Positions 1 through 64,000 of a DNA stretch of 64,000 nucleotides are shown in pieces. The stretch is taken from positions 128,001 to 192,000 of the forward strand of contig JADFZL010000003.1 of the NCBI GenBank assembly GCA_015232575.1, given 5' to 3'. How positions within the stretch are numbered: position 1 is the first letter of the stretch; each line of letters begins with the position of its first letter. A program made the translations under genes and the position numbers. Source of the stretch: Candidatus Rifleibacteriota bacterium. GTDB taxonomy: Bacteria > Muiribacteriota > Ozemobacteria > Ozemobacterales > Ozemobacteraceae. The notes beneath the pieces are model-generated. The model was not told the DNA's origin, did not search any database, and saw nothing but the letters and a program-made list of their open reading frames with translations.

Positions 1-8
1 AAAAAAAA

Positions 9-1289
9 GTGGTTTCGGTTGACACCAAACAACAGGATTCAGTTGATGTTGAAGCAAGTCTGAAAAAAGTTTCTGCTGAATCTGAAATGGTATCAAAAAA
101 TCGAACCATCTCTTCAGATGAAAAGGTTGTCAAAGAACTTGATTCAATAGCGGATACCAGTATTGAGAATAAAGCTAAGACTGAAAATTCACAGAGCGAT
201 TTAGAAAAGAACCTGCAGAACCTTCAGAAAGAGAATTCGGCTGAAAGTAACTCTGATAAAATTAACCTTTCAGAATTGAAATTAAATTCGGCTGAAAATA
301 ATCGTAATGATAAACGTGATGAAAACGCTAAAACTGACGCAACTGGAAAACAAATATCAGAAGTGAATTCAGAGTCGTCTGATGAAAGTTCTTCCAAAAA
401 AATAACTTCAGAAGTCACTTTCAATGATGAATCAGGAAACCAGCAGCCTAAGTTAAGCAAAAGTGAAAGACACCAGGAAAAGGTTAGTTCAGAGCATTTG
501 AATCAGGTTAATTTGTCGGCAAATACAGATCAGGTGAAGGCGAATCAGACTTCTTCCGTTACATTGGGTTTATTTCAGGGCGAATTAGCAAATACCGAAA
601 GCGAAATTTCATCTGAACTGACTCAAAAAGAGAGTTCCTCTCAGGTAAAATCTGAAAAGAGCGCTATTGAAAACAGTCTGAAAAACACGAAGATTCAGTT
701 TGAAGGCAAGCCATCAGATTTGAAAAACGGTCCAAATAATCAAAATGAATCATCTAACGGTCAGGGAAACATGAATTCTCAAACTTCATCGCTGAATGCC
801 TTAGGTGCTAAGCCTTCTGAAGGTGGAGATACTGTAAGGTCAGCAATAATGAATCAGATGATTGAAAAAATTCAGATGGTTCAGGATCTGCAAAATGTGA
901 AAACTCTTACCGTTAATTTGCGTCCCGAAATACTTGGAAAAGTTGATATACACCTTACATCCAGAGATGGGATAGTAAATGCAAGAATAGTTGCAGAAAG
1001 TGCCATGGTTAAAGAGCACCTGGAAGCGTTGGTTCCTCAGATTAAAAACACTCTGACTGATCAGGGTATTAATCTTAACAATATATCGGTGGATGTTTTT
1101 GCAAAACCTTCCGATGGTCGAAATAAGGGAAGTTTTTCGAAAAATCCGAATAAGGAACCCAGGCTCAGCGGTATCGGCGGAACAAAATTGGCCAGAAATA
1201 TACTGAAAACAGATGAACTTGAAAGTGGCCAGGAAAATGAGCTTGAGAAAACGGGTCAGACTAAAAAAGGAATAGATTTAAAAATCTAG
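9..1289 (+). CDS. fliK: flagellar hook-length control protein FliK (likely 5'-truncated by window edge)
   Basis: C-terminal Flg_hook-like segment (LTVNLRPEILGKVDIHLTSRDGIVNARIVAESAMVKEHLEALVPQIK); S/N/E/K-rich low-complexity N-region; sits directly upstream of flgD-flgE. Confidence 0.6.
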   Translation: MVSVDTKQQDSVDVEASLKKVSAESEMVSKNRTISSDEKVVKELDSIADTSIENKAKTENSQSDLEKNLQNLQKENSAESNSDKINLSELKLNSAENNRNDKRDENAKTDATGKQISEVNSESSDESSSKKITSEVTFNDESGNQQPKLSKSERHQEKVSSEHLNQVNLSANTDQVKANQTSSVTLGLFQGELANTESEISSELTQKESSSQVKSEKSAIENSLKNTKIQFEGKPSDLKNGPNNQNESSNGQGNMNSQTSSLNALGAKPSEGGDTVRSAIMNQMIEKIQMVQDLQNVKTLTVNLRPEILGKVDIHLTSRDGIVNARIVAESAMVKEHLEALVPQIKNTLTDQGINLNNISVDVFAKPSDGRNKGSFSKNPNKEPRLSGIGGTKLARNILKTDELESGQENELEKTGQTKKGIDLKI

Positions 1290-1299
1290 GAGGTAAAAA

Positions 1300-1713
1300 A
1301 TGGCACTTGAGATTACTGATGTAAAACCCCTGGGAACTTCTGGAGTCAAAGGAACACCTAAGCGTGAGCTTGATCAGGATGCCTTTTTGACATTGCTTAC
1401 AAAGCAACTTCAGAATCAGGATCCGATGAAACCGATGGATAATATGGATTTTGTCGGACAGATGGCACAGCTCTCCTCGCTTGATCAGACAGCCAAATTG
1501 AATACAAATATGACCAAACTTCTTAATCAGTCAGCTTCCAGCTATAAACTTCAGGCGATGTCTCTGCTGGGCAAAGCGGTTGTAGCACAGCCGGCCGGAA
1601 GTCCTGATCCGATTTCGAACAAGGTCGATTCGGTGATGTTCGAAGATGGCGAAGCGATATTCCAGGTTGGTGGTCAAGATCTGAAACTCGATGAAATTGT
1701 TATGGTGAGCTGA
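1300..1713 (+). CDS. flgD: flagellar hook assembly/capping protein FlgD
   Basis: FLTLLTKQLQNQDPMKPMDNMDFVGQMAQLSSLDQ is the classic FlgD N-terminal signature; AGGAGGT Shine-Dalgarno 6 nt upstream. Confidence 0.85.
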   Translation: MALEITDVKPLGTSGVKGTPKRELDQDAFLTLLTKQLQNQDPMKPMDNMDFVGQMAQLSSLDQTAKLNTNMTKLLNQSASSYKLQAMSLLGKAVVAQPAGSPDPISNKVDSVMFEDGEAIFQVGGQDLKLDEIVMVS

Positions 1714-1798
1714 TTAAACAGTTTAGTTTACTTACGAAAGGACGGTGATCAAGAAAAACAGATATTTCGGATTATGAATAATTTACAGGAAAAAATGA

Positions 1799-2203
1799 AT
1801 GATTACACGCCAGCTTATAAACCAGATTTCCGGGCAGGGTATTGTTTCCCGGGGCGAAAACAAAACTAATAAGAGTGCAGTCAATGCTTTAAATGGACAG
1901 ATTTTCGGAAATATACTGCAGAAATCTCTGGTTTCAAATCGCAGCGGGTTAAATATCAGTGCTCATGCAGACAAACGAATCGCAGAACGAAACATGGATT
2001 TTTCCAGTGATGTTCAAAAAGTATTAAATGATGCAGTGAATGAACTTCAGGCAAAGGGGGCAAAAGAGTCGCTGATACTGACAAAAGGTGGTGCTTTTCT
2101 TGTTAATGTTCCATCCAGAACACTTATTACAGCAATTACACCCGATGAGATGCACGACAAAATTATTACTCAGATTGACAGTGTAAGTATTAAAACCCAG
2201 TAA
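1799..2203 (+). CDS. small flagellar operon protein (TIGR02530-like, between flgD and flgE)
   Basis: 134 aa; position between flgD and flgE as in Firmicutes/Thermotogae; motif ISAHADKRIAERNMDFS resembles the H-A-x-x-R-L-x-E-R-N-I segment of that family (recollection, not searched). Confidence 0.4.
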   Translation: MITRQLINQISGQGIVSRGENKTNKSAVNALNGQIFGNILQKSLVSNRSGLNISAHADKRIAERNMDFSSDVQKVLNDAVNELQAKGAKESLILTKGGAFLVNVPSRTLITAITPDEMHDKIITQIDSVSIKTQ

Positions 2204-2597
2204 GAGTGACTGAAAAAAATGTCAGATGGCGATTACTAAAAAGAAATATATGAGAATAAGGCAAACAAAAAGTCCAGTGATTTACAACTGAAAAGTTCTT
2301 TAAAAAGTTATTCCATAAGGAGCAGACTAAGGTTCAATAGTTTCTCAAAGCGGAGGCAGACGATATTAAGGGCCGGACCCATAGAAAAGGGGAAGCCTGG
2401 ATCACCCGAACGACAGACGGTGATCACCTTGAGCAACTTTTTTGAACCAAAAAAGTTACGCTTTCAGGGGGAAACACATGATGTGCTTTTCCCCCTGGGG
2501 GTTTTCCGCTCGACCTGGACAGGTTGAGCCGGCATACGGTTTAAGGGAATAAACCGGAAGCCTGAAGGCGACTATGCCGCAAGGACAGGGTATCAAT

Positions 2598-5432
2598 ATG
2601 ATGAGATCTCTTTTCACAGGTGTTTCAGGCCTTAAGCAGCACCAGATTCGAATGGATGTGCTTGGAAACAATATAGCAAACGTTAACACACTGGCATTTA
2701 AAAAAGGTCGAGCTTTGTTTCAGGATCTTATGTCACAGACAGTGAGACATTCACAGCAATCAATGGGAAATATCGGTGGAACGAATCCTCAACAGATAGG
2801 ACTTGGAGTAAGGCTTGGCGCAATCGACACCCTCATGGATCAGGGCGCAATTGAAGGAACTGGTAAAAGTACTGACCTTGCTATTGAAGGTAACGGCTTT
2901 TTCGTAATAAAAAACGGATATGGCACCTACTCGTATACCCGTGATGGAAACCTTTCAGTTAACCCGAACTATGATTTAGTTGGAAGTAATACTGGTTTTA
3001 AAATGCAGGGTTGGCTTGCAACTCAGGATCAGGCGACAGGTGAACTCTCAATCAAACAGAATGCTGTAAATCCTTATGATTTGAATCTTACCAAATATCT
3101 GAAAAAAATGGCTCATAAGACCACAAATATCTCTTATGCCTCAAATCTTGACAGCTCTTCTGCTGAACGCGATGTAAAAATGGGCATGGAAAAGTTGGTT
3201 TTCAAAGATACCACCGGGGAATTTCAGAATCTCCAGGTTAAATTCAAAAAAATCGATGCACAGCATTGGGTCTGGAGTGCCACTGACGATACTGAAGGAA
3301 ACGTGGCAAACGGAAGCATTACCACAGATGCCGAAGGCAAAGTTATTGATACAACCGTTGAACCGATGGGTATTGGTGCAACAGTAGGAAAGCCTTACTT
3401 TACTTACGATCCTGATGGAACACCACTTCCGGCAACAGCAACAACTCTCATGAACAGCATGGGAAACACGGGTGATGGTTTTGCATCTGGAATTCAGGTC
3501 GATGGAACTGAGATCAAAGATGAAACAATAAAAGTAGTTTTTGACGGTGGTGATGCTGATCACGCAAATTCGTACCGTGTTGTCGGTTCAGAACGTGGAT
3601 TCATTGGTTCTGGCGTCATAGCCGGATCTCCAGCTAAGGCTGATGGCGTGGGAAACAAGCAGTTGGTTCTTGCAAACTGGACACCGGCAGCAACAGCATT
3701 CGATGTAGTTTTTCAGCGGGAAAGATATTCTGGTGATACTACTCCAGAGAACATTACAGCTACAATTCAATTCAATGCAGGACAACTGGTTGATGGAGTT
3801 GCAGAGACTAACAAATCGTTTACAACTTCAGCAATTATTGACAGAATGAATACTTCTTTAAAAGACAATGGTATACCGGCAACTGCATATTACGACTCTG
3901 TTCTTGGACAAATTTCAATATCAACAAATGCAACCGGAAGTAACCGCACCCTTCAGGTCTTAAATAGATCAGGACAGATTTCTGACCTGGGATTTACCCA
4001 GGATATTACAACTCAGGGAACTGGCATCTCTGCACCTGAGGCATGGGCTGAACTTCCAAATGAATTGAGTTCAAACCCATTTATCAGTTTCAATCCAACG
4101 TTTTCCTTCACAATTACCGACAAAGATGGAAGATCAGCTGCAGTAACATTTGATGCATCTGTTGGCGGCGTTGTTCAGACATACAATAAGAGTGATGTTC
4201 TGTCAAAAATTAATACTGCTCTGAGAAGTAACGATGTCAAGATTTCTGCTGAATTAATTGATTCCAACAATGATACTGAACCAGATCGCCTTGTACTTGT
4301 TGGGACCGACAAAGGTGCCGGAGAAAAAATTATTATATCAGGCGATCAGGCTACATTGCTTGCAAAACTTGGATTCAGGCCTAACACTGCTGCTGGTACA
4401 ACATTCCAGGCATATACCGGAACTCCAGGCGTTGCATCATTCAGTCAGGGCGGAGTTGACTTTACATTAACAGAAGGCAGTATACCCTGGAAGCCAAATG
4501 ATTCAATGGAAATGACCACAACCGCACAGAAGGGACAGGCTGAATCGGTTAACGTTTATGTTCCGACAGTCGATCAGGACACTCTTAATTTCAAAACTAC
4601 TGTTAATACACCACTTGGCCCTGAAACATTCACTATTACTGGTGCTGTCGAAAGAGGGGCAATTCATGACACAAGTATCAGAGTTTTTGATACACTTGGA
4701 AACGATCATGAGCTGGTCACTTCCTGGGAACATACTAATACTGAAACTAAAGAATGGGCTTATAAAATCACCTATTCTGAAGATGATCCCGAAATTACTG
4801 CCTGGCTCAAAGATCCTGCAAATGGTGTTGTTGATCCCGAAGATCCGACTGCAGATGATCTTGAACGTGCAAATGATGCATTGATTACCGAACGAAAAGG
4901 TACAATTTATTTTGGTACAAACGGAAAGATAGATCTTGGAAAATCAAATATTCCTGATATCCAATTTACTCCAAAGGGAAGCGATAAAATAAGTGTTTCT
5001 CTTGATATGGCACTTGCTACCCAGTATAGTTCAGCCTTTACAACCGCTGCCAGAGAGCAGGATGGTTATGAAATGGGAATGCTTGAGTCTGTAAGTTTTG
5101 AATCAGACGGAACAATCAGAGGTATTTATTCAAACGGACAAAAGCATCCAATCGGAAGAGTCGCACTTGCAACCTTTCAGAATTCATCGGGACTTGAAAA
5201 AACCGGAAAAAATCTTTACAATTCCTCTCCCAACTCCGGAACTCCTCTTATTGGTCAGGCGGGCTCTGGCGAACGCGGAACAGTGGTTCCTTCATCTCTC
5301 GAAATGAGCAATGTCGATATCGCGGAAGAATTCACGAACCTTATCATTACCCAGAGAGCATTCCAGGCTAACTCCAGAATTATTACCACATCAGACGAAA
5401 TTCTCCAGGAACTTGTAAACCTGAAACGTTAA
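2598..5432 (+). CDS. flgE: flagellar hook protein FlgE, giant variant (~944 aa)
   Basis: N-term MMRSLFTGVSGLKQHQIRMDVLGNNIANVNT and C-term NVDIAEEFTNLIITQRAFQANSRIITTSDEILQELVNLKR are canonical FlgE/FlgG rod-hook termini; a ~500-aa central insertion; ORF track start 2574, but MMRS at 2598 fits the family. Confidence 0.85.
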   Translation: MMRSLFTGVSGLKQHQIRMDVLGNNIANVNTLAFKKGRALFQDLMSQTVRHSQQSMGNIGGTNPQQIGLGVRLGAIDTLMDQGAIEGTGKSTDLAIEGNGFFVIKNGYGTYSYTRDGNLSVNPNYDLVGSNTGFKMQGWLATQDQATGELSIKQNAVNPYDLNLTKYLKKMAHKTTNISYASNLDSSSAERDVKMGMEKLVFKDTTGEFQNLQVKFKKIDAQHWVWSATDDTEGNVANGSITTDAEGKVIDTTVEPMGIGATVGKPYFTYDPDGTPLPATATTLMNSMGNTGDGFASGIQVDGTEIKDETIKVVFDGGDADHANSYRVVGSERGFIGSGVIAGSPAKADGVGNKQLVLANWTPAATAFDVVFQRERYSGDTTPENITATIQFNAGQLVDGVAETNKSFTTSAIIDRMNTSLKDNGIPATAYYDSVLGQISISTNATGSNRTLQVLNRSGQISDLGFTQDITTQGTGISAPEAWAELPNELSSNPFISFNPTFSFTITDKDGRSAAVTFDASVGGVVQTYNKSDVLSKINTALRSNDVKISAELIDSNNDTEPDRLVLVGTDKGAGEKIIISGDQATLLAKLGFRPNTAAGTTFQAYTGTPGVASFSQGGVDFTLTEGSIPWKPNDSMEMTTTAQKGQAESVNVYVPTVDQDTLNFKTTVNTPLGPETFTITGAVERGAIHDTSIRVFDTLGNDHELVTSWEHTNTETKEWAYKITYSEDDPEITAWLKDPANGVVDPEDPTADDLERANDALITERKGTIYFGTNGKIDLGKSNIPDIQFTPKGSDKISVSLDMALATQYSSAFTTAAREQDGYEMGMLESVSFESDGTIRGIYSNGQKHPIGRVALATFQNSSGLEKTGKNLYNSSPNSGTPLIGQAGSGERGTVVPSSLEMSNVDIAEEFTNLIITQRAFQANSRIITTSDEILQELVNLKR

Positions 5433-5453
5433 TAGTTAATGGTATTTAAATAT

Positions 5454-5483
5454 AGAGCCAGACCATTACTTTGGTCTGGCTCT
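5454..5483 (+). promoter_or_regulatory. stem-loop (11-bp stem AGAGCCAGACC/GGTCTGGCTCT) between flgE and flbD; intra-operon attenuator or mRNA-stabilising hairpin
   Basis: perfect inverted repeat read directly; no T-run after it, so not a strong terminator. Confidence 0.4.
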
Positions 5484-5496
5484 GTGGCATAAAAAA

Positions 5497-5748
5497 ATGA
5501 TAAAAGTTACCAGATATAACGGAAGTCAAGTTTTCATAAACGCGGAATTGATTCAGTCAGTTGAAGCAATTCCAGATTCTCTTATTACTCTGATAAATGG
5601 AAAAACTCTTATGGTAAAGGAAAATCTTAAATCTGTTATCAGAAAGATTATCCGGTACAGAAAAAAAATTGCACACGTACCAGCTTACCCACCTTCGAAA
5701 TCACACATTGATAAGGTCGAAGAGGAGTGCATTCCCGAAAAAAAGTAG
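5497..5748 (+). CDS. flbD: flagellar protein FlbD
   Basis: MIKVTRYNGSQVFINAELIQSVEAIPDSLITLINGKTLMVKENLKSVIRKI matches the FlbD family (MIKLTRLNG..F.LN.DLIE.IE..PDTVITL.NG); follows flgE as in spirochete/Firmicute operons. Confidence 0.7.
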   Translation: MIKVTRYNGSQVFINAELIQSVEAIPDSLITLINGKTLMVKENLKSVIRKIIRYRKKIAHVPAYPPSKSHIDKVEEECIPEKK

Positions 5749-5931
5749 TTATTTGAATGTTCCAACTTTTTTGCTGTCGTGAAGATTTCTCACATTCGTT
5801 CGAGATGACATAGAATAGTCACTGGTGTGGATCAGTTTTTCTCTTTCTTTTTCCATCTCTTTTTTCTCAGAGTCTCCGCGTTTCAGCGTGAGGCTTCTCT
5901 TCTTTTCTTTCTCATCGAATGCCGTTAACAA
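5749..5931 (-). CDS. hypothetical small K/E-rich protein (60 aa), immediately downstream of the response regulator
   Basis: ORF only; highly charged low-complexity sequence; 6-nt gap to the upstream gene. Confidence 0.2.
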   Translation of the reverse strand: MLTAFDEKEKKRSLTLKRGDSEKKEMEKEREKLIHTSDYSMSSRTNVRNLHDSKKVGTFK

Positions 5932-5936
5932 GGTTT

Positions 5937-7466
5937 TCAGATCGGAAGTTTGTATTTTTCAATCTTTGTGCGTAGCGTATTTCTGGTAATACCAAGAAAA
6001 ATAGCTGTCTGCACCTGATTGTTTTTATTCATAGTAAGCGCCTGCATAAGCAATTCCCGTTCGATTATTCCCATAATTTTTTCGTGAGCTTCACCGGGTG
6101 ATTGCTGTAAAAGCACTTCCCTTACAAATGACGAAACCTGGTTCTGAATGGAATTCTGCACCGCAGTATTGCCTTCAGGGGCAGGACCAATCATTTTTGT
6201 GTGTTCATGTGTTGTAGGAGTTTCTTCTTTCTTTTCCTGGTCGAAATTTGAAATATTCGGTGATGGTTTTACGAAAAGAGAATGGTGAAAAACTCTTCGG
6301 GGGGAAGTTATTATTTCCGGCGGAAGATCTTCGGCCATTATCACCTGATCCCGGCTTAATGTATAAGCCTGATCAACAGAGTTCTTAAGCTCGCGGACGT
6401 TTCCGGGCCATGAATATGAAGACAGAAGTTTTATTGCTTCATCAGAAAGCTGTTTGGGCGGACCTTTTCGATTTCCAGACAGTTGTGCCATAAAGTAATT
6501 AGCAAGGACCGGTATATCTTCAACTCTGTTACGAAGAGGTGGCAATCTGATTTCTATTACTTTTATTCTGTGGAAAAGGTCGTCCCGGAATCTGTTTTCC
6601 TGAATATATTTGCGTAAATCTTTGTTTGTCGCTGCAATAATTCTGACATCAACTTTGATTTTGCGACTTCCACCGACCCTGACAATTTCTCTCTCTTCGA
6701 GTACTCTAAGAAGGTTTGCCTGCATTTCAAGGCTCATGTCACCAAGTTCATCTAAAAAAAGCGTTCCGCCCTGGGAAAGTTCGAATACGCCTGCTTTAGA
6801 ATTCTGTGCACCAGTAAAGGCACCCTTTTCATATCCAAAAAGCTCTGATTCCATGAGACTCTCAGCTACTGCTGTACAATTTATTGCCCAGAAAGGTTTC
6901 GATGACCGATTTGAATTATTGTGAATTGCCTGAGCAACAAGTTCTTTTCCTGAGCCAGATTCACCTGTTATCAGTACTGTAACGTCTTCAGCTGAAACTT
7001 TTCCGATGAGCTTGTAAACTTCCTGCATTGCCGGACTGTTTCCGATTAAACCGCCTGCTTTTAAAACGGCTGAAGGTTCAGTAAGCTCATTTCTTGTTGT
7101 ATTTCTTGCATGTAAACCTCTTGCAATAAGAGCAAGACAATCGTCTATATTAAAAGGCTTTGAGAGAAAATCATAAGCTCCAAATTTCATTGCAGTGACG
7201 GTTGTTTCCATATCGCTGTAGGCTGTCATCACAATTACTTGAGCATTTGGATCAATTTCACGGATTTTCTTAAGCACGGTAATGCCGTCCATTTCAGGCA
7301 TTCGAATATCCAGAAGTGTAATATCTGGCTTGAATGAAGAAAAAAGTGCCAGGCCTCTCAAGCCTGTCTCTGCAAGACCAACCTGATAACCGGCTCTCTG
7401 GAGTGCTCTCTCAAAAGCCCATCTTACGCTGTGTTCATCATCAATTACAAGTATCTTTGCGTTCAA
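5937..7466 (-). CDS. sigma-54-dependent response regulator (NtrC family: REC + AAA+ sigma-54 activator + Fis-type HTH)
   Basis: REC domain (VIDDEHSVR...DIRMPEMDG); Walker A GESGSGKE; GAFTGA sigma-54 contact motif; C-terminal HTH QTAIFLGITRNTLRTKIEKYKL; no cognate kinase adjacent. Confidence 0.9.
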   Translation of the reverse strand: MNAKILVIDDEHSVRWAFERALQRAGYQVGLAETGLRGLALFSSFKPDITLLDIRMPEMDGITVLKKIREIDPNAQVIVMTAYSDMETTVTAMKFGAYDFLSKPFNIDDCLALIARGLHARNTTRNELTEPSAVLKAGGLIGNSPAMQEVYKLIGKVSAEDVTVLITGESGSGKELVAQAIHNNSNRSSKPFWAINCTAVAESLMESELFGYEKGAFTGAQNSKAGVFELSQGGTLFLDELGDMSLEMQANLLRVLEEREIVRVGGSRKIKVDVRIIAATNKDLRKYIQENRFRDDLFHRIKVIEIRLPPLRNRVEDIPVLANYFMAQLSGNRKGPPKQLSDEAIKLLSSYSWPGNVRELKNSVDQAYTLSRDQVIMAEDLPPEIITSPRRVFHHSLFVKPSPNISNFDQEKKEETPTTHEHTKMIGPAPEGNTAVQNSIQNQVSSFVREVLLQQSPGEAHEKIMGIIERELLMQALTMNKNNQVQTAIFLGITRNTLRTKIEKYKLPI

Positions 7467-8458
7467 GAATTCTTTTCCTCCTGATCTTCTTCAAGTAAAT
7501 CATTTTTATCATCGCTCTCTTCGTTTGCCTCGAATTCGTCTTCTGAAAAGGACGTGCTTCCGCGGCGGTTAATATTATCAAGCGGGTCAAAAATTCTGTC
7601 ACCATATAGAAATATTATTTTGTAATCTGGCTGTTTTTTATTTATTTCCCGGATAATCATCTGCTTGACATCATCGACAGAGTATCTCAGAGAAAGGTGA
7701 AAAAGAAGAAGGTTTTTTACTCTTCCTTTTTGAGCTGTTTCCATAACTTCAGAAAGTATTGAATGCTGCTGAAAATTTCTTTCATCGTCGTCGGGGTGAA
7801 GATATGTGCTTTCATGGCAGAGAAGGAGACTGTCTTTGAACATGTTATGGTCTATCGGACGTGAATCTCCACCATACGTGAAAATTATCTGTTCAAAAGA
7901 TTCAGATACGTTGTCCTTGCCTGAACTCCATATTGCTTTATTTATTTCTTCCTGAGATTTTCCGACAAATTCTGCTTTCAATCTGCGTCTGAATTCGACT
8001 ATGTTATATCCCAGACTGAGCTGTTTATGAGAATGCATCGTTCGGAAAGTCTTGATAAAAGTCTTTCCACGCTTCTGGTCAAGTTCAATTTTTTCTTCAA
8101 CGTCAAGCGGTTTCCATTTCAAATTGAAAGAAAGTTCGCTCTGAGTAAGAGAAAGATAGTTCTGAACCCTTTCTATGAGAATATTGTTTTTTGGATAATA
8201 AATATCCAGGCCGGCCGTTTGGTCGCCAGCTCCGAGATTTCTTATGTTTACAAGGTTTACAAGTCCAGCTATGTGGTCAATATGTCCGTGTGATAAAAAT
8301 ATCTTTCTTATTCCAAATACCCTGTTAAGAAGGCTGGTAGCAACGCCTTCTCCAGCATCGAATAACAGATTGAAACGTCGAAGGTATATCCATGTAGAAA
8401 ACAGTGCCCGGGAAAACCCTTTAAAAGGTTCCTGCATTGGAAGAATTAATCGGCTCAT
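7463..8458 (-). CDS. metallo-beta-lactamase-fold hydrolase (RNase Z/ElaC-like) with acidic C-terminal tail
   Basis: HGHIDHIAGL (HxHxDH) motif; start corrected to the ATG overlapping the pilT stop (TGATG); its own stop overlaps the regulator start (ATGA); D/E-rich tail. Confidence 0.6.
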   Translation of the reverse strand: MSRLILPMQEPFKGFSRALFSTWIYLRRFNLLFDAGEGVATSLLNRVFGIRKIFLSHGHIDHIAGLVNLVNIRNLGAGDQTAGLDIYYPKNNILIERVQNYLSLTQSELSFNLKWKPLDVEEKIELDQKRGKTFIKTFRTMHSHKQLSLGYNIVEFRRRLKAEFVGKSQEEINKAIWSSGKDNVSESFEQIIFTYGGDSRPIDHNMFKDSLLLCHESTYLHPDDDERNFQQHSILSEVMETAQKGRVKNLLLFHLSLRYSVDDVKQMIIREINKKQPDYKIIFLYGDRIFDPLDNINRRGSTSFSEDEFEANEESDDKNDLLEEDQEEKNS

Positions 8459-9516
8459 CAGATTTCCTTGAAAGCAGTCGGATTTTTTACTTTGGATAGT
8501 GCAACATCGTAAGAGATTATTCCTTTTTGATATAAATCTTTGAGACATTTGTCCATTGATATCATTCCATGCTCTGAACCTGTTTGGATAAATGTATCAA
8601 TCTGACTCAGTTTGTTTTCTCTGATCAGCCTTCTTACTGCTGGTGTGGCAATCAGGATTTCATAAGCAAGAACACGACCTTTCTTCTCAACATTTGGAAG
8701 AAGTTGCTGACAGACAATTCCCTGAAGAGAACTTGCAAGCTGAACCCTTATCTGATCCTGTTGATGAGGCGGGAATACATCAACTATTCTGTCGATAGTC
8801 TGTTGGGAGTCATTTGTATGAAGAGTTGTAATTACAAGATGACCCGTTTCAGCAGCAGTTATTGCAGTAGAAATAGTCTCAAGATCGCGCATTTCTCCCA
8901 CTACAATGATATCGGGATCTTGTCTGAGAACATGTCTCAAAGCAATATTAAAACTGTGTGTATCTGAATAAACCTCCCGTTGAAGTATAACCGATTTCTT
9001 GTGCTGGTGCAAATATTCTATTGGGTCTTCGACAGTAATAATTCTGCAGCGCCGTTCCTGGTTGATCTGATCAACCATTGAATTAAGAGTCGTTGTTTTA
9101 CCCGAACCAGTCGGACCAGTGACAAGTACCAGACCGTTTGGCCTGCGAACAATTTCAAGAGCAGCTTCAGGCAGTCCGAGCTGAGTAATTGAAAGAACTT
9201 CTGGTGAGACAATTCTGAATGAAGCTTCGGTATAATTTCTTTCTTTAAATATGTTTACTCTGAATCGTCCAATTTCTTTGAGAGTAAATGAGAAGTCGAG
9301 TTCCCAGTCTTTTTCAAATTTTACTATCTGATCAGTATTTAATGCTGAGTAGACCAATGTCTGACAGGTTTCCTGATCAAGATTGTCGAAAGGCAGAGCA
9401 ATAATTTCGCCGTTAATTCTGGCCATTGGAGGTAATCCGACTGAAAGGTGCAGATCAGAAGCGTGTCGCTCCTGACAATGCTTTAATAATTTATCAAGAC
9501 TTAAAGTTAAAAACAT
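8458..9516 (-). CDS. pilT: type IV pilus retraction (twitching motility) ATPase PilT
   Basis: ASDLHLSVGLPP; Walker A GPTGSGKTTT; Walker B DIIVVGEMRD; His box TLHT; start taken at MFLTLSLDKLLK (internal Met of the longer ORF), with an AGGAAAAAG RBS upstream. Confidence 0.85.
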   Translation of the reverse strand: MFLTLSLDKLLKHCQERHASDLHLSVGLPPMARINGEIIALPFDNLDQETCQTLVYSALNTDQIVKFEKDWELDFSFTLKEIGRFRVNIFKERNYTEASFRIVSPEVLSITQLGLPEAALEIVRRPNGLVLVTGPTGSGKTTTLNSMVDQINQERRCRIITVEDPIEYLHQHKKSVILQREVYSDTHSFNIALRHVLRQDPDIIVVGEMRDLETISTAITAAETGHLVITTLHTNDSQQTIDRIVDVFPPHQQDQIRVQLASSLQGIVCQQLLPNVEKKGRVLAYEILIATPAVRRLIRENKLSQIDTFIQTGSEHGMISMDKCLKDLYQKGIISYDVALSKVKNPTAFKEI

Positions 9517-9575
9517 AATTATCTTTTTCCTGTATTTAAATTGAATAAGACTTATTTGAAAAAGCTTATTCGGTA

Positions 9576-10499
9576 TCAATTTTTAAGTAGGTTTTTAATT
9601 CTTTCTGGCGGCCATGCTATTTCATCAACACGCATTATATTAGAAATATTAATAGACAATGGCTTTCCATTAAAGAGAATACCTATTGAATCACTGGCTA
9701 TCTTAACAGGATCCTCTATTGATTTGAACGACTCAGCAACTTTTCCAGAAATTTTGATTTTGTTGTTCGTATGCATTATTGCAGTAATTGATTCATCTTC
9801 AAATGGAATTTTTCCATTGACAAAAAGTGTTTTGTCTTTTATTTGCATTAAATCATTTTCAACCGCACAAACTCTCTCTATATTATAATTCCAAATAACT
9901 ATGCTTCCGGGTTTTAGATCATTTTTTGCAGGATTATGCGTGATTAATATGGTATCGTAAGGTTGTATCAGCGGTGAATAATAATCAGCAAATATTCTCT
10001 CTGCACGACGGTTGCCGGTACCGAGGATTGTCAATATGTGCAGCTGAAAAAAAATTACCGTTACAAGCATTGCCGCAAATATAGGATAACTGATGAGGGA
10101 AAAAGCGCCTGCTTTCTTTAACGGCTGAGTATAGACATCAAAATATATAAAAAAGAGAAAGATTGCTGCGCCAATAAAAATATATTGGCTGAAAGGTGAA
10201 TATATATAATAATACCCATAAAATGCTGTAAATGCTGTAACTACGAGCGCTGACGCACCTTTAACCTTCTGGCCGAGCACAAGGTGTCCAAGTCCGGGGC
10301 ATAGAAAAGATAAAAATAGCACTTGCAGTGCTGTATTTCTTAAAGTATCGGGTATTTTGGATGTGACGGTATTAGAAGATAGTTTTTGAACGAAATTCTG
10401 CCACTTCAGCGAAATATTCGAAATAAAATTCCTATCCTTCTTTCGAGGCGGCTCAAAATCCATTACATCACTGTTTTTAGTGTTGCGAAAACCACACAA
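9576..10499 (-). CDS. membrane protein with C-terminal signal-peptidase-I-like (S26) domain; catalytic Lys position apparently Glu
   Basis: ~5 predicted TM helices, then YSPLIQPYDTILI (cf. SMxPTLxxGD) and NIERVCAVENDLMQIKDKTLFVNGK (cf. YIKRVIGLPGDTVEIKDG.LYINGK) and a C-terminal WPP; TTG start per the ORF track, with an internal ATG 12 codons in. Confidence 0.3.
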   Translation of the reverse strand: MCGFRNTKNSDVMDFEPPRKKDRNFISNISLKWQNFVQKLSSNTVTSKIPDTLRNTALQVLFLSFLCPGLGHLVLGQKVKGASALVVTAFTAFYGYYYIYSPFSQYIFIGAAIFLFFIYFDVYTQPLKKAGAFSLISYPIFAAMLVTVIFFQLHILTILGTGNRRAERIFADYYSPLIQPYDTILITHNPAKNDLKPGSIVIWNYNIERVCAVENDLMQIKDKTLFVNGKIPFEDESITAIMHTNNKIKISGKVAESFKSIEDPVKIASDSIGILFNGKPLSINISNIMRVDEIAWPPERIKNLLKN

Positions 10500-10730
10500 C
10501 GGGCATAACAGTGTGTCTGAACGAATTACATTACCGCATTTTGTACAATTAATACTTGTTCGCCACCTTTCTTCACCGGATGTATTAAAACAAGGTCATT
10601 TTTTAATTTAATGGTATAGGAATTTTCATTTTAGTTATGCGTGCTTCCTAAAATCATAATATGAATTCAAACTGTCTTGTAACGATTTCAGATTCATTGT
10701 TTTCCAGGGTGCATTACCGTATTTTATGCT

Positions 10731-10796
10731 GTCATTTCGACCGAAGGTAGAAATCTCGTCTTTTCTATTTGATCTCTCCCTTCGGTCGAGATGACA
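10731..10796. repeat. palindromic intergenic repeat, family 1, copy A (~66 bp imperfect hairpin)
   Basis: gtcatttcgaccgaaggtagaaatctcg...gatctctcccttcggtcgagatgaca; related copies at 33155-33218, 45515-45579 and 57497-57545. Confidence 0.8.
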
Positions 10797-10863
10797 ATAA
10801 ATAGTCCGCCCGGAGGGCGTTAATTTAACAGCCAGTAGAGTTGATAATTTAATAGATTATTTG

Positions 10864-11064
10864 TCAATATTTTGTTTTTACAGTATTGTCAATTGTTACC
10901 GGGTTATAATATTCACTCGAAAACTTTTTTTCCTTAACTTTTCCGCTTAAGAGCTCCTGAAACATTTTCATATAATCATCGCAGGCCTTTCCGAAGCCTT
11001 CCAGCGTGATATTTACCTGCCCATCAGGAGCTATTGTAACTTGTATTTCTTCCTTCTTTGGCAT
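10864..11064 (-). CDS. small DUF2997-like protein
   Basis: MPKKEEIQVTIAPDGQVNITLEGFGKACDDY resembles the DUF2997 pattern (M..i.i.i..dG.v.i...G..G..C); this family typically partners DUF1257 and a Ycf46-like AAA ATPase. Confidence 0.35.
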   Translation of the reverse strand: MPKKEEIQVTIAPDGQVNITLEGFGKACDDYMKMFQELLSGKVKEKKFSSEYYNPVTIDNTVKTKY

Positions 11065-11128
11065 ATCGTTCTCCTTTAACTCTTTCAGTTTAATTGTTTT
11101 CTAACCTTCGGTTTAGAAATGTTCATAA

Positions 11129-11935
11129 TCATTTGACAAAAAGACCCTTGACCCAACTGAAAACTTTTGAAAAAAGACTCTTGTTTATTGCTCTGCAATA
11201 AGCATCATTATATTTTTTATTTACCGGCGCAAGTTTGTTTGCGCGTGAAAAAGATTCTTCGGCGGCAGAATGCAGGTTTAGTCTGTTCTGAATAACACCA
11301 AGCAGATAATATATTTCTGGTAAATCCGATTTTTTTGACAGAGCTTTCTGTAAGACCGGAATTGCTTTCTCGAATAATGGGGTGTTACTGTAACTCTGGG
11401 CAATTTTAAAGAATACCAGCCAGTCGTTTGGCAACAATTCAATTGCTTTCATCATGCAGAATTCGGCATTATTGCCTTTCGTAAGTGCAATAATTTCACC
11501 TCTTGCGATCCATGAAAACCATGAAACATTATCATTTTTCATTGCTCCATCAGAAAAAGCCATGGCATCTTTGAGATTAGCATCTCTTGCTGATGCAAGT
11601 GCCCTTGCTGAAATAATATTCGCGCTTTTTGGAAATAACTTATTTGCTTTTATTGACCAGGTAAGTGCTTCAGGAATTTCTTCAAGATCAAGAAGGCAGA
11701 GAAGCTGTCCAAACCAGGCTTCCTCAATATTTGGATCTATTCCAAGAACTTTTGAATAGTATTTCAAAGCTCTTTCATATTCAAGTTTCCGGTAGTTCTC
11801 ATCTGCAAGACGTAGAACATGCCCGGGATTTGTTAAATCAACTCCGGCCGTTTCAGAATTTCCAGGAAGCTTGTCAAATCCATCTGTTTTCCTGTTTTCC
11901 GGAGAATCAAATTCCAGCCACTTGAATCTGCTCAA
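11129..11935 (-). CDS. TPR-repeat protein
   Basis: multiple TPR-like helical repeats (ALKYYSKVLGIDPNIEEAWFGQ...). Confidence 0.5.
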   Translation of the reverse strand: MSRFKWLEFDSPENRKTDGFDKLPGNSETAGVDLTNPGHVLRLADENYRKLEYERALKYYSKVLGIDPNIEEAWFGQLLCLLDLEEIPEALTWSIKANKLFPKSANIISARALASARDANLKDAMAFSDGAMKNDNVSWFSWIARGEIIALTKGNNAEFCMMKAIELLPNDWLVFFKIAQSYSNTPLFEKAIPVLQKALSKKSDLPEIYYLLGVIQNRLNLHSAAEESFSRANKLAPVNKKYNDAYCRAINKSLFSKVFSWVKGLFVK

Positions 11936-12013
11936 ACTTTTTCACCTGCCATTCGATCTATAACATTCATATCCTGATCAAAAAATCCAAATCCAAAATC
12001 ACAAATCTTTTGA

Positions 12014-12129
12014 CACTGTAGCAACGTTACTGAAGAAAAGATATATCTCACGCAGAGATGCAGAGGCACAGAGAAAAGCAGAGGGAAAATCGTGTTATTT
12101 TTATATCTGCTTAGCAACATTGCTACAAT
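12014..12129. mobile_element. MITE-like element, family 3, copy 1 (terminal inverted repeats CACTGTAGCAACGTTACTGA / TAGCAACATTGCTACA)
   Basis: shares termini and the internal ATATCTCACGCAGAGA core with 59562-59654; no coding capacity. Confidence 0.65.
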
Positions 12130-12210
12130 CTCAATCTCTTATCCCTTATCTTACAATCTTAAATCTTACAATCCAAAATCTTACAATCCAAAATCTCTTA
12201 ATCTTGAAGC
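12130..12210. repeat. short tandem repeat (ATCTTACAATCC, period ~15, 3-4 units)
   Basis: atcttacaatcttaa / atcttacaatccaaa / atcttacaatccaaa read directly. Confidence 0.6.
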
Positions 12211-12270
12211 TTGAAAATCTGCGTAATCTGCGGACAAAAATCTTTTCTCGTCTCGTCTTTTCTTTTAATC

Positions 12271-12723
12271 CTATTTCCAGCGGCTTACCGTAAGCCGAAT
12301 TGTTTTATCCTCAGAAACTTCTTCTTTTGTAACCGCAAAGCCTTTTCTTTTCATTTCGGCTGTAATTTTCTGGTAAGCATACTGTTGGGCTATTCCATTG
12401 AGAAGATTCTTTCCGAGGAATTCAAGTTCAGCCTCACTTTTATTTACCCCATTGACCCGCATTTGGCAGTCACCTCTGCCCGTCTTTTCAAATACAACTG
12501 AAAAGCCGTTTCCCTGAAAACAAACACTTTCGCCCTCATCAATTGTGTCTGCCAGAGCGTAATTCGAAGACAATGGAATCTCAGCTTCGCATTCCGAATT
12601 GACCTCAGTCATTTGATCACTGCCGACACGACTCATTCCATAGGCTATTCCGGCGACCGTTGCAGCAGCAACAAAGGCGGGCCAGCCGACTATTACCGGC
12701 ACCATAACTACAAATCCTGACAT
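12271..12723 (-). CDS. DUF1257-like (Ycf35-like) protein with N-terminal TM helix
   Basis: C-terminal LLNGIAQQYAYQKITAEMKRKGFAVTKEEVSEDKTIRLTVSRW resembles the conserved DUF1257 C-terminus (recollection); adjacent to the AAA ATPase. Confidence 0.35.
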   Translation of the reverse strand: MSGFVVMVPVIVGWPAFVAAATVAGIAYGMSRVGSDQMTEVNSECEAEIPLSSNYALADTIDEGESVCFQGNGFSVVFEKTGRGDCQMRVNGVNKSEAELEFLGKNLLNGIAQQYAYQKITAEMKRKGFAVTKEEVSEDKTIRLTVSRWK

Positions 12724-12735
12724 AGTATCCTCCTT

Positions 12736-14367
12736 TTATATCTCAAGTGCACGATGAGTGCCAATACGCTGAAAACCGTGCTGTCCAGCTGATGCAGGTC
12801 TTGCTCTTTCCATTGCCCAGTTTCTCAATTCATCAATTTCTTCTTTCATTGTTTTTGAAAGAGGGAATGTTTCTTCGAGAGCGCTTATTATATATTCGGA
12901 ATTCAGTTCATTGCCCGAATTGAAAGCTTCGTAAAGAGCAGACGATATCGCCTCTTCAATTTCTGAGCCAGAAAAGCCCTCAGAAGCCTTTGCAAGGTCT
13001 TCCATATTGAAATTTCCCGGGTTTCTGCTTTTCTTTTTTATATGAATTTCAAAAATCTTTTTTCTTTCTTCAGAATTTGGAAGGTCAACAAAGAAAATGT
13101 CATCAAATCTTCCTTTTCTGAATAACTCAGGTGGCAAATCTTTTATTCTGTTCGAGGTAGCAATTACAAAAACCGGAGAAGTTTTTTCCTGAAGCCAGGT
13201 AATAAATGTTCCAAAAACACGGCTTCCGACGCCACTGTCGCCCTGACCACCTGACTGCATGCCAGAAAAGGCTTTCTCGATTTCATCTATCCAGAGTATT
13301 GCCGGAGCTACTGATTCAGCTGTTTTTATTGCACGTCTTACATTTTCTTCACTTGAACCGACCAGACTTGAAAAAATTCGCCCCATGTCAAGTTTTAGAA
13401 GCGGAACATTCCAGAGACTGCTTATTGCCTTGGCTACAAGACTTTTGCCACATCCCTGTACACCCAGAAGTAATATTCCCTTTGGCGGAGTGCATCCGAA
13501 GGCTCTGGCCTTTTCGGAAAAAGCATGAGATCGCTTCAGCAGCCAGTCTTTAAGGTTTTCAAGACCGCCAACATTGCTTATTGCTTCTGTTGTTGGATAA
13601 TATTCAAGAATGCCGCTTTTTTTGATTATCTGTTCTTTTTCGCTGTGTATGGCCTTTAGATCTTCTCCGTCCAGACGTCGCCTGGAGATCAAAGTTCTGG
13701 CGAGAACATTTTCAATCTCATTTAGAGTCAGACCCTGACAGGCTTTTGCAAGTTTTTCAAGCTCAATTGGATTAAGGTTTATTTTTACCTGAGGATTATT
13801 TTTTACAAGACCTATCATTTCATCAATCTTATTTGATACTTCGGCAGGTGTCGGGAAACCGAATTCAGCTACTGTTATTTCTTTTTCCAGTTCGCAGGGA
13901 ATTTTAAGTATTGGTGAAATAATTATAAGCGTTCTTGGACTATCCCTCAAAAATGAGGCCAATTCACGCATTCTTCGTATAATTGATACGTTGTCAAGAT
14001 ATGGGTGGTAATCCTTAAAAATATAAATGGCATTTTCAAGACTTTCGAATATTCCTTCGATAGCTTCCTGTGGGTCGCGTGTTGATTGCGATATATTCTT
14101 TTTGCTCTGAAAGTCTGTTCCGTAAGGAAGCAATCCACGGGTGATTGACCATGTATAACATTTCTTGTTCTGAGCCCTCGATAATTGGAAAATAAGTTTT
14201 TCGATTCTCTCTTCTTCATGAGAAACAATGTAAAGAATTGGATACTTGGCTCTTATGAGAACATCAATATTTGAATAAAATCCGGAATTCATTACCGGTT
14301 CTTTTTCAGGTAATGGGGTTGGATTTTGATTTGGTTTACTTTTTGTTGGATTGCTTTCTGCGGACAT
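12736..14367 (-). CDS. AAA+ family ATPase, Ycf46-like (single C-terminal AAA domain)
   Basis: Walker A GVQGCGKSL; Walker B ILWIDEIEKAF; sensor/arginine region ATSNRIKDLPPELFRKGRFD; ~280-aa N-terminal domain. Confidence 0.8.
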   Translation of the reverse strand: MSAESNPTKSKPNQNPTPLPEKEPVMNSGFYSNIDVLIRAKYPILYIVSHEEERIEKLIFQLSRAQNKKCYTWSITRGLLPYGTDFQSKKNISQSTRDPQEAIEGIFESLENAIYIFKDYHPYLDNVSIIRRMRELASFLRDSPRTLIIISPILKIPCELEKEITVAEFGFPTPAEVSNKIDEMIGLVKNNPQVKINLNPIELEKLAKACQGLTLNEIENVLARTLISRRRLDGEDLKAIHSEKEQIIKKSGILEYYPTTEAISNVGGLENLKDWLLKRSHAFSEKARAFGCTPPKGILLLGVQGCGKSLVAKAISSLWNVPLLKLDMGRIFSSLVGSSEENVRRAIKTAESVAPAILWIDEIEKAFSGMQSGGQGDSGVGSRVFGTFITWLQEKTSPVFVIATSNRIKDLPPELFRKGRFDDIFFVDLPNSEERKKIFEIHIKKKSRNPGNFNMEDLAKASEGFSGSEIEEAISSALYEAFNSGNELNSEYIISALEETFPLSKTMKEEIDELRNWAMERARPASAGQHGFQRIGTHRALEI

Positions 14368-14472
14368 CGGCTTTCCTCATTTCCATTGTGTTTACTCTAT
14401 ATACATTCTAACTTTTTTACTGATAAAAAGTAAAGTTGAGTTTTGCATATTTTAAATCTCAAAAATATTCCC

Positions 14473-14505
14473 AAAAAAAAACCCCCGGATTTTGAAAACC
14501 GGGGG
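14473..14505 (-). terminator. rho-independent terminator (CCCCCGG...CCGGGGG followed by a T9 run on the minus strand)
   Basis: aaaaaaaaacccccggattttgaaaaccggggg; lies ~230 nt downstream of the 14737-15342 gene. Confidence 0.7.
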
Positions 14506-14736
14506 CAAAGTGAGAGGATCTTTTGAGAGGAATCGGTACCTCACGGAAACCGCGAGGTAAATATAGCAATACTTCAAATGAATACGTAAATCTCGAATAA
14601 ATTCGAGGTATTCACGAAGTAAAATTTCAAAGACCGATGTAATTATATAAGCAATTTGCGTGCCAACATAAAACAACCATTTTCAGCCATTTCCAATAGT
14701 GTAAAAAAAATGCACACGTGCAAAAAATGCACGCGA

Positions 14737-15342
14737 TTATATGACCGACAAAGGAACTGAAAGCAGTGATGACAAACGCTTTCCAAGTAGTTCGAGCTTT
14801 TTTAACTCACTTGTACCAGATGAATTGATTGGAATAATTTCGCCTTTAACTGTTTCCAGAGAAAGAATGAAATAATCGTTCTTCCCAGAGATAATAAGCT
14901 TTTTAATGCTTTTTATGTATAATACAAGTCTTGCATTTGTTTTGATATATCCTTTAAAGCCGCATATATCGTTTATTATTATCTGGTCATCAGCGGGGTT
15001 ATATTCAATAACAGGGTAAAATCCGTAATGAATCATCATTGGAATAACAAGTTCTTTCAGGAAATACCTTATAAAAAAGAAAATAAGGAGCATTGATACA
15101 CCAAAAACAATCAATACCGGTGTTGCGGTTTTGTTCTGATGCAGGAAGAAAATGGTTGCAAGTGTTGGAATTCCACAACAAATCAAGAGAATCAGTTCTG
15201 TTGATTTGCTGATAGAATGGTCTGTCAGTGGAATCTTCTGAGAAATCTTTGCCAGCAGTTCTTTATTCAAAAGAATTTTCCTGTGTAGTTTTAAGTATCT
15301 TCCCAATAATTCAGGGCAACTGCATTTTTTATTCATCTGCAT
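14737..15342 (-). CDS. hypothetical membrane protein
   Basis: two or three hydrophobic helices; no recognisable motifs. Confidence 0.4.
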   Translation of the reverse strand: MQMNKKCSCPELLGRYLKLHRKILLNKELLAKISQKIPLTDHSISKSTELILLICCGIPTLATIFFLHQNKTATPVLIVFGVSMLLIFFFIRYFLKELVIPMMIHYGFYPVIEYNPADDQIIINDICGFKGYIKTNARLVLYIKSIKKLIISGKNDYFILSLETVKGEIIPINSSGTSELKKLELLGKRLSSLLSVPLSVI

Positions 15343-15544
15343 TGCTCAGTTGGCAAATATCTGATAGATTAGAGCCTGCAAGATTCGTTGATTATAGCAT
15401 TTTTTTCCAAATTGAACTATCAGGAATATTAGCAGTGCAGGACAAACAGGGGCGACCGCGTCTGAAAAGGTTATCTTATGATCGTTTGATGAAACGGATA
15501 CGTTTGCCAGGATTATTTGCAGAAGAATCCATCTGGAGGAATTT

Positions 15545-17404
15545 ATGACAGCAGATGTAATATTGATCGGTTTGAATACCAGGCACACTCATTGTAGTCT
15601 ATCCCTGGCCTTGTTGCAGGCTTTCTGGGAAAAAGATCCTTCGAATCCGAGAATAGAACGAATTGATTTTGATTTGAATCAGGGAAACGATTCGATTATT
15701 CAGAATATTGTTCTGAAAAAGCCCCGGTTGCTTGGTTTTTCTGTATATATATGGAATCTTATTTCCGCTGCAGCAATAAGCGGTTCAGTTAAAGCAGCTC
15801 TTCCTGATGTTAAAATTATTTTTGGAGGTCCGGAAGTCTCATTTGATTCAGAAAGAATTTTTTCATTGGCTCCCTGGGTTGACCTCATAGTCAACGGGGA
15901 AGGGGAAGAAACTTTTTCTGAGATACTTTCTTCTTTTTTTGCAGATAAGTCAATGTTTGATGGAATTGCAGGTACTTCAGTTTTCAGAAATGGACAGTTG
16001 ATACAAAATCCTCAAAGGAAGCTTATTTCGGACCTTGATTCTTTACCTTCAGCATTTTCGGCTGGATATTATGGAACAGGAAAAGGTTTTACGTATTACG
16101 AAGCCTCACGTGGATGTCCTTTTAAATGTGCATATTGTTTAAGTTCAGTATTGGGTCCGGTAAGGAATTTTTCACTTCAGAGAGTTAAAGACGATCTTGA
16201 CTGGTTTTTCCAGTCAGATTATTCTCAGGTTCGTTTTGCTGATCGGACATTCAATCTTGATAATCAAAGAGCTGAGAATATTGTCAAATACATTCTCGAG
16301 AAAAATTATAAAAAAATCTGTTTCCATTTTGAGTTGAAACCGGAAATTCTTACTGATTCATTTATCGAATTGCTTGGACATGCAGACCCCGGTTTATTTC
16401 ATCTCGAAATCGGTGTTCAGAGCACCAATCCCGAATCACTTGAAGCTGTATCAAGAAAAAGTGATCCTCAGAAACTGGCAGAAAGAATTCAATGTTTGAG
16501 AGACAGAACAAAGTGCCATGTTCATCTGGATTTACTTGCCGGTTTGCCGGGTGAAAATTTTGAACTTTTCAAAAAAACTTTAAATGATGCACATTCCTGG
16601 AAAGTTAGTACTATTCAGGTTGGATTAGTAAAAGTGTTAAAGGGAACTGCACTTGAAAATTCTGTAAGGGATGGATCACTTTCTGTTGCGCCTTTTCCGC
16701 CGTATTCCGTTCAGAGGAGTAAATGGCTCACTTCAGAGGAAATAATTCGAATTCAGGATATCGGAAAGCTGGTTGAAGGTATTGGAAACTCTGAAAGGTA
16801 TAATTTAAGTCTGAATTTTATCTGTAATTTCCTTTTCAAATCTGACTGGGCTGAATTTTATGATTCTCTTGCGTTTTTCTGGAGAAAAACCGGAAAGCAG
16901 TTTTTTGCACTGAGTCCGGAAAATATTAAAAAGGCATTGAGTGAACATCTCAGTGAGGTGTCAAAAGATTCTGACATTACTTGTGCCGCCGATTCGCTTT
17001 TAACACATGAATTGCGTTTAATTCAGAAAGTTCCGGCAGGAAAAGCCGGACCAGTGCCGATTGTTCCTAATCTTTCCGGCCGTCCGCTTGTGAAAAAAAC
17101 GAATGGTTATAAAACATTCTGGTACAATGTTGATGTTCAGGAACTAATAGAATGTAACAAAATAGCAATTTTACCATCTCCAGTTGTTTATCACTACCAG
17201 ACAGATCTTTCGCTTCCTCCTGACAGCAGTATGTATTTTCTTCCGATTGAGGATCGTTTTTTAATGGCACTTGCAGATCAGGTTGATACTGTTGATACCA
17301 TTTGTGAGATCTGGAATCAGCAGAAACGCGCATCCAGAAGTTCTGATTTTTTTCTAAACTCTCTGGACAAACTTATTGAAAAAGGTTTACTATCTAAGCG
17401 ATAG
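15545..17404 (+). CDS. B12-binding domain radical SAM protein (DUF4080-type)
   Basis: N-terminal B12-binding Rossmann segment; CPFKCAYC (Cx3Cx2C) radical SAM cluster motif; ~620 aa, typical of the family. Confidence 0.85.
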   Translation: MTADVILIGLNTRHTHCSLSLALLQAFWEKDPSNPRIERIDFDLNQGNDSIIQNIVLKKPRLLGFSVYIWNLISAAAISGSVKAALPDVKIIFGGPEVSFDSERIFSLAPWVDLIVNGEGEETFSEILSSFFADKSMFDGIAGTSVFRNGQLIQNPQRKLISDLDSLPSAFSAGYYGTGKGFTYYEASRGCPFKCAYCLSSVLGPVRNFSLQRVKDDLDWFFQSDYSQVRFADRTFNLDNQRAENIVKYILEKNYKKICFHFELKPEILTDSFIELLGHADPGLFHLEIGVQSTNPESLEAVSRKSDPQKLAERIQCLRDRTKCHVHLDLLAGLPGENFELFKKTLNDAHSWKVSTIQVGLVKVLKGTALENSVRDGSLSVAPFPPYSVQRSKWLTSEEIIRIQDIGKLVEGIGNSERYNLSLNFICNFLFKSDWAEFYDSLAFFWRKTGKQFFALSPENIKKALSEHLSEVSKDSDITCAADSLLTHELRLIQKVPAGKAGPVPIVPNLSGRPLVKKTNGYKTFWYNVDVQELIECNKIAILPSPVVYHYQTDLSLPPDSSMYFLPIEDRFLMALADQVDTVDTICEIWNQQKRASRSSDFFLNSLDKLIEKGLLSKR

Positions 17405-17467
17405 TGTTATTCAGTCCGGTCGTTGAGCAAATTAGAAACATGGTTAAACCCTGAAATTCTTGCCAAC

Positions 17468-17700
17468 GGCAGAGAGCACAAAATGCTCGACTGCAGGGAG
17501 TGATAGAGTTGTCCTATTGTTTATTCATCTGATAGAACTTGAGGGGAGAGCACAAAGTCCTCGACCACGGGGAGTGAGACGGATATACTATTGCTTATAT
17601 GTCCGATAGCACTTCAGCGGAGAGCACAAAGTGCTCGACCGCGGGGAGTGAGACGGTCGAACTTGTTCGACCGGCGAGAGGGGGCGCGTGCCCCCTCTCT
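17468..17700. repeat. family 2 repeat: three tandem 74-nt units, each with a GAGCACAAAGTGCTC hairpin, followed by two perfect GC hairpins (CCGGTCGAACTTGTTCGACCGG; GAGAGGGGGCGCGTGCCCCCTCTC); ends 20 nt before the fmdB start
   Basis: units start at 17470, 17544 and 17618; a second copy (one unit plus hairpins) lies at 40160-40250 upstream of pncB. Confidence 0.8.
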
Positions 17701-17720
17701 AAAAAGCAGGGGGTCAGAAA

Positions 17721-17987
17721 ATGCCTTTTTATTCATATCGTGCAAAAAACGTTGAACAATCTTGCCAAAATTGTGCAGAGGAGTTCGATTGCTTTCAGAA
17801 AATTAATGAAATGCCGGTTGAAACATGTCCGGAGTGTGGAAATCAAGTTGTGAGAATTATGCATGCAACTCCAACCGTTAAAGACAGTTCAGAAAAGAAA
17901 ACTTTGTCAGATGATAACCTGAAAAAACACGGGTTCAAAAAATTTGTAAATCGTGGACATGGCAAGGGTTATGACGAGGTTGTCTGA
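17721..17987 (+). CDS. FmdB-family zinc-ribbon protein
   Basis: MPFYSYRAKN..CQNC....CPECG matches the FmdB/TIGR02605 pattern (MPIYEYRC..CGHxFE...........CPxCG). Confidence 0.6.
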   Translation: MPFYSYRAKNVEQSCQNCAEEFDCFQKINEMPVETCPECGNQVVRIMHATPTVKDSSEKKTLSDDNLKKHGFKKFVNRGHGKGYDEVV

Positions 17988-18074
17988 ATAATTCCGGAAA
18001 AAATATCTTTTAGAGGTTTATCTTGCCAGGTAATTCTGGAACTTTCTCCTGCTAAAATTTTCAGACTTCTTAGA

Positions 18075-18479
18075 ATGGGTTCTGAAATCAGGATTATTGT
18101 ACCAATGTCGGAAAAAAAATCTGTCGGTACTGCCAGAACTTTGCTGGTTGATTGGCTGCGAAATGAAGCTTCTGTGCATTTAAATAGTCGTGTGAAATAT
18201 TTCTCCGAAAGAATGGTTATCAGATATAATCAGGTTGTTATTAAAGACACCAGAAGCCGCTGGGGAAGTTGTTCAGGCAAGGGAAACATTAATTTCAACT
18301 GGCGGATAATAATGGCTCCGGAAGAAGTAATTGATTATATTGTAATTCATGAACTTGCACATATTACCAATATGGATCATTCAAAATCTTTCTGGAACGT
18401 GGTAAAAAATTACTGTGCTGAATATAAAAACCACCAGATGTGGCTGAGGGTTAATGGTGAAAAACTGTTTTTTGTCTGA
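18075..18479 (+). CDS. YgjP-like (DUF45/M48 family) zinc metallohydrolase
   Basis: RWGSCSGKGNINFNWRIIMAPEEVIDYIVIHELAHITNMDHSKSFW contains the HExxH...H motif of the family. Confidence 0.55.
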   Translation: MGSEIRIIVPMSEKKSVGTARTLLVDWLRNEASVHLNSRVKYFSERMVIRYNQVVIKDTRSRWGSCSGKGNINFNWRIIMAPEEVIDYIVIHELAHITNMDHSKSFWNVVKNYCAEYKNHQMWLRVNGEKLFFV

Positions 18480-18573
18480 CGAAAACCACAAAACCCCGAT
18501 CAGAAAAATGATTCTGACCGGGAATATAGTGAATAATACCAATTCTATATAGCTCGTTCATTCAGTTTTCTGT

Positions 18574-18596
18574 AGGGGCTTGATTTATCAAGCCCT
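18574..18596. repeat. family 4 hairpin repeat (AGGGCTTGATAAATCAAGCCCCT) between convergent genes; second copy at 36960-36985
   Basis: near-identical 23-25 nt hairpin in two places. Confidence 0.6.
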
Positions 18597-18632
18597 GGCT
18601 GGCCCACGAGTTATTGGGATTGGTATCACCGG

Positions 18633-18962
18633 TTAGGCTGAAAGTTGATTTGTAAACCTTTTTTCCAGTTTAAGGATTCTGAAGACGCTTTTTATGTCTT
18701 CGGAAGCTCCGATAACTGAAACACGACCGCCTGATTTTTTCATCAAATTACCTGTCGAAACGAGCAGATCAATTCCGTTTGAATCAAAAATCTTAACCCT
18801 CTCAAGGTCGAAAACAATCTCTTTTGCAGATTCAGCAAGCAATGGTTGGATTGCAGATCTGAGATGAGTAATGTTGCTTGCATTAATATTCTCAGATAAT
18901 TTTACTATTGTTTTGCCTTCCTCTTTACTAATTTCGTAAAGCCGTTCCATGGTGTCCTCCAA
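18633..18962 (-). CDS. STAS-domain anti-sigma-factor antagonist (SpoIIAA-like)
   Basis: 109 aa; STAS fold pattern with a DSNGIDLL phosphorylatable-Ser region. Confidence 0.7.
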   Translation of the reverse strand: MEDTMERLYEISKEEGKTIVKLSENINASNITHLRSAIQPLLAESAKEIVFDLERVKIFDSNGIDLLVSTGNLMKKSGGRVSVIGASEDIKSVFRILKLEKRFTNQLSA

Positions 18963-19332
18963 TTATTACATTTAGTTCTTTCTACTTTTAGAAAACTATA
19001 GCCCCCATAATACCGAAAAAAAAAGAATAAGTTTTTAAAAAAAATAATATTTTTCTAGCTAAAGAGGACGCACGATCGAGCACCTTGTGCTTCCCATCTA
19101 CTAGAAAGCCTCTAAGCGTTAACCATATTTTAAATTCGCATAAAAAAAAAATAAAAAAAGAAAATTCCAATACTATCGAGTTAGTTAAAATGTAAAATAC
19201 ATAAACAAACAAGTGATTATTCAATAAATGTAACGACAGAATAAACAAAGCAATATTCATGCCATTGTTTTTTCAACTCAATTAGACATTCATTAGAAAA
19301 ACATTTATAATCAGCGAAAACAGTCTGGAGAA

Positions 19333-19872
19333 ATGATTATGATTAAAAGCTTTAAAGGTAAAAAGCCTGAAATAAGTAATTCTGCATTTATTGCAGAGAA
19401 TTCTGTTATTATTGGTGACGTTAAGATCGGCGATAATGCAAGCATCTGGTATGGGGTAACTTTAAGAGGAGATATCAACCGAATTGTCGTGGGCAATGGT
19501 ACAAACATTCAGGAAGGAACTGTTGTCCATGTTGATAAATGTGTTCCCGGTAAAGATGGACATGGGAATACCATAATTGGAAATAATGTAACAATAGGTC
19601 ATGGCGCAATTATTCACGCATGTGAAATCGGTGATAACAGTCTAATTGGCATGAGTGCAACCGTTCTTTCGGGCGCAAAAATTTCAGAAAATTCCCTGGT
19701 AGCTGCTGGAAGCCTTGTGAGAGAGGGACAAGAATTCCCACCCGGTGCTTTCATTGCTGGAAACCCGGCAATTCAGAAAAAATGTCTTTCGCCAGAACAG
19801 ATAAATAAGCTCAAGGAGTCTGCTGAGAACTATTCCATTTTGGCGGCTGAATATCTGAAAGCTGGAAATTAA
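19333..19872 (+). CDS. gamma-class carbonic anhydrase family / hexapeptide-repeat protein (YrdA/PaaY-like)
   Basis: left-handed beta-helix hexapeptide repeats; SIWYGVTLRGDINRIVVGNGTNIQEGTVVH. Confidence 0.8.
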   Translation: MIMIKSFKGKKPEISNSAFIAENSVIIGDVKIGDNASIWYGVTLRGDINRIVVGNGTNIQEGTVVHVDKCVPGKDGHGNTIIGNNVTIGHGAIIHACEIGDNSLIGMSATVLSGAKISENSLVAAGSLVREGQEFPPGAFIAGNPAIQKKCLSPEQINKLKESAENYSILAAEYLKAGN

Positions 19873-20198
19873 TTTGCAGCTCGGCGTGAATAGCTGATAC
19901 AACTTAATAGGATAATAGTCGATTTATATATGCTCAGTGGCTTCCAGGCGCTTGCGAACAATGCCGAAAGATTCCGAGTCTACGAATTGTCCTGAAATAT
20001 TGAGTTGATACGTCGATTTTATAAAGATTGCTGAAAAAACGCCATCAATATGTCAGATTTTCTTCACTTTTACTTGTTCGAATTTTCCTTTATTCATACT
20101 TAATTTCTTACTGGGATAGGTTTTTGAAGGTAAATTCATACTCTGGCAGAAAAATTGCGAGTATTCTTCTGTATAAAAAAAGTAAAGGAGAATATAGT

Positions 20199-22049
20199 AT
20201 GAATGGTATTTTGAAGTCTTTGTTTGCAGCAGCGATAATGTTTTCTTTTAATTCAACAGTTGATGTTTCAGCAGCTCCAGTTAAAAAAACCGTTGCAATT
20301 GACGGAACTCACATAGTAAACAAGAGAGTTGAAAAACTTGTAAAAAAAGTTAAGCGTCAGACAAAAAAAGAGTATGCCGCTAAGCACAGAGCCCCGGAAC
20401 CTGAAAAAAAGATATACAAACTTGGTGACGAAGAATCTTTCTGGGCAACAAATGTAAAAGAAAATAAACAGTATCAGTTAAAAGCTACACTCAAAGCAAT
20501 TGGTCCAAACAGCTATATTTTTCTGGAAAATGGCAAGTCAGTTTCAGATGCAGACCTGAAAAGAATCAGCGATGATTTTGAAAATAAGGTATATAAAACT
20601 AATGTTAAGTATTTTGGAGCCGAATGGAATCCTGGAATTGACAATGATGTAAGAATGACTCTTCTTCTGCTTGATATTCAGGATAATTTTTCACCGGAAG
20701 GCGATCAGGGTTATGTAGGTGGTTACTTTTTTGCTGGTGATGAATTTCTCCAGTCTGATATTCCAGCTGACGTAGATGTAAAGAGTAATGAACGTGAGAT
20801 GCTCTATCTCGATATTTATCCATCAGATCCAACCAGCGGAGATTATCTTGCAGTAGTTGCTCATGAACATCAGCACATGGTTCACTTTGCACACGATCCG
20901 AATGAATTTACATGGTTGAACGAAGGTTGTTCGATGATATCAATGTATCTGAATGGCTACGGGCATCAATCACAGATTAAAAGTTTCATGGAACAGCCCG
21001 ATGTAAGTCTTACAGCGTGGTCTGATAAAAGTTCAATTGCAAATTATGGTATCAACTATCTGTTCAATTTTTATCTTCTTGAAAGATTCCTCAAAACCGA
21101 TGCATCGAGAGTTGATTTTTATACTAACCATGTAGACAACAAGCTTCAGGGCGTTGATTCGTTTGATGAGAAACTCAAAAAATCTTTTGGAACAGACTTT
21201 CAGAAATTTTTTACAGAGTTCGCAGTAACAAATTTTGTAAACAATCCAAAACTTGGAAATGGTGAATTTTCATATACTGATTCAGCATTAAATAAATTTA
21301 AACTGCCGGTTTGCAAGCATGTAAAGGCTTTTCCTGCAGAGATTACCGAACAGGTATACCTCTGGAGTGCTGATGGAATTAAAGTTGATCTTTCGACAGC
21401 AAAGAGTTCTTTGAAAATAGAATTTGCAGGTTCTTACGCAGCTTTTACAGAAGGAAAGCATATTGCTTATGAAGTAATTGCAGTTTTAACTGACTCCCGC
21501 GATAGAACCACTCCTGAAATGAAAAAAATCACCCTTGCTCCATCTGCAGATAAAAAAATTCAGTCAGGCGCTCTTGATCTGGTTCTGGATGGAAAGTTTG
21601 ATACAATGACTATAGTTGTAAGTGCACAGGCTCCAATGGGAATTCCAGATGCGGCTTATGCAAAGGCTCCAGCGATTCCATACGCGATTGAAATTAAAGA
21701 TGCCGGAACTCAGATTGCTAGAAGCGAAAATTCTGTTGTCAGTGTGTCAGCTCTTGTCAGCGATTACGAAAATGCTGCAGCATCTCTTAACAGCAGCAAT
21801 GAAGAAATTCAGCTTCAAGCTTATAATACTCTTGAAAGTGTGACTTATGAACTCAGTCGCAGTGTAACAGCAGATTGCGAAATTAGAAGCACAAAATCAA
21901 TTGATGAAATTATCGAAGCAGTTGAAAAAGCAGAATCAAAAGAATCTTTGAAGCCACTTGTTAAGAAAATAGTTGATGTCTTAAATAATAAAAATCTTCA
22001 GGATAACCTCAAGATCGAAGACAAAATCCAGACATTGAAATCACTGTAA
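20199..22049 (+). CDS. secreted zinc metallopeptidase (HExxH = HEHQH)
   Basis: signal peptide MNGILKSLFAAAIMFSFNSTVDVSA; AVVAHEHQHMVHF...NEG gluzincin-like motif; start moved to 20199 (GGAG RBS), the ORF track start 20028 being non-secretory. Confidence 0.55.
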   Translation: MNGILKSLFAAAIMFSFNSTVDVSAAPVKKTVAIDGTHIVNKRVEKLVKKVKRQTKKEYAAKHRAPEPEKKIYKLGDEESFWATNVKENKQYQLKATLKAIGPNSYIFLENGKSVSDADLKRISDDFENKVYKTNVKYFGAEWNPGIDNDVRMTLLLLDIQDNFSPEGDQGYVGGYFFAGDEFLQSDIPADVDVKSNEREMLYLDIYPSDPTSGDYLAVVAHEHQHMVHFAHDPNEFTWLNEGCSMISMYLNGYGHQSQIKSFMEQPDVSLTAWSDKSSIANYGINYLFNFYLLERFLKTDASRVDFYTNHVDNKLQGVDSFDEKLKKSFGTDFQKFFTEFAVTNFVNNPKLGNGEFSYTDSALNKFKLPVCKHVKAFPAEITEQVYLWSADGIKVDLSTAKSSLKIEFAGSYAAFTEGKHIAYEVIAVLTDSRDRTTPEMKKITLAPSADKKIQSGALDLVLDGKFDTMTIVVSAQAPMGIPDAAYAKAPAIPYAIEIKDAGTQIARSENSVVSVSALVSDYENAAASLNSSNEEIQLQAYNTLESVTYELSRSVTADCEIRSTKSIDEIIEAVEKAESKESLKPLVKKIVDVLNNKNLQDNLKIEDKIQTLKSL

Positions 22050-22058
22050 ATAATTAAT

Positions 22059-22105
22059 TCTCTCAATAAAAAAACCGCCGATAGGCGGTTTTTTTATTGA
22101 GAGAA
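22059..22105. terminator. bidirectional rho-independent terminator (long palindrome TTCTCTCAATAAAAAAACCGCCG ATAG CGGCGGTTTTTTTATTGAGAGAA)
   Basis: GC stem flanked by A7/T7 runs immediately after the peptidase stop. Confidence 0.85.
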
Positions 22106-22278
22106 TCTTGCATTAGAAATTAACGAGGGTTATTACGGCAAAACAATAATAAAGTGGTCATTTTACTTTTGCTCTCTCCCCGGAGTTGCAGCGGGAGAGT
22201 GTCGTGGTTAGTTGCATTGAAGAACACTGAACATATCAATCATTATGAAAATCAGTAAGTCTGAAAATTCTAGGTGAA

Positions 22279-23445
22279 TTATTTCTGTTTTTGTATTATT
22301 GATGACCGAAAGCTTGAAATATACTTTTGTGCCCGAATTGCTTCGTTCGAGCCTGGAAATTGTTTAATAACTTCACGGAGGTAATGAATAGCGTCGGTGG
22401 CAGCATTTGAGAGACCAGAAATCTGTTTTGCTCTTGAATAATATATTTCAGCGATAGCGAAGAGGGTTTCGGGGCTTTTGGCAATATTATTTGCCTTAAA
22501 GAGATATTTGGTCGCCAGACCGAGATTTCCAGTTTCTTTTGCTTCAAGGCCTTTTGAAATTAATTCATTTACATTCGTAGGAATTTCAATCTTTGTTTCT
22601 GAGGAATTTTTGACTATATCTGAATTTTCATTGCCTGCTTTTTTTATATTCTGAAACGTTTTTATCTGAGGTTTTTCAATAGTAGTTTTTCCGTCTACCA
22701 AAGTCAATTTAAGCGAGTTTTCGAGATTCTTTTTCCATTCTTCAATTTTTTTTATGCGAGCTCGTGTAAGAGCTTTCTTTTCTTCTGAGATATCAGAGGA
22801 AACATATTTGTTGAGTCCAATTAAGGCCTTTGAAAAGTCACCCATAAGAGCAAGATAAACAGAGTGATAGAAAAGAGAATCAGGTTGATTGTTTGACATA
22901 GCTACAGAATAATAATTCAGACCTGTTTTTATTATTCCCTGATCAATTCCGTCCAGGAAATCAGGGTCCAGGTCTGCACATTCAATAAATTTCGGGAAGG
23001 CTATTTCAAATTTTCCAAGAGATTTGTCTTTAAGGACTTCAAGAAACAGTTCTCTTGCCTTTTTCTGGTCTGCATTTAAATAAGCTGATTTATTGCGCTT
23101 TTCGAGAGCTATTTTTACTTCGAGCAGTTCAATTTTGAATGAAAGTGATGGATAATTAGGAAGAATATTTTTGACTTTTTTAAATGTGTCAAGAGATTCA
23201 TCAAGTCTGTTGATTTTTTCGAGAAGTGTTCCCATGGCATATAGAATTTTGGGGTCATTGGGAAATTTTGTCAACCCTTCAGAAAGAGTGTTAATGGCAT
23301 CTTGCAGGTTGTTTTTTGCTTCGTCACGTGCTTTAGTCAGAAAAGTGTCAGGACCTGTTCCTGGTTTCGCTGCATAAGTAAAGTTTAAATCGGAGAACTG
23401 AGAAAAAAGAATACAGCCAGCAAGAAAAATAAAGCGTTTTTTCAT
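22279..23445 (-). CDS. TPR-like lipoprotein (last gene of the pseudopilin operon)
   Basis: signal peptide with LAGC lipobox; TPR-like helical repeats. Confidence 0.5.
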   Translation of the reverse strand: MKKRFIFLAGCILFSQFSDLNFTYAAKPGTGPDTFLTKARDEAKNNLQDAINTLSEGLTKFPNDPKILYAMGTLLEKINRLDESLDTFKKVKNILPNYPSLSFKIELLEVKIALEKRNKSAYLNADQKKARELFLEVLKDKSLGKFEIAFPKFIECADLDPDFLDGIDQGIIKTGLNYYSVAMSNNQPDSLFYHSVYLALMGDFSKALIGLNKYVSSDISEEKKALTRARIKKIEEWKKNLENSLKLTLVDGKTTIEKPQIKTFQNIKKAGNENSDIVKNSSETKIEIPTNVNELISKGLEAKETGNLGLATKYLFKANNIAKSPETLFAIAEIYYSRAKQISGLSNAATDAIHYLREVIKQFPGSNEAIRAQKYISSFRSSIIQKQK

Positions 23446-23467
23446 AGGAATGCTCCAGAACTCTATT

Positions 23468-24052
23468 TTATATCTTTCTTTTTATTTCGACTTGTTTTTC
23501 AATGTATTCGATTCGATCCTGATTGCTGTCGCGTTCGTCAAAGGCGTATCCCATGACTTTAATTGTAGCTGTTTCTCTTGTTAAGCCAAGATCTGTATCA
23601 GTATTGGTATAAAAAGATGAAATTGAGAAACTGCTGACCTCGTATCTCCAGGGGTGGGGGCCTGACGTTAGTTCCTTGAAACTCCAGGGCATTGATGCGG
23701 AATTAAGATCTGAACGAAACATTTCAAGAGCTTGCGGATAAAAATTAGTTGGTGTTGTATCAGTTGCAATCAGACTATTTCCACGTGGGTTAAAAAATGG
23801 GCATACACCTCTGTAGAGTGATGATGCAGCATAGGCATCACGCGGAAGAATGCGAAGCTTCAGCAATGCATGCTGAATTCCTCCCATAGCCATGTAATAT
23901 GCTTTTTTCTGAGTGTGTGAAGCCAGTGACTGTTTTTTCACTCTTGATCTGAAAGTCGAAAGAGTAAAAAGAAATGTCATAAAAATCACGCAGAAAAGGA
24001 GTGTTAATGGAACAGCCATTCCATTTTTCGAAGAAGAATTTCGCTCTGTCAT
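23468..24052 (-). CDS. hypothetical membrane-anchored protein (possible degenerate minor pseudopilin)
   Basis: N-terminal hydrophobic helix AVPLTLLFCVIFMTFLFTL; start overlaps the upstream pseudopilin stop (ATGA). Confidence 0.35.
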   Translation of the reverse strand: MTERNSSSKNGMAVPLTLLFCVIFMTFLFTLSTFRSRVKKQSLASHTQKKAYYMAMGGIQHALLKLRILPRDAYAASSLYRGVCPFFNPRGNSLIATDTTPTNFYPQALEMFRSDLNSASMPWSFKELTSGPHPWRYEVSSFSISSFYTNTDTDLGLTRETATIKVMGYAFDERDSNQDRIEYIEKQVEIKRKI

Positions 24053-24603
24053 AATCGCGCTTTCCTCGTATAAAGATAGATAGGGTGGCGATCATAGTCT
24101 TTCACATCTGCTCCGTGAGGTTTCCAGCGAACGGTCAGTTTGATATCCTTCAGGTCGACATCAGAAGGAGATGATAGTTTTTCTTTATCGAGTTGGTATA
24201 TCGATCTGCTTGTGTCAGCGACAATTATAGCGGATAGAGTGCTTATTTGCTCAATTCCGTTGAGGCATGGTGGATGGTAATCAATTCTGGGTACAACAAA
24301 ATTATACGCTGATGATGCCTGACTGACTTCATTCACCTCCACTTTATAAAGAATATCTGTAAATTTAAGCGTAATAGTGACATCTGTCGGGCTTGCAATA
24401 TTGGAATCAGTAAAATCCATTTTCATGAGAATTGTGTCCATAATGTCGCAGGCAAATTGCATTGCTTCTGATTCACTTCTTTCATATTTTGTACTTTTTG
24501 ATGATGTGGTAAGCATATCAACAATTGGAAGGAGCGCTGCACCCATAATTAAAACTGCAATCATAATTTCAACAAGTGTTACGGCAGATGTTGCTTTTAT
24601 CAC
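24049..24603 (-). CDS. prepilin-type N-terminal cleavage/methylation domain protein (pseudopilin) with Ala at -1
   Basis: MIKATSA|VTLVEIMIAVLIMGAALL: Glu at +5 and a hydrophobic alpha-1N helix, but Ala rather than Gly before the cleavage site. Confidence 0.6.
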   Translation of the reverse strand: MIKATSAVTLVEIMIAVLIMGAALLPIVDMLTTSSKSTKYERSESEAMQFACDIMDTILMKMDFTDSNIASPTDVTITLKFTDILYKVEVNEVSQASSAYNFVVPRIDYHPPCLNGIEQISTLSAIIVADTSRSIYQLDKEKLSSPSDVDLKDIKLTVRWKPHGADVKDYDRHPIYLYTRKARL

Positions 24604-25286
24604 AGGTGACCTCCCTGCTGGAATTCAACTTCGAAAGGAGCTTCTATTTTTTCGATTACCCTTGTTTCGGGATATTTGGGACTCTGGGCTTCAATTTTAA
24701 GTTCAACGAAATTCCTCATATTTACAGCCAGAAGAGTTTGATCAGTAACAGGTAATATCCGCAAATCAATTTTAAATGGATCTTCGCATATAACCTGGGA
24801 TACTTCTCCGATTAATGAAGGATCTCCAGATACAAATGATCTTCTGTAGACAAGCTTCTTATTTTTTACTTCAAGATAACCTTCCATAATCAGAGGATCT
24901 TTTGCCGGCTCGCCAATAATATCTTTTGAACCGGGAAGGCACATGAAAAATCTCAACAAAGGGGTATTGTTGCTGCAATTTGTAAGAGAAAAAGGATTTC
25001 CTGCATGATAAAGCTTTTTAGGTCTGTCATCTCCGAATGGTTCTGTTCCGCGCTGGGAAACAATTGAAGGAATGGAAACCTTATTGAGTTCCTGACGCAA
25101 AAAATCAAGTCCGATTCTCATTTTATTTGTTGTTTGTGCAACCCACATTCCCCGTTCATTTACCCTTCGGAAGTGCATAAAAAGATCATATAACCCGGAA
25201 AGAAGCATAACAAGAACAAGAGCCGCAATAATTATCTCTACGAGTGTAAAAGCATCTTTTGAAGAAAAAGTTTTTTTACTCTTCAA
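24600..25286 (-). CDS. prepilin-type N-terminal cleavage/methylation domain protein (pseudopilin) with Ala at -1
   Basis: MKSKKTFSSKDA|FTLVEIIIAALVLVMLLSGL: FTLVE with Glu +5; Ala at -1. Confidence 0.65.
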   Translation of the reverse strand: MKSKKTFSSKDAFTLVEIIIAALVLVMLLSGLYDLFMHFRRVNERGMWVAQTTNKMRIGLDFLRQELNKVSIPSIVSQRGTEPFGDDRPKKLYHAGNPFSLTNCSNNTPLLRFFMCLPGSKDIIGEPAKDPLIMEGYLEVKNKKLVYRRSFVSGDPSLIGEVSQVICEDPFKIDLRILPVTDQTLLAVNMRNFVELKIEAQSPKYPETRVIEKIEAPFEVEFQQGGHL

Positions 25287-25289
25287 TTG

Positions 25290-26327
25290 CTAGAACCCTT
25301 TCTCTTTCATATAATCTTCCATCGTTTTGCCTTCTTTTTTGAGTTTTTCATTCAATTTTTCCTGACCAGGCAACTCGCCACGTTTTTGTTTTTCGAGAAG
25401 ATTTTTCTTTATTTCTTCGAGAACTTCTTCACGTTCTTCCTGAGTCGTGGCATTTTCGAGTTTGTCTCTTGCCTCTGTTATCATTGAATCAATCTTTTCT
25501 TTTTCTTCGGTGCCAAGTTTTTCGGTCTGGCTTCCGATGAGTTCTTCAAGATCTTTCTGTGTAAATTCACCAGCTTCAATTGTATCAAGGAGTTTATCTT
25601 TGGAAGATCTATTGAGATAATCGAATTTATGTGTGATAATGAACTCTTCGTTTGAATCAGCAATGTAATCAAGAGCTCGCATGTAAACTTCGGCTGCTTT
25701 GTCTTTCAGGTTAGAGCTTTCATAAAGGAAAGCAAGTTGTAACATAGGTTCTTTGTTCCAGTCTTTTCCCTGGAGCGAACTTTGCAGAGCTTCTTCATAA
25801 ATCTTCATCGCCTGTTTCAGTTCTTCATAGTTTTTATATCTGAGTGTCGGATTCAGGCGAAATGCCTGGAACAAAGTAACCGCCAGTTTTAATCTCTGCT
25901 TTGAATCTTGATTTTTGAGATAAGTGTTAAACTTTTCCTCACCTTTTTGATTAAACTTTTCCTGTAAATTTTTTACCTTCTTTTTATAGTCTTTTAATTT
26001 CTGGTTGTATTCCTCACCCTTTTCAGTGGAAGGTCTTGATCTGGCTACTATTTCAAAGTTTTCTTTAGCCTGAAGATAGTCTTCGAGTCTGGTAAGAATC
26101 TGTGCAAATACATATCTGAAAACGGCATTGTCAGGCTCTTTTTTGATGGCCTCAAGCATAAGTTTGCTTGCCTTTTCAAGATCATTTGCCTTGAAGGCTT
26201 CTTCTGCCTGTTTCATAAGTTCAGATGCTTCCTGATTTGTCCCCTTAGCTGAAACAGGCAGAAAACTACCTGAAAGTAGAATTACAGCAGACAGAAAAAT
26301 AATTACAATGCAGCTTTTCGATTTCAT
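25290..26327 (-). CDS. secreted TPR-like/coiled-coil protein
   Basis: signal peptide; TPR-like N-half; K/E-rich coiled-coil C-half. Confidence 0.5.
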   Translation of the reverse strand: MKSKSCIVIIFLSAVILLSGSFLPVSAKGTNQEASELMKQAEEAFKANDLEKASKLMLEAIKKEPDNAVFRYVFAQILTRLEDYLQAKENFEIVARSRPSTEKGEEYNQKLKDYKKKVKNLQEKFNQKGEEKFNTYLKNQDSKQRLKLAVTLFQAFRLNPTLRYKNYEELKQAMKIYEEALQSSLQGKDWNKEPMLQLAFLYESSNLKDKAAEVYMRALDYIADSNEEFIITHKFDYLNRSSKDKLLDTIEAGEFTQKDLEELIGSQTEKLGTEEKEKIDSMITEARDKLENATTQEEREEVLEEIKKNLLEKQKRGELPGQEKLNEKLKKEGKTMEDYMKEKGF

Positions 26328-26332
26328 AGGCT

Positions 26333-29300
26333 TTACCTTTTATGACGTTGATCTTCGAGAGTTCTGATAATTTCCATGTTTGGACTCCATATTCTGAAAT
26401 GCACCTTCAAAGTTCTGTTATTTGGAATTGTTACTTTATCTGAAGCTTCGAGTTTAATTGAACATTCTTCCCCGTCATCGTTAGGATTTGGGAAAGTATA
26501 TTCTCTCCAGTAAAATTTATCAACTGGAACAACTCCGCCAGAAGGATAGGTTGGAGTATCCATCAAAGTAATCATTGATGTGACTTTTCCGTTATCATCT
26601 TTAAATTTCGAGTCTGAGGTTAGTTTTACGGAAACTCCGCATGGGAAACTCGAGTCGGTATTTTTGAATGCGTTGATGTTGTCCCATGTCCAATAGCGGA
26701 AAACCAGCGGAATTTTTGAATCATGGTGAAATGCTGTTTTGTTTGCGGCAACGGTATCACCGCCATTCCAGTAATTCGGGGGTTTTATTTCTGAAATTGT
26801 CAAATTAGTTTCTGGAACGGCAAAAAGCCAGGGTCTGAAGAATCCCTTTTCCACATTATCCTGAGTTGGAAAATAACCTGTTTCCTGATCGGCAGTTAAT
26901 AGATAATTAAAGAGCCACTGGCTATCAGAATATTGAGTATCCTGATCTGTATAAGACTTCATTCCAATGTTTGAATCAGTAGCAATGACAACAGAAGCTG
27001 TTCTGGCCTGGGTAAAGGCTTCCCAATATTTAGGCGACTGGCCTTCACCAGCAAACAGGTTTCCATACAAAGTTGCTTTGTGAATCTTTGTATTCAGTAT
27101 TTCAAGAGCGATATTAGGCTTTCCTTCATCGACAAGTGAACTCAGAAACATAAACTCACCCCAGTTTCCTGCAGGTGAAGTGTAAGTAAGTCTTCCGCCT
27201 TTAACTGGCAGGGTACTCGTCGGAGCATTTAGGTTTCCTGTTGGCTGTGTCCACGAGCTGACAAAGTTGTCTGGAAGGTCAACTCCTGAAAAAGTCAGAG
27301 AGGCTATTGCAAGAACATTATCAGCACTTGGAGTCTGGTTACCTGAACCGTCAGTTACAGTTGGAAACATTTTGATCGCTTTTGCGCTCCATGGGTAGAA
27401 GTGTATTCCATCAGAAAAGACCGGTGTTCCATCGGTTGGCAAGGTTGCCGGAGCTGTAAAATTTCCACGGGCGGCATCGCCGAATGGAAGTATATAATTA
27501 TCTGATGTTTGTGCGAAATTGTATCCCATTGGCTCATTTAAATCGGAAAGAGGGACTTCAAATTCAATTGAGGAATGTCCTTCCCATGTTTCGTCGGCTG
27601 CGGAATATAAATCTTTTAGACTAGAAACCGGTGCTCCATTCCTGTCAAGAATTTTTGGCACGGCTTTCGAAGGATCTACTGAAATATTTTTCCAGACAAA
27701 TCGCTGCGCCGGAACAACGGTAACACCGAGTAAAGAAGGAAAAGGAGAATTTTCATTGCTGCTGCCTTTTAAACCAACATAAACAGGTACACATACGTTA
27801 TAAGTGAAAGTTGCTCCGATTAATGGTGTTTCACCAGGTGGCCAAAAACCTTCATCAGAAGGGATTAGATATCTTGCAAATTCACTATTTTTGTTATTGC
27901 CACTTTTTCGTTCCCCTGCCTCAAATATTTCAAGAGTTTCAAGAGATTTAGTTCCCATAATATCACTATTATATTTCAATTTGTTTGAATCATTTGTCGA
28001 GAGCAAAGGGTTATTGTCTAGGACTTTGAATTTGATCTTATCTGCTGTGGAACTCTGGGCAAGGGTCTTACCGGTTGCCCCTTTGATTTCGCCGGTTGTT
28101 GCGACCCATGAAAAGGAAGCGGGTGGTTGGGTATCTACTACAGTTACATAAACAATGGTATTGCGTCCGGGAGAAGAATACCCAATTGCAGGATATGAAC
28201 CACGGACAAAAATTCCGCCGACGTCATAGTCGTTTTCATCAAGTGACCATTCATAATAGTCATCCAGGTTTGTTGTTGCCGATGAAATCTGTGTCAATTC
28301 TGGTTTTAGTTTTCTTGTTCCTTCAATCCAGACCCACACCCAGTCAGAGTAAGACTCCAGGTTTGTCTGGCAATCTACTTTCCAATAGTCGGGGGCTGTA
28401 GGAGTATTGAAGTTTACACTTACAAAGGTAGATGCTTTATTAATCTGTGTCGAAGAAGCAGGCGGAGTAATAAAAAAATTTGTATTGTAGACACCAGAAC
28501 TATACCAAGTTGGATTTCCCTGGCAAGCGATGTAGCAGGATGCTAAAATGATCTTCTCTTTTTCTGCAATTGGCCCTTTTGAATAGTTAGGGTTTGAACC
28601 AATATCTTTAAATGCGCGAGTGACAGGGGCGGCCCCTATATCTTTTTTTGTGCCAATTGCCAGAGGTGTTAAAATCTTTTCTTTAAGCCAGGCCTCCAGT
28701 GCGCTCTTGTGACTTGGTTTTGATGCGGTAAAAGAAGTAGTCTCTGGTACATAGGAGAGAACATCTCCACCAAAATCAGGGGTGGCAGGGGTACTTAGTA
28801 TTTTATCAAATACCGCTTCAACGTTTAATCCTGGAATTTTAGCATTGATCTGAGGGATGATAAAAGCCTTATTTTGTTGCCACGAATAGCCAAGCATATT
28901 ACGCGCAGTTTTTTCGTCATATTCCAATGACCAGTTTGCATTTACAGCCGGACCTGTGCCCGATTCGTCTACGACGACCATGCAGCTTGGACTCTGCTCT
29001 GCATTAAGCGGAAATATTCTAAAAGTTGGTTCCCCTGGAGGACCGGATCCAGGATCGTAATCACCACGGCCATTTCCTGTTATTGTCCAGGTTGGTTTAG
29101 GAGCATCAGCAAAGGTAGTTGCGTACTGGTTTTTTGCCTCACCTTCTTCCCAAAAAATAGGTCGAGGAGGATCAATAGGGATAGCGCTTTGAATAAGACC
29201 TTCAAAAACTACCTTTGTACCGCATGGTACAACAAGGAATTTCATGTCGTTCTCATCCCATGCCTTGAAGAATTTCCCGCCAGCAAAGGGCGTATTTTCA

Positions 29301-29467
29301 AGATCCGCTGGAAGTGTTGTTTTTTCTGAACTTCCAATAGGTCCTGATCCATTTGGATAACTTATTACACCAGTGATAGGATCCTGGGGACCCTTACCAT
29401 CACATGCAAAAAGGTGGGAACTGGCAACCAGCAAAAAAGCTATAAGCAGATGAAAAAAATATTTCAT
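26333..29467 (-). CDS. large (1044 aa) lipoprotein of unknown function, first gene of the pseudopilin operon
   Basis: MKYFFHLLIAFLLVASSHLFAC signal peptide + lipobox (start moved to the internal Met with a GGAGG RBS); G/P/N/T-rich beta-type sequence; no recognisable catalytic motif. Confidence 0.5.
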   Translation of the reverse strand: MKYFFHLLIAFLLVASSHLFACDGKGPQDPITGVISYPNGSGPIGSSEKTTLPADLENTPFAGGKFFKAWDENDMKFLVVPCGTKVVFEGLIQSAIPIDPPRPIFWEEGEAKNQYATTFADAPKPTWTITGNGRGDYDPGSGPPGEPTFRIFPLNAEQSPSCMVVVDESGTGPAVNANWSLEYDEKTARNMLGYSWQQNKAFIIPQINAKIPGLNVEAVFDKILSTPATPDFGGDVLSYVPETTSFTASKPSHKSALEAWLKEKILTPLAIGTKKDIGAAPVTRAFKDIGSNPNYSKGPIAEKEKIILASCYIACQGNPTWYSSGVYNTNFFITPPASSTQINKASTFVSVNFNTPTAPDYWKVDCQTNLESYSDWVWVWIEGTRKLKPELTQISSATTNLDDYYEWSLDENDYDVGGIFVRGSYPAIGYSSPGRNTIVYVTVVDTQPPASFSWVATTGEIKGATGKTLAQSSTADKIKFKVLDNNPLLSTNDSNKLKYNSDIMGTKSLETLEIFEAGERKSGNNKNSEFARYLIPSDEGFWPPGETPLIGATFTYNVCVPVYVGLKGSSNENSPFPSLLGVTVVPAQRFVWKNISVDPSKAVPKILDRNGAPVSSLKDLYSAADETWEGHSSIEFEVPLSDLNEPMGYNFAQTSDNYILPFGDAARGNFTAPATLPTDGTPVFSDGIHFYPWSAKAIKMFPTVTDGSGNQTPSADNVLAIASLTFSGVDLPDNFVSSWTQPTGNLNAPTSTLPVKGGRLTYTSPAGNWGEFMFLSSLVDEGKPNIALEILNTKIHKATLYGNLFAGEGQSPKYWEAFTQARTASVVIATDSNIGMKSYTDQDTQYSDSQWLFNYLLTADQETGYFPTQDNVEKGFFRPWLFAVPETNLTISEIKPPNYWNGGDTVAANKTAFHHDSKIPLVFRYWTWDNINAFKNTDSSFPCGVSVKLTSDSKFKDDNGKVTSMITLMDTPTYPSGGVVPVDKFYWREYTFPNPNDDGEECSIKLEASDKVTIPNNRTLKVHFRIWSPNMEIIRTLEDQRHKR

Positions 29468-29663
29468 ATCTCCCTCCCCAATTTCTTTTTTCACTTTAAA
29501 ACATCGTTTCAAAAACACTTGTAAGATGATATTTCAGTCACTATTAAAAAGGATCTTTTCATTCTTCTACAAAAAACACTTTTCTATTATCAGTATATCA
29601 CTTTCTTCAAAAAATGAGTATACGAAATCTCCTAATGATTTGTAAAGAAAGTCTGAAGTGAAA

Positions 29664-30173
29664 TTAAAAAAAGGCCGGGAATATTAGAATTATTGTTCGA
29701 AGGGCAATATTGGCAAGCATTCCGGCGACAAGGTCATCCATTACAATGCCAGTACCACCTTCATAGCTTTCAAAAAGGTTGATTGGAAAAAATTTCAGGA
29801 TATCAAAAATTCGAAAAAGGATAAAAGCAGCCAGATAGACTGCAAAATTGACTTTCCAGATAAAGAGCAGAGTTGCCCACATTCCGACAATTTCATCGAC
29901 AATTACAAACGATGGATCTTCTATTCTGCTTATCTGCTGAGCCCTTTCGGCAAGTGCAATAGAAATGATTGTAGTTATGGAAAAAAGAAGGATTTGTATG
30001 TACCAGCTGAACTCGCTGGTAAGATAAAATGCCAGCAAACCCCACAGGCTTCCAAAAGTTGCAGGAACAACAGGCATGTAGCCAATGCCAAGGCCCGACG
30101 ACAGAAGATAGACTGTCTTGTTTGCGCTGGAGCTATTCGTCCAGGAGATGCCAATTTTTTTTGAAGTAGTCAT
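29664..30173 (-). CDS. pgpA: phosphatidylglycerophosphatase A
   Basis: GLGIGYMPVVPATFGSLWG motif and size typical of PgpA. Confidence 0.75.
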   Translation of the reverse strand: MTTSKKIGISWTNSSSANKTVYLLSSGLGIGYMPVVPATFGSLWGLLAFYLTSEFSWYIQILLFSITTIISIALAERAQQISRIEDPSFVIVDEIVGMWATLLFIWKVNFAVYLAAFILFRIFDILKFFPINLFESYEGGTGIVMDDLVAGMLANIALRTIILIFPAFF

Positions 30174-30738
30174 AGCCTGATAGTACTGTTATTACAACAG
30201 ATATGTAAAGGAGAATTGTAAGAATATTAGAATAATACGGATAAAAACTTCCCTTGAATTCTGTCAGGTTATACGTTTCTATAATCACTTTGAATGATAT
30301 AAAAACGAGAGTGGTAATAATTGAAACCATCTGTGCGGTAGTTTTCCATTTTCCGAATGAACTTGCTTCGATAGGCATTCCTTTGGGAATACCTATCAAT
30401 CGCAGACCAGTAACTGCGAATTCCCGTGCAATGATTATAGCAGCACACCACGCTGGAATATGCGATATAAATCTGTATTCAACAAGTACAATAAGTGCTG
30501 TACTGACAAGAAGCTTGTCGGCAATCGGGTCTATGAACTTTCCGAAATTTGTTACTTCCTGATAATAGCGTGCAAGCATGCCATCGTAATAGTCGGTAAT
30601 AGCCGCGATAATGAAAATAGCTGTGGCACTTACTTTTCCCCAGTCAGAAATCAGTTTTTCCCCGTTCCAGGTGAAGGAAATTACAAAGATGGGAATGGCA
30701 CATACTCTAAAAAGGGTTAGCTTTGTTGCAAGAGTCAT
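30133..30738 (-). CDS. pgsA: CDP-diacylglycerol--glycerol-3-phosphate 3-phosphatidyltransferase
   Basis: CDP-alcohol phosphatidyltransferase motif DYYDGMLARYYQEVTNFGKFIDPIADK; start at MTLATKL overlaps the rimO stop (ATGA). Confidence 0.8.
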   Translation of the reverse strand: MTLATKLTLFRVCAIPIFVISFTWNGEKLISDWGKVSATAIFIIAAITDYYDGMLARYYQEVTNFGKFIDPIADKLLVSTALIVLVEYRFISHIPAWCAAIIIAREFAVTGLRLIGIPKGMPIEASSFGKWKTTAQMVSIITTLVFISFKVIIETYNLTEFKGSFYPYYSNILTILLYISVVITVLSGYDYFKKNWHLLDE

Positions 30739-32018
30739 TCTTCTTTTTCCGCATAGAGGTCGTAGGAATCGGCTTTTGTTATTCGTACAGTGCAAAAATC
30801 GCCGGGCAATAATTCTCCATCGTGAGGAAAACTGGTTTCAAGATCAATTTCGGGTGAGTCGCCGTGGGTGCGTCCGAATACCTGGTCATTTTCAATTCTG
30901 TCAACGATTACTTCATATTTCTTTCCGACCATTTTCTGATTTATCTCGTTTGCAATAAGCCCCTGTAAAGTCATCAATTCATCAAGGCGATTCTTTCTTG
31001 TTGGATTAGGTACTTTAGGGCTGATTTTATATGCAGGGGTGCCTTCTTCAGGGGAATAGGGGAATGCGCCGAGACGATCGAATGGTTTTCTCTCGATGTA
31101 ATTGATTAATTCTTCAAAATCAGCTCTGGTTTCACCGGGAAACCCTACTATGAGAGTCGTGCGAAGAGTTCCAGCAGGATAATTTTTGCGAATGTGCGAA
31201 ACTATTTGAGTCAGCTGTTTTTTTGTTACGCCGCGATTCATAAGGGTTAGAATTCGTTCTGAAACATGCTGAAAAGGTATATCAAAATATTGAAGAACCT
31301 TTGGTATAGAGAAAAGTTCATCAATTATTGCCGGAGTAAGTCTTTTTGGATGCAGATACTGCAGGCGTATCCATTTAATGCGGCTGATTGTCGAAATTTC
31401 CTTCAGAAGTTCAGGCAGAAGATACTTTGCATTGTTGTCTCTGCCGTAATTTGTTGTGTCCTGGGCAACAACAATAAGTTCTCTTGCGCCTGTATCAGCT
31501 AATTCCTGAGCTTCCTTAATAAGATTATCAATTGAAAAGGATTTAAATGGTCCTCTGATGTCGGGAATGGCGCAATAGGCACATCTGTTATCGCAACCTT
31601 CTGCTATTTTAAGAAAACCGACATGAGGCAAAGTCAGATATCTTCGTTTTGGCGAACAGCTGTGCTTCTGCTTCTGCGGTTTTAATATTGTATCCAGTTC
31701 AGAGCCGGTAAAGAAAGTGAAAATATGATCAATCTCTGGAATTTCAGTCTGAATAGTATCAAAATATCGTTTAATAAGGCATCCAAAAACGATGACTTTC
31801 ATCTCTGGATTATCTTTTTTCAATTCAACGACTTTCATTATCTTTTCAAGTGATTCTTCTTTTGCGTCGCGAATGAATCCACAGGTGTTGATAAGGACAA
31901 AATCAGACTTATTTATTTCCTGAGAATACGAATAACCTTTCGATATCAGGTCAGCAATCAGCTTTTCTGAATCGACAGTATTTTTAGGACATCCAAGTGA
32001 TATAAGGTGAAATTTCAT
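30735..32018 (-). CDS. rimO: ribosomal protein S12 methylthiotransferase RimO (MiaB-family radical SAM with TRAM domain)
   Basis: MKFHLISLGCPKNTVDSE N-terminus; CAYCAIP radical SAM cluster; C-terminal TRAM. Confidence 0.75.
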   Translation of the reverse strand: MKFHLISLGCPKNTVDSEKLIADLISKGYSYSQEINKSDFVLINTCGFIRDAKEESLEKIMKVVELKKDNPEMKVIVFGCLIKRYFDTIQTEIPEIDHIFTFFTGSELDTILKPQKQKHSCSPKRRYLTLPHVGFLKIAEGCDNRCAYCAIPDIRGPFKSFSIDNLIKEAQELADTGARELIVVAQDTTNYGRDNNAKYLLPELLKEISTISRIKWIRLQYLHPKRLTPAIIDELFSIPKVLQYFDIPFQHVSERILTLMNRGVTKKQLTQIVSHIRKNYPAGTLRTTLIVGFPGETRADFEELINYIERKPFDRLGAFPYSPEEGTPAYKISPKVPNPTRKNRLDELMTLQGLIANEINQKMVGKKYEVIVDRIENDQVFGRTHGDSPEIDLETSFPHDGELLPGDFCTVRITKADSYDLYAEKEE

Positions 32019-32077
32019 CAGTAGAAGGATATACGTTTCTTAAAATATATGCAAGTATTTTTGAGTAGTTGAATCTG

Positions 32078-33055
32078 TTATTTAATTTGTTGTTTCGTGT
32101 CTGAATCTTCTGATCTTTTGCCTTTTGCGATTTCTTCAGCAACTGATGACCAGTTGATTCTAGATAAAGATTCAGTAAATTCCTTGTCCGTGGTTAGTTT
32201 TCTGACTTTTGGATGAGCGAGAAGGTTTGCGATTTTTCCATCTTTTATAAGCATTTGAATTTCCTGATCGTTTCGAAGATCAGAAATTGTATTGTTATTC
32301 AAGAGAGGGGAAAATTCATTTTTTAATTTCTGAGTATCAATTTTTTGGAAGTCTATTCCATTTTTGCAGTCCATGGCAATCTTAATAATTGGCATAGGAT
32401 CTACATCTAATCCAGGAATTTTTGATGGAATCATAAAGTTGCTGATTTTCATGGCAGTTGAATTATCATTTCCACCGATGCTTTTATTTGATGGCATAAT
32501 AGAAATAATAACCAGAAAAATTATACTTATTACAATTCCTTCCAGGATACCAAGTAAACCACCAGAAATTTTATGAAAAGCAAGCGGTGGTTTTCGATAT
32601 ATTTTCATAGATGGAATGATAAAGCCTGCTATGGTATAAAGCGGAAAAAAGATAAGGTAAAAGCCTGCTATCTGACCCGCCATTCCTTCCAAGTGAATCA
32701 GCGAACCTGCCTGAGCCCTGAAAATAAGGGCTATTGCGACTGAACCTAATATTCTTGTAAGAAAAAAAACTTCACGAATTATACCATTCAGATAACCCAG
32801 GATTGCAAAAAGAAGAATCGTTAACAGAGTAAAAAGGTCAGACCATGATGAAAAAGTAATGTTTTTTGAGGAAAACATATCTACTGTCATGGTAATAATA
32901 GCCAGTAAATAGGCTGTAATAATGAGTGGTTTTAAAAGAAATTTGAAGAAACCTTCGGTTTCAGGCGGAGGTGTATCAATAATTCTGACTATGGATGCGG
33001 CAGTCTGTGCAGCATTTTGTTTTATTTCGTTTTCCGGTACTGTTTGATTACTCAA
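32078..33055 (-). CDS. CvpA-family (colicin V production) membrane protein with C-terminal extension
   Basis: LLTILLFAILGYLNGIIREVFFLTRILGSVAIALIF resembles the CvpA TM core. Confidence 0.45.
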   Translation of the reverse strand: MSNQTVPENEIKQNAAQTAASIVRIIDTPPPETEGFFKFLLKPLIITAYLLAIITMTVDMFSSKNITFSSWSDLFTLLTILLFAILGYLNGIIREVFFLTRILGSVAIALIFRAQAGSLIHLEGMAGQIAGFYLIFFPLYTIAGFIIPSMKIYRKPPLAFHKISGGLLGILEGIVISIIFLVIISIMPSNKSIGGNDNSTAMKISNFMIPSKIPGLDVDPMPIIKIAMDCKNGIDFQKIDTQKLKNEFSPLLNNNTISDLRNDQEIQMLIKDGKIANLLAHPKVRKLTTDKEFTESLSRINWSSVAEEIAKGKRSEDSDTKQQIK

Positions 33056-33154
33056 AATATATTAACCCTCACCCTTGCCCTTCGCATGCGTTAACTTAAA
33101 GTAGGCAAAATCTTAAATAATGAGACAAACTTTTTATTAACTTTGTGGTAGATT

Positions 33155-33218
33155 GTCATCTCGAGCGAATGTGAGATATCTCAATAATGCGAGCTTTCTT
33201 CCTTCGGTCGAAATGACA
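33155..33218. repeat. palindromic intergenic repeat, family 1, copy B
   Basis: gtcatctcgagcgaatgtgagatatctc...gagctttcttccttcggtcgaaatgaca. Confidence 0.8.
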
Positions 33219-33264
33219 AAATCGGAATTCTGATGCTTAAGTTAACGCACATGTCAGTAAATTT

Positions 33265-34533
33265 TCAACTTAAAAAGCTGATAATATCCTTATAAGTAAC
33301 GAATACAAGCATTGTCAGAAGAAAGATCATTCCCAGGAAGTGAATTTTTTCTTCCCATTCAGGTGTGATAATAAGTTTTGTTCCGATTATTGAATTGATG
33401 AATCCAAGAATGACTTCCAGAAGGACGAATACAATTCTTCCGCCGTCAAGAACGGGGAAGGGGAACAGGTTAATGAGGCCAATATTTATTGAAAGAAGTG
33501 CTGTCAGTGAAAGCAGATCAGCTAACCCTTTGTGAGCCTGTTGTTTAATCATGTGCATTATTTTCACCGGACCCGCAAAATCAGCTTCTGTTTCACCAAA
33601 AATCATTCCGGCGATTCCCATAACTGTCTGCATGATTATTGCCCCAGTTCTTTCGAATGCTTTGCTTAAGGCTTTTCCTGATGAAAGTGATTTGAAATCA
33701 TAGATATTAGGAGCAAGAGAAACGCCAATTTTCCCTGTTCCTTCTGAACCGGCAGGAGTTACAGGAATTTTCAGGTTTTCTCTGCTGTAAATCAGGTAAT
33801 TTCCGTTGTTATGTGACGTTGAACCCTGAATAAGACCTCCGCCAAATCCAGGTCTTGGAATTGGATGGTCGCGTATTACATCGAGAATAATCTCTTTTCC
33901 GCCATGTTTCTGTACTACAGAAATTCCTTCGCTCCACTCTTCAAGCTTGACACCGGCTACGGCAGTAATAATGTCACCTTTTTTAATTCCGGCAAGTTCT
34001 GCAGGTTTTCCTTTGGAAAGATCAAGTACGGCCATATTGGAAAGAGGGCCGCCTGAAACGGTAAAAATGATAAAATAAAGAACCACTGCCCAGAAAAGAT
34101 TCATAATTGAACCGGCAGCGAGAACAAGAACTTTAACCCATCTTGATTTTGACGGATAACCTCTAGGGTCAGTTGGATCAAGGAGCGGAATTACATCGTC
34201 GGGATCTGGTTCTGGCTGAGGTTCTGTGGTCGGTTTTGCTTCAGGATTCTCACTCTGTTTCTGGGCTTCATCTGAAGGTTTTTCTTCTTCTTCCGGAGCA
34301 TCCATGCCGGCAAGGCGAACAAAACCACCAAGTGGGAAGGGCCTTAATGAATAAAGAGTTTCACCCCATCTGAATTTCAGAAGTCGATTTCCAAAACCGA
34401 TTGCAAATTCTATTACCCAAATTCCGGTTAACTTTGCTGTTATGTAATGACCGAATTCATGTACCAGGGCAATACTTCCAAGAACAAAGCAAATTGATAA
34501 AAAAGTAGTAATAATCATTAAAATAATTGTCAT
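33265..34533 (-). CDS. rseP: RIP metalloprotease RseP (site-2 protease, M50 family)
   Basis: HEFGHYITAK HExxH motif; PDZ domain; NLFPFPVLDGG LDG motif. Confidence 0.85.
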   Translation of the reverse strand: MTIILMIITTFLSICFVLGSIALVHEFGHYITAKLTGIWVIEFAIGFGNRLLKFRWGETLYSLRPFPLGGFVRLAGMDAPEEEEKPSDEAQKQSENPEAKPTTEPQPEPDPDDVIPLLDPTDPRGYPSKSRWVKVLVLAAGSIMNLFWAVVLYFIIFTVSGGPLSNMAVLDLSKGKPAELAGIKKGDIITAVAGVKLEEWSEGISVVQKHGGKEIILDVIRDHPIPRPGFGGGLIQGSTSHNNGNYLIYSRENLKIPVTPAGSEGTGKIGVSLAPNIYDFKSLSSGKALSKAFERTGAIIMQTVMGIAGMIFGETEADFAGPVKIMHMIKQQAHKGLADLLSLTALLSINIGLINLFPFPVLDGGRIVFVLLEVILGFINSIIGTKLIITPEWEEKIHFLGMIFLLTMLVFVTYKDIISFLS

Positions 34534-34592
34534 TCCAGTTTATCCAATCTTTATTGATAATTAATATGAGTGAAGTTTGAGAGAAGGGTTAA

Positions 34593-35369
34593 TCAGAGCG
34601 CCAGATACAAATATGCAATCGGAGCAACAAAAATAAGGCTGTCGATACGGTCGAGAATACCACCGTGAGCGCCGAGAATAGTTCCAGAGTCCTTTATTCC
34701 TGCTTCCCGCTTAAGAACAGATTCGAACAGATCAGACAACTGTCCGAAAATTCCAATTGAGATTCCCAGACTTATGGCTTTGTTTATTCCGAGTGGGAGA
34801 AATCTCGTTTTGGAAAGGAGGAAAACTGTAAGAATCACTGCAAACAGGCCGCCAACACTGCCGGAAATTGTCTTTTTCGGACTTATTTTTGGAGCTAGTG
34901 CCGGACCTCTGAATGTCATTCCTACTGCGTATGCCCCGGTATCAAGTGCCCAGACAGCAGCCAGGACAGCAAAAAGTACTTCACCGCCTTTAATATGGCC
35001 GAGAATCAGAAAAAAGGACAGGCAAAAGGGTATGTACAAAATATTTACCATTCCGAGCGAAAACCTTTTATAGCCATTTTCATTAAAACCTTTCAGAACA
35101 ATCATAGAGCCAAGTGCCATTACAGAAATTCCAGCTGAAACAGCAAGGCCTTTTTCAAGCCAGAGTGCACTTGCTAACATGATTATTGTACCAAGAAAAA
35201 ATTCCGGATATGGCGATGATTTCTGGTCTGTTGAAAACATTCTGTACAATTCAAATTGTCCGATCAGTGAAACAATGAGAAGCAATGTGAATCTGAAATA
35301 GTCTCCGGCTGTCAGAAAAAAGTAAACAGCTGGAATACCTATGAGAGCTATTATTATACGTGAAATCAT
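34593..35369 (-). CDS. cdsA: phosphatidate cytidylyltransferase
   Basis: SGSVGGLFAVILT...GGILDRIDSLIF signature. Confidence 0.85.
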   Translation of the reverse strand: MISRIIIALIGIPAVYFFLTAGDYFRFTLLLIVSLIGQFELYRMFSTDQKSSPYPEFFLGTIIMLASALWLEKGLAVSAGISVMALGSMIVLKGFNENGYKRFSLGMVNILYIPFCLSFFLILGHIKGGEVLFAVLAAVWALDTGAYAVGMTFRGPALAPKISPKKTISGSVGGLFAVILTVFLLSKTRFLPLGINKAISLGISIGIFGQLSDLFESVLKREAGIKDSGTILGAHGGILDRIDSLIFVAPIAYLYLAL

Positions 35370-36155
35370 TTACTTGCCAGCCTTAATCTGTTCACTTGTT
35401 TTTCCGAAACGCCTTTCTCTTTTCTGATAGCTGCTGACCGCAGTCAGGAACTGAATTTCATCAAAATCGGGCCAGTTAACATCGGTAAAATAGAATTCTG
35501 AATATGCTGATTCCCACAGGAGGAAATTGCTTATGCGCATTTCTCCGCTTGTTCTGATAATCAGATCAGGGTCTGGAATGTGAGGTGCGTAGAGCATTTC
35601 AGCAACCAGTTTTTCGTCTATTTTCTCTGGTGGAATTTTCTGTTCGGCGATTTTTTTTAATGCATCAATAATTTCTGCTCTGCCGCCGTAATTAATACAG
35701 AGATTGAGCATTGTTCCGGTATTATTGGCCATTAACTCTCTTGATTTTCTGGCTTCTTCGATAATTTCAGCAGCTAATCCTTCTTTTCTTCCCATCATGT
35801 TAAAACGGAAGCCTTCATCGTGAAGTTCCTGGCGCTCACGGGCAATATATGTGCGAATGAGGCGCATCAGAGCGGAAACTTCAAAGCTTGGTCTGGTCCA
35901 GTTTTCGGAAGAAAAAACGAAGAGACTTATACAGCCGACTCCAATTTTATCAGCAATTCGGACAATTTTTTTTACATTCTTTGCGCCTGCCTGATGGCCG
36001 CGTATTCTGGAGAGACCCTGAGATTTAGCCCATCTTCCGTTTCCATCCATGATTATGCCGATGTGACGGGGGACTGAAGAAACATTAATTTCCTTGATCA
36101 GTGTTTCAATTTCCTGTGGATACAGAATGGCCGAACGAGTTGCTTGTTGCTTCAC
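35370..36155 (-). CDS. uppS: isoprenyl transferase (undecaprenyl diphosphate synthase); GTG start
   Basis: HIGIIMDGNGRWA and FSSENWTRP motifs. Confidence 0.9.
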   Translation of the reverse strand: MKQQATRSAILYPQEIETLIKEINVSSVPRHIGIIMDGNGRWAKSQGLSRIRGHQAGAKNVKKIVRIADKIGVGCISLFVFSSENWTRPSFEVSALMRLIRTYIARERQELHDEGFRFNMMGRKEGLAAEIIEEARKSRELMANNTGTMLNLCINYGGRAEIIDALKKIAEQKIPPEKIDEKLVAEMLYAPHIPDPDLIIRTSGEMRISNFLLWESAYSEFYFTDVNWPDFDEIQFLTAVSSYQKRERRFGKTSEQIKAGK

Positions 36156-36156
36156 C

Positions 36157-36327
36157 TTATTGTCCGGATCCCTTCACAATGGCTTCCACGGGGCAAACAT
36201 CTTCGCATTCTCCGCAATTGTTGCATTTAGAGGTAATTATGAAAGGTTCGCCTTCTTTAATGGCGTTCTGTGGACAAATTGACAAGCAACTGCCGCAGCC
36301 CATGCAGTCTTCAGTGATCTTGTACAT
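36157..36327 (-). CDS. 2[4Fe-4S] ferredoxin (56 aa), absent from the ORF track (below its length cutoff)
   Basis: hand translation of the minus strand gives MYKITEDCMGCGSCLSICPQNAIKEGEPFIITSKCNNCGECEDVCPVEAIVKGSGQ*, i.e. two Cx2Cx2Cx3CP motifs; it fits exactly between the frr stop (2-nt gap) and the uppS start (1-nt gap). Confidence 0.7.
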   Translation of the reverse strand: MYKITEDCMGCGSCLSICPQNAIKEGEPFIITSKCNNCGECEDVCPVEAIVKGSGQ

Positions 36328-36329
36328 AA

Positions 36330-36890
36330 CTACCGTCCCAGTATTTCTTTTTCTTTTGCTTCAAGCAAATGATTGATTTTTTCAATGAAACTGTCGGTAA
36401 TTTTCTGAACGCGATCGGTGGTTTTTTTGCATTCGTCCTGAGTAATTTCACTCTTTTTTTCAAGAGCTTTGAGCGCGTCATTTGCCTCGCGGCGGACGTT
36501 TCTGATTGCGACTCTAAATTCTTCAGCTTTTTTCTTGCATGATTTTACGAGATCATTACGGCGCTCTTCAGTAAGTGGCGGTATGGGAAGGCGGATGAGT
36601 TGTCCGTCATTCATCGGATTAAGTCCGAGGTCTGATTTTTGAATGGCTTTCTCGATTTCACCAAGAAGGTTCTTTTCCCATGGTTGAATTATTATGGTTT
36701 TTGCATCTGGTGCTGAAACGGAGGCAACATGATGCAGCGCGGTATCTGTTCCATAATAGTTTACTACTATTCTGTCTAACAATGACGGTGTTGCTCTCGA
36801 AGTCCGCATTGTAGAATATTCTTTTCTCAGGACTTCTACTGACTGTTCCATTTTGGTTTCAGATTCTTTAACAATTTTTTCAAGAGACAT
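36330..36890 (-). CDS. frr: ribosome recycling factor
   Basis: 186 aa; LDRIVVNYYGTDTALHHVASVSAPDAKTIIIQPWEK. Confidence 0.9.
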   Translation of the reverse strand: MSLEKIVKESETKMEQSVEVLRKEYSTMRTSRATPSLLDRIVVNYYGTDTALHHVASVSAPDAKTIIIQPWEKNLLGEIEKAIQKSDLGLNPMNDGQLIRLPIPPLTEERRNDLVKSCKKKAEEFRVAIRNVRREANDALKALEKKSEITQDECKKTTDRVQKITDSFIEKINHLLEAKEKEILGR

Positions 36891-37074
36891 AAAATTCCTC
36901 CGGGCATTTTAGTATTTCAGGCATTTATATTAATCAAAATTTATTTACGAATCAGCTTCGGGCTCGATAAATCAAGCCCCTACAAAAGCATGATGAACAA
37001 ATTTTGCAGAATTGGTAGTATATTATCATTTTTCGACAAATTTGCAACCATATAAAGGTTTATTTTATTATTTT

Positions 37075-37788
37075 TCAATAGACTCGAGTGCCGATCTTGT
37101 CACCGATACAGGCTTTTAATAAATTTCCTCTTTCGGCGAGTGAAGTAACAATTAATGGCAGCTTGTTTTCACGGCATAAAGCAATTGCCATTAAATCCAT
37201 AACGCCAAGTTGTTTGTCAAGAACTTCACTGTAGGTTATGGTTTCAAACTTTTTTGCATCAGGATTTTTTTCGGGATCTGAATCATACACTCCGTCGACT
37301 TTTGTTGCTTTGATAAGTACGTCGCAACCTGTTTCAATTGCACGGAGGGCAGCTGCGGTATCAGTGCTGAAGAAAGGATTTCCTGTTCCGCCTGCGAAAA
37401 AACAGACATATCCATCAGAAACAGCTTTTCTGACATTATCAATCTGGTAGGATTCACAGATTCCCGGCATTGCAACTGCAGAGAAAACGCGTGTTTTAAC
37501 ATGTTTTTCGAGATGGTCTGCGAAACATATTGCGTTCATTACGGTTGCGAGCATTCCTATATAATCACCATGAAATCTTTTAAGTGCTGGAAGGGCGTTT
37601 CTACCGCCCCTGAAAAGATTTCCTCCGCCAAGAACAACTGATGGAGTGATTTTCTTCTCAACGAGTTCGGCAATCATTTCAGAAAAATTTTCAAGACTTG
37701 ACTTGTCGAAACCGGTTCCTGAATCACCGCCAAGCATTTCCCCGGAAAGTTTTACCAGAGGTTTGGAAAATTGAAATTTTTTATTCAT
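37075..37788 (-). CDS. pyrH: UMP kinase
   Basis: VKLSGEMLGG...VLGGGNLFRG amino-acid-kinase fold motifs. Confidence 0.9.
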   Translation of the reverse strand: MNKKFQFSKPLVKLSGEMLGGDSGTGFDKSSLENFSEMIAELVEKKITPSVVLGGGNLFRGGRNALPALKRFHGDYIGMLATVMNAICFADHLEKHVKTRVFSAVAMPGICESYQIDNVRKAVSDGYVCFFAGGTGNPFFSTDTAAALRAIETGCDVLIKATKVDGVYDSDPEKNPDAKKFETITYSEVLDKQLGVMDLMAIALCRENKLPLIVTSLAERGNLLKACIGDKIGTRVY

Positions 37789-37838
37789 TGCATAAAAATA
37801 CGCCGGGCTGTGAGCCCGGCTTATTATCCTTTATCAGA

Positions 37839-38798
37839 TTATGCGCAACTTTCGCAGCAGCAACAGGATTTTTCTTCGGTTTTTTCTTCAGTAGGCTGAG
37901 AAGATTTTTCACCAACATTCCAGCGATTGAAAGCAACTATTTTCACAGTAGTTCCAATCTTTTTGGCTGTTTCTTCTGCGATAGCATTGATATTTTTGCT
38001 GTCGTCTTTGATATATAGCTGTTCGAGGAGGCAGGAATCTTTGTAAAATTTATCAATTCTGCCTTCAACGATTTTCTGAAGGATGTTTTCGGGTTTGCTT
38101 GCATTTTTCGGATCGTTTTTGATCTGTCCGAGAACTACGTCTCTTTCTCTTTCAACAATCTTTGCAGGAACATCTGTTCTTCCGACGAATTCAGGTTTCA
38201 TGGCAGCGATCTGAAGAGCGACATTGTGTGAGAAATCAATCAGATCAGTGCTCTTTGCAGCTTCAGCAGTTCCACATTCAACGATGGTTGATACGGCAAG
38301 AGCGCCATCACCATGGATATAACTGTCGATGATACCATGTTTTCCCTGAGGAATTGTGAGGTGTGCAAAACGGCCGATTGCGATGTTTTCACCGATTTTG
38401 GCAATAAGATTTTTTCTAACTTCTTCGACCTTGTGTCCGTCGGGAAGTGTAACAGTTTCGAGTTTGGAAATTTCTGTCACTTCTGGATGAGCAAGTAAAT
38501 ATTTTGAAAGTGAATTGCACAGATCAATAAAAAGTTCATTTTTTGCAACAAAATCAGTTTCACAGTTAACTTCAAGGATTACACCATTTCTTCTGTCGGG
38601 TGTGAGAGTGATTGAAACCAATCCCTGGGAAACTGCTCTGCCAGATTTTTTGTCTGCTGAAGCGAGACCCTTTTTTCTGAGAAAATCGACGGCTTCTTCA
38701 ATATTTCCATTGCAGGAAGTAAGTGCTTCTTTGCACTTCATCATGCCAGCACCAGTTTTATCACGGAGTTCACGCACCATTTCAGCGGAGATTATCAT
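37839..38798 (-). CDS. tsf: elongation factor Ts with Cys-rich C-terminal tail
   Basis: MIISAEMVRELRDKTGAGMMKCKEAL UBA-like N-terminus; tail ...EEKSCCCCESCA. Confidence 0.9.
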   Translation of the reverse strand: MIISAEMVRELRDKTGAGMMKCKEALTSCNGNIEEAVDFLRKKGLASADKKSGRAVSQGLVSITLTPDRRNGVILEVNCETDFVAKNELFIDLCNSLSKYLLAHPEVTEISKLETVTLPDGHKVEEVRKNLIAKIGENIAIGRFAHLTIPQGKHGIIDSYIHGDGALAVSTIVECGTAEAAKSTDLIDFSHNVALQIAAMKPEFVGRTDVPAKIVERERDVVLGQIKNDPKNASKPENILQKIVEGRIDKFYKDSCLLEQLYIKDDSKNINAIAEETAKKIGTTVKIVAFNRWNVGEKSSQPTEEKTEEKSCCCCESCA

Positions 38799-38844
38799 AT
38801 ATTTTTCACCTTCATAAAAATTTAATTTTTTATTTACAAATAAA

Positions 38845-38878
38845 CATTACCCTGCCTGTAACGGCAGGGTAATATGTT
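38845..38878 (-). promoter_or_regulatory. 13-bp stem-loop in the rpsB-tsf intergenic region (probable partial terminator/attenuator)
   Basis: ACATTACCCTGCC tgtaac GGCAGGGTAATATGT; on the minus strand it is followed by a T-rich tract. Confidence 0.45.
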
Positions 38879-39003
38879 TGTAACTGCCCACCGTCTTGAA
38901 ATCAATAACTCGACGGAAATACCTAACGCATACTCAGCAGTTTTACAGAACTGAAATTGCGCTGGAATTCCAAAAGTATTGATTGAAAATATTGTAGATC
39001 AGA

Positions 39004-39822
39004 CTATTCGATTACGATTTTATCCTGCATTTCATCAGCCAGATTTGCTTCCTTTTTAGAAGGAACAGTTTCCATTTTTTCAACGGCATCCTTTAACTGG
39101 CCAACTTCTTCAACCTGAGTCTGAACATCTGAGAAGGATTTTCCTTCAAGTGCCTCAAGTACTGAATCTGCGACAAGACTTGCAACCAGCTTAACAGCTC
39201 TGATAGCGTCATCGTTGCCTGGAATTACGTAGTCAATCTGATCCGGGTCGCAGTTTGTATCAACTACTGCTACGATCGGAATACCGACTTTGCGGGCTTC
39301 TGCTACAGCGATAGCTTCCTTGTGGGGATCAATAATGAAGAGTGCGCTGGGCATTCCCTTCATATTCTTAATTCCGCCAAGGCTCTTTTCAAGTTTTTCG
39401 CGTTCTTTTCTCATAGAGGCGGCTTCTTTTTTCGGATAAGACTCGATTTTGCCGCTGTCAATAAGATCGTCAAGTTCTTTAAGTCTTTGAATTCTCTTCT
39501 GAATGGTGACGTGGTTGGTCAACATTCCTCCGAGCCATCTGTAATTTACATAAAACATGTTGCAGCGCTGGGCTTCGGCTTTGATGATATCTTGTGCCTG
39601 ACGCTTAGTGGAAACCATAAGAATGGGTTTTCCATCTCTCACAACACTTTTAATAAATTCACATGCTTCATCCAGAAGTTTTGTTGTCTTCTGAAGATCA
39701 ATAATATAGATGCCATTACGGCTGGTAAAGATGTATTTTGCCATTTTGGGATTCCAACGCCGAGTTTGGTGCCCAAAATGAACACCAGCCTCAAGTAGGC
39801 TTTTCATTGAAACCAGTGCCAT
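39004..39822 (-). CDS. rpsB: 30S ribosomal protein S2
   Basis: [27 protein letters not shown]; start moved to the internal Met with a GGAGGT RBS. Confidence 0.9.
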
Positions 39823-40159
39823 TTCCTTTGTACCTCCAAGTATTTTATTTTTCCGTTCCAAGACGTGGGCGGACATTTATTCTACAGTATAATCTTAATT
39901 CCGTCAAGTAAACACGCTAATTTAAATAATATTTTTTTTATCTTTCGACTGAAATTATCTTCTAGAGCCATGTTCAGTTATTCATTAACGATAAATTCTG
40001 ACGAAATAATTATTGGAAAATCATAAATATTTATTTGTTTTGAAAATTTCTGGAAAAGAATTATACTACATATTACATTTTTACGAAAGTATAATTTATT
40101 AGTACATGAATTTTTATTCTGGCATGCGTGATAAAGTATGTTTAGACGTTAAAATGGTT

Positions 40160-40250
40160 TCAAGCAGCGTAGAGCGCAAGGTGCTCGATCGCAGGGAGTA
40201 AGCCGGTCGAACTTGTTCGACCGGCGAGAGGGGGTGCGTGCCCTCTCTCC
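40160..40250. repeat. family 2 repeat, copy 2 (one unit plus two GC hairpins), ending 20 nt before the pncB start
   Basis: agagcgcaaggtgctcgatcgcagggagtaagccggtcgaacttgttcgaccggcgagagggggtgcgtgccctctctc; cf. 17618-17700. Confidence 0.8.
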
Positions 40251-40270
40251 AAAAAATCAGGAGCTGAAAT

Positions 40271-41713
40271 ATGAATCTTGCAATGTTAACTGATTTGTAC
40301 CAATTTTCCATGTTGTATGGTTATCATTTGAGTGGAACTGATCGCAAAATGGCAAATTTTGATGTCTTTTTCCGGCGGCATCCGTTTAATGGCGGATTTG
40401 CCGTTTTTGCTGGATTAGCCGATCTTCTTGCAGCGCTTCAGAATTTTCATTTTTCTGATTCAGATCTTGAATATATTAAAAGTCTGGGGTTGAAAGATGC
40501 TGGCTTTATCGAGAAGTTAAAGAATTTTCATTTTTCAGGTGATATCTTTTCCTTTCCAGAAGGAAGCATCTGTTTTCCTGGCGAGCCGCTTATGAGATTT
40601 TCAGGACCATTGTTTGAAGTTCAGTTGCTTGAAACGCTTGTTCTGAACATTATAAATTTTCAAACACTGATAGCCACTAAATCAGCCCGCATTTTTGAGG
40701 CATCAGGTAAAAGCGCAGTTGTTGAATTTGGATTGCGCCGTTCGCATGGTCCGGATGGTGGACTATCAGCTTCAAGAGCAGCATATATCGGTGGATGTGT
40801 AGCAACTTCAAATGTTCTTGCCGGACAGAAATATGGAATTCCTGTCAAAGGAACAATGGCGCATTCCTGGATTATGTCATTTCCGAATGAATTAATTTCA
40901 TTCAGAGAGTATGCAAAAGCTTTTCCAGATTCATCTGTTTTTCTGGTTGACACATACAACACATTAGCTGATGGTGTTCCAAACGCAATAACCGTAGGAC
41001 TGGAAATGAAAAAACACGGTCACACGCTCAAAGGAATCAGACTTGATTCAGGCGATCTTGCATATTTAAGTGTTGAAGCCAGAAAAATGCTTGATGAAGC
41101 AGGATTGACTGAAACAAAAATTCTTGCAAGTAACGATCTTGATGAGTGGATAGTTGATGCGTTAAGGCATGAAGGTGCAAAAATTGATATATGGGGAATC
41201 GGCACAAAACTGGTAACTGGTTCACCTGATTCCGCGCTGGGTGGAGTTTTTAAATTGTCGGCAATTGAGAATGAAGATGGAGTGATTATTCCAAAAATAA
41301 AAGTTTCCCAGAATGAAGAAAAAACGACTAATCCCGGATTGAAGAGCGTATATCGTGTTTACGACACGTCCGGCATGATGACTGGAGATATAATCTGCCT
41401 GGCAGATGAGATTCCAACAGATGAATCTTTTAAACTTGCCATACATCCTCTTAATGAATATAAATTTTTCCGTGTAACTCCTGAATATTCAATTAAGGCG
41501 ATGATGAAAAAGGTTTTTTCAAATGGAGTAATCGTTGATGGAACTGAAAAACTTTCCGATATAAGGAATAGAGTGTTAGGAGAGCTGGAGAAACTTCATT
41601 CAAGTCACAAGCGACTCGTTAATCCGCATTATTATAAAGTTTCACTTTCTCAGAAATTATTCAGATTACGAAAGTCCCTGCTTGAAAAGGGATTAAATAT
41701 CCAAAAAGAATAA
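40271..41713 (+). CDS. pncB: nicotinate phosphoribosyltransferase
   Basis: MNLAMLTDLYQFSMLYGY N-terminus and overall NAPRTase pattern. Confidence 0.85.
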   Translation: MNLAMLTDLYQFSMLYGYHLSGTDRKMANFDVFFRRHPFNGGFAVFAGLADLLAALQNFHFSDSDLEYIKSLGLKDAGFIEKLKNFHFSGDIFSFPEGSICFPGEPLMRFSGPLFEVQLLETLVLNIINFQTLIATKSARIFEASGKSAVVEFGLRRSHGPDGGLSASRAAYIGGCVATSNVLAGQKYGIPVKGTMAHSWIMSFPNELISFREYAKAFPDSSVFLVDTYNTLADGVPNAITVGLEMKKHGHTLKGIRLDSGDLAYLSVEARKMLDEAGLTETKILASNDLDEWIVDALRHEGAKIDIWGIGTKLVTGSPDSALGGVFKLSAIENEDGVIIPKIKVSQNEEKTTNPGLKSVYRVYDTSGMMTGDIICLADEIPTDESFKLAIHPLNEYKFFRVTPEYSIKAMMKKVFSNGVIVDGTEKLSDIRNRVLGELEKLHSSHKRLVNPHYYKVSLSQKLFRLRKSLLEKGLNIQKE

Positions 41714-41830
41714 TTCTCACAGGAAATCATTGTTAAGCTTGAAGAACTGTTATATAATTACACGACTTAATTACAGCTTGAAATGTTTTTGTTTCTTATT
41801 AAAAATTCGAAAGTGATGTTCAGATAACTA

Positions 41831-44635
41831 ATGATTGAAGAAATCTTAATAAGTTTACAGGATAAACTAAGATCTGGGGATTATCTTGATAATGAGACTG
41901 CAGTTGATAAGCTTAGTTCTCTGTTGCAGTCTCAGAATGCTGAAAAACAGAGAAAAATTATTGCCACTCTTTTGCCTTCAGCGCTTTCATCAAAATTTGA
42001 AAATATTCAGAAGAAGACGATTCAGGTCGTTTTTAATTATCCATCGATATTGAAAGATGTTTTGCCTTCATTGAGGTTGTCTTCTGATTCAACTGTTCGA
42101 TTCTGGTCACATTTCATGCTCATTGAGCTTGGGTTTCTTTCTCAGGATGAATTGATTGATATTGTAAATAGTCGTGAAAGCGATGAAATTCGAAAACTTG
42201 TACTTGAATCTCTCGCAAAAAAGCCTGATAAAACAATCATTTTAACTGTTCTGGAAAAGATCAGTGATCCGAGCTGGGTTATCAGAAAACAATCAAAAAA
42301 AATACTCATTCAGCAGGGCGATTCAATTTATCAGATAATTCAGGAATATTTTCTTTCATGTCCCAGCAGACAGAAATATGAATGTATAAAGATAATTCCT
42401 CTGATACTCAAGGATAAAGCAGTTCTTCTATTTAAAAAAATGCTTGAATCTGATAAGAATGGTCAGGTGAAACCATATATCTGTGCCGGGTTGGGAGAAA
42501 TCCGTAATGAAGAAACTCAAAACATTTTGCTTGGGCTGCTTGAAGATCCTTCACTCCTTGTAAGAGAAGAGGCTGTTAAAGCACTGTCAAACTGGGGAAG
42601 AGAGATTGTAAGACCTCTTTTTTCAATTATGTCAACCGCGCCCCAGGATCTGATGGCAACGACGATGTCTTTGATGGGAAGAGTTCTTCAGCTGGATGTT
42701 GTTAAGGAATTGAAAGATTTCTTCGGACATCTTAACCAGGAAATGAAATTTTTTATGCTTACTGCTATTGCTGAAGTAAGAAATCAGGCAATTGTTCATG
42801 AACTCCTGGATTTTCTCAGAGATGAATCTGTTTTCATTCAGGAATATTCGATTAAAATTCTTGTCAGGCTTGGTGTTCATGCTATTGATCCGCTGCTTGC
42901 CCAGATAGATCAGGAAGACGAAAAACTTGTAATTCCTGTTCTTAAAGTTGTTGGGGAAATAGGTTCTAAAGATGCTTTACGACCCCTTCTTTTTCTGATA
43001 GATAACAGCAAGAATCCACTTGTTAGAACATGTGCAGTAGAGGCGATTTCAAAACTTCAGAAATTTGAGCTTATTGCCGGGCTGCTATTGTTAAAACTTG
43101 ATGACAAAGACTTGACAATTCGGCACACAATCATTGAAAACCTTTCAAAACATGAAAGAAGTGCTTTTATCAAAGATCTTCTTGTTTGTACAATGGATAG
43201 AAATACTGACGTTGCACTTGGGTCAAGAGAAATTCTCAGACGCCGTGATTATCCGGGCGTTCCGGGTTTTCTTATTCTTTATGAAGGTGCGACTGATTTT
43301 GAAAAAGATAAGATTGTTTCCATGGTGTCAAAATTATCAGACGATCAGATTGATTCTGTCCTGCGAAAGGAAAAGATCCAGATAGACAGCTTTAATCCTG
43401 AAAACGTTGAAACACGCGTGCTGAGTAGAAAATATAATAAAGAGAATATTACCGATATCAAGGAACTTTTGTATTATCTGCATGAAGAAGGCGGATCAGA
43501 TCTACATCTCAGCATCGGTTTGCCACCAAGTATAAGAATTCATGGTGAACTGGTAAGAACAACTTTTGAAAATATTACTCCTGAAAAGAGCCGGTATCTG
43601 ATTTTTTCTCTGCTCAATGAAGCGCAGAAGCTCGCTTTTTCTGAACGCATGGAAATCGATTTTTCATTTGAAATACTTGACTGTGCAAGATTCAGAGCCA
43701 ATATTTTTACGCAAAAAAATGGTGTTGCCGGTGTATTTAGAATTATTCCCAATACAATTCCAAATTTTGAAGCTCTCTCACTTGATCGTGAAATTATGGC
43801 CAAAGTCTGCAATCACAGGTCTGGTCTGATATTGGTTACCGGATCAACTGGTTCAGGAAAATCTACAACTTTGGCCGCAATGATTGATCACATCAATCGT
43901 ACAAGATATGATCACATAATTACAATTGAAGATCCTATCGAATTTGTCCATCCTCACAAACGTTGCGTTGTTTCTCAGAGAGAACTTGGCAGTCATACTC
44001 ATAATTTCTCAAATGCTCTGCGCAGTGCATTGCGTGAAGATCCCGACGTTATTCTCGTCGGGGAAATGCGTGACCTTGAAACAATGCATCTGGCAATATC
44101 AGCAGCAGAAACAGGACATCTTGTTTTTTCAACTCTTCATACTATTAATGCTTACGAGTCTATTAACCGCGTTCTTGGCTCGTTTCCGGGGGATCAGCAG
44201 GAAACTGTAAGAATGCAACTCGCCGGAACTCTCAGGGCGATTCTTTCCCAGAGACTTATTCCAGCTTATCTTTCTGCTGGACGCGTTCTTGCTTATGAAG
44301 TACTGATTGCATCAACACCAGTAAGACGCTGTATAAAGGAAGCAAAGATTGATCAGATTATTTCTGTCATGCAGACTGGTCGGGCAGATGGCATGATAAC
44401 CATGGATGCCTGTCTTGAAGACCTGGTCATTCGCAAGAGAATTACTTTCGACGATGGTCTGAAATATGCCGAAGACAAGAAAACCTTTGAAGTAAAGGTA
44501 CAGGAAAGACTTGGATTGCGAGCGAAGAGTAAAAGCGATTCACCGCCAGCCGCACAGGCAGCACAAAACCAGCCACCGGGCGTTGCAAAGCCTGTAAAGT
44601 CAGAATCGCCACAGGTAAAGGGCAAAGGTCACTGA
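41831..44635 (+). CDS. fusion protein: N-terminal ~530-aa HEAT/PBS-lyase-type repeat domain + C-terminal PilT-family ATPase + P/A/Q-rich tail
   Basis: HEAT-like repeats (VREEAVKALSNWG; VRTCAVEAISKL; IRHTIIENLSK); then GGSDLHLSIGLPP, GSTGSGKSTT, DVILVGEMRD, TLHT, as in PilT. Confidence 0.75.
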   Translation: MIEEILISLQDKLRSGDYLDNETAVDKLSSLLQSQNAEKQRKIIATLLPSALSSKFENIQKKTIQVVFNYPSILKDVLPSLRLSSDSTVRFWSHFMLIELGFLSQDELIDIVNSRESDEIRKLVLESLAKKPDKTIILTVLEKISDPSWVIRKQSKKILIQQGDSIYQIIQEYFLSCPSRQKYECIKIIPLILKDKAVLLFKKMLESDKNGQVKPYICAGLGEIRNEETQNILLGLLEDPSLLVREEAVKALSNWGREIVRPLFSIMSTAPQDLMATTMSLMGRVLQLDVVKELKDFFGHLNQEMKFFMLTAIAEVRNQAIVHELLDFLRDESVFIQEYSIKILVRLGVHAIDPLLAQIDQEDEKLVIPVLKVVGEIGSKDALRPLLFLIDNSKNPLVRTCAVEAISKLQKFELIAGLLLLKLDDKDLTIRHTIIENLSKHERSAFIKDLLVCTMDRNTDVALGSREILRRRDYPGVPGFLILYEGATDFEKDKIVSMVSKLSDDQIDSVLRKEKIQIDSFNPENVETRVLSRKYNKENITDIKELLYYLHEEGGSDLHLSIGLPPSIRIHGELVRTTFENITPEKSRYLIFSLLNEAQKLAFSERMEIDFSFEILDCARFRANIFTQKNGVAGVFRIIPNTIPNFEALSLDREIMAKVCNHRSGLILVTGSTGSGKSTTLAAMIDHINRTRYDHIITIEDPIEFVHPHKRCVVSQRELGSHTHNFSNALRSALREDPDVILVGEMRDLETMHLAISAAETGHLVFSTLHTINAYESINRVLGSFPGDQQETVRMQLAGTLRAILSQRLIPAYLSAGRVLAYEVLIASTPVRRCIKEAKIDQIISVMQTGRADGMITMDACLEDLVIRKRITFDDGLKYAEDKKTFEVKVQERLGLRAKSKSDSPPAAQAAQNQPPGVAKPVKSESPQVKGKGH

Positions 44636-44691
44636 TAAGTGCTATTCAAATAAGGAAATGTTTTTCGGTCGGTCTATTACATGAATTTATT

Positions 44692-45333
44692 CTATGAGTC
44701 TTTTATAGGTATGTAATACTCAGCCGTGCCTGTGCAAAATTCGCACATTTCATCAGTTTTGTTCTTTGCAAGAAATGATTCTTCACATTTGTTGCAAACT
44801 TGTGCGGGCAGTATTGGCGGTTTGCCAAACGTTTTTACATTGACTTTCTCTGTTCTGAACAGCTCACGTCCGATAGTTTTGAATTCCTTCTTGATAAGTG
44901 CACCAGAAGCTTTTCTGAGTTCCATATTCGTTTCAACTTCAATGGCTCTTTTTCGATTAAAAAAATTATGTATTTCGGGAGTTTTTTCTTTGTTGATTTT
45001 TGAAAGATCGACAGAAACTCTCACTCCTCTACCGTCTTTTCGGTCGTAAAGTGTGACTGCAAATCGTCCAAGATTTGTCAGAGCTTGCAGGTATTTATTA
45101 CCGGTTGTGCAGCCAACCATTATCTGCACAACATCTACAAGGCACGCGGAGGTTTCAACCACTGCGAGAATTTTATCATGAACTTTTCCAAGAAGATCAA
45201 GTGCACAATCAACCATTTCAACCCCGATTTCAAGCCCTGGCGCGTCCTTTGTATGAAATTCAGTAATTCTTCTGAAAAATTTGTCTTTTTCTGCTTCTGT
45301 ATACATTAGAATCCCCTTTAGCATAATTTTCAC
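44692..45333 (-). CDS. FmdE/FwdE-family protein with C-terminal zinc ribbon
   Basis: FwdE-like core; C-terminal CNKCEE...CEFC. Confidence 0.55.
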   Translation of the reverse strand: MKIMLKGILMYTEAEKDKFFRRITEFHTKDAPGLEIGVEMVDCALDLLGKVHDKILAVVETSACLVDVVQIMVGCTTGNKYLQALTNLGRFAVTLYDRKDGRGVRVSVDLSKINKEKTPEIHNFFNRKRAIEVETNMELRKASGALIKKEFKTIGRELFRTEKVNVKTFGKPPILPAQVCNKCEESFLAKNKTDEMCEFCTGTAEYYIPIKDS

Positions 45334-45514
45334 ATTTTGTTAAAGCCAAGCTTATATCGTATAATCGTATCTACTCAATTTTTACTCAATATTGTATTAG
45401 AAATCTCTTTTTTTGTCCAATGCAAAAACTTTTTTTTATCGTCAATGCCAATGAGCTTAGTACGCAAAACCTTATATAAGGGGGCATATTTGCGTGTTAA
45501 CTATTATGTGAGCT

Positions 45515-45579
45515 GTCATCTCGAACGAATGTGAGAGATCTCCGCAAGTGCGAGATTTCTCCCTTCGGTCGAAATGACA
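45515..45579. repeat. palindromic intergenic repeat, family 1, copy C
   Basis: gtcatctcgaacgaatgtgagagatctc...gagatttctcccttcggtcgaaatgaca. Confidence 0.8.
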
Positions 45580-45624
45580 CATATAAATGACCCCTTAATT
45601 AAGATTTACTGTACACAGATCGAA

Positions 45625-46908
45625 TTAGAGACTTCCAAATATCATTCCGCAGAGAGTTGAAAAAATAACCACCAGCAGCAGATAAACCGCTGCTTTTTCT
45701 TTCCCTGCAATTGATGACAGTGCCAGTATGCTTGGAAGACTTACTGACGGGCCTGCCAAAAGAAGAGCTAGTGCGGGTCCCTTGTGCATTCCCCATCGCA
45801 CGAACAAATCAACAACATTAACTCCGACAATTGAACCAAAGTAAAGTATTGCGCCGATAAATGAAGAAACCAGGTTTGCCATCAGAGTATTGGTTTTCAT
45901 ATAGCTAAGATGGTCAACAACTGCCGGAGCACCACCAAAGAAAAAACCGGAGTAAAATATACCGAGAAAGACCATTGGAAGTATCTCGGTAGCCTGCCTC
46001 CAGGTTTTTTTCAGCCATTTTTGAGTTTCATCAAGAGTAAACCATTTTCGCAAAACAAAAAGTACAAGAATTATTTCGAGAGTAAGCATCAGAATTTTTC
46101 CTGCGAACGCTGCTGCTTGTAATGCTGCATCTGGTGTCATGGATGAAAAAAAACCAGCGGGTATGATGTTCGAAGATATGAACGAGAGTGCATCTGTTGA
46201 GGAAATCATTACAATAATCAGAAGACCGAAAAAAGTCCAATCCTGAAGTGGTGTTCTCTGATTTTTCTTCGTATTTTCAGGGAGAGCCTGAGCTAAATCA
46301 GATTTTCTGTAAATATATCCGATTATCAGTCCAATTGCTATCGAACAGAAGAACACTGATAAGATTCTAGCCCAAAGCATTGCATAGGGCAATACCTTCC
46401 AGGTATAAATCAGAGAAATAAGGTTTATTGCAGGCGAAGCGTAGAGGAAAGTAAATGCAACTCCAAGTCCGGCACCGCTCTGATATATGCTCATGAAAAT
46501 GGGAAGAATTCCGCATGAGCAAACTGTCAGAACGCCACCAGCGATTGCTGCAAGCGGATATGAGATATATCTGGATGTATCCCTGCCAAGTGTTTTTATT
46601 ACTGTTTCTTTTGAAAAAAAAGTAGAAATGGCCGAAGCTACAAAAAAAGCCGGAATCATAGCGGAGACAAGATGAGTTGAAAGGAACTCTATTAGATCTT
46701 TTGAGCCTGCAATCGAAGCGGCTGCAAAAAAGTTTGTGGAAGACGGAGTGCCAGAGTAGATAAACCATCGATATATGAAAGCAGCCACGAGTCCAATCCA
46801 GCCGAAGAGCAGAACACTTTTTTCCAGATTGCTTTTTGGAGCTCTTCCGCCTTTATTTTTCTTTTCGCTGACAGGAGTCTCACAAGATGGAATTTCAATT
46901 CCAGACAT
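45625..46908 (-). CDS. predicted permease, UPF0718/DUF318 family (duplicated 2 x ~6 TM)
   Basis: polytopic membrane protein; pattern typical of YraQ-like permeases. Confidence 0.55.
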   Translation of the reverse strand: MSGIEIPSCETPVSEKKNKGGRAPKSNLEKSVLLFGWIGLVAAFIYRWFIYSGTPSSTNFFAAASIAGSKDLIEFLSTHLVSAMIPAFFVASAISTFFSKETVIKTLGRDTSRYISYPLAAIAGGVLTVCSCGILPIFMSIYQSGAGLGVAFTFLYASPAINLISLIYTWKVLPYAMLWARILSVFFCSIAIGLIIGYIYRKSDLAQALPENTKKNQRTPLQDWTFFGLLIIVMISSTDALSFISSNIIPAGFFSSMTPDAALQAAAFAGKILMLTLEIILVLFVLRKWFTLDETQKWLKKTWRQATEILPMVFLGIFYSGFFFGGAPAVVDHLSYMKTNTLMANLVSSFIGAILYFGSIVGVNVVDLFVRWGMHKGPALALLLAGPSVSLPSILALSSIAGKEKAAVYLLLVVIFSTLCGMIFGSL

Positions 46909-46953
46909 TTTTTTGCTCCCTGATAAAAGTATTTTTGATTTCGATATGAAATA

Positions 46954-47736
46954 TTATTTGGTTATAAAAGTATTTTTCATTATTGAATAAAGTTCGCGAA
47001 CTCTTTCAAACTCGACATTCGCTCTAAGCAATACTCGTTCGTTTAAGAGGTTTTTCCTGAATTCATTCATAAGGTCTGAATGTCTATTTGACAAAACTTG
47101 AAAAATAACGGCTGAAGGTGATGCTGAGGCTGATTTGACTTCTTCCAGCAATACAGAAAATTCACTTGAAAAACGTTGTACTTTCTGTAAATTAATTTTT
47201 GGGGAATCTGGTGACTGTAATTTGGCTTCGAGCAAAACTTCTGAAGGTCTTAAGCTTAGAAGAACCAGTTCTGCATGTGCTACTGACTGTTTAAAAGGAT
47301 CATTATAAGCAATACAGACAATATAATTCATCTGTGCCACAATTTTTTCGAGCAGGAAGTGGGCTGATTCAAATTCACCTTTTTCAATATTTTCGGATAT
47401 TTTTCCAAGTTTCTCAGTCATCACATTGAATTCAGAAGACCACAACTCCTTGTTGATTGAGGCTGATGCTGGCTTTTTTGAATGTGCGGAATTAAAATTC
47501 ACCCACTTTTTCATTGCTTTTCTTACCTCTTGCATCGCCAGTTCAGCATTTTTATTTTTGATAACGGCTGCTGAATTTTTCAGGATAAGTGAAATTTCAA
47601 GAGCTTCCCTGGCAAATCTTTCAATTGGACCATCGCCGTTTATAACTGAAATAACAGATACATCGCACGTAAGCGCAGTTTGAATCTGAAAGGTGAGAAG
47701 CAATAAATAAACAGCAAGATAAGGTTTTATTTTCAT
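46954..47736 (-). CDS. hypothetical secreted protein
   Basis: signal peptide MKIKPYLAVYLLLLTFQIQTALT; no motifs. Confidence 0.4.
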   Translation of the reverse strand: MKIKPYLAVYLLLLTFQIQTALTCDVSVISVINGDGPIERFAREALEISLILKNSAAVIKNKNAELAMQEVRKAMKKWVNFNSAHSKKPASASINKELWSSEFNVMTEKLGKISENIEKGEFESAHFLLEKIVAQMNYIVCIAYNDPFKQSVAHAELVLLSLRPSEVLLEAKLQSPDSPKINLQKVQRFSSEFSVLLEEVKSASASPSAVIFQVLSNRHSDLMNEFRKNLLNERVLLRANVEFERVRELYSIMKNTFITK

Positions 47737-48215
47737 TTCACTCCATCTTCCCGTAACTCAATATAATTTCCGGGTAAAGTAAGACAAATATTTCAGCAAT
47801 AAAACCAACCGGAAAATCGCTATATTTTTATCGAAAATAGCACCTATTTCTTAATAAAACAAGTTTTTTTTCAATAAACGTCGAACAGATTGTTGTTGCA
47901 AAATTGCGGCATCAGCGATTGAAGGAAGGAGGGCACGTCGATGTTATGGATATGTTGTATACACTCAATGAATAATGGAAATGCAAAAGCGGCTTTCAGC
48001 CGTTTAAGAAAAACACAGCAGGCCGCTGCGTCTAGGAGTTGTCTCACATTATTGGGACAATATTCGATCTTAAGTAAATGACAGAGCGGGTTAAGATGAG
48101 GGTGGATTTGTTGGGCACATCCGGTCGGAAAAAGCAATGAGTCTAAAAATGCTTGACAGTGGGAAGATCCTGTGCTGTATCTCTTCCTGAGTTAACCGGA
48201 TAAGCATTTTCTACA

Positions 48216-48253
48216 AATATATATCAATTAAAAAAACAAATTGATATATATTT
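48216..48253. promoter_or_regulatory. perfect 15-bp AT-rich inverted repeat (AAATATATATCAATT n8 AATTGATATATATTT); candidate protein-binding site
   Basis: read directly; lies in a 588-nt non-coding region. Confidence 0.4.
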
Positions 48254-48281
48254 GTAAACTAAATTGCATGCAATAAACACT

Positions 48282-48313
48282 GGATCTCTATTTGCTTTCC
48301 AAAATAGAGATCC
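48282..48313 (-). terminator. 14-bp stem-loop immediately downstream of thrC (GGATCTCTATTTTG / CAAAATAGAGATCC)
   Basis: perfect hairpin 12 nt after the thrC stop; weak U-tract. Confidence 0.5.
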
Positions 48314-48324
48314 ACTTGAAAAAT

Positions 48325-49548
48325 TCATGTATTAAGGAACTTTTCTACTGCCGTGAAATTTGGTTCGACTGGTTTTGGAAGGTCAAACAGAGATAAAGCG
48401 GAATCAATATCTTTTAATCCGTTTCCAGTTATTAGTACTACAACAGATTCGTCAGGTGAAATCTTTTTTGATTTTGAATATTTTGTGTATCCGGCGAAAG
48501 CTGTTGCAGCAGCAGGTTCGGCAAATACTCCTGATTGTTTCGGAAGATTGAGAATTGCCTGTTTAATTTCATCATCTGTAACAGAGATACAATCTCCTTT
48601 GCTTTCATTGAGTGCGCGAAGTGCTTTCAGTCTGTTACGCGGAATTCCAACTGCAATTGAGTCGGCGATAGTATCAGGATTCTGAGCTTTGAATTCACCG
48701 CTCTTGAAAGCTATTTCCATGGGATTGCATCCTGCTGCCTGAACGGCAATTATCTGTGGTAGACGATCTGAAATTCCAAGCTGCATTAGATCATAAAAAC
48801 CTTTGTATATGGCTGAAGTTATACAACCGTCTCCGAGTGAGACAAAAATTTTATCCGGAACCTTGTAGCCAAGTTGTTCCCATATTTCATATCCTACTGT
48901 TTTTTTTCCTTCAACAAGGTATGGATTATATCCGCAATTGCGGTTATAGTAGCCGTATTTTTCAGATGTTTCAATAGAAAGTTCGAATGCACGATCGTAT
49001 GTATCATCAACTATAACTGTTTTTGCTCCGTAGAGAAGAAGCTGCGCTATCTTGGCTTTAGGAGCTCTTTTGGGAACAAAGATGTATGCAGGAACACCAA
49101 GCGAAGCAGCGAATCCAGCCAGTGAACTTGCAGCATTTCCGGTGGATGCACAACAAACAGCTTTTGCACCAGCTTCAAGTGCTTTTGAAATTCCTACTGC
49201 GGATGCGCGGTCTTTCAGTGAAGCTGTTGGGTTGCGTCCTTCATCTTTAATATATACTTTTCTCAGTCCAAATTCTTTTTCAGCATTTTTTAAATGGTAA
49301 AGCGGTGTCATACCGACTGACAGTGGCGATATTGGCGTATAAGAATTCAGAGGAAGCAAAGATCTGTACCGCCAGAGAGTTGCTTCTGAATTTTTCTTCA
49401 GATCATCAATCTTAAAATTGATCTTTGAATAATCGTACAACACATCAAGTATTCCTTCTGAACCGCACTTTTTGCAGACAAGCAGATTTGGTTCAGGTGA
49501 ATATTCCATTGAACATTTCATACATTTGAGTGATTTTATGGTTGACAC
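48325..49548 (-). CDS. thrC: threonine synthase with N-terminal zinc ribbon
   Basis: CMKCSMEY...CKKCGSEG ribbon; PLP-lysine motif SLKDRASAVG; TGNAASSLA. Confidence 0.85.
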   Translation of the reverse strand: MSTIKSLKCMKCSMEYSPEPNLLVCKKCGSEGILDVLYDYSKINFKIDDLKKNSEATLWRYRSLLPLNSYTPISPLSVGMTPLYHLKNAEKEFGLRKVYIKDEGRNPTASLKDRASAVGISKALEAGAKAVCCASTGNAASSLAGFAASLGVPAYIFVPKRAPKAKIAQLLLYGAKTVIVDDTYDRAFELSIETSEKYGYYNRNCGYNPYLVEGKKTVGYEIWEQLGYKVPDKIFVSLGDGCITSAIYKGFYDLMQLGISDRLPQIIAVQAAGCNPMEIAFKSGEFKAQNPDTIADSIAVGIPRNRLKALRALNESKGDCISVTDDEIKQAILNLPKQSGVFAEPAAATAFAGYTKYSKSKKISPDESVVVLITGNGLKDIDSALSLFDLPKPVEPNFTAVEKFLNT

Positions 49549-49594
49549 AGTGTTCTCCTAATATTTTGGCAGTTATTTAAGTGGTTTAATTCTG

Positions 49595-50242
49595 TTAAAA
49601 GCTTACTGAGTGGTCTATAGCAAGCAAATGGTTCTTGATATCCCATTTATCGCCAGCTTTCTTGTATTCCCGGGCAAAATAAATTTCAAGTGATTCATTC
49701 TTTTTTGTTTTGAATTTGAGTCCAATTCCGGGAAGAGTTGCATTGAACATAAATTTGTCAATATCATAATAGAGTTTGTTAAGTAACATAACCGATATTT
49801 TATTCTTTTTTGTCGGAATATAAATTCTTACTCTGTTTGCATAGCGATGTTTTAAGTATCTGTTTTCGAATTGTCTGTACTCATAGCGATGTCTTATTTC
49901 ATAATTTGCTTTTCCAATTTTGTTAAAATACTCAAGATTCATGTGATAACGATGTTCCGATGGAGCTCCTGTATTTGTTGATCCTAACTGAATGTGTCGA
50001 TATCTTGGGGTCAAAACCCATCTTTTGCCGATCTTTTTGCTGATTCCAACGTCAACACTGTACTGATCCTGGTCGGCAAACGATTCATCAGATTTTCCGG
50101 CCAGCTCCATTTTAAATGACATTGTATTGTTAATTTTGTATGAGAATTTCTCTGTTAACTGAAGTTTGTCATCAGAAGCTCCGAACAGATTGCAGTTAAT
50201 GATTACCAGCATGCAAATCAGAAATGTAATCTTTGTTTTCAT
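49595..50242 (-). CDS. secreted/outer-membrane beta-barrel-like protein
   Basis: signal peptide; alternating aromatic beta-strand pattern; ends in F. Confidence 0.35.
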   Translation of the reverse strand: MKTKITFLICMLVIINCNLFGASDDKLQLTEKFSYKINNTMSFKMELAGKSDESFADQDQYSVDVGISKKIGKRWVLTPRYRHIQLGSTNTGAPSEHRYHMNLEYFNKIGKANYEIRHRYEYRQFENRYLKHRYANRVRIYIPTKKNKISVMLLNKLYYDIDKFMFNATLPGIGLKFKTKKNESLEIYFAREYKKAGDKWDIKNHLLAIDHSVSF

Positions 50243-50290
50243 ATAAACCTTTCTGTTAATAATGATATGGTGTGATAAAATTAATCTTTC

Positions 50291-51340
50291 TTATGCAGGA
50301 CTGCACCTTTTCTCCTGGAAATGGGCTGCAAGGATGAAATGATTTGGATGTGTCTGAATTTCTCCGCCACTGTCGCGTAGATCTGTTTCGAGTAATCTGA
50401 TAGTTTCAATATAAAAAAGTCTTCCTTCGATAGTGACATTTTTTATCTGATAGAATTCCAGCGAAAATCCGGCCCAGATGTCGAATAGATAACGCTTTGC
50501 CGGAACAATCAGGACTCCTAATACCAGCAGCATTCCTACCCATAACAATGTTCCTGCTGCCGAGGCAACCATGTCCAGGGCAAAAAGTGTAGTTACAAGT
50601 ACAATTCCAATTCTTGCCTGATAGTTCATTGATGGTTTTTTATTCAAATCAGTAGAGGAAAATTCTTCAGAATTAGAAATATAATTTATAGCTGCCCATC
50701 CAATTGAAATTGCAATTATGGACGTAAATAGATTGATTCCGAGGCTCCAGACAGAGGAAACGGCTGAAAGTGTCATTTTCATATTAAATGTTTCTGCGAA
50801 TGAAAGGAAAACAAGCAGGAAAGTAAAGCAGAAAATGATTGATCCGATTGCTTTCGCTATGGTATCTGCAAAAGATTCACCGCGAAAATCCTGATTTTTA
50901 AACATTGACTCAATTTTTTCGATAAAAAAAGCGTTTCGGAAAATTCCCATAATGTTTTTTGCCAGTAAATTTCCGCAGAAAAACGCCAGTCCGGCCAGTA
51001 TTGCTACTGTCCATACACGGCCCAGAGTTTCAAAAAGCATTCCTGCAATGTTTTTATTTTTATGAACGTTGGCAATCCAGGATGCAGCAAGAAACCAGAC
51101 TGTTCCTGAAAGTAAAATTCCTATATAATCAGAAGCGCCTTTTTGATTTTTGTCTTCAACTTTAGAAAAATCAAAAGGGCTGTTGAAATGTTCGTTTATT
51201 CCAAGTTCTGTCAATTTAGAAGTGCTGAAAATTGAAACCAGTTTACCAGACACGAAAGCGATAACAAGAATCAAAAAATCAAAAAGAATAAGCTTCATAT
51301 CTTCAGGAACTTGTTTCCAGAATGCTAATAGACTTGCCAT
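50291..51340 (-). CDS. MscS-like mechanosensitive-channel family membrane protein (short C-terminus)
   Basis: multiple TM helices, then GFSLEFYQIKNVTIEGRLFYIETIRLLETDLRDSGGEIQTHPN (cf. MscS G.V..I....T......DG....IPN); start at MASLLAFWKQ. Confidence 0.4.
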   Translation of the reverse strand: MASLLAFWKQVPEDMKLILFDFLILVIAFVSGKLVSIFSTSKLTELGINEHFNSPFDFSKVEDKNQKGASDYIGILLSGTVWFLAASWIANVHKNKNIAGMLFETLGRVWTVAILAGLAFFCGNLLAKNIMGIFRNAFFIEKIESMFKNQDFRGESFADTIAKAIGSIIFCFTFLLVFLSFAETFNMKMTLSAVSSVWSLGINLFTSIIAISIGWAAINYISNSEEFSSTDLNKKPSMNYQARIGIVLVTTLFALDMVASAAGTLLWVGMLLVLGVLIVPAKRYLFDIWAGFSLEFYQIKNVTIEGRLFYIETIRLLETDLRDSGGEIQTHPNHFILAAHFQEKRCSPA

Positions 51341-51569
51341 AGGACACCCCTTCACAACGAAAATTATTTCAGGAAAGTAGATAAAACAGCCTTTTACATA
51401 CATGAATCAGGAATAACGTAAGATAAATGAATTTCATGAAAATTGTCAAATATTAAGTTGCCAGTTTCAGAGAAAACGCCCTTAATTGCCTGAATTGAAG
51501 AAGGAAAGCGACCTTTTTAACGTGATCTTTACTACCCCACCGTCCATTCCCTTAATTGCTGGTTTTATC

Positions 51570-51598
51570 TTGACATTTTTGGAAAAATTCATTAGAGT
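51570..51598 (+). promoter_or_regulatory. sigma-70-like promoter (TTGACA N17 TAGAGT) upstream of the GC-rich gene
   Basis: read directly; GGAGGAAGG RBS 7 nt before the ATG at 51730. Confidence 0.4.
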
Positions 51599-51729
51599 TT
51601 TTATATGTTTATACTGTTCCCTAATTTATTTGTTGGGACAGCTGGTTGGTATTGCTGATTTTGATTGTGGGGCAGTATTGGTTCAGGGCATAACGGTTAG
51701 AGCCGGAGGATGAAAATGGAGGAAGGCAA

Positions 51730-53268
51730 ATGTTGACTTTGAACAAATGTAGCAGGACTTTGCTGGCTGGGATTTTGGTCTTGGTATTTGTTGCTTCTCA
51801 AACTATTGCTTGGGGCGCAACTCGCGAAGAACTGATGGATAAATTCTGGAAACTTGATCAGACCTCTCAGTCCATTATGAAAGAAATATCAGCTTTGGCT
51901 GATAGGTACAAGACGGTCAAGGTATTCAGTGTCAGCGGGGACGAGATCTTCCATAACCTTCTCAAAAAGGGTTACAAGGTTGCCATCATGGTGCGCGACC
52001 TTAAAAAGGAGACGCTTGGAGAGGCAAATACTGCTGAAATGCACGACCAGTTTGCCCAGATTTGTGAGAAGAAACAACTGACCGATGATCAATTATTTCG
52101 AGTTCTGATCAGTACCCTGTCACATCTGGTCATTTATGAATATGTTAGTTTTCATTATCACCTTGCCACCATGGATGAAACCCTCATTAAACGGATGAAT
52201 GAAACTAATGTCTATGGCAGTACCGGGCATTTTGACCGTATTCAGAAGGCCTGGCTGTCCATCAATGCCCGACAACAATTTGCCAAGGCTCTCGAACTTA
52301 TCCACAATTCATCTGCTCAGCTTGACAGAATGCAGACAAATGGTGCTTTCTATCTGAGCGCTCTTCGGAAAAGGCTGGACACTTACCTTGTAGATGAACT
52401 TCGCAAATCGAGTGGCAGTTGGAACTGTCTTGGCGACTATGTGCTTGCTGCCAAGGATTTGCTGGCCAATCGAAATCGCAAACATCTGAACTGGATGGAA
52501 TATCAGCTTTCCAGGGTTTTTGGCAATGCTGTCGGTGCCATAAATATCCAGAAATTTATGAGCAATATTCCCGCTGAAGAAATGCAGCGCTTAAAAGATA
52601 AAGTTCTTAAGCCGGGTGATGTGATTCTTGAAAAGACTTCCGGAGCAATCACCGACAAATTTATTCGTGGTCATTTTGGTCATGTTGCCGTATATTTTGG
52701 CCGCCCGGATCAGCTTAAAGGGATTACCCTTTCCAATGGAACACCACTCCTGGAAACAGATGTGGTTAAGCGTTACCTCAAACGCATTGAAGATGGAGAG
52801 ACCACAGTTGAAGCCATTCGCCCCGGTACCAACCTTGCGGATATCTCAGAGTGGACTGTTACCGATCTTGCCATACTGCGCCCGACTTCTTATCCAAAAG
52901 ACAAAATTGGGGATGCCCTCTATCGATTGATCAACTACGTGGGTACCGTTTATGATTTTGCTTTTGATGTCAACACGGCCTCCATTGTAGTTTGCTCCGA
53001 AACTCCTTACCAAGTCTTCAAAGGGATCAACTTTCGCACTGCCAGATCGGCAGGACGTTACACGATATCTCCTGATGATGTGGCGGTATTGGCCGGTCCG
53101 GAGTCTTCTACTTCCAATCGTCCTTTCCAGCTGATTTATTTCAATCATGAAACCAAACCGGTTCCCAGAAATGAAATGATGGGACTATATATCAAGTTGC
53201 TTGAGATTGAAAAAAGCCGATACAACGACGTTCCAAAAAACAATCACGATTATAGCAGCCTAAAATAA
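51730..53268 (+). CDS. secreted protein with C-terminal YiiX/YebB-like permuted papain-fold (NlpC/P60-superfamily) domain; atypical GC-rich codon usage
   Basis: signal peptide; GDVILEKTSGAITDKFIRGHFGHVAVYFG ... IVVCSETPY (His then Cys, permuted order); the gene uses ctg/gcc/cgc/ggc codons unlike its neighbours. Confidence 0.45.
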   Translation: MLTLNKCSRTLLAGILVLVFVASQTIAWGATREELMDKFWKLDQTSQSIMKEISALADRYKTVKVFSVSGDEIFHNLLKKGYKVAIMVRDLKKETLGEANTAEMHDQFAQICEKKQLTDDQLFRVLISTLSHLVIYEYVSFHYHLATMDETLIKRMNETNVYGSTGHFDRIQKAWLSINARQQFAKALELIHNSSAQLDRMQTNGAFYLSALRKRLDTYLVDELRKSSGSWNCLGDYVLAAKDLLANRNRKHLNWMEYQLSRVFGNAVGAINIQKFMSNIPAEEMQRLKDKVLKPGDVILEKTSGAITDKFIRGHFGHVAVYFGRPDQLKGITLSNGTPLLETDVVKRYLKRIEDGETTVEAIRPGTNLADISEWTVTDLAILRPTSYPKDKIGDALYRLINYVGTVYDFAFDVNTASIVVCSETPYQVFKGINFRTARSAGRYTISPDDVAVLAGPESSTSNRPFQLIYFNHETKPVPRNEMMGLYIKLLEIEKSRYNDVPKNNHDYSSLK

Positions 53269-53388
53269 TCTCAGGCCATAGTTTTAGAAACTTTGAGAAG
53301 ATTGGAAAAAGATCAAAATGGTTATATAAGAAATGCCGCTAGTGATTCTCTGAATAAAAAGTAATTCATTAGATTTACCTGCCAAAAC

Positions 53389-53437
53389 ATAAAATAAACT
53401 CCATCTGAGCAAGTCCTCAGGGGAGTTTATTTTATTT
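53389..53437 (+). terminator. rho-independent terminator (AAAATAAACTCC...GGAGTTTATTTT + T-tract)
   Basis: 12-bp stem with inner hairpin, followed by tttatttg. Confidence 0.6.
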
Positions 53438-53623
53438 GCACTGGTTGCTGATCTTACAATTTTTATCTACTCAATAACCTGGGGCAATTAAAAGTAGACT
53501 CGGCTTTCAGCTGCGAATTACCCCGAAATATTTAGTAGATACCATTTTTACTCTAATGGTTATTAAATCATAAAGCGATAATTCATTCTATTGATGACAC
53601 TTTGTAATAACTTTGCATCATTT

Positions 53624-54409
53624 CTAAACGGAAATGCGCTTGCCTGAAGGGCCGCGGTGAGGGAGGCCCCATTCTGTAACACCTGCCATGGCTTCTTCAT
53701 TCAGAATCGGACCTTCAATGCATAACCGGATACCATTTCCATCAAGACAGCATTGTCCGCAGATTCCTATGCCGCATTTCATGTATCTTTCAAATGATAA
53801 TTGAACCGGAATTTGATGTTCTTTTGCAATTTGTCTGACAGCAAGAAGCATTGGTTCGGGCCCTGAGCCATATATTACTGAAGGTTTCTTTTGGAGAAGC
53901 ATCTCTTTAAGAGGCTCTGTTGCGATTCCTGATTTTCCGTAGGAACCGTCTTGAGTCATCGGATACCAGAATTCCTTTTCATTCATTTCATTTCGGAATG
54001 GGATATCATCTCGAGTTTTTGCTGCGGCGATCCATTTGAAATTAAAATTATTCTTTTTCAGGATTTGTGCAAGATATTTCAGCGGCGCGTTTCCACAGCC
54101 ACCTCCGACGATTATTGAGTTATCAGAGAGCTGAAATGTATTTCCGAACGGGCCGCGAACTCCAAGCCAGTCATTCTTTTTTAGCTGCATCATAGCATTT
54201 GTGAATTTCCCGATTGCTTTTACTGTGATTTCAATTCCAGATGCGTTTGTACCAGATATTGCAAAAGGTTTTTCATCGACTCCGGGAATCCATATCATTA
54301 CAAATTGTCCGGCATTTGCCTGTAATTGTACCGGAAGGAAAAAACTTTTCAGCGTGTCTGAATGTTGATAAATGTCAGAAATTTTCCAGGTCTGCATTGT
54401 TTCAGGCAT
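53624..54409 (-). CDS. pyrK: dihydroorotate dehydrogenase electron-transfer subunit
   Basis: FAD/NAD-binding ferredoxin-reductase fold; C-terminal CGIGICGQCC 2Fe-2S motif; overlaps pyrD. Confidence 0.8.
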   Translation of the reverse strand: MPETMQTWKISDIYQHSDTLKSFFLPVQLQANAGQFVMIWIPGVDEKPFAISGTNASGIEITVKAIGKFTNAMMQLKKNDWLGVRGPFGNTFQLSDNSIIVGGGCGNAPLKYLAQILKKNNFNFKWIAAAKTRDDIPFRNEMNEKEFWYPMTQDGSYGKSGIATEPLKEMLLQKKPSVIYGSGPEPMLLAVRQIAKEHQIPVQLSFERYMKCGIGICGQCCLDGNGIRLCIEGPILNEEAMAGVTEWGLPHRGPSGKRISV

Positions 54410-55334
54410 GGGCTTTCCCCTTTAAATCAAAGATATTTGAAAGTTCATTGGTAGTGGCATATTCTGCGAGTTTTTTGTTAATCTGGGAAAAAATATCAAG
54501 GCCGTTTTTATGAATTCCTGAACCTATTCCGATTGCTGAAGCACCAGCAAGAATAAGCTGAATTGCATCCTCAGATGATGATACTCCGCCTGTGGCTATG
54601 ATCGGAATTTTTACTGCAGAAAAGATTTCATACACGGCTTTAACGGTAAGAGGAAAGATTGATGGACCGCTGACTCCGCCGAATTTGTTTGAGAGAACAG
54701 GATTTCTGGAATTTATGTCAATGAGCATTCCGGGACCAACTGTGTTTATTGCTGTAATTGCGTCGGCTCCGGAAGCTTCGCAGCATTTTGCCGTTTCGCT
54801 CAGAGAGGCGCATTGAAGCGAAAGTTTCACAGAGACTGGAATTTTTCCTGATTTGGATTTTACTGTTTTTGTGATCTTTTCAAGTTCTTTGATATCAGAA
54901 ACAAATGGGCGGCCGAATTCTGATGCGACATTCGGGCATGAGACATTCAGTTCAATAAGTGCAATACCAGAAGGTTTCTGCGAGATTTTTTCAGCAACAA
55001 TTCCAAATTCTTCGACGGTTTTTCCGAAGATAGATGCAAAAATAGAAGTCCTGGGTGCAACTGAAGTGAATTCAGTAATTTCTTTCAACATTTCTTCGTA
55101 TCCTGGGTTAGAGAGGCCAACGGCGTTCAGGTAACCGTGTTCATACGGAATAATTGCAGGGCAGGGGTGACCTTTTCTTTCTTCGATGCTGAAAGACTTT
55201 GTTGTTACGGCTCCGGCACCGGATTCAGAGACTCTCCGCATGCTGGATGCGGAAAGTCCCATAATTCCAGAGGCAAGAACCAGCGGCGATGACATTGTAA
55301 AACCGCACAGTGATGCAGAAATTTTCTCAGCCAT
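54402..55334 (-). CDS. pyrD: dihydroorotate dehydrogenase (class 1B catalytic subunit)
   Basis: TIM-barrel DHOD motifs (GLSNPG; NTVGPGM; IIATGGV). Confidence 0.9.
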   Translation of the reverse strand: MAEKISASLCGFTMSSPLVLASGIMGLSASSMRRVSESGAGAVTTKSFSIEERKGHPCPAIIPYEHGYLNAVGLSNPGYEEMLKEITEFTSVAPRTSIFASIFGKTVEEFGIVAEKISQKPSGIALIELNVSCPNVASEFGRPFVSDIKELEKITKTVKSKSGKIPVSVKLSLQCASLSETAKCCEASGADAITAINTVGPGMLIDINSRNPVLSNKFGGVSGPSIFPLTVKAVYEIFSAVKIPIIATGGVSSSEDAIQLILAGASAIGIGSGIHKNGLDIFSQINKKLAEYATTNELSNIFDLKGKAHA

Positions 55335-55336
55335 TT

Positions 55337-55822
55337 TTATGGAAGTGCTGCCTCAAGCTCAGCGCGGGAAAAATGTCTTTCGCAGTAATTGCAGCCATAA
55401 GTAAGTGGTTCTCTTTCGAGAAGGTGAAAACATGTGTTGATGCTTTTTTCAAAGTTTGTAATACATGATGGATTAGGACACTTCAGCACCTTGTCAACAA
55501 GTTCCGGAACATCAAGAACGATCTTTTTTTCAACTGCAAAATTTTCAATTCTTTTAATTGTGACACCAGGACAAATAAGCGAAAGATGTTGAAGAAAACT
55601 TGGCGGCAACTCTTTTATCTGAAATTTAAGCAGATCTTTCCGACCAAGCCGCTTGCTGAGGTAATTCATTCCAAGTGAAATAATAATAGTCGATAATTCT
55701 TCATGACGGTGGGCAATTTCAAGAATTTTGACTCCATAACCCGATGGAATATGGTCGATGACGATTCCATTTTCAATTTTAGGAATTAGAAGTACATTTG
55801 CGTTATTATGATTATCAGTCAT
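55337..55822 (-). CDS. pyrI: aspartate carbamoyltransferase regulatory subunit
   Basis: IENGIVIDHIP; C-terminal zinc domain CPNPSC...CNYCE. Confidence 0.85.
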   Translation of the reverse strand: MTDNHNNANVLLIPKIENGIVIDHIPSGYGVKILEIAHRHEELSTIIISLGMNYLSKRLGRKDLLKFQIKELPPSFLQHLSLICPGVTIKRIENFAVEKKIVLDVPELVDKVLKCPNPSCITNFEKSINTCFHLLEREPLTYGCNYCERHFSRAELEAALP

Positions 55823-55823
55823 G

Positions 55824-56738
55824 TTAAGCTCCTATGTGATGAAGAAGTAGTGCCTGTCGCATGGTGAGACCGTATCCGACCTGTGGAAAATATCCGGCAT
55901 AAGGTGTTGAATCGATTTCAGGTGAAATTTCATTGACTCGAGGCAGTGGATGCAGAATTTTCAAAGTGCTTTTTGCACCTTTAAGGATGTTGTGATCAAT
56001 TTTGTATGAATCTTTTACTTTTTCATACTCCATGGGGTCTGGAAATCTTTCACGCTGAATTCTTGTCATGTAAACTATATCACACTCAATAATTGCCTGT
56101 TTGAGATCAACTGTTTCAACGCATTTGAAAGATTTTGTGTTGGAAGCTGTTTTAACGTATTCTGGCATTTTTAACGTATCTGGAGATACAAACATGAATT
56201 CGATTCCATCAAATTTCGAAAGGGCATGTACAAGTGAATGTACCGTTCTGGAGTATTTGAGATCACCAGCCAGAGCTATTTTAAGCCCTGAAATCCGTCC
56301 AAAAAATCTGCTGATAGTGTACAGGTCGAGAAGAGTCTGCGTTGGATGCTGGTTAGCTCCGTCTCCGGCATTAATAACCGGAAGGCGGCTCACTTCGGCC
56401 GAAAGTCTTGCTGCGCCTTCCCTCGGATGTCTTATTACGATTGCGTCGCAATACTGTTCGACAGTTTTGATTGTGTCAGCGAGAGATTCTCCCTTTGCTG
56501 TGGATGTTGAGACAACGTCAGAAAAACCAATGACGTTTCCGCCAAGTCTCAGCATTGCAGCTTCAAAGCTTAATCTAGTTCTTGTACTTGGTTCGAAAAA
56601 TAGTACTCCGAGAATTTTTCCTGCCAGCATTTTCGCTTTATCTTTGAGCGGAATCTGCTCTATTTTTTCAGCATAATTAAGGTAGTCGTTAATGTTTTTA
56701 ATACTCAAATCATCAATTGAAATAAGGTCTTTTTTCAT
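55824..56738 (-). CDS. pyrB: aspartate carbamoyltransferase catalytic subunit
   Basis: FFEPSTRTRLSFE and HPTQ motifs. Confidence 0.9.
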   Translation of the reverse strand: MKKDLISIDDLSIKNINDYLNYAEKIEQIPLKDKAKMLAGKILGVLFFEPSTRTRLSFEAAMLRLGGNVIGFSDVVSTSTAKGESLADTIKTVEQYCDAIVIRHPREGAARLSAEVSRLPVINAGDGANQHPTQTLLDLYTISRFFGRISGLKIALAGDLKYSRTVHSLVHALSKFDGIEFMFVSPDTLKMPEYVKTASNTKSFKCVETVDLKQAIIECDIVYMTRIQRERFPDPMEYEKVKDSYKIDHNILKGAKSTLKILHPLPRVNEISPEIDSTPYAGYFPQVGYGLTMRQALLLHHIGA

Positions 56739-57430
56739 AGTATTTCCTGAAGCTCCCTTTTGGTTTTTTCAAGCCATTGTACAGGTTCTTTGCTTTCGAG
56801 AAGGCTTCTTCCAACGATCAGATAATGTTTTTTGATAGATGGAAAATCAGCAGGATTTCCGCCCTGTTTTCCGAAGCCGGGTGAATAGAATTCCGAATTG
56901 GAAGGAAATTGAACCTTTTTGATAAGGTTTTCAACTATTTCACCTTTGGTAAGTGGCACTACGAAAGAAGTTACACCGCTTTCAACTGCTGACGAATACA
57001 TTTTTTCAACAGCCGAATCTTTAATGAATCCGCCTTCAGATTCAAGATATGATTTATGCGTCATTACACCGCCAACTATTACTTTCAATGACTCAGCCTT
57101 TATTGCTTCAATCCATGATTTTTCAGTGAGCGGGCCGGCTTGCGGAAAAATGATAACTTCGTTAATTCCGGATTTTGACATAACGCTTGCATAGAGTTCT
57201 CCAGTGTCTGGAATATCTGTTCCTGCTTTCTGGTGATCGTAAATAACAGGCTTATCTGAGTATTTTCGTATAATTTCAACAGCTTTTGGCAGCCCGTAAG
57301 TTAAGCCAAGTGAAAATCCAAGTTTATAACCATAAATGAATGGATGTTTTCCTGTTTCGCGGATGAGTACTTCTAATTTTGAAATGTCCTGAAAGTCTAG
57401 TGCCGGAATGATCATTACCTGTTTTTTCAT
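56735..57430 (-). CDS. pyrF: orotidine 5'-phosphate decarboxylase
   Basis: IPALDF...GYKLGF...YDHQKAGTDIPDTG (Asp-x-Lys-x-x-Asp-type active-site region); operon context. Confidence 0.7.
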   Translation of the reverse strand: MKKQVMIIPALDFQDISKLEVLIRETGKHPFIYGYKLGFSLGLTYGLPKAVEIIRKYSDKPVIYDHQKAGTDIPDTGELYASVMSKSGINEVIIFPQAGPLTEKSWIEAIKAESLKVIVGGVMTHKSYLESEGGFIKDSAVEKMYSSAVESGVTSFVVPLTKGEIVENLIKKVQFPSNSEFYSPGFGKQGGNPADFPSIKKHYLIVGRSLLESKEPVQWLEKTKRELQEIL

Positions 57431-57496
57431 GTTACTTTCTCCTGATATATTTTCGGGTTTGAGCTGGTCGTGATATGTTCAATGTATTGATTCATG

Positions 57497-57545
57497 TTAT
57501 TTCGACCGAAGGGAGAAATCTGGCATTTTCTACGTCGAGATGACA
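57497..57545. repeat. palindromic intergenic repeat, family 1, copy D (internally deleted) between pyrE and pyrF
   Basis: gttatttcgaccgaagggagaaatctgg...gtcgagatgaca; closest to copy A. Confidence 0.7.
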
Positions 57546-57589
57546 ACGAATCATGATTTCTACAACAAAAAGACGGTTCCACCCAAATC

Positions 57590-58195
57590 TTAATTGTTAA
57601 TAAACCGTCTGATGATTTCAGATCTTGGATCAGACTTTGATTCAAGATATTCAATTATTGAATGAACGGTTATCAGAGACTTGTACTCAAAATTAATCTT
57701 AGTATTTCTGGCGGTGCGGTCAACTATGACAAGATTTCTGATCTTTGTACAACCAAAAGTTTTATTCAGGTGATTAATCGCTTCTTCTTTTGTTTTTCCG
57801 TTTGTCATTACATCGTCTATTATGACTATTTCATCGTTTTTTGTGGGAAGTTTTCCGATGTAATTTCCGCCTTCACCGTGATCTTTTGATTCTTTGCGGT
57901 CATACAGAACTGGAATGTCTTTCTGAAAAAGGTTCCAGAGTGAGATTGATGCAGATGTGGCAAGAGTTATTCCTTTATAGGCGGGTCCGAATAAAATTGT
58001 TGCATCGGGAAAAAAGTCTAATAAAGCATTTGCAAGAAAGTTTCCCATTGTGGAAGATTCCTTACCGGTTTTAATCTGTCCAAGGTCAATAAAAAAAGGG
58101 GAGGAAACACCAGATTTCAGTGTAAACTCCCCAAATTTTAGAGCGCCAGAATCAATCAGCAGTTGTACAACTTCACAGGGATTGACAGTTTTCAT
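57590..58195 (-). CDS. pyrE: orotate phosphoribosyltransferase
   Basis: FGEFTLKSGVSSPFFIDL; PRPP motif VIIDDVMTNGKT. Confidence 0.85.
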   Translation of the reverse strand: MKTVNPCEVVQLLIDSGALKFGEFTLKSGVSSPFFIDLGQIKTGKESSTMGNFLANALLDFFPDATILFGPAYKGITLATSASISLWNLFQKDIPVLYDRKESKDHGEGGNYIGKLPTKNDEIVIIDDVMTNGKTKEEAINHLNKTFGCTKIRNLVIVDRTARNTKINFEYKSLITVHSIIEYLESKSDPRSEIIRRFINN

Positions 58196-59465
58196 AAACC
58201 TCCTTTGAATTGTTGAAATTCAGCCATTTTTCTTTACATAACGAGACTGTTCCGTTTACGATTGCAGTATCAACCTTCCATGGAAACGAAAATTTCTGCC
58301 ATGGGTTATAGCCAGCTTTTGTAACAATAGTTGCGGATTTATCGCCAGGAATGGTTTTCTTGTACAAGACAAGATCAGCAAAATTTCCGATTTTTATACC
58401 ATCGCGATCTTTTATTGAATAATGCTTTGCAGAATTGCTGCATGCAAGTTCAATTAATTTTGATATTCCGATTAATTTTTCTTCGTAAAGCTTTAAAAGA
58501 AGCGATCCGAAAGATTCTATTCCCGGAACTCCGGAAGGTGGGGCAGGGGACTGTTTTTCTTCGGGTGAATGCGGTGCATGGTCGCTTCCTATGAATTGAA
58601 TGCTTCCATCATTGATTGCAGCAAGTAAAGCCAGGCGGTCTGTTTCTTCTCTGATTGGCGGATTCACCTGAAGCATTCCAAAAGATTTCATAACATCATC
58701 TTGTGTAAAGAATAAATAATGGGGCGCAGTTTCAGCAGCAACTGACACGCCTTTCTTTCTCATTTTGCTTAACCAGTCAAGTTCTTCAATGGTCGAAACA
58801 TGCAGAAGAATGATTTCAGGAAGGGGTGATGACGGATTTTTTTCTGAAAAGATTTTTAGTGCATGTTCAATTCTTGAAAGTCCGGAAAGAATTGCTGTTC
58901 GCGGACGTTTTTCGTGGTGGGGGCAATTTTCCTGTGATAAAAAATAATCTTCATCTTCAACATGAAAAGTGAAGCGATTGTAGTTTTCAAAAAGTTCTGC
59001 AAGTTCGTTTGCTGACTTAACGACCTTTGAGCCGCCTGCTGCAGAGAAGAAAATCTTTATTGAAGCATACTTGGCGTTTTTATAATTTCCGGGAAGAACG
59101 TGCAATCCCCAGTTTACCAGTGAGTATTTCTGAAAAAGTTTGTTTTTAATACAGAAAACCTCCCCGTTATTGCAGGGAGGTTTATTATTCGGCATATCCA
59201 GAACGGTAGTAACACCACCGTATAAAGCGGCCCGCGAGCCGTTTTTAATTCCTTCTTTGTAAAACTGACCCGGTTGTCGGAAATGAACATGCGGGTCAAT
59301 GCACCCAGGCATTAGAAGCTTGTCAGAAGCATCAATAGTTGAGGAAAACTGCCAGGAATTATTGACTTCTGGCGAAATGTCAGCGATTCTGCAATTTTTT
59401 ACGAGAATATTCCCGCGAAGAACTGAGTTTGATATATCTAACCAGCTTGCATTCTTAATCAACAT
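58173..59465 (-). CDS. pyrC: dihydroorotase (amidohydrolase family)
   Basis: MPGCIDPHVHFRQPG metal-binding HxH; heads the pyr operon. Confidence 0.7.
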   Translation of the reverse strand: MLIKNASWLDISNSVLRGNILVKNCRIADISPEVNNSWQFSSTIDASDKLLMPGCIDPHVHFRQPGQFYKEGIKNGSRAALYGGVTTVLDMPNNKPPCNNGEVFCIKNKLFQKYSLVNWGLHVLPGNYKNAKYASIKIFFSAAGGSKVVKSANELAELFENYNRFTFHVEDEDYFLSQENCPHHEKRPRTAILSGLSRIEHALKIFSEKNPSSPLPEIILLHVSTIEELDWLSKMRKKGVSVAAETAPHYLFFTQDDVMKSFGMLQVNPPIREETDRLALLAAINDGSIQFIGSDHAPHSPEEKQSPAPPSGVPGIESFGSLLLKLYEEKLIGISKLIELACSNSAKHYSIKDRDGIKIGNFADLVLYKKTIPGDKSATIVTKAGYNPWQKFSFPWKVDTAIVNGTVSLCKEKWLNFNNSKEVYENCQSL

Positions 59466-59561
59466 TCATTTGAATCCTGAAAATCAATTACCTCAAAATT
59501 GCCGATAATTATAACATCCAATGATATTTAATGCAACGTTTTTCAGCCAGTAAAAAAAGGG

Positions 59562-59654
59562 CACTGTAGCAATGTTGCTGAAAAATGAATATATCTCACG
59601 CAGAGACGCTCGTATTTTTTTTAATTGTATCTGCTCAGCAACATTGCTACAGTG
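59562..59654. mobile_element. MITE-like element, family 3, copy 2 (20-bp perfect terminal inverted repeats CACTGTAGCAATGTTGCTGA / TCAGCAACATTGCTACAGTG)
   Basis: read directly; internal AATATATCTCACGCAGAGACGCTCG core shared with 12014-12129. Confidence 0.7.
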
Positions 59655-59974
59655 TCAAAAAAAGTGTTTTAATTTCATATTTTTTAATTGCCATCTTTCT
59701 CAGGCTGAGTATTTATGATTTTGCCGGCAATTACCCATCAGAATTCTTTGAAATATGCATTAATAGAATATTGTTCTTAAAAAACATTTGCGAAAATCAT
59801 TATCTGAAAACCATTTATTTATAATGGTCTTGAGACTATTGGATAATTGTGGTGGTTTTGTCTGCGTAAGTTTCTGACGCTGGTAATTTTCTATTCTGAA
59901 TGTTATTCTTCAGTAAGAACTTTCAAGGATAATATGAATATTTATAAAAGGAACTTGAAGTTAAAGGGCGATAA

Positions 59975-60538
59975 ATGATGGACTTATTTGTTCGGATTCT
60001 GATCACAATCGTTTTGTTTTTTTCTTCTGTGTTGATTCTGGAACCTCTCATTTATAGTGGTATGAGTACTCCACAGGGAAAAAATACTGATACAAAAGCT
60101 GTAATGAGTAATTTGAAGTGCGCGTTAATAAACTTCAAGCATGATCTGGGGCGGTATCCATTTGATGGGGAATCGTTGACTGAGATTGGAGTAAATGCTG
60201 CAAATGATGTTTTTCTTGGGTTGAAACCAAATGAGAACATTCTGATCACTTTGAAGCAATTTCAAAAAATAGACCGCAATCAAATTATGGGGCTTGATTT
60301 TGATAGATTCGTAAAACTCTGGAAAGGACCTTACCTTGACTTTCCTTATGATGATTTGATGTTAGATGCTTGGGGCACAAAAATTCGGTATTGCTGTTTT
60401 GCCAACACTCTTTGTTTGCATTCCGCCGGGGCAGATAAAACATTCGATCTCATTGTGAAAGTATTTTCTTCAAATTACGAGGGAGACGATATTTTGCTGA
60501 AAATTGACAAGTTTACTATCCCAAACTCAGATCAATAG
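59975..60538 (+). CDS. GspG/PulG-like pseudopilin globular domain protein lacking a prepilin leader
   Basis: KAVMSNLKCALINFKHDLGRYPF and WKGPYLDFPYDDLMLDAWGTKIRY...SAGADKTF align to the GspG core; the N-terminus MMDLFVRILITIVLFF has no G|FTLxE motif and an in-frame TAA lies directly upstream. Confidence 0.5.
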   Translation: MMDLFVRILITIVLFFSSVLILEPLIYSGMSTPQGKNTDTKAVMSNLKCALINFKHDLGRYPFDGESLTEIGVNAANDVFLGLKPNENILITLKQFQKIDRNQIMGLDFDRFVKLWKGPYLDFPYDDLMLDAWGTKIRYCCFANTLCLHSAGADKTFDLIVKVFSSNYEGDDILLKIDKFTIPNSDQ

Positions 60539-60752
60539 CGTTAGTTTCTGTTTATTATTTTCAGTATTCGTCGGAAGTAATTTCGCATATCACTTCGTTT
60601 ATCAAAATTAGTATGAATAATATTCATACTAAACATGAAATCTATGAATTTGATTCTTGATGTGTGATGATGGCATTATATTCCTGATCAAATATTCAGC
60701 AGAAACTCAGTAAAGATATGTAATCTGCAAAAATAAATCAGGAGAAAAGTTT

Positions 60753-62267
60753 ATGAATAATATTTTTAAAAAGTTTCCATTTACTATTACATTGAATGGC
60801 GGGTTTTCTGGTTCATGGTTTGCCAGCGGCGCAAAAAGCAGTGGATATTCGCCGGTTGATGGAAGAGTGCTTCCGGAAGTTACTGTAAATACTTCTGATG
60901 ATCTCGGAAGAATCGTAACACAATGTCATGAAACATTCCCTGTCTGGAGAAAAGTTCCTGCACCAGCACGCGGGCAGATAGTCAGAGAATATGGTGAAGA
61001 AATACGGAAATACAAAGAACCTCTTGCACAGATAATAACTATGGAAATGGGCAAACCCATGAGAGAAAGTCTTGGCGAAGTTCAGGAAGTCATTGATATA
61101 TGCGATTTTGCTGTTGGCTTGAGCAGGCAGATTGGTGGTCCGTCGCTTCCAAGTGAAAGAAAATCACATCGAATGTTCGAACAGTGGCATCCGCTTGGTA
61201 CAATTGGAGTAATAAGTGCTTTTAATTTTCCGATGGCTGTATGGGCATGGAACATGGCTATCGGAATGATTTGCGGAAATACGGTTCTCTGGAAACCTTC
61301 TTCGAAAACTCCGATCTGCGCAATTGTTCTCACTCGAATTATGGAAGAAATTCTAAGAAAGAATAATCTTCCGACTGCAATATGCAGTCTGGTAACAGGT
61401 TCTGGCGCTGCAATTGGAAACATGATCAGCTCGGATGAACGCATCTCTATGGTTTCCTATACAGGATCAACAAATATTGGTCGGCAGCTTGGAAAAATTG
61501 TACAGGAAAGATTTGGAAAACTCATACTTGAACTTGGCGGAAACAACGCTTCGATCGTTACCTCTAATGCAGATATTGACATAGCTCTTCGCTCAATTTA
61601 CTTTGGGGCACTTGGTACGGCTGGGCAGCGTTGTACAAGTACTCGCAGAGTAATAATTCATGAAAAGATTTATGATCAGCTTCTTTCGAAACTTACTGAT
61701 ACATATCGAAAGGTCAAAATCGGAGATCCTTTTGAATCAAAGAATTTTCTTGGACCCCTGGTTGACCGTTCTGCTGTAAAAGCTATGCAGAATGCGCTCG
61801 TGCAGGTTCGAAAAGAAGGCGGAAAGATACTTTATGGCGGGGAAAAACTTTCTGAAAAAGGCGGTTGTTATATTACACCGGCAATTGTTGTAGTATCTGG
61901 TAATCTTCCTGTTGTAAAAGAAGAAACTTTTGCTCCGATACTTTACGTGATGAAATTCCGCGAACTGGATGAAGCTATTTCTATTCACAATGATGTTCCA
62001 CAAGGTCTCAGCAGTTCAATTATTACAAATAATATCTGCGAAAGCGAAAGATTCATATCAGAATGTGGCAGTGACTGTGGCATAGCAAATGTAAATACAA
62101 CAACAAACGGGGCAGAAATTGGCGGTGCCTTCGGCGGCGAAAAAGCAACAGGCGGAGGCCGTGAAAGCGGATCAGATTCCTGGAAGGGATATATGAGACG
62201 CCAGACTTGTACAATCAACTACAGCGGAACAATAGAGCTTGCTCAGGGCATTCAACTGGATTTTTGA
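60753..62267 (+). CDS. aldehyde dehydrogenase family protein (ALDH7/antiquitin-like semialdehyde dehydrogenase)
   Basis: ELGGNNA, catalytic GQRCTS Cys, Rossmann GSTNIGRQ. Confidence 0.8.
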   Translation: MNNIFKKFPFTITLNGGFSGSWFASGAKSSGYSPVDGRVLPEVTVNTSDDLGRIVTQCHETFPVWRKVPAPARGQIVREYGEEIRKYKEPLAQIITMEMGKPMRESLGEVQEVIDICDFAVGLSRQIGGPSLPSERKSHRMFEQWHPLGTIGVISAFNFPMAVWAWNMAIGMICGNTVLWKPSSKTPICAIVLTRIMEEILRKNNLPTAICSLVTGSGAAIGNMISSDERISMVSYTGSTNIGRQLGKIVQERFGKLILELGGNNASIVTSNADIDIALRSIYFGALGTAGQRCTSTRRVIIHEKIYDQLLSKLTDTYRKVKIGDPFESKNFLGPLVDRSAVKAMQNALVQVRKEGGKILYGGEKLSEKGGCYITPAIVVVSGNLPVVKEETFAPILYVMKFRELDEAISIHNDVPQGLSSSIITNNICESERFISECGSDCGIANVNTTTNGAEIGGAFGGEKATGGGRESGSDSWKGYMRRQTCTINYSGTIELAQGIQLDF

Positions 62268-62548
62268 AGTGTTTTTTCTGAAAGGAATTAATAATGAATT
62301 CTACGTCTCCGCTCAAAGACCGGAATAACTTTGTAGCTATTTGAGCGGATAAATTTTGTACAAATCTAAGGAATTGTTAAGATGCAAGATGATTATTTCG
62401 AGGTTACCGAACTATCAGTGCTACTTCTCTCTGAATTATGGGTATGTTAATGATTATTTTTTTTAAAATTCTGAAATGATAAGTTTATTCTTTAACGATT
62501 CCTAATAATCGGCAATACATTGAATATGGCCGTTTCCAAGTTTCAAAG

Positions 62549-63853
62549 TTAGTTTCTTAAGAAGCAGATTTTAACGAGAGATATGGCATTTCTGACTTTT
62601 TTCAATATTATAAACTCGTATTTTTCGGAAATTACTTTTTCCCCTATGCCTGGGATTTTTCCAGACAGATTTTGCAAATATCCAGCAAGTGTTTCATAGT
62701 TTTTATCTTTGGGTATTGGCGCAGGAAGAAATTGATTAATTTTTTCAATTGATGCAGATCCCAACGCAGAAAAAATGTTATCGGTAATCTTGTTTAAGAT
62801 GCATGAATCAGAATCTGAATCTGATTCATCGTGAATCTCACCAACCAGTTCTTCAAGAATATCCTCCATGGTGATAATACCCTCAAAACTGCCAAATTCA
62901 TTCACAACAATTGCCATATGTTGACGATTCTTTTGAAATTCCCGAAGAAGTTCACCGATTTTCTTTGATTCAGGAATAAAGAGGCTTGGTCGCAAAATAT
63001 CCTTTAAGTTTATGTTTTCAGACTTTCGCAGAGCGATTAATAGATCTTTTAAATATATAATTCCAATAATATTATCAGAATTGTTTTCAAAACACGGTAT
63101 TCTTGAATAACCCTCTTCAATTACTTTTTCAATTTTACTCTTCTCGGTTTCGTTGATGTTAATTGATAAAACATTAAACCGTGGGATCATTATTTGTCTT
63201 GCACTTTGATCTGAGAATTTAAAAGCATTATTAATTATATCAAGCGCTTCCGAATTAACCACTCCACCCTTTGCACCTTCCTGTACCAGATATTTCAACT
63301 CTTCACTGCTGTGGAATTCTGATTCATGAGAGGCGGAAATTCCCAATTTTCCCAGCAATATAGTGGCAATTCCATTTAATGTCCAAATAAAAGGTTTAAA
63401 GAGAATAAAGAAGAAGTGCAGGGGATAAACAACCGACAAAGTTGTTTTTTCCGAGCGCTGTATTGCAATTGATTTTGGTGCCAGCTCTCCAAATACTATG
63501 TGCAGAATTGTAATAATGGAAAATGACAATGGTAATGCAATAGCGTGAGCAATTTTGGGAGAAATCTCCAAGCCAAAAGATTGCATGGCACTTACAATGA
63601 TTTTGGATACTACTGGTTCTCCAATCCAGCCCAAGCCCAGACTTGCCAGAGTAATTCCAAGTTGAGTTGCAGCCAGGTATGAGTCCAAATGTAGAATCAC
63701 ATGTTTTCCAAGAATTGCAAATCTGTTTCCTTGTTGAGCTTTAACCTCCAATTGTGAAGCCCGAACCTTTACAATAGCAAACTCGGCGGCAACAAAAAAA
63801 CCATTCAGTAAGACTAAAAATAGGGTGAAAAATATTTCAACAGTTATGCTCAT
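62549..63853 (-). CDS. HlyC/CorC-family transporter (DUF21 TM domain + CBS pair + CorC_HlyC)
   Basis: N-terminal DUF21 membrane domain; two CBS motifs; C-terminal transporter-associated domain. Confidence 0.8.
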   Translation of the reverse strand: MSITVEIFFTLFLVLLNGFFVAAEFAIVKVRASQLEVKAQQGNRFAILGKHVILHLDSYLAATQLGITLASLGLGWIGEPVVSKIIVSAMQSFGLEISPKIAHAIALPLSFSIITILHIVFGELAPKSIAIQRSEKTTLSVVYPLHFFFILFKPFIWTLNGIATILLGKLGISASHESEFHSSEELKYLVQEGAKGGVVNSEALDIINNAFKFSDQSARQIMIPRFNVLSININETEKSKIEKVIEEGYSRIPCFENNSDNIIGIIYLKDLLIALRKSENINLKDILRPSLFIPESKKIGELLREFQKNRQHMAIVVNEFGSFEGIITMEDILEELVGEIHDESDSDSDSCILNKITDNIFSALGSASIEKINQFLPAPIPKDKNYETLAGYLQNLSGKIPGIGEKVISEKYEFIILKKVRNAISLVKICFLRN

Positions 63854-64000
63854 TATATTTATGCTCCGTTAATGTGCCATTGCAATAACAGGCTCGTCAG
63901 AAAGTGTATGCTATGTTTAATCCAATTGATAATGCGTCTTTCAAAGATTCATCAGTTCCGGGGTTGGCGATCCATTGACAGTCTGGCTGGAGTATCAGAT

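Follow-up and report, generated by a model that had tools for sequence, protein, structure and literature searches.

Analysis of a 64-kb stretch of DNA (hereafter, the window) resolved positions 5937..9516 into three open reading frames, every one on the minus strand: pilT (8458..9516), a gene for an MBL-fold protein assigned below to tRNase Z (7463..8458), and a sigma-54 response regulator gene (5937..7466). In a Candidatus Riflebacteria genome, this string closes a longer run of minus-strand genes at its 3′ end. PilT, a PilT/PilU-family hexameric ATPase of 352 aa from ATG 9516, scored 466 bits against TIGR01420 (cutoff 319) and also matched Pfam T2SSE. Its TGA (8460..8458) and the MBL ATG (8458..8456) have one base in common within a TGATG junction (8456..8460, minus strand), exactly as the first-pass annotation had read it, and the same 1-nt overlap was found in three related loci (L002, L085, and L087). 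Alignment of 15 homologs favored this start at 8458 over a longer frame from 8548. The overlap previously described between the MBL stop and the regulator start likewise exists, but its sequence is TTGA (7463..7466, minus strand) rather than ATGA: the stop codon (7465..7463) overlaps by 4 nt a TTG start at 7466, which is the first start possible in frame and has AGGAGG 10 nt upstream. Among relatives, the genes at the latter junction overlap by up to 8 nt or are separated by up to 16 nt, and the tight junctions of the string recur. In agreement with the earlier claim of co-expression, such packing makes co-transcription of pilT, tRNase Z, and the regulator very probable; judging from spacing, the three genes would share one mRNA, with the overlapping stop/start junctions coupling their translation.

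By sequence and predicted fold, the 331-aa MBL protein is clearly a Thermotoga maritima-type short tRNase Z and an ordinary member of that family (TIGR02650, 1WW1/2E7Y). It matched the full TIGR02650 model with 223 bits, under the equivalog cutoff of 507, and the family profile with E = 3.4e-96, while phmmer aligned its residues 14-291 to residues 5-279 of the 280 in 1WW1 (E = 2.8e-64). The AF2 model (pLDDT 80.7) gave 2E7Y as the best Foldseek match, with a TM of 0.89 and 37% identity in the structural alignment. The HxHxDH motif and the remaining metal ligands are present, and all of the aligned homologs keep the catalytic His and Asp. Following the published signature criteria for the TM type (PMC3161902, PMC1540738), a short basic flexible arm, RRRLKAEFVGKSQEEINKAI, aligns to the T. 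maritima RRKLKKEFQGLDSKEISRLV and lacks the GP motif, the PxKxRN motif/loop is absent, and neither of the motif I positions corresponding to S31 and T33 holds a Gln. The JGI annotation of the orthologs is ribonuclease Z, and an identical protein (100%) is encoded by a Candidatus Riflebacteria MAG. The proposal of an RNase Z-like fold was borne out by a full-length match, and the protein is not an odd enzyme. The poly-acidic tail to which attention had been drawn is present (…EDEFEANEESDDKNDLLEEDQEEKNS), but residues 297-331 are predicted to be disordered, are not conserved, and are replaced by a basic tail in other lineages. Enzymes of this kind are zinc-dependent MBL-fold endonucleases that trim pre-tRNA 3′ trailers and tolerate an encoded CCA, and the protein would be expected to serve housekeeping tRNA maturation.

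The third gene encodes a 509-aa NtrC-family enhancer-binding response regulator of REC–AAA+–HTH_8 architecture (Pfam Response_reg, Sigma54_activat, AAA_lid_14, and HTH_8), in which a long low-complexity linker precedes the HTH. Six orthologs were compared, and D9, D10, D53, T81, K103, the GAFTGA motif, and the helix of the HTH do not vary among them; at the sequence level, the protein has all the residues it needs to be phosphorylated (at D53), hydrolyze ATP, contact sigma-54 (through GAFTGA), and bind DNA. Its best NCBIfam match was TIGR01818 ntrC (510 bits), and all equivalog cutoffs were missed. Neither histidine kinase nor rpoN domains were detected in any ORF scanned across the window or among the genes tabulated for the relatives' loci, consistent with its description as an orphan NtrC-type regulator. 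Its phosphorylation would depend on a kinase gene located elsewhere, and it may activate sigma-54 promoters via upstream dyad sites.

Gene-order conservation of the tRNase Z–regulator pair

The conservation of the string was examined in 13 Riflebacteria-like loci (the window, L001, L002, L005-L011, and L085-L087). A tRNase Z gene followed directly by the regulator gene on the same strand was present in all 13, whereas none of 46 loci from other phyla carried this arrangement, and the regulator is 62-77% identical across the 13. In Thermotogae, Bipolaricaulota, Atribacteria, and Caldisericota, the tRNase Z genes (40-46% identical) have no regulator next to them and adjoin seryl-tRNA synthetase and other housekeeping genes. 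The full trio including pilT, in turn, was found in only five of the 13 loci. PilT is 73-82% identical to the counterparts that precede the MBL gene in L002, L005, and L085, and it accompanies a co-oriented minus-strand block (9576..14367) of genes for an AAA ATPase (12736..14367), a DUF1257 protein (12271..12723), a TPR protein (11129..11935), a DUF2997 protein (10864..11064), and a 307-aa membrane protein (9576..10499). The domains of this AAA/DUF1257/TPR/DUF2997 block were assigned from Pfam matches, and its gene order is identical in L002, L085, and L087. What is evolutionarily stable is the pair of tRNase Z and the regulator behind it, and pilT is a subclade-specific upstream neighbor that arrives with this block.

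The first-pass annotation had considered the trio a non-standard arrangement, a view to be abandoned if the trio were not conserved and the MBL protein proved to be a housekeeping RNase Z. The enzyme's clear identity largely removes the grounds for that view, and what stands of it is the conserved, lineage-specific pairing rather than the trio. Our verdict is that the operon is ordinary, with a pairing of two genes that is specific to the lineage, and that all three proteins are ordinary members of their families. The pairing is probably an inherited operon arrangement with no dedicated pathway behind it. Yet the pair has been retained throughout the phylum at about 55-75% identity of its proteins, a persistence that hints at selection to express them together and that a purely historical explanation leaves unaccounted for.

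Sigma-54 promoters and a nearby small-RNA family

The regulator had been suggested to control flagellar or pilus genes, and we searched for sigma-54 elements accordingly. The flagellar genes fliK, flgD, flgE, and flbD adjoin the string and, being on the plus strand, converge with the regulator gene. This adjacency, correctly recognized before, was found elsewhere only in the closest relative (L085) among the 13 loci. In the window, no GG-N10-GC with sigma-54 consensus was present upstream of flgE, pilT and its proximal genes, the pseudopilin gene, or the HEAT-T2SSE gene, and no -24/-12 element preceded fliK, flgE, or pilT in L085, leaving the suggested targets without promoter support. These results bear on the reading of the protein as a FlgR/FlbD- or PilR-type motility regulator that activates hook-operon or type IV pilus/pseudopilin promoters, its pilT linkage being a remnant of a pilB-pilT-pilC-pilS-pilR-type cluster. 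Such a reading draws on the directly flanking pilT and hook genes in the window and L085, on a T2SSF/PilB operon 7 kb away in L086, on the clustering of pilT with the sigma-54 regulator gene pilR in Geobacter and Myxococcus, and on matches to the NCBIfam FlgR and FlbD models (E 1e-97 and 1e-91). These matches, however, amount to 327 and 308 bits, far under the cutoffs of 750 and under the scores of generic NtrC and AtoC. Moreover, the flagellar operon is convergent rather than divergent, and flagellar adjacency is missing from 11 and pilT from eight of the 13 loci, where the regulator is still 62-67% identical. Together with the missing promoters, this renders a motility role very unlikely.

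The search did yield one perfect site, the window's only sigma-54 -24/-12 element with zero mismatches (TGGCACGCAAATTGCT, 14650..14665, minus strand), with perfect equivalents in L085 (position 3717) and L086 (position 19193). It precedes a candidate sigma-54-dependent small RNA of about 165 nt (14473..14641, minus strand) that combines a hairpin, an invariant CCUCUCAAAAGAUCCUCUCAC stretch (14510..14530, minus strand), and an intrinsic terminator (14473..14505, minus strand), with a minimum free energy of -54.7 kcal/mol (z = -6.2). It bears an anti-Shine-Dalgarno-like sequence. Its two helices are 89% paired and hold 168 compensatory cells, compared with 49±7 in shuffles. We recovered 85 exact-motif stretches in metagenomes and 82 covariance-model matches in the fetched loci, nearly all on metagenome contigs. 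No Rfam family reached threshold, the closest being RF00519 (27.9 bits, E = 7e-4; gathering threshold 41 bits). The small-RNA family is undescribed, and its member here lies a few kilobases from the operon. Between the small-RNA terminator and the AAA gene there is a sigma-70-like promoter (14434..14405), an indication that the small RNA is transcribed as a unit of its own. Two tandem dyads, GTGCA-N5-TGCAC and GTGCA-N7-TACAC (14699..14732), lie 34-67 nt upstream of the -24 element and form a candidate enhancer (activator-binding) site. A dyad of the same class is found 66-91 nt before 19 of 36 distinct promoters of the family (0.009 expected per 150 nt), and in approximately 2 Mb of loci each of the 26 dyad-plus-promoter combinations found stands before the small RNA. 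The regulator's HTH is invariant across the phylum, which would fit a conserved DNA target.

This sigma-54 promoter, 5 kb upstream and driving a multi-copy small RNA in a LuxO/Qrr-like layout, would be the regulator's most plausible local target, an assignment we offer tentatively. The small RNA remains a candidate target with a weak link to the regulator, as only three of the 13 loci have it within 10 kb of the pair and it consistently adjoins genes for a 201-aa membrane protein and a B12/radical-SAM protein instead.

The small RNA also bears on a rival reading, in which the MBL enzyme works specifically with the regulator rather than (only) as a housekeeping tRNase Z. It would process or degrade the sigma-54-dependent small RNAs or their targets, or hydrolyze a signaling nucleotide, and co-translation with the regulator would be functionally required. 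A nearby small-RNA family would need maturation or turnover, one copy abuts a tRNA gene (L149), the tightly joined pair is strictly conserved in this phylum only, the RNase Z equivalog cutoffs are missed, and the protein weakly matches Apyc1 and a cyclic-nucleotide phosphodiesterase model. Against this, the Apyc1-type matches are about 20 orders of magnitude weaker; the full-length T. maritima homology with the tRNA-binding arm and all catalytic motifs kept, the housekeeping contexts in other phyla, and the ribonuclease Z annotation point the same way, and no second tRNA 3′ endonuclease candidate was seen in the parts of the genomes covered. We regard a dedicated partnership as quite unlikely. 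It is also unlikely, if slightly less so, that the three genes have no functional tie, their adjacency reflecting compact packing and the regulator's targets lying elsewhere in the genome, unrelated to the window. Their products belong to unrelated processes, pilT and flagellar adjacency vary, and the small RNA is usually far from the pair. However, the tRNase Z–regulator junction outlived extensive rearrangement of both flanks across the 13 loci, and in two independent arrangements (window/L085 and L086) the regulator and the small RNA are no more than 5-7 kb apart, a closeness with a chance of about 1% by a crude estimate that assumes about five copies per 5-Mb genome. Overall, the explanation we consider probable is an ordinary PilT/tRNase Z/orphan-regulator string with a stable tRNase Z–regulator pair, in which the enzyme serves tRNA maturation and the regulator activates sigma-54 promoters from upstream dyads.

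Comparison with known systems

Clusters of the pilB-pilT-pilC-pilS-pilR-pilA type are known in Geobacter and Myxococcus and similarly place a PilT ATPase gene a short way upstream of a sigma-54 response regulator gene. The present string differs in having neither a pilS kinase gene nor pilB, pilC, or a pilin gene, in lacking a sigma-54 promoter before pilin-like genes in the window, and in that most regulator-carrying loci have no pilT. The predicted tRNase Z resembles the T. maritima enzyme in its full-length alignment, predicted fold, metal ligands, short arm without GP, and missing PxKxRN, but departs from it in identity (37% to 2E7Y), in score (223 versus 507 bits), and in a disordered C-terminal tail of 35-40 residues with variable charge; unlike its counterparts in Thermotogae and other phyla, it is co-operonic with a sigma-54 activator. 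The regulator shares with NtrC, AtoC, ZraR, and LuxO the REC–AAA+(GAFTGA)–Fis-type HTH layout and all phospho-acceptor residues, while differing in its scores under all equivalog cutoffs, its low-complexity linker, its lack of an adjoining kinase or phosphotransfer gene, and its tRNase Z gene partner.

In LuxO–Qrr (Vibrio) and Pxr/Nla19 (Myxococcus), a sigma-54 activator has dedicated small-RNA targets encoded nearby. Another precedent is MmgR (RF00519, suhB clan), an anti-Shine-Dalgarno-motif small RNA activated by NtrC in Sinorhizobium (PMC7143759). The small RNA described here likewise has CU-rich unpaired motifs followed by a terminator, but it scores 27.9 bits against the 41-bit threshold, differs in size (165-330 nt), carries CCUCUC-N7-CCUCUC rather than CCUCCUCCC, and belongs to another phylum. 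It has no sequence similarity to Qrr or Pxr, and relative to the Qrr/LuxO circuit (10.1101/2021.07.01.450815) the regulator reaches 361 bits where the LuxO model's cutoff is 800, activator–small-RNA adjacency is unsystematic, and the regulatory link is putative. What the present system has in common with LuxO–Qrr and Pxr/Nla19 is a REC–AAA+–HTH activator, multi-copy candidate sigma-54-dependent small RNAs with an invariant single-stranded stretch before the terminator, a dedicated upstream dyad found here only at small-RNA promoters, and, in three loci, one small-RNA copy a few kilobases from the activator.

Composition of the gene string between 5937 and 9516

The interval 5937..9516 holds three open reading frames, every one on the minus strand: pilT (9516..8458, 352 aa from the ATG at 9516), a gene for a metallo-β-lactamase (MBL) fold protein (8458..7463, 331 aa), and a response regulator gene (7466..5937, 509 aa). 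Each of the three proteins belongs to a known family. The reading that we favor, though with only moderate assurance, is an ordinary polycistronic string whose core would be a Thermotoga maritima (TM)-type tRNase Z followed by an orphan NtrC-family activator, with the PilT gene and an AAA/DUF1257/DUF2997 block appended upstream in one subclade. The tRNase Z would perform tRNA 3′ maturation, and a remote kinase would phosphorylate the regulator, which would in turn activate sigma-54 promoters elsewhere; a nearby small-RNA gene would be its best local candidate target. The first-pass annotation had described a translationally coupled operon, and the overlap of the pilT stop with the MBL start (TGATG) is borne out by the minus-strand sequence GGAAATCTGATGAGC, where the TGA of pilT and the ATG of the MBL gene have one base in common. 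The second overlap, given there as ATGA, is in fact TTGA (AGGAGGAAAAGAATTCTTGAACGCAAAG), and the regulator begins at a TTG, the earliest start possible in frame, which yields the canonical N-terminus MNAKILVIDDEH. A longer MBL reading frame from 8548, present in the ORF listing, was rejected, as the start of each of the 15 aligned homologs coincides with the 8458 ATG.

The top NCBIfam model for the MBL protein was TIGR02650 (Thermotoga-type ribonuclease Z), matched over positions 4-277 of 277. Since its 223 bits lie below the equivalog cutoff of 507 bits of this Thermotogae-trained model, the protein would be a divergent member of the TM type and not a strict equivalog. Searching the PDB by phmmer with the single sequence retrieved the T. 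maritima tRNase Z (1WW1/2E7Y) as a full-length match at E = 2.8e-64, and a 16-member family profile retrieved the same enzyme at E = 3.4e-96, with bacterial-type RNase Z structures ranking behind it (E ~1e-12 to 1e-19). An AlphaFold2 model (mean pLDDT 80.7; residues 1-9 and 297-331 below 50) superposed best on 2E7Y in Foldseek (target-normalized TM 0.89, rmsd 2.5 Å, 37% identity), followed by other RNase Z structures, and Apyc1-type phosphodiesterases were about 20 orders of magnitude further off. MBL motifs I-V are present, including HxHxDH as LSHGHIDH, and across 16 homologs no variation was seen at H57, H59, D61, H62, D198, H215, or H254, and almost none at H142. TM-type enzymes, earlier known from T. 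maritima and plants, are distinguished by a flexible arm that is short (~30 aa), lacks the GP motif, and includes a basic segment rich in Lys and Leu, by the absence of a PxKxRN loop, and by residues other than Gln at the S31 and T33 positions of motif I (PMC3161902). Here, the short basic arm RRRLKAEFVGKSQEEINKAI aligned to the T. maritima arm without gaps, a GxPxGP motif was found nowhere in the protein, the PxKxRN loop was absent from its sequence (the N-terminus reads FKGFSRALFSTWIYLRRFNLLFDAGEGVATSL), and the two motif I positions are Ala and Ser. Judged by these sequence features, the MBL protein is a TM-type short tRNase Z, albeit a divergent one. The earlier suggestion of an RNase Z-like fold thus held, but the enzyme is a clear TM-type tRNase Z rather than an odd one. 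The poly-acidic tail remarked upon in the same annotation is present at the C-terminus; it is not a family feature, being basic or absent in other lineages in the homolog alignment, and its region is predicted to be disordered, on which grounds we discarded it as a functional feature. These assignments clarify the 'MBL fold metallo-hydrolase' annotation in Riflebacteria as a Thermotoga-type tRNase Z, and extend this minor enzyme type to another uncultured phylum beside Bipolaricaulota, Atribacteria, and Caldisericota.

In precursors that contain CCA, the T. maritima enzyme cleaves after A76 (PMC1540738). Three tRNA genes, two of them independent (Ala-GGC twice, Gln-UUG; L147 6536..6611 (-), L119 1685..1760 (+), and L149 504..577 (-)), were present on contigs that carry the small RNA, and all have CCG 3′ of the discriminator base. 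Chloroplast tRNA genes served by TM-type tRNase Z are likewise reported to encode a partial CCA. The encoded CCG fits a TM-type enzyme, in a sample of three genes that is too small for a conclusion.

Pfam domains in the regulator comprised Response_reg (E = 5.5e-31), Sigma54_activat (E = 2e-72), AAA_lid_14, and HTH_8 (E = 3e-10), and the Walker A and GAFTGA loops read GESGSGKE and EKGAFTGA. Among six orthologs, the acidic pocket, phospho-Asp, and conserved Thr and Lys of the receiver (D9, D10, D53, T81, K103) are invariant, as are Walker A, GAFTGA, and the recognition helix NQVQTA..LGITRNTLR.KI. This domain order of REC, AAA+, and Fis-type HTH is that of an NtrC-family enhancer-binding response regulator, as which the protein is predicted to act. 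It fell below every named equivalog cutoff, those of AtoC and ZraR as well as NtrC (510 of 559 bits), FlgR (327 of 750), FlbD (308 of 750), LuxO (361 of 800), and RtcR (308 of 650). An RtcR-like logic, in which a sigma-54 activator sits beside RNA-repair enzymes, was rejected on that last score and on the presence of a receiver instead of a CARF-type domain. Neither HisKA nor HATPase_c was detected in the Pfam-scanned ORFs of the window (beyond 16 kb those of 120 aa or more, and nearer the operon also selected shorter ones) or beside the regulator orthologs, which upholds the earlier description of an orphan regulator with no kinase nearby; a sigma-54 domain was likewise not found among the scanned candidate ORFs of the window.

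Conservation of the tRNase Z-regulator pair

A Candidatus Riflebacteria MAG encodes, on a 558-kb contig, a protein identical to the MBL protein. Gene order was compared in 13 Riflebacteria-like loci, namely the window and the fetched loci L001, L002, L005-L011, and L085-L087. The regulator lies directly 3′ of the MBL gene on the same strand in all 13, with junctions from an 8-nt overlap to a 16-nt gap in the gene-called loci and tblastn gaps below ~90 nt in the others. It is 62-77% identical to the window copy, and thus conserved at least as well as the enzyme. Near the TM-type enzymes (40-46% identical) of other phyla, which include Thermotogae, Bipolaricaulota/Acetothermia, Atribacteria, Caldisericota, and some Planctomycetota and Lentisphaeria, the regulator was found in none of 46 loci; in L003 and L004, for instance, the enzyme stands back-to-back with seryl-tRNA synthetase among housekeeping genes. 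The stable unit is thus the tRNase Z and the regulator, and it is phylum-specific. One contig labelled Candidatus Avigastranaerophilus sp. (L010, JAZRWI010000058.1) carries a Riflebacteria-type pair at 56% and 62% identity and may be mis-binned.

The strictness of the pairing would be accounted for if the MBL enzyme were a dedicated RNA-processing or phosphodiesterase partner of the regulator. Against this stands the full set of tRNase Z features, and we judge such a partnership improbable. At the other extreme, the genes might have no relationship at all, which we also think rather unlikely. An ordinary string built on a housekeeping tRNase Z and an activator remains our preferred reading. 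The tRNase Z-activator pairing is new as an arrangement, and so strict an association between a housekeeping gene for RNA processing and a sigma-54 activator gives an entry point to regulation in a phylum without a cultured representative.

The larger trio fared less well than the pair: pilT lies upstream of the MBL gene in only five of the 13 loci (the window, L002, L005, L085, and L087, where it is split). The L087 copy (9078..9998) appears as two tblastn pieces with a single 125-aa ORF called, and may be a pseudogene or an assembly frameshift. L001 and L086 lack the whole pilT/AAA block and have a divergent DUF1232 gene directly beside the MBL gene. The PilT protein itself passes the PilT/PilU subfamily model TIGR01420 (466 bits against 319, model positions 2-341 of 343). 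Its adjoining genes are AAA, DUF1257, TPR, and DUF2997 genes, none of them pil genes, and wherever the flank is visible this AAA ATPase, DUF1257, TPR protein, and DUF2997 block precedes pilT. The block (10864..14367 (-) in the window) accompanies pilT in the window, L002, L085, and L087; its AAA protein is Ycf46-like and its DUF1257 protein Ycf35-like. In cyanobacteria, DUF2997 and DUF1257 are also neighbors, with fed7 (PMC4284462). A pseudopilin-like cluster lies 14 kb from pilT (23468..29518 (-)) and comprises a protein bearing an N-terminal methylation motif, TPR proteins, and three proteins without a Pfam match, one of 1061 aa and two smaller. At a distance of 32 kb, a 934-aa protein (41831..44635 (+)) fuses N-terminal HEAT repeats to a T2SSE/PilB-type ATPase domain, which is unusual for this ATPase family.

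Sigma-54 elements and the flagellar neighborhood

As previously noted, the trio adjoins flagellar hook genes: the plus-strand genes fliK, flgD, a TIGR02530 flagellar gene, flgE (952 aa), and flbD are convergent with the regulator gene. Hook genes occur 3′ of the regulator only in the window and in L085, a 74%-identical relative. In these two loci FlgE is very long, at 952-978 aa (window 2574..5432 (+); L085 12975..15911), with ~500 residues inserted between the conserved D1 and D2 regions.

A single perfect match to TGGCAC-N5-TTGCW, the pattern that the first-pass annotation had proposed to search for, was found in the window (14650..14665, minus strand), along with two matches at one mismatch (12748 and 19249). 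No sigma-54 match of the window precedes a flagellar or pilus gene. Near-consensus GG-N10-GC elements were absent in the window upstream of flgE, flgD, pilT, the 307-aa gene, the TPR gene, the 1061-aa pseudopilin-cluster gene, and the HEAT-T2SSE gene, and in L085 upstream of fliK, flgE, and pilT. Sigma-54 control of the flagellar, pilus, and pseudopilin genes was rejected on this basis, and with it the proposal in the first-pass annotation that the regulator controls flagellar or pilus genes. That the regulator serves motility, as its position beside the hook genes might suggest, is quite improbable given the lacking promoters and the unconserved linkage; activation of sigma-54 promoters elsewhere is the role that we prefer.

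The element at 19249..19264 (-) (TGGCATGAATATTGCT) lies 287 nt upstream of a STAS-domain, anti-sigma-antagonist-like gene (18633..18962), and a palindrome, TCTGCAATAAATGCAGA, is found ~120 nt farther upstream (19381..19397). This element may be the target of a different activator, with a long leader. The element at 12748..12763 (-) (TGGCACTCATCGTGCA) lies within the 3′-terminal part of the AAA gene, immediately ahead of the DUF1257 start, and a counterpart was not found in L085.

A candidate small-RNA family and its possible activator

The perfect promoter at 14650..14665 lies 5 kb upstream of the regulator, between a gene for a 201-aa membrane protein and the AAA gene, and is predicted to drive a conserved small-RNA gene (14473..14641 (-)). 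About 135 nt 3′ of the promoter stands the sequence CCTCTCAAAAGATCCTCTCAC, followed by a GC hairpin and T9; the AAA gene starts 110 nt farther on, behind a sigma-70-like promoter that is kept in L085. Perfect promoters, the identical 21-mer, and the terminator recur in L085 and in L086, where protein identity is only 65% and the surrounding gene arrangement differs. A 19-mer scan of metagenome contigs recovered 85 stretches, nearly all directly followed by a terminator, and in 51 of them a sigma-54 promoter (at most two mismatches, mostly zero or one) lies 106-340 nt upstream; TGGCAC-N5-TTGC at zero or one mismatch accounts for 48 copies, 43 of them distinct. With the promoter and enhancer region included, the family spans 14473..14732 (-) in the window, 3717..3882 in L085, and 19193..19521 in L086, and has further members in L088-L172.

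Folding of the window RNA gave -54.7 kcal/mol (z = -6.2). With a covariance model built on the 3′-terminal 99 nt, 82 copies were found, 57 of them distinct, in the fetched loci, nearly all on metagenome contigs, including second copies in L089, L116, and L133; some genomes hold several. In an alignment fitted to the model, the hairpin before the invariant stretch and the terminator are 89% paired with 168 compensatory cells (49±7 in shuffles), and their covariation score was 0.57, compared with 0.17 for shuffled alignments and no more than 0.12 once partners were slid. An independent MAFFT/RNAalifold run gave compensatory changes in six of nine pairs; full-length consensus folding, on an alignment that was too gappy, did not recover the long-range helix. 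The family layout consists of tandem GTGYR-N5-YRCAC dyads, TGGCAC-N5-TTGC, a variable 5′ domain, the covarying hairpin, the invariant UCCUCUCAAAAGAUCCUCUCACUUU, and the terminator, for a total RNA length of 140-370 nt, and base pairing is possible between a conserved 5′ box (AGUUCUUUGAAAA) and the spacer that separates the two CCUCUC motifs. Targets of the small RNA within the window were rejected: apart from the small-RNA gene itself, the sole exact 8-mer complement of the invariant stretch there is a single one in fliK, as many as chance would give.

Constant neighbors of the small RNA are the 201-aa membrane-protein gene, a B12-binding radical-SAM/DUF4080 gene, and a Zn-ribbon gene. In the window they form a module at 14737..17987, in which the B12-binding radical-SAM/DUF4080 gene is divergent and the Zn-ribbon gene encodes Zn_ribbon_8, and this module flanks the small RNA in ~20 metagenome loci. 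The copy at 578..672 (-) of L149 ends 1-2 nt before a tRNA-Gln gene, so that read-through would yield a small RNA-tRNA co-transcript.

Tandem dyads upstream of the -24 element in the window (GTGCA-N5-TGCAC and GTGCA-N7-TACAC, 14699..14732) suggest a dedicated enhancer for the small RNA. Of 36 distinct family promoters, 19 have a dyad of the same class at a distance of 66-91 nt upstream, compared with a background of 0.009 per 150 nt. Across the ~2 Mb of loci fetched, each of the 26 combinations of dyad and promoter stands ahead of the small RNA, and none ahead of a protein-coding gene. By analogy with LuxO/Qrr, this is the architecture of a dedicated activator-small-RNA regulon. We regard the paired regulator as a possible, still tentative, candidate for the activator of the nearby small RNA. 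For this link we counted that it is the sole sigma-54 activator in the window and is phylum-wide with an invariant DNA-binding helix, and that a small-RNA copy lies 5-7 kb from it in two independent gene arrangements. Against it stand the constant neighbors of the small RNA named above; moreover, the covariance model placed a small RNA within 10 kb of the pair in only three of 13 loci, the other ten having none, and systematic adjacency was discarded accordingly. A specific activator beside the other small-RNA copies was also rejected: only three loci had any sigma-54 activator in the flank, all of them 44-47% identical paralogs 5-7 kb away.

More broadly, and in our estimate doubtfully, the pair could be the control module of a Riflebacteria-specific Qrr-like circuit, in which the regulator would bind GTGYR-N5-YRCAC as the dedicated activator of multi-copy sigma-54-dependent small RNAs carrying anti-Shine-Dalgarno-like sequences. 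A role of the co-translated tRNase Z in the maturation or turnover of those RNAs would be a more speculative extension. An ordinary gene string remains our preferred account of the operon, and what had looked puzzling about it is largely resolved as ordinary, whereas the phylum-specific small-RNA circuit is a real lead, if a circumstantial one. The putative small RNA, a by-product of the analysis, may matter more than the operon, being conserved, multi-copy, predicted to be sigma-54-driven, equipped with its own enhancer motif, and absent from Rfam; the family offers a concrete, testable sigma-54 regulon in anaerobic-digester and aquifer bacteria.

Our literature search yielded no description of the operon or the small RNA from Riflebacteria, and Rfam 15 returned no family at gathering threshold, so that the family is undescribed as far as these two sources show. 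Below threshold, the best Rfam matches were to RF00519 suhB/MmgR (27.9 against 41 bits), NsiR1, anti-hemB, and a betaproteobacterial toxic sRNA, all of them small RNAs whose motifs are of the anti-Shine-Dalgarno type. In its design the candidate small RNA would be of a known kind, sigma-54-dependent and with motifs of that type, comparable to Qrr or to the NtrC-activated MmgR (PMC7143759).

Follow-up and report, generated by a model that had tools for sequence, protein, structure and literature searches.

A TGTC-tagged hairpin repeat of a Riflebacteria genome, best filed within the CGTC/TGTC REP superfamily, recurs in at least ten bacterial phyla

REPs are among the commonest non-coding repeats of bacteria. 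Each GTAG-REP family is confined to its lineage and evolves together with a RAYT of its own. Mobilisation of REPINs and GTAG-REPs by RAYTs (TnpA-REP), which are Y1 HUH enzymes, is reported by Nunvar (2010), Bertels and Rainey (2011), Ton-Hoang (2012) and Quentin (2018). A division of REPs into GTAG- and CGTC-tagged superfamilies was made by Di Nocera, De Gregorio and Rocco (2013, BMC Genomics 14:522; PMC3733652). According to their survey, the CGTC tag is "changed to TGTC in many repeats", a CCTC variant also occurring, and the units have stems of 8–9 bp starting with AT, loops of 4–5 nt and a short tail with the consensus CCA. They are mainly found as head-to-head (HH) dimers with the tags outside, separated by variable spacers whose ends are often complementary, and sit between unidirectional and convergent ORFs in five phyla. 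The family is multi-copy within a genome (tens to thousands), is described without associated transposase genes, and its CGTC-1 members are equated with dRS3 of Neisseria and RPE-6 of Rickettsia. Quentin et al. (2018; PMC6006769) connect TnpA-Y1 subclasses with GT[AG]G REPs or "atypical" structures and with no other type, no REP being known for subclass 2.1. A search for later literature on CGTC REPs after the 2013 survey found none.

Here, a palindromic repeat was analyzed in a window of 64 kb, the whole stretch of Candidatus Rifleibacteriota DNA under study (64,000 nt of contig JADFZL010000003.1). The PyrE encoded in it is 100% identical to an NCBI protein of a Candidatus Riflebacteria MAG, located on a contig of 558 kb. 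The initial annotation of the window had reported four copies; all are present in the sequence, and a fifth, a solo arm at 5783–5810, was added. Each boundary given earlier has to grow by 1–2 nt to take in the T of a TGTC tag. Full elements consist of two inverted arms of 27–28 nt with a variable spacer of 10–13 nt between them. In total, the window contains eight full arms and one stump, distributed over four paired elements (copies A to D) and one solo arm (copy E). The arms fall into two length classes, triloop and tetraloop.

Copy A (10730–10796) is made of two triloop-class arms, the left one on the plus strand (10730–10756; ATTTC...GAAAT stem, GGTAG variant) and the right one on the minus strand (10770–10796; ATCTC...GAGAT stem), around a 13-nt spacer, CGTCTTTTCTATT (10757–10769). 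The whole element folds at −35 kcal/mol, its TATTT/ATAAA flanks lengthen the hairpin, and its neighbours are a TPR gene and an unannotated gene. In copy B, a plus-strand tetraloop-class left arm with a GAGCGAATGTGAG core and a degenerate GATAT (33154–33181) is followed by a 10-nt spacer (33182–33191) and a degenerate triloop-class right arm on the minus strand (33192–33218); the stop codon of rseP lies 46 nt before it and a CvpA-domain gene 98 nt after it. This copy is enclosed by an outer inverted repeat, CATGCGTTAACTTAA/TTAAGTTAACGCACATG, and the composite of about 100 nt, outer repeat included, is common to a second Riflebacteria MAG. The left arm of copy C (45514–45541, plus strand, tetraloop class) matches the consensus exactly and scores 49.5 bits with a covariance model; after a spacer of 11 nt (45542–45552) comes a minus-strand right arm (45553–45579) that is the exact major 26-mer TGTCATTTCGACCGAAGGGAGAAATC. 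An ArsP-type permease gene stops 45 nt before copy C, and an FmdE-domain gene lies 180 nt after it.

Copy D lies in a 159-nt gap between pyrE and pyrF. Its triloop-class left arm (57495–57521, plus strand) has the tag mutated to TGTT, and the remainder (57522–57545) consists of a spacer remnant and a 13-nt right-arm stump, CGTCGAGATGACA. About 17 nt have been lost, including most of one arm, in agreement with the earlier description of the copy at 57497–57545 as internally deleted. Copy E, TGTCATCTCGAACGAATGTGAGAAATCT (5783–5810, minus strand, tag at 5810), scores 42 bits (E 6e-8) with the covariance model and has no recognisable partner arm; it stands between convergent genes, a FlbD-domain gene stopping 35 nt before the arm. 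Copies D and E are decayed or decaying. For B, C, D and E, the distance from stop codon to copy is 35–46 nt. As had been proposed, all window copies are intergenic, and the gene calls that placed two of them within operons (rseP and the CvpA-domain gene; pyrE and pyrF) were upheld. All five sites lie between unidirectional or convergent genes, with the repeat in either orientation relative to transcription.

The two subtypes noticed before, A/D and B/C, proved to be mostly a matter of orientation, as A and D read like B and C once reverse-complemented, so that all five copies align, but one arm retains a real difference: the core of the ATCTC...GAGAT arm is GACCGAAGGGAG in A and D and GA[A/G]CGAATGTGAG in B, C and E. 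A chance origin of the window repeats is excluded: the 18-mer end motif CCTTCGGTCGARATGACA, with up to 3 mismatches, has 8 matches in the window against 0.08 expected from shuffles, and the 26-nt arm has 5 against 0.00. Searching both strands of the 64 kb with a one-arm covariance model, filters off, recovered the 8 full arms at E-values of 8e-10 to 6e-3, and the truncated arm of copy D at 0.85; nothing further rose above noise. Folding, suggested earlier as a check, gave long stable hairpins for the full elements A–C (−23 to −35 kcal/mol, z −3.7 to −8.5). On the transcribed strand, copy D folds weakly and is no longer stable. Flank extensions of 5–7 bp occur at copies A, C and D.

The unit repeated in these elements can be written 5'-TGTC-ATYTC-GA-NC-GAA(N)-GN'-GA-GARAT-CT, in which an unpaired 4-nt tag is followed by a 5-bp stem beginning A-T/T-A, a tandem G.A/A.G, 2 bp, a loop of 3–4 nt (GAA or GAAN) and a CT tail, beyond which the sequence is variable. 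Nine positions are stacked in the stem, starting from A-T and T-A; seven are Watson-Crick and two form the conserved G.A/A.G tandem. TGTC directly precedes the stem in 8/9 window arms (TGTT in copy D), tag agreement in other genomes not being independent since the scan pattern had the tag fixed. GTDB species genomes were scanned for both arms with a gap of 15–45 nt between them, using a pattern in which 14 positions among the first 18 of the arm were fixed and the other four degenerate; cross-genome conservation of the fixed positions is therefore partly by construction. Seventy-seven elements were compared, and across their 154 arms the tandem is G-A in 147/154 and A-G in 149/154.

Two stem pairs vary in a compensated way within the arm. 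Pair 7:24 is T-A in 105 of the 154 arms, C-G in 37 and otherwise in 12; pair 12:19 is C-G in 116, A-T in 24, G-C in 6, a wobble in 3 and a mismatch in 5. The states of the two pairs are found in all combinations. Within-arm covariation extends to elements with unlike arms: in the 20 heterodimers differing at position 7, the within-arm pair is retained in nearly all arms and the between-arm pair is broken. Because the single gap of the arm alignment was put outside the loop by MAFFT, the length classes were analyzed separately and with a custom parsing. In tetraloop-class arms, 96.9% of cells are paired versus 89.3 ± 1.4 in shuffles (0/500 reach the observed value), both sides have changed in eleven cells versus 3.7 expected, and slid controls are 6–66% paired; two variable pairs carry this covariation, and copies related to one another do not count as independent. 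Among unique triloop-class arms, a set dominated by one sequence and its singly mutated copies, covariation was not significant.

The minimum free energy structure computed by ViennaRNA for single arms is exactly the proposed tag–stem–loop hairpin, with DNA or RNA parameters. Its energy of −2 to −8 kcal/mol (z about −0.5) is no better than that of shuffles, and because the nearest-neighbour energy is weak the case for the single arm rests on covariation. In single-stranded DNA, triloops of the C-GAA-G type and tandem sheared G.A pairs have an unusual stability, as in the d(GCGAAGC) mini-hairpin, and are undervalued by nearest-neighbour models. The family indicates that selection acts on the single 27-nt arm, with its G.A tandem and GAA loop conserved, and not on the long palindrome. 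A REP unit is favoured over a terminal inverted repeat, since a duplex terminal inverted repeat does not predict covariation within an arm. Of the two terms under which the repeat had first been described, REP-like is right.

Compared with the families catalogued in 2013, the window unit resembles CGTC-1 in its outer 4-nt tag, the A-T/T-A start of the stem, the short GAA-containing loop closed by C-G and the short tail. It likewise shares with the CGTC superfamily the predominance of HH dimers, variable spacers, an intergenic position downstream of genes, presence in several phyla and the lack of a transposase. CGTC-1 units, CGTCATTCCCGCGAAGGCGGGAAT (CGTC ATTCCCGC GAAG GCGGGAAT), align with it position for position and co-occur with it in some host loci. 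By contrast, the stem is ATTTCGACC/GGGAGAAAT in the window unit and ATTCCCGC/GCGGGAAT in CGTC-1, and the conserved tandem G.A/A.G stands where CGTC-1 has Watson-Crick pairs. The loop has 3–4 nt, not the 4–5 nt given for the superfamily, and the tail reads CT in place of CCA. Owing to the two non-Watson-Crick positions, the loop and the tail, agreement with the published description is therefore approximate. The spread of the window unit, over at least ten phyla, is also wider, and lies mostly outside Alphaproteobacteria. Finally, the translated signature VISTEGRNL is absent from the CGTC peptides examined in Additional file 3 of the survey. On these grounds the repeat is best filed as a new sequence family within the known CGTC/TGTC superfamily, of which a close relative may already be catalogued in other parts of that survey. 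Peptides translated from the repeats, such as VISTEGRNL, SFRPKGEI and RFLPSVEMT, are found as spurious ORFs in MAG annotations.

There is also a likeness to REPINs and GTAG-REPs. Two inverted REP units lie in a larger hairpin, each unit is a hairpin with a 4-nt foot, no target-site duplication is present, singlets resemble decayed dimers, and clusters occur. The differences are that the tag is TGTC, not GT[AG]G, that no repeat-flanked RAYT gene is present in the window or in the at least 73 loci, and that the unit is sequence-identical across phyla, unlike the lineage-specific GTAG-REP families.

The GTDB species scan placed the element in at least 73 loci of at least 47 other assemblies from at least ten bacterial phyla, which disposes of the possibility, allowed for in the initial annotation, of an assembly artefact restricted to the window. 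Hosts among the matches listed include Alpha-, Beta- and Gammaproteobacteria (with the isolates Luteimonas marina FR1330 and L. saliphila SJ-9), "Deltaproteobacteria"/Thermodesulfobacteriota, Sandaracinaceae, Brocadiaceae, Riflebacteria, Bacteroidota (with the isolate Botryobacter ruber), Syntrophomonadaceae, Nitrospirota, Fibrobacterota, Anaerolineales and Eisenbacteria. At least five separate loci were found in one assembly of Luteimonas marina; the hundreds of copies per genome put forward in the initial annotation are an extrapolation. Local GC ranges among the matches listed from 31 to 73%, and the exact 26-mer TGTCATTTCGACCGAAGGGAGAAATC occurs in 32/48 assemblies, the window counted, at a local GC of 32–71% among the same matches. 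An archaeal host, suggested by a contig from a "Bathyarchaeota" bin, was rejected: murA, hisG/hisD and an MlaC/HpnM-like gene lie on the contig, and murA and the MlaC/HpnM-like gene show it to be mis-binned bacterial DNA. A control set of 438 kb, made up of 80 unrelated metagenomic RseP loci, contained no arm. The distribution is wide but patchy. That a unit can keep one sequence in different phyla and at different base compositions argues for its being specifically recognised and spread horizontally. Since a 2025 survey finds the similarity of REP motifs across taxa to be generally low, the cross-phylum identity of a 26-nt unit is somewhat unusual.

Head-to-head dimers with the tags outward make up 4/5 window sites and all 77 pattern matches, the pattern itself having selected dimers, and their spacers span roughly 5–30 nt in the window and the matches listed. 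Other arrangements exist. Solo arms are represented by window copy E and by a viral contig (L158), partial arms lie in the same orientation beside a dimer at three loci (L005, L009 and L036), and an array (L062, 172–520) has three left arms followed by seven right arms with a period of about 35 nt. One and the same heterodimer of a tetraloop-class and a triloop-class arm recurs in different phyla.

Two sets of related genomes bear on the gain and maintenance of copies. In the pyr operon of the window, the junctions other than pyrE/pyrF overlap or are tight in the ORF list, and the 159-nt gap contains, besides copy D, a fresh Shine-Dalgarno sequence that serves pyrF. The gene order is unchanged in a related Riflebacteria genome (PyrE 64% identical), but there pyrE and pyrF share 4 nt, and the 20.6 kb searched contain no arm. 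Three Luteimonas-like genomes have a dimer about 25 nt past the end of one and the same sigma-54-type regulator gene, counted from the stop codon, and both arms of this orthologous site are identical (54/54) in all three. In L. saliphila, the flanking coding DNA is 85–87% identical and the spacer differs. Between the two genomes that are 96–97% identical, the spacer is inverted (13/14 matches when inverted versus 5/14 when direct), a 25-nt upstream flank has been replaced, two extra partial arms are present in one genome, and a CGTC-1 dimer is found only in the other. Such rearrangements around identical arms indicate that the sites change in structure with the arm sequence kept constant, a behaviour that fits ongoing sequence-specific processing, gene conversion among copies or selection, and does not fit inert junk.

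Taking this evidence together, each element is probably a head-to-head dimer of a CGTC/TGTC-tagged REP unit, REPIN-like and mobilised in trans. By analogy with the proposed handling of GTAG-REPs by RAYT/TnpA(REP), a sequence-specific enzyme supplied in trans would recognise the unit as a folded single-stranded hairpin together with the tag, and would copy it singly or as a dimer, with no duplication of the target. Where a dimer lies within a transcription unit, it would fold in the mRNA to a hairpin of 23–35 kcal/mol, which, as established for E. coli REPs, might protect the upstream 3' end or modulate the downstream gene. Copies that are no longer maintained would decay, as D and E have done. 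Against this explanation counts that no clean pair of filled and empty sites defining the junctions was found.

A mobilising protein was sought around the repeats. The cognate TnpA(REP) or transposase envisaged in the initial annotation was not found near any copy in the window or the loci scanned. Neither the window nor about 0.5 Mb of loci had a match to Y1/HUH proteins, and tblastn with IS200, IS608 and E. coli RAYT queries, whose sequences were approximate and make this no more than a lead, gave nothing below E 0.4. Clustering of all ORFs of the at least 73 loci revealed no shared neighbour protein, the only clusters near elements being ABC transporters, Ser/Thr kinases, radical-SAM and GGDEF/EAL proteins. 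ORFs bracketed by dimers (L067 and L062) encode a dienelactone-hydrolase-like protein, as judged from its translation, and other ordinary proteins. Because no mobilising enzyme, shared neighbour protein or Y1/HUH match was found, transposition is proposed here by analogy only. We tentatively suggest, as a possibility we rate well below even, that the family is copied by a horizontally transferred sequence-specific enzyme other than a RAYT, or by a conserved host enzyme that processes single-stranded DNA.

Other identities were considered for parts of the motif. A hammerhead or other ribozyme core, suggested by the GA...GA motif, was rejected for lack of a CUGANGA box and of an Rfam match, an integron attC site for lack of R''/R' GTTRRRY boxes, and Tn402/Tn7-like ends, suggested by TGTCATTT, for lack of a target-site duplication and a transposon. 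A text search of the literature for the arm sequences returned nothing relevant.

The gene context of the copies bears on the alternative that the elements are host-benefit cis elements only (3'-end stabilisers, intra-operon attenuators, or gyrase/IHF sites) spread by recombination. Among the 54 copies that could be classified, with crude ORF calls, 18 lie between convergent, 29 between co-directional and 7 between divergent genes; 47/54 are downstream of at least one gene, divergent promoter regions being depleted. Nine elements appear to lie "inside" ORFs, which are mostly spurious long ORFs in 70%-GC DNA. This placement, the stability of the A–C hairpins on the transcribed strand and the conservation of arms at the orthologous Luteimonas-like site while the spacer drifts are what a host function would lead one to expect. 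Such a role has precedent in E. coli, where REPs protect the upstream mRNA 3' end or modulate downstream expression, as recounted in the background to the 2013 survey (PMC3733652). We nevertheless consider this explanation unlikely. The distribution is patchy, with 0 copies in the 438 kb of controls and none in the related Riflebacteria locus, and an identical 26-mer at 32–71% GC in at least ten phyla is hard to account for without horizontal spread and sequence-specific copying. Moreover, the copies stand in either orientation to transcription, D and E are decaying, and a U-run after the hairpin is absent at every copy, so that a role as intrinsic terminator is not supported.

The second term of the first description, MITE-like, corresponds to a classical MITE, that is, a deletion derivative of a DDE-type IS whose 27-bp terminal inverted repeats (TG...CA) would be bound as duplex by a transposase in trans. 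The repeat does resemble bacterial MITEs (Correia/NEMIS, Nezha, RPE) in being short, non-coding, intergenic and multi-copy, in its terminal inverted repeats and in the hairpins of its transcripts; its two near-perfect 27-bp inverted repeats enclose a variable interior between TG...CA termini, and the tetraloop–triloop heterodimer recurs in different phyla as if the dimer travelled whole. However, a MITE is flanked by a target-site duplication and can be matched to a parent IS, and the terminal inverted repeats of MITEs are not independent hairpin units as the window arms are. Direct repeats of at least 2 nt flank 6/77 elements, about the number expected by chance, so that the target-site duplication looked for since the initial annotation is not seen beyond chance in the 77 elements. 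About 0.5 Mb of loci yielded neither an IS nor any other long element bounded by such ends, 72,556 plasmids yielded no such IS, and no distant pair of arms brackets a transposase in the loci. BLASTN with the consensus element found zero copies in the 72,556 PLSDB plasmid records and no arm match in 50,697 INPHARED/GenBank phage records, and dimers are absent from IMG/VR viral contigs, where solo arms number no more than a handful. The occurrence of solo arms and of tandem arms in the same orientation, together with covariation within arms, which a duplex terminal repeat does not need, further speaks against a MITE, and we give this reading little chance. The PLSDB and INPHARED searches returned only two chance matches of 26–28 nt, both to the spacer.

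Sequences of this kind might also be att-like target sites for site-specific recombinases or IS110-type elements and not mobile units themselves, in which case their large number would come from repeated use. Neisseria dRS3 has been described as an att-like recombination or integration site. The window units are closely similar to CGTC-1, with which dRS3 is equated in PMC3733652, and the spacer inversion, flank replacement and extra partial arms seen between Luteimonas-like genomes of 96–97% identity would be consistent with recombination at such sites. Outer inverted repeats point in the same direction, being commoner than chance: about a fifth of dimers are enclosed by lineage-specific ones, the flank stem reaches at least 6 bp in 17/77 elements, and the longest perfect flank stem averages 4.83 versus 3.84 in mismatched controls (p = 3e-6). 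Yet no recombinase, prophage or IS adjoins any of the 77 elements, and being a target leaves the multiplication of the same sequence in many phyla unexplained, so the chance of target sites in place of mobile units appears about as slim. That the repeat is a structured non-coding RNA gene or ribozyme is scarcely credible despite strong hairpins and G.U-compatible stem variants, as it forms a near-perfect palindrome in both orientations with the apical part least conserved, occurs as solo arms and tandem arrays, and has no Rfam family match, the window at gathering threshold and five loci at E-value threshold having hit only generic miRNA-hairpin models far below threshold.

The window itself is ordinary in containing non-coding selfish or regulatory repeats in intergenic gaps, and such repeats produce spurious ORFs in MAG annotation. 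For CGTC-tagged REPs as a class, the 2013 survey found no dedicated transposase. If the family is copied by a horizontally transferred enzyme other than a RAYT or by a host enzyme, either would explain the persistence of an identical 26-nt unit at 32–71% GC in at least ten phyla, and because it is so invariant and so widely but patchily distributed, the unit could be a handle for the machinery that mobilises the whole CGTC-REP superfamily.

Copy B of the TGTC-tagged REP unit, a dimer of two inverted arms located in the gap between rseP and the gene of a CvpA-domain protein, was found to be part of a composite of about 100 nt (window 33090-33256) that is also present twice in another Riflebacteria MAG (L003 5340-5470 and L031 1290-1420). 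In this composite the dimer is enclosed by an outer inverted repeat of 15-18 bp, CATRCG(C)TTA(A)CTTAAG. The arrangement would reflect either amplification of a larger unit in the Riflebacteria lineage or insertion of the dimer into another palindrome family. Copy D lies between pyrE and pyrF. The order of the pyr genes (pyrC-like, pyrE, pyrF, pyrB, pyrI, pyrD and pyrK-like) is common to the window (53624-59465) and to the locus of a related Riflebacteria genome (L161 8614-14401), and the junction occupied by copy D is the only loose one in the pyr operon of the window.

The classical sister family, CGTC-1, was observed at an orthologous site of Luteimonas-like genomes. Downstream of the dimer common to both loci, Luteimonas marina (L053) carries a CGTC-1 head-to-head dimer, CGTCATTCCCGCGAAGGCGGGAA...CCCGCCTTCGCGGGGATGACG, which is missing at the matching place in a MAG 96-97 % identical to L. 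marina (L036). The sister family thus shows presence/absence polymorphism at this place, but with a junction that is not clean. Assignment of another locus, L028, to Candidatus Bathyarchaeota, as which its contig was binned, was rejected: the contig is bacterial, since it encodes MurA, HisG, HisD and an MlaC/HpnM-like protein, and its inclusion in a Bathyarchaeota MAG is probably a binning error.

Other repeats were found in the window. A GTAG-tagged REP-like hairpin, GTAGGGGCTTGATTTATCAAGCCC(CTAC), occurs in two copies of opposite orientation (18568-18595 and 36960-36987), and a GTAG-type REP family seems to be present in the host genome alongside the TGTC type. Two copies of a third family (12001-12134 and 59562-59667) consist of a conserved core, ATATATCTCACGCAGAGAYGC, flanked by the inverted arms CACTGTAGCAACGTTRCTGA and TCAGCAACATTGCTACAGTG; the first copy adjoins a 15-nt tandem repeat, ATCYWAAATCTTACA, of about four units (12141-12200). 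A 91-nt element, for which no family match was found in Rfam, is present at two sites (17472-17705 and 40165-40255) with 89 % identity between them, and contains three hairpins, GAGAGCACAAAGTGCTC, GGTCGAACTTGTTCGACC and GAGAGGGGGCGCGTGCCCCCTCTC. At both sites an ATG follows 15-20 nt past its end, that of a zinc-ribbon ORF (17721) at the first and of a nicotinate phosphoribosyltransferase gene (40271) at the second. Two more tandem modules of 74 nt each, opening with the motif of the element, occupy 17472-17619. The candidate role of the element is that of a cis-regulatory leader or a riboswitch.

The TGTC-tagged unit also exists in cluster form, as an array in the MAG 'bacterium H5_UNCL2' (L062 172-520) in which three left arms, repeated every 23 nt, precede seven right arms, repeated about every 35 nt, every arm carrying the GCA loop variant (CCGCAGG). 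Solo arms were observed in intergenic gaps of a viral contig from IMG/VR, a putative phage (L158 4180-4250 and 9757-9860). Each adjoins a second type of hairpin, TTATCCCGGGAGCGAAGCGACGCGGGATAA. Because this hairpin has the inner GA-GC-GAA-GC-GA core of the arms, there may be a wider group of hairpins built on that core.

Follow-up and report, generated by a model that had tools for sequence, protein, structure and literature searches.

The question raised by this locus is what a bacterium does with an AAA+ ATPase encoded beside DUF1257-like, TPR, and DUF2997 proteins, a set that an earlier note on this DNA had described as a four-gene unit ending at position 10864. In the window, by which is meant the whole 64-kb stretch of DNA analysed, all four ORFs were confirmed on the minus strand at the positions given in Table 1, and two further conserved genes, encoding an S26-like membrane protein and a PilT ATPase, were found beyond that end, giving a six-gene operon at 8458..14367 on the minus strand. 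The same gene families occur together in dozens of species from different phyla, which places the grouping beyond chance. That the locus is one conserved operon of six gene families is well supported, as is the conclusion that it represents an elaborated form of a much wider module built on an AAA ATPase with a pseudo-AAA N-domain and DUF2997, to which DUF1257 and an NrdG-like radical SAM enzyme may be added. No function or description of the six-gene operon was found in the literature.

Table 1. Features of the operon and its surroundings (window coordinates).
Feature	Position	Strand	Length	Evidence or remark
Sigma-54 promoter TTGGCACgcaaaTTGCt and short structured transcript with strong terminator	14470..14666	-		directly upstream of operon
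AAA+ ATPase	12736..14367	-	543 aa	ORF; PF00004, AAA_lid_3
Pseudo-AAA (D1-like) N-terminal module of the ATPase	13582..14292	-	residues 26-262	without Walker A or B
DUF1257-like TM-anchored protein	12271..12723	-	150 aa	ORF; PF06868
15-nt tandem repeat	12141-12215			after MITE-like hairpin
MITE-like hairpin repeat, DUF1257-TPR spacer	12012..12134		about 120 nt	22-nt terminal inverted repeats
TPR protein	11129..11935	-	268 aa	ORF; several TPR Pfam families
DUF2997 protein	10864..11064	-	66 aa	ORF; PF11211
Palindromic intergenic repeat, DUF2997-membrane-protein spacer	10730..10796		67 nt	26-nt arms, 88% complementary
Zinc-ribbon/PPR-motif/S26-like polytopic membrane protein	9576..10553	-		ORF, family alignment, profile matches
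PilT/PilU-family hexameric ATPase	8458..9579 (ORF)	-		TIGR01420, PDB PilT matches, motifs

The AAA+ ATPase

In a Pfam search, the ATPase scored 100.9 bits on PF00004 and 34 bits on AAA_lid_3 (PF17862), both above the curated cut-offs, and the features that mark a classic-clade AAA+ protein are all present, namely Walker A (GVQGCGKS, residue 302), Walker B (ILWIDE, residue 357), an SRH with arginine fingers (TSNR..RKGRFD, residue 404), and the AAA lid. The RBS GAGGAAAG lies just 5' of the ATG at 14367; the NCBI model of an identical protein begins at M26 and would be 518 aa long. The ATPase is 100% identical to one Candidatus Riflebacteria protein. A possible kinship with the plastid and cyanobacterial Ycf46 is hinted at by relatives in Sericytochromatia and by the broad COG name 'SpoVK/Ycf46/Vps4' under which JGI files some homologues.

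What had been regarded as a plain N-domain beside a single AAA module was revealed by structure and sequence comparison to be a degenerate AAA fold, followed by an active-type D2 module and a C-terminal helix. Vps4, AFG2, TRIP13, spastin, and Cdc48 gave the best structural matches to the N-terminal module, and the best sequence matches of D2 were to p97 D2, with which it shares an SRH with arginine fingers. As in Vps4, Cdc48/p97, AFG2, Pex1/Pex6, and NSF, tandem AAA-fold modules are therefore present of which only one is catalytic. In contrast to remodellers of the Vps4/Cdc48 type, D1 is entirely without Walker A and B, no MIT, N-D1-type, or other known substrate-recognition domain is present, and in place of ESCRT-III or ubiquitin adaptors the partners are DUF1257 and DUF2997. 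The pore loop likewise departs from theirs in reading Leu-Val-Gly: the near-invariant SLVG of the family alignment lacks the aromatic residue of the aromatic-hydrophobic-Gly pore loop 1 typical of processive unfoldases, so that the ATPase may carry out remodelling instead of processive unfolding, a point that counts against the machine proposed below.

The DUF1257-like, DUF2997, and TPR proteins

Starting 12 bp past the stop codon of the ATPase gene, the DUF1257-like protein scored 37.2 bits on PF06868 (E = 3.7e-9; gathering cut-off 22.2), and the DUF2997 protein scored 42.3 bits on PF11211 (gathering cut-off 24.1) over the full profile (1-47 of 47); with both scores above the cut-offs, the identities proposed earlier for the two proteins hold. 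The PF06868 match is nonetheless partial, in that residues 101-145 cover only profile positions 59-103 of 103, whereas phage DUF1257 homologues match positions 1-103 and a match to the whole profile is usual in the canonical soluble Ycf35-type proteins. A precomputed PF06868 match is absent in most operon-linked relatives; the NCBI name of an identical protein is 'DUF1257 domain-containing'. Residues 5-23 are hydrophobic and an AF2 model places a helix at 14-27. This N-terminal TM helix was previously supposed to have been gained here but proved to be family-wide, occurring in every operon-linked DUF1257 member (P9 invariant, W14 near-invariant, G29 conserved), and a Bacillus cereus plasmid homologue carries one as well. 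The operon DUF1257-like proteins form a divergent, TM-anchored subfamily.

The DUF2997 family retains invariant E6, I11, G15, G25, C28, and E51 and a SEYYEP-like tail, and the protein of the window matches phrog_23133. Neither a TM segment (hydropathy) nor a signal-peptide-like N-terminus was seen in the DUF2997 protein or in the TPR protein, and the latter is predicted to be cytoplasmic. Rather than an insertion, as the earlier note had it, the TPR gene is a constant member of the conserved unit (about 60 loci) whose place differs between lineages, lying between DUF1257 and DUF2997 in Riflebacteria, Omnitrophota, an Acidobacteriota-labelled locus (L045), L002, and L003, and after the membrane protein gene in Planctomycetota and Verrucomicrobiota. 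It is linked to PilT in 32 loci, and the two reading frames overlap at the start of PilT in the majority of loci, with a median gap of -4 bp.

One of the closest described arrangements is cyanobacterial, where DUF2997 and ycf35 (DUF1257) are adjacent and clustered with fed7 (PMC4284462). The same two DUF families recur here with an AAA ATPase as partner; however, the ATPase is encoded in the same operon and the ferredoxin is absent, the DUF1257 protein has a TM anchor and aligns to no more than the C-terminal half of its Pfam profile, and an S26-like membrane protein, a TPR protein, and PilT are added. In freshwater red-algal plastids, ycf35 and ycf46 tend to disappear in the same lineages (PMC5940233), a co-loss tendency that was counted in favour of the remodelling machine proposed below.

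The S26-like membrane protein and the PilT ATPase

The membrane protein is taken to start at ATT 10553 (about 325 aa) instead of TTG 10499, as in the ORF listing (307 aa); the in-frame upstream INCTKCGNVIRSDTLLCPLCG restores a zinc ribbon, and the SD AAAGGTGG precedes it. The zinc-ribbon N-terminus carries a cytoplasm-like positive charge, and three or four hydrophobic segments would give 3 or 4 TM passes. A relationship to the S26 fold is supported by the match of 14 of the 21 family members to PF10502, and the C-terminal domain keeps the GD.V and RV..PGD boxes of signal peptidase I (S26) and the LexA/UmuD-type S24 domains. Unlike in these, the position of the catalytic Lys is held by Glu (IERV) here and by E, D, N, or S across the family, the catalytic Ser is not conserved, and the domain is fused to the N-terminal zinc ribbon, an invariant PPR motif, and the TM segments. 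Scoring 22.6 bits on TIGR02227, for which the cut-off is 47, the protein of the window has neither the score nor the Ser/Lys dyad of a signal peptidase I. The replaced Lys, the unconserved Ser, and the fused elements together indicate that the domain is an inactive pseudo-peptidase, probably one that serves in binding or as a sensor.

The last gene probably starts at ATG 9516, giving 352 aa as in a second locus (L001). Its product scored 465.8 bits on TIGR01420 against a curated cut-off of 319.1, was matched by PDB PilT chains at 1e-108 to 1e-96 (best 2.6e-108), and has intact Walker A, Asp box, Walker B, His box, and the AIRNLIRE-type motif (AVRRLIRE), and thus belongs to the PilT/PilU family with all the catalytic and PilT-specific motifs of the type IVa proteins. 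It differs from type IVa PilT/PilU in having no linked pilus assembly genes or pilins, in its translational coupling to a TPR protein, and in its position beside an AAA+ unfoldase; we know of no described pilus system in which PilT and TPR genes are so coupled in an operon with an AAA+ unfoldase.

Distribution of the operon and its core

Of the loci from other species, 42 are non-duplicate and have 5.5 kb or more of flanking sequence; in 30 of these, mostly from Planctomycetota and Verrucomicrobiota, the six families are all present and run in the same direction. Median intergenic gaps in the operon loci range from -24 to +50 bp, and linkage is kept between phyla while gene order is shuffled. 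A reduced form, AAA>TPR>PilT, occurs in 4 of the 42 and in more of the full locus set. The claim that DUF1257 and DUF2997 co-occur widely with the ATPase was borne out by co-directional adjacency of the trio in about 55-60 PVC-type chromosomal loci, on phage contigs (L088, L090, L092, L093, L098, and L103-L107), and on Geminocystis and B. cereus plasmids; PHROG families exist for all three proteins. A simpler core, made up of the ATPase and DUF2997 with or without DUF1257 and radical SAM, is found on 27 IMG/VR contigs, in PHROGs, and on plasmids. The B. cereus plasmid has the order radical SAM > TM-DUF1257-like > TM protein > AAA > DUF2997, by which the membrane theme reaches beyond PVC.

Upstream control

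The promoter sequence TTGGCACgcaaaTTGCt is an exact match to the -24/-12 consensus pattern searched, and the structured transcript downstream of it (MFE -60.2 kcal/mol, z = -6.9), for which no Rfam family was found, is possibly a regulatory sRNA or leader. The same promoter-transcript layout is present at L001, with a conserved 3' block TCCTCTCAAAAGATCCTCTCACTTTG and a hairpin, and in both Riflebacteria the sigma-54 promoter lies before the operon and an NtrC-type activator gene after it. In 38 loci, mostly of Verrucomicrobiota, the operon is preceded by genes for an ECF sigma factor and a 78-aa protein. Such sigma-factor control is paralleled by the stress induction of the S. elongatus ycf46 operon (bioRxiv 10.1101/2025.07.21.665879).

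A candidate remodelling machine and its alternatives

Tentatively, the operon is best read as encoding a protein-remodelling machine that is anchored in the membrane and controlled by signals. Its platform in the cytoplasmic membrane would consist of the polytopic S26-like protein and the single-pass DUF1257 protein, with soluble DUF2997 as the partner of the DUF1257 domain and the TPR protein as an adaptor, whose candidate ligands are the invariant PPR peptide beside the zinc ribbon and the acidic-aromatic DUF2997 tail. Two hexameric motors would dock on this platform, the PilT-type ATPase and a Vps4/Cdc48-like unfoldase whose D1 ring is inactive and whose D2 ring is active. Triggered by envelope stress or other stress signals, ATP hydrolysis would drive the extraction, disassembly, or reset of a membrane-associated protein assembly, the client being perhaps the DUF1257-DUF2997 complex itself or a protein presented by it. 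Which proteins contact one another, what the client is, and which way the work is directed are all inferred with low confidence. The more specific proposal, in which a PilT-type motor and a dead-D1 AAA+ unfoldase act jointly on a DUF1257/pseudo-signal-peptidase platform switched on by ECF-sigma/sigma-54, as an envelope machine hitherto undescribed, is possible but doubtful. If true, it would add a new class to the ATP-driven systems that extract, remodel, or export membrane proteins, one that is common in Planctomycetota and Verrucomicrobiota and has an ancient core (AAA, DUF1257, DUF2997, and NrdG-like radical SAM) common to large phages and plasmids.

The operon might instead be an accessory or regulatory module of a type IV filament machine. 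The PilT paralogue would then retract a pilus or pseudopilus, with the TPR protein directing it to its site or regulating it, and pilins returned to the inner membrane would be recycled or broken down there by the ATPase and the membrane proteins. To our knowledge, every characterised PilT/PilU acts on type IV pili, a rule that favours this alternative, and PilT is the sole component with a precise family assignment. The overlap of TPR and PilT genes and the reduced AAA>TPR>PilT form point the same way, as do TPR proteins such as SgmX, which, by NCBIfam description, regulate pilus ATPases. The alternative is nevertheless unlikely given that no pilin, PilB/C/M-Q, or secretin genes of the kind that define a type IV pilus locus are linked, that a regex for the prepilin cleavage motif found none in the 64-kb window and one nearby in only 4 of 84 non-duplicate loci, and that the phage and plasmid core is without PilT. 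PilT paralogues of unknown role are, moreover, common in bacteria. The presence of the simpler core on phage contigs and plasmids fits, at least for those versions, a role in anti-phage defence or abortive infection (counter-defence in phages), in which the ATPase would sense or regulate and the membrane proteins would be the effectors. On the Geminocystis plasmid the module has an RloB/ATP-binding pair, DUF4007, and a zeta toxin as neighbours; near the Gimesia operon, at a distance of 3.5 kb, is a type I R-M gene; and the AAA module aligns to PADLOC IetA (91 bits) and TRIP13 models and to NCBIfam IteA. These matches, however, span the generic AAA module only, IteA (NF042959) reaching 77 bits against a cut-off of 510; no IetS-type protease partner was found with PADLOC, and the other five proteins match no defence model save for one TPR match at E = 0.01. 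ECF-sigma control is also unusual in defence systems. Such a conflict role is rendered improbable as well by the ordinary metabolism and transport genes that flank other loci, by the syntenic flanks of the window and L001, which hold housekeeping genes (RNase Z, NtrC, and flagellar genes), and by the 52-60% identity of the ATPase to homologues from other phyla, the last two being counted, as marks of a stable locus, for the remodelling machine. Association with defence islands, a check proposed in the earlier note, is absent in this window; a defence-like setting does surround one copy of the simpler trio, on a cyanobacterial plasmid. Neither a defence island nor a conventional pilus locus was adopted as the reading of the operon.

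More improbable still is a maturation role, in which an NrdG-like radical SAM enzyme would modify or activate DUF2997 or DUF1257 (for example, by a glycyl/Cys-centred radical or a cross-link), the ATPase would unfold or present the substrate, and the remaining proteins would export or use the product. In 53 of 84 loci the ATPase gene has directly 5' of it a small PF04055+Fer4_12 radical SAM gene with NrdG2/PflA-like best matches; plasmids of Treponema and Bacillus, as well as phage contigs, likewise combine this type of enzyme with the ATPase and DUF2997; Gly residues and a single Cys are invariant in DUF2997; and the Fed7 clustered with its cyanobacterial counterpart and ycf35 is a 4Fe-4S ferredoxin (PMC4284462). 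All NCBIfam scores of the enzyme are nevertheless far under the cut-offs, a SPASM domain is lacking, and the small proteins show no evident glycyl-radical motif. Furthermore, the family occurs nowhere in the 64-kb window, nor is it part of other complete operons, L006 among them, so that it must be dispensable for, or separable from, the six-gene unit, and models that need it cannot apply here unchanged.

Repeats within the operon

Both repeats reported earlier, the MITE-like element and the palindrome, do exist. The former, in the 335-bp DUF1257-TPR spacer, contains a 28-nt AGAGG-rich insert, and a second copy lies near 59560-59650. Of the palindrome's arm sequence, 8 copies were counted in the window, where 0.07 would be expected; all are intergenic, and family copies lie at 5793, 33154-33218, 45514-45579, and 57495.

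A six-gene operon conserved across phyla

The four co-directional minus-strand genes described in the earlier note, encoding an AAA ATPase, a DUF1257-like protein, a TPR protein and a DUF2997 protein, are present as open reading frames exactly where it had placed them. Against Pfam, the AAA protein matched PF00004 (100.9 bits) together with AAA_lid_3, and the TPR protein several TPR families. The assignment of the two small proteins was borne out, both scoring above the Pfam cut-offs: PF06868 with 37.2 bits (cut-off 22.2) for the DUF1257-like protein, in an alignment limited to its C-terminal 45 residues (profile positions 59-103), and PF11211 with 42.3 bits (cut-off 24.1) over the full profile for DUF2997.

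Coordinates of the features in the operon and its surroundings
Feature	Position	Strand	Basis
AAA ATPase	14367..12736	-	ORF
DUF1257-like protein	12723..12271	-	ORF
TPR protein	11935..11129	-	ORF
DUF2997 protein	11064..10864	-	ORF
S26-like membrane protein	10499..9576 (canonical-start ORF)	-	family with Peptidase_S26 matches
PilT/PilU-family ATPase	9579..8458	-	TIGR01420, PDB PilT, motifs
Candidate sigma-54 sRNA or leader	window 14470-14666	-	promoter pattern, structure, conservation
Candidate sigma-54 sRNA or leader	second Riflebacteria locus (L001) 7673-7845	+	promoter pattern, structure, conservation
REP-like ~67-nt palindrome copies	5793, 10730-10796, 33154-33218, 45514-45579, 57495		repeat-arm matches

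The unit is larger than the four genes originally proposed. The neighbourhoods of AAA homologues, exemplified by a second Riflebacteria MAG, a 3.8-Mb contig, Gimesia, a JGI metagenome contig (also within NCBI assembly GCA_964645405.1) and a Jordarchaeaceae-binned contig, share these partners and hold two extra genes, for a membrane protein of ~325 aa and a T2SSE/PilT ATPase. An AAA N-domain profile scanned against one genome per GTDB species matched more than 460 species loci, the best 80 of which were fetched and used to build an HMM for each family. Forty-two non-duplicate loci had 5.5 kb or more on the relevant sides, and in 30 of them all six families were co-directional. The order is AAA>DUF1257>DUF2997>S26-like>TPR>PilT in 24 of the 30; in three, the S26-like gene and the DUF2997 gene have exchanged places, and in another three the TPR gene stands, as it does in the window, between DUF1257 and DUF2997. 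One locus with this TPR position (L002) has the AAA gene last in the cluster and not first. Reduced forms consist of AAA>TPR>PilT alone (n = 4) or AAA alone (n = 5).

Because the linkage outlasts rearrangement across phyla, with genes overlapping or near-abutting, the evidence for a functional operon is strong, and chance adjacency was rejected on the conservation counts. The TPR gene, previously taken for an insertion, is by the same persistence of linkage a constant member that has been relocated. A bacterial-type operon was also encountered on a 7.2-kb contig (GCA_038824995.1, JAWBPK010000073.1) binned as 'Candidatus Jordarchaeaceae archaeon' (Asgard), with the gene order of Riflebacteria and an AAA protein 58% identical to that of the window; this is probably mis-binning, or possibly horizontal transfer.

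Features of the encoded proteins

The AAA protein had been described as a C-terminal AAA module preceded by an N-domain. The C-terminal module (D2) is indeed intact in its Walker A, Walker B and SRH motifs, with a Leu-Val-Gly pore loop, but the N-domain is itself a dead AAA module (D1), and the protein is thus a two-module AAA ATPase. The N-domain family is large (3559 clusters at 50% identity, E up to 1e-3), and no Ycf46 label was found among the names of its distant relatives. Two candidate starts exist for the gene: a ribosome-binding site (GAGGAAAG) lies 5' of the earlier ATG at 14367, and the window protein is 100% identical to an NCBI model of 518 aa that comes from a Candidatus Riflebacteria MAG. 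DUF2997 is characterised by invariant glycines, one invariant cysteine and a SEYYEP-like tail; profile-profile comparison with part of DUF1257 gave the anticipated register at a probability of only 16%. Sequence and profile searches of the PDB with DUF1257, DUF2997 and the AAA N-domain returned no significant match.

Peptidase_S26 matches were obtained for 14 of the 21 members of the membrane protein family, most of which carry a zinc ribbon at the N-terminus, three to four hydrophobic segments and an invariant Pro-Pro-Arg motif. Since E, D, N or S occupies the catalytic-lysine position and conservation does not extend to the serine, the S26-like domain is regarded as a pseudo-peptidase. Translation from the canonical TTG at 10499 would truncate the zinc ribbon (CTKC...CPLC) present in homologues. 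An in-frame stretch, INCTKCGNVIRSDTLLCPLCG, lies upstream and is preceded by a Shine-Dalgarno sequence (AAAGGTGG); the protein probably starts at the non-canonical ATT 10553, 9 nt 3' of the latter. Its charge distribution tentatively favours three transmembrane segments and a position of the S26-like domain external to the membrane.

The last gene encodes a true member of the PilT/PilU family, matching TIGR01420 (465.8 bits versus 319.1) and PDB PilT (1e-108) with every motif intact; ATG 9516 is its probable start. A second PilT-like gene of the window (41831-44635, plus strand) encodes a 934-aa protein of unusual architecture, in which HEAT repeats (around residues 200-260) are fused to a PilT/T2SSE ATPase domain (629-818) scoring 400 bits with the operon-PilT HMM.

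The core trio in phages, plasmids and cyanobacteria

PHROG families exist for AAA (phrog_8638, full length, 524 bits), DUF1257 and DUF2997, each annotated as 'unknown function'. A related AAA gene was found on 27 IMG/VR contigs: DUF2997 lies within a few kb of it, mostly downstream, in 15, canonical full-length DUF1257 occurs in 12 and an NrdG-like radical SAM gene in nine. Five of the phage contigs (L093, L098, L105-L107) carry a distinct five-gene version, in which a RecA-like protein of ~246 aa (PF00154, E = 8e-8) stands between AAA and DUF2997, followed by the NrdG-like radical SAM gene and canonical DUF1257. In Cluster O mycobacteriophages, AAA is present and neither DUF1257 nor DUF2997 gave a detectable match. 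Plasmid arrangements comprise Fer4_12>AAA adjoining a baseplate gene (Treponema), DUF1257>DUF2997...AAA in a defence-like neighbourhood (Geminocystis) and radical SAM>TM-DUF1257-like>TM protein>AAA>DUF2997 (B. cereus). DUF2997, ycf35 and fed7 are clustered in cyanobacteria (PMC4284462), most freshwater red-algal plastids lack both ycf35 and ycf46 (PMC5940233), and the ycf46 operon of S. elongatus is stress-induced (bioRxiv 10.1101/2025.07.21.665879). The earlier note was therefore correct in its conserved Ycf46-like AAA/DUF1257/DUF2997 trio, of which the window contains a more elaborate, chromosomal form.

Accessory genes and regulation

Open reading frames across the loci were clustered all against all in a search for linked accessory genes. 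A small radical SAM gene (PF04055+Fer4_12; best matches NrdG2/PflA-like) lies directly 5' of AAA in 53 loci, and an ECF sigma factor with a conserved 78-aa protein lies 5' of the radical SAM gene in 38, mostly of Verrucomicrobiota; neither the Fer4_12 radical SAM nor the ECF sigma gene is present anywhere in the 64-kb window. The 78-aa protein, which follows the sigma factor 5' of AAA in L020, L037, L051 and ~35 other Verrucomicrobiota loci, has a Q/E-rich N-terminus, the core REFxSAEEMLRYDA..T.VPP.IA.RL and a WW[KR]RLF tail. It matched nothing in Pfam or NCBIfam and is possibly a small anti-sigma factor of an unusual kind. Another 78-aa frame separates the radical SAM gene from AAA in the Gimesia locus (L004, 7768-8004); it bears a DUF2997-like hairpin motif (ELEILPDGRICVFG) and may encode a divergent second protein of the DUF2997 type.

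Just 5' of AAA, both Riflebacteria loci have a perfect sigma-54 promoter (TTGGCAC-N5-TTGC). The transcript predicted from it is ~130-170 nt long and structured (MFE z = -6.9), with a strong terminator at its end and a conserved 3' block (UCCUCUCAAAAGAUCCUCUCACUUUG) containing two anti-Shine-Dalgarno-like CCUCUC motifs; this candidate sRNA or leader, common to two Riflebacteria genera, matched no Rfam family. An NtrC-type sigma-54 activator is encoded 3' of PilT and RNase Z. Taken with the ECF loci, the operon thus lies beside alternative-sigma elements in two lineages.

Interpretation

The reading with most support is a complex anchored in the membrane, with two motors under stress-type control. 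DUF1257 and the pseudo-signal-peptidase protein would provide the platform, DUF2997 and the TPR protein would act as soluble adaptors, and the motors would be the AAA unfoldase together with the PilT-type ATPase, with transcription presumably governed by stress-type signals. The make-up of the operon and its conservation are shown by the data; we infer every contact between the proteins, as well as the client and the output of the complex.

That the operon is instead an accessory module of a pilus is considered unlikely: its ATPase belongs to the PilT family, but a conventional pilus locus is not supported, for want of linked pilins or assembly genes, and prepilin linkage, looked for in the window and the compared loci, was rejected. 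A conflict system is rather less probable. The suggested defence-island association fails at this locus, where PADLOC and NCBIfam matches are generic to the AAA module and far below cut-offs, the flanks are housekeeping genes syntenic with a related genus, and AAA is 52-60% identical across phyla; the idea can be set aside here, and copies of the core module on phages and plasmids remain a lead. Radical-SAM-dependent maturation of the small proteins, for all the recurrence of that gene beside AAA, seems the most doubtful of the three.

DUF1257 (Ycf35) and DUF2997 are long-standing unknowns of cyanobacteria, plastids, many bacteria and phages. They can now be assigned to a specific two-module AAA+ ATPase as its partners, with one branch located at the membrane. 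To our knowledge, an AAA+ unfoldase and a PilT-family motor are combined in no described system; the pairing is found here as a conserved operon in two large, poorly studied phyla. Cultured carriers such as Gimesia aquarii exist, and the ECF-sigma linkage in Verrucomicrobiota hints at inducing conditions. No description of the operon, or function for the trio, was found in the open-access literature; text elsewhere may hold one.

Repeats and flanking genes

Both repeats reported in the module, a MITE-like element and a palindrome, are present. The 67-nt palindrome is one copy of a dispersed, exclusively intergenic REP-like family (TGTCATYTCGANCGAAKG ... CCTTCGGTCGARATGACA), whose arm has 8 matches in the window against 0.07 expected. 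The other is a hairpin element of ~120 nt with terminal inverted repeats (12012-12134; second copy near 59560-59650). The operon copy contains an AGAGG-rich insert of 28 nt, and after this copy come four to five tandem repeats of 15 nt (ATCYNAAATCTTACA), the whole region spanning 12012-12215. The repeat-bearing spacers are unusually long, at 335 and ~310 bp, compared with a few bases to ~50 bp in other genomes.

A 201-aa two-TM protein is encoded 5' of the operon (14737-15342, minus strand), a comparable 188-aa gene occupying the same place in L001. Divergent from it is a B12-binding radical SAM gene (15545-17404, plus strand), not of the operon-linked Fer4_12 type, with a PF02310+PF04055+DUF4080 counterpart in the same place in L001. 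The window opens with flagellar genes (9-5432, plus strand), which encode, among others, a FlgE-type hook protein of unusually large size (952 aa) and a FliK-like protein; flbD and a hook gene of comparable size (978 aa) are found in L001.
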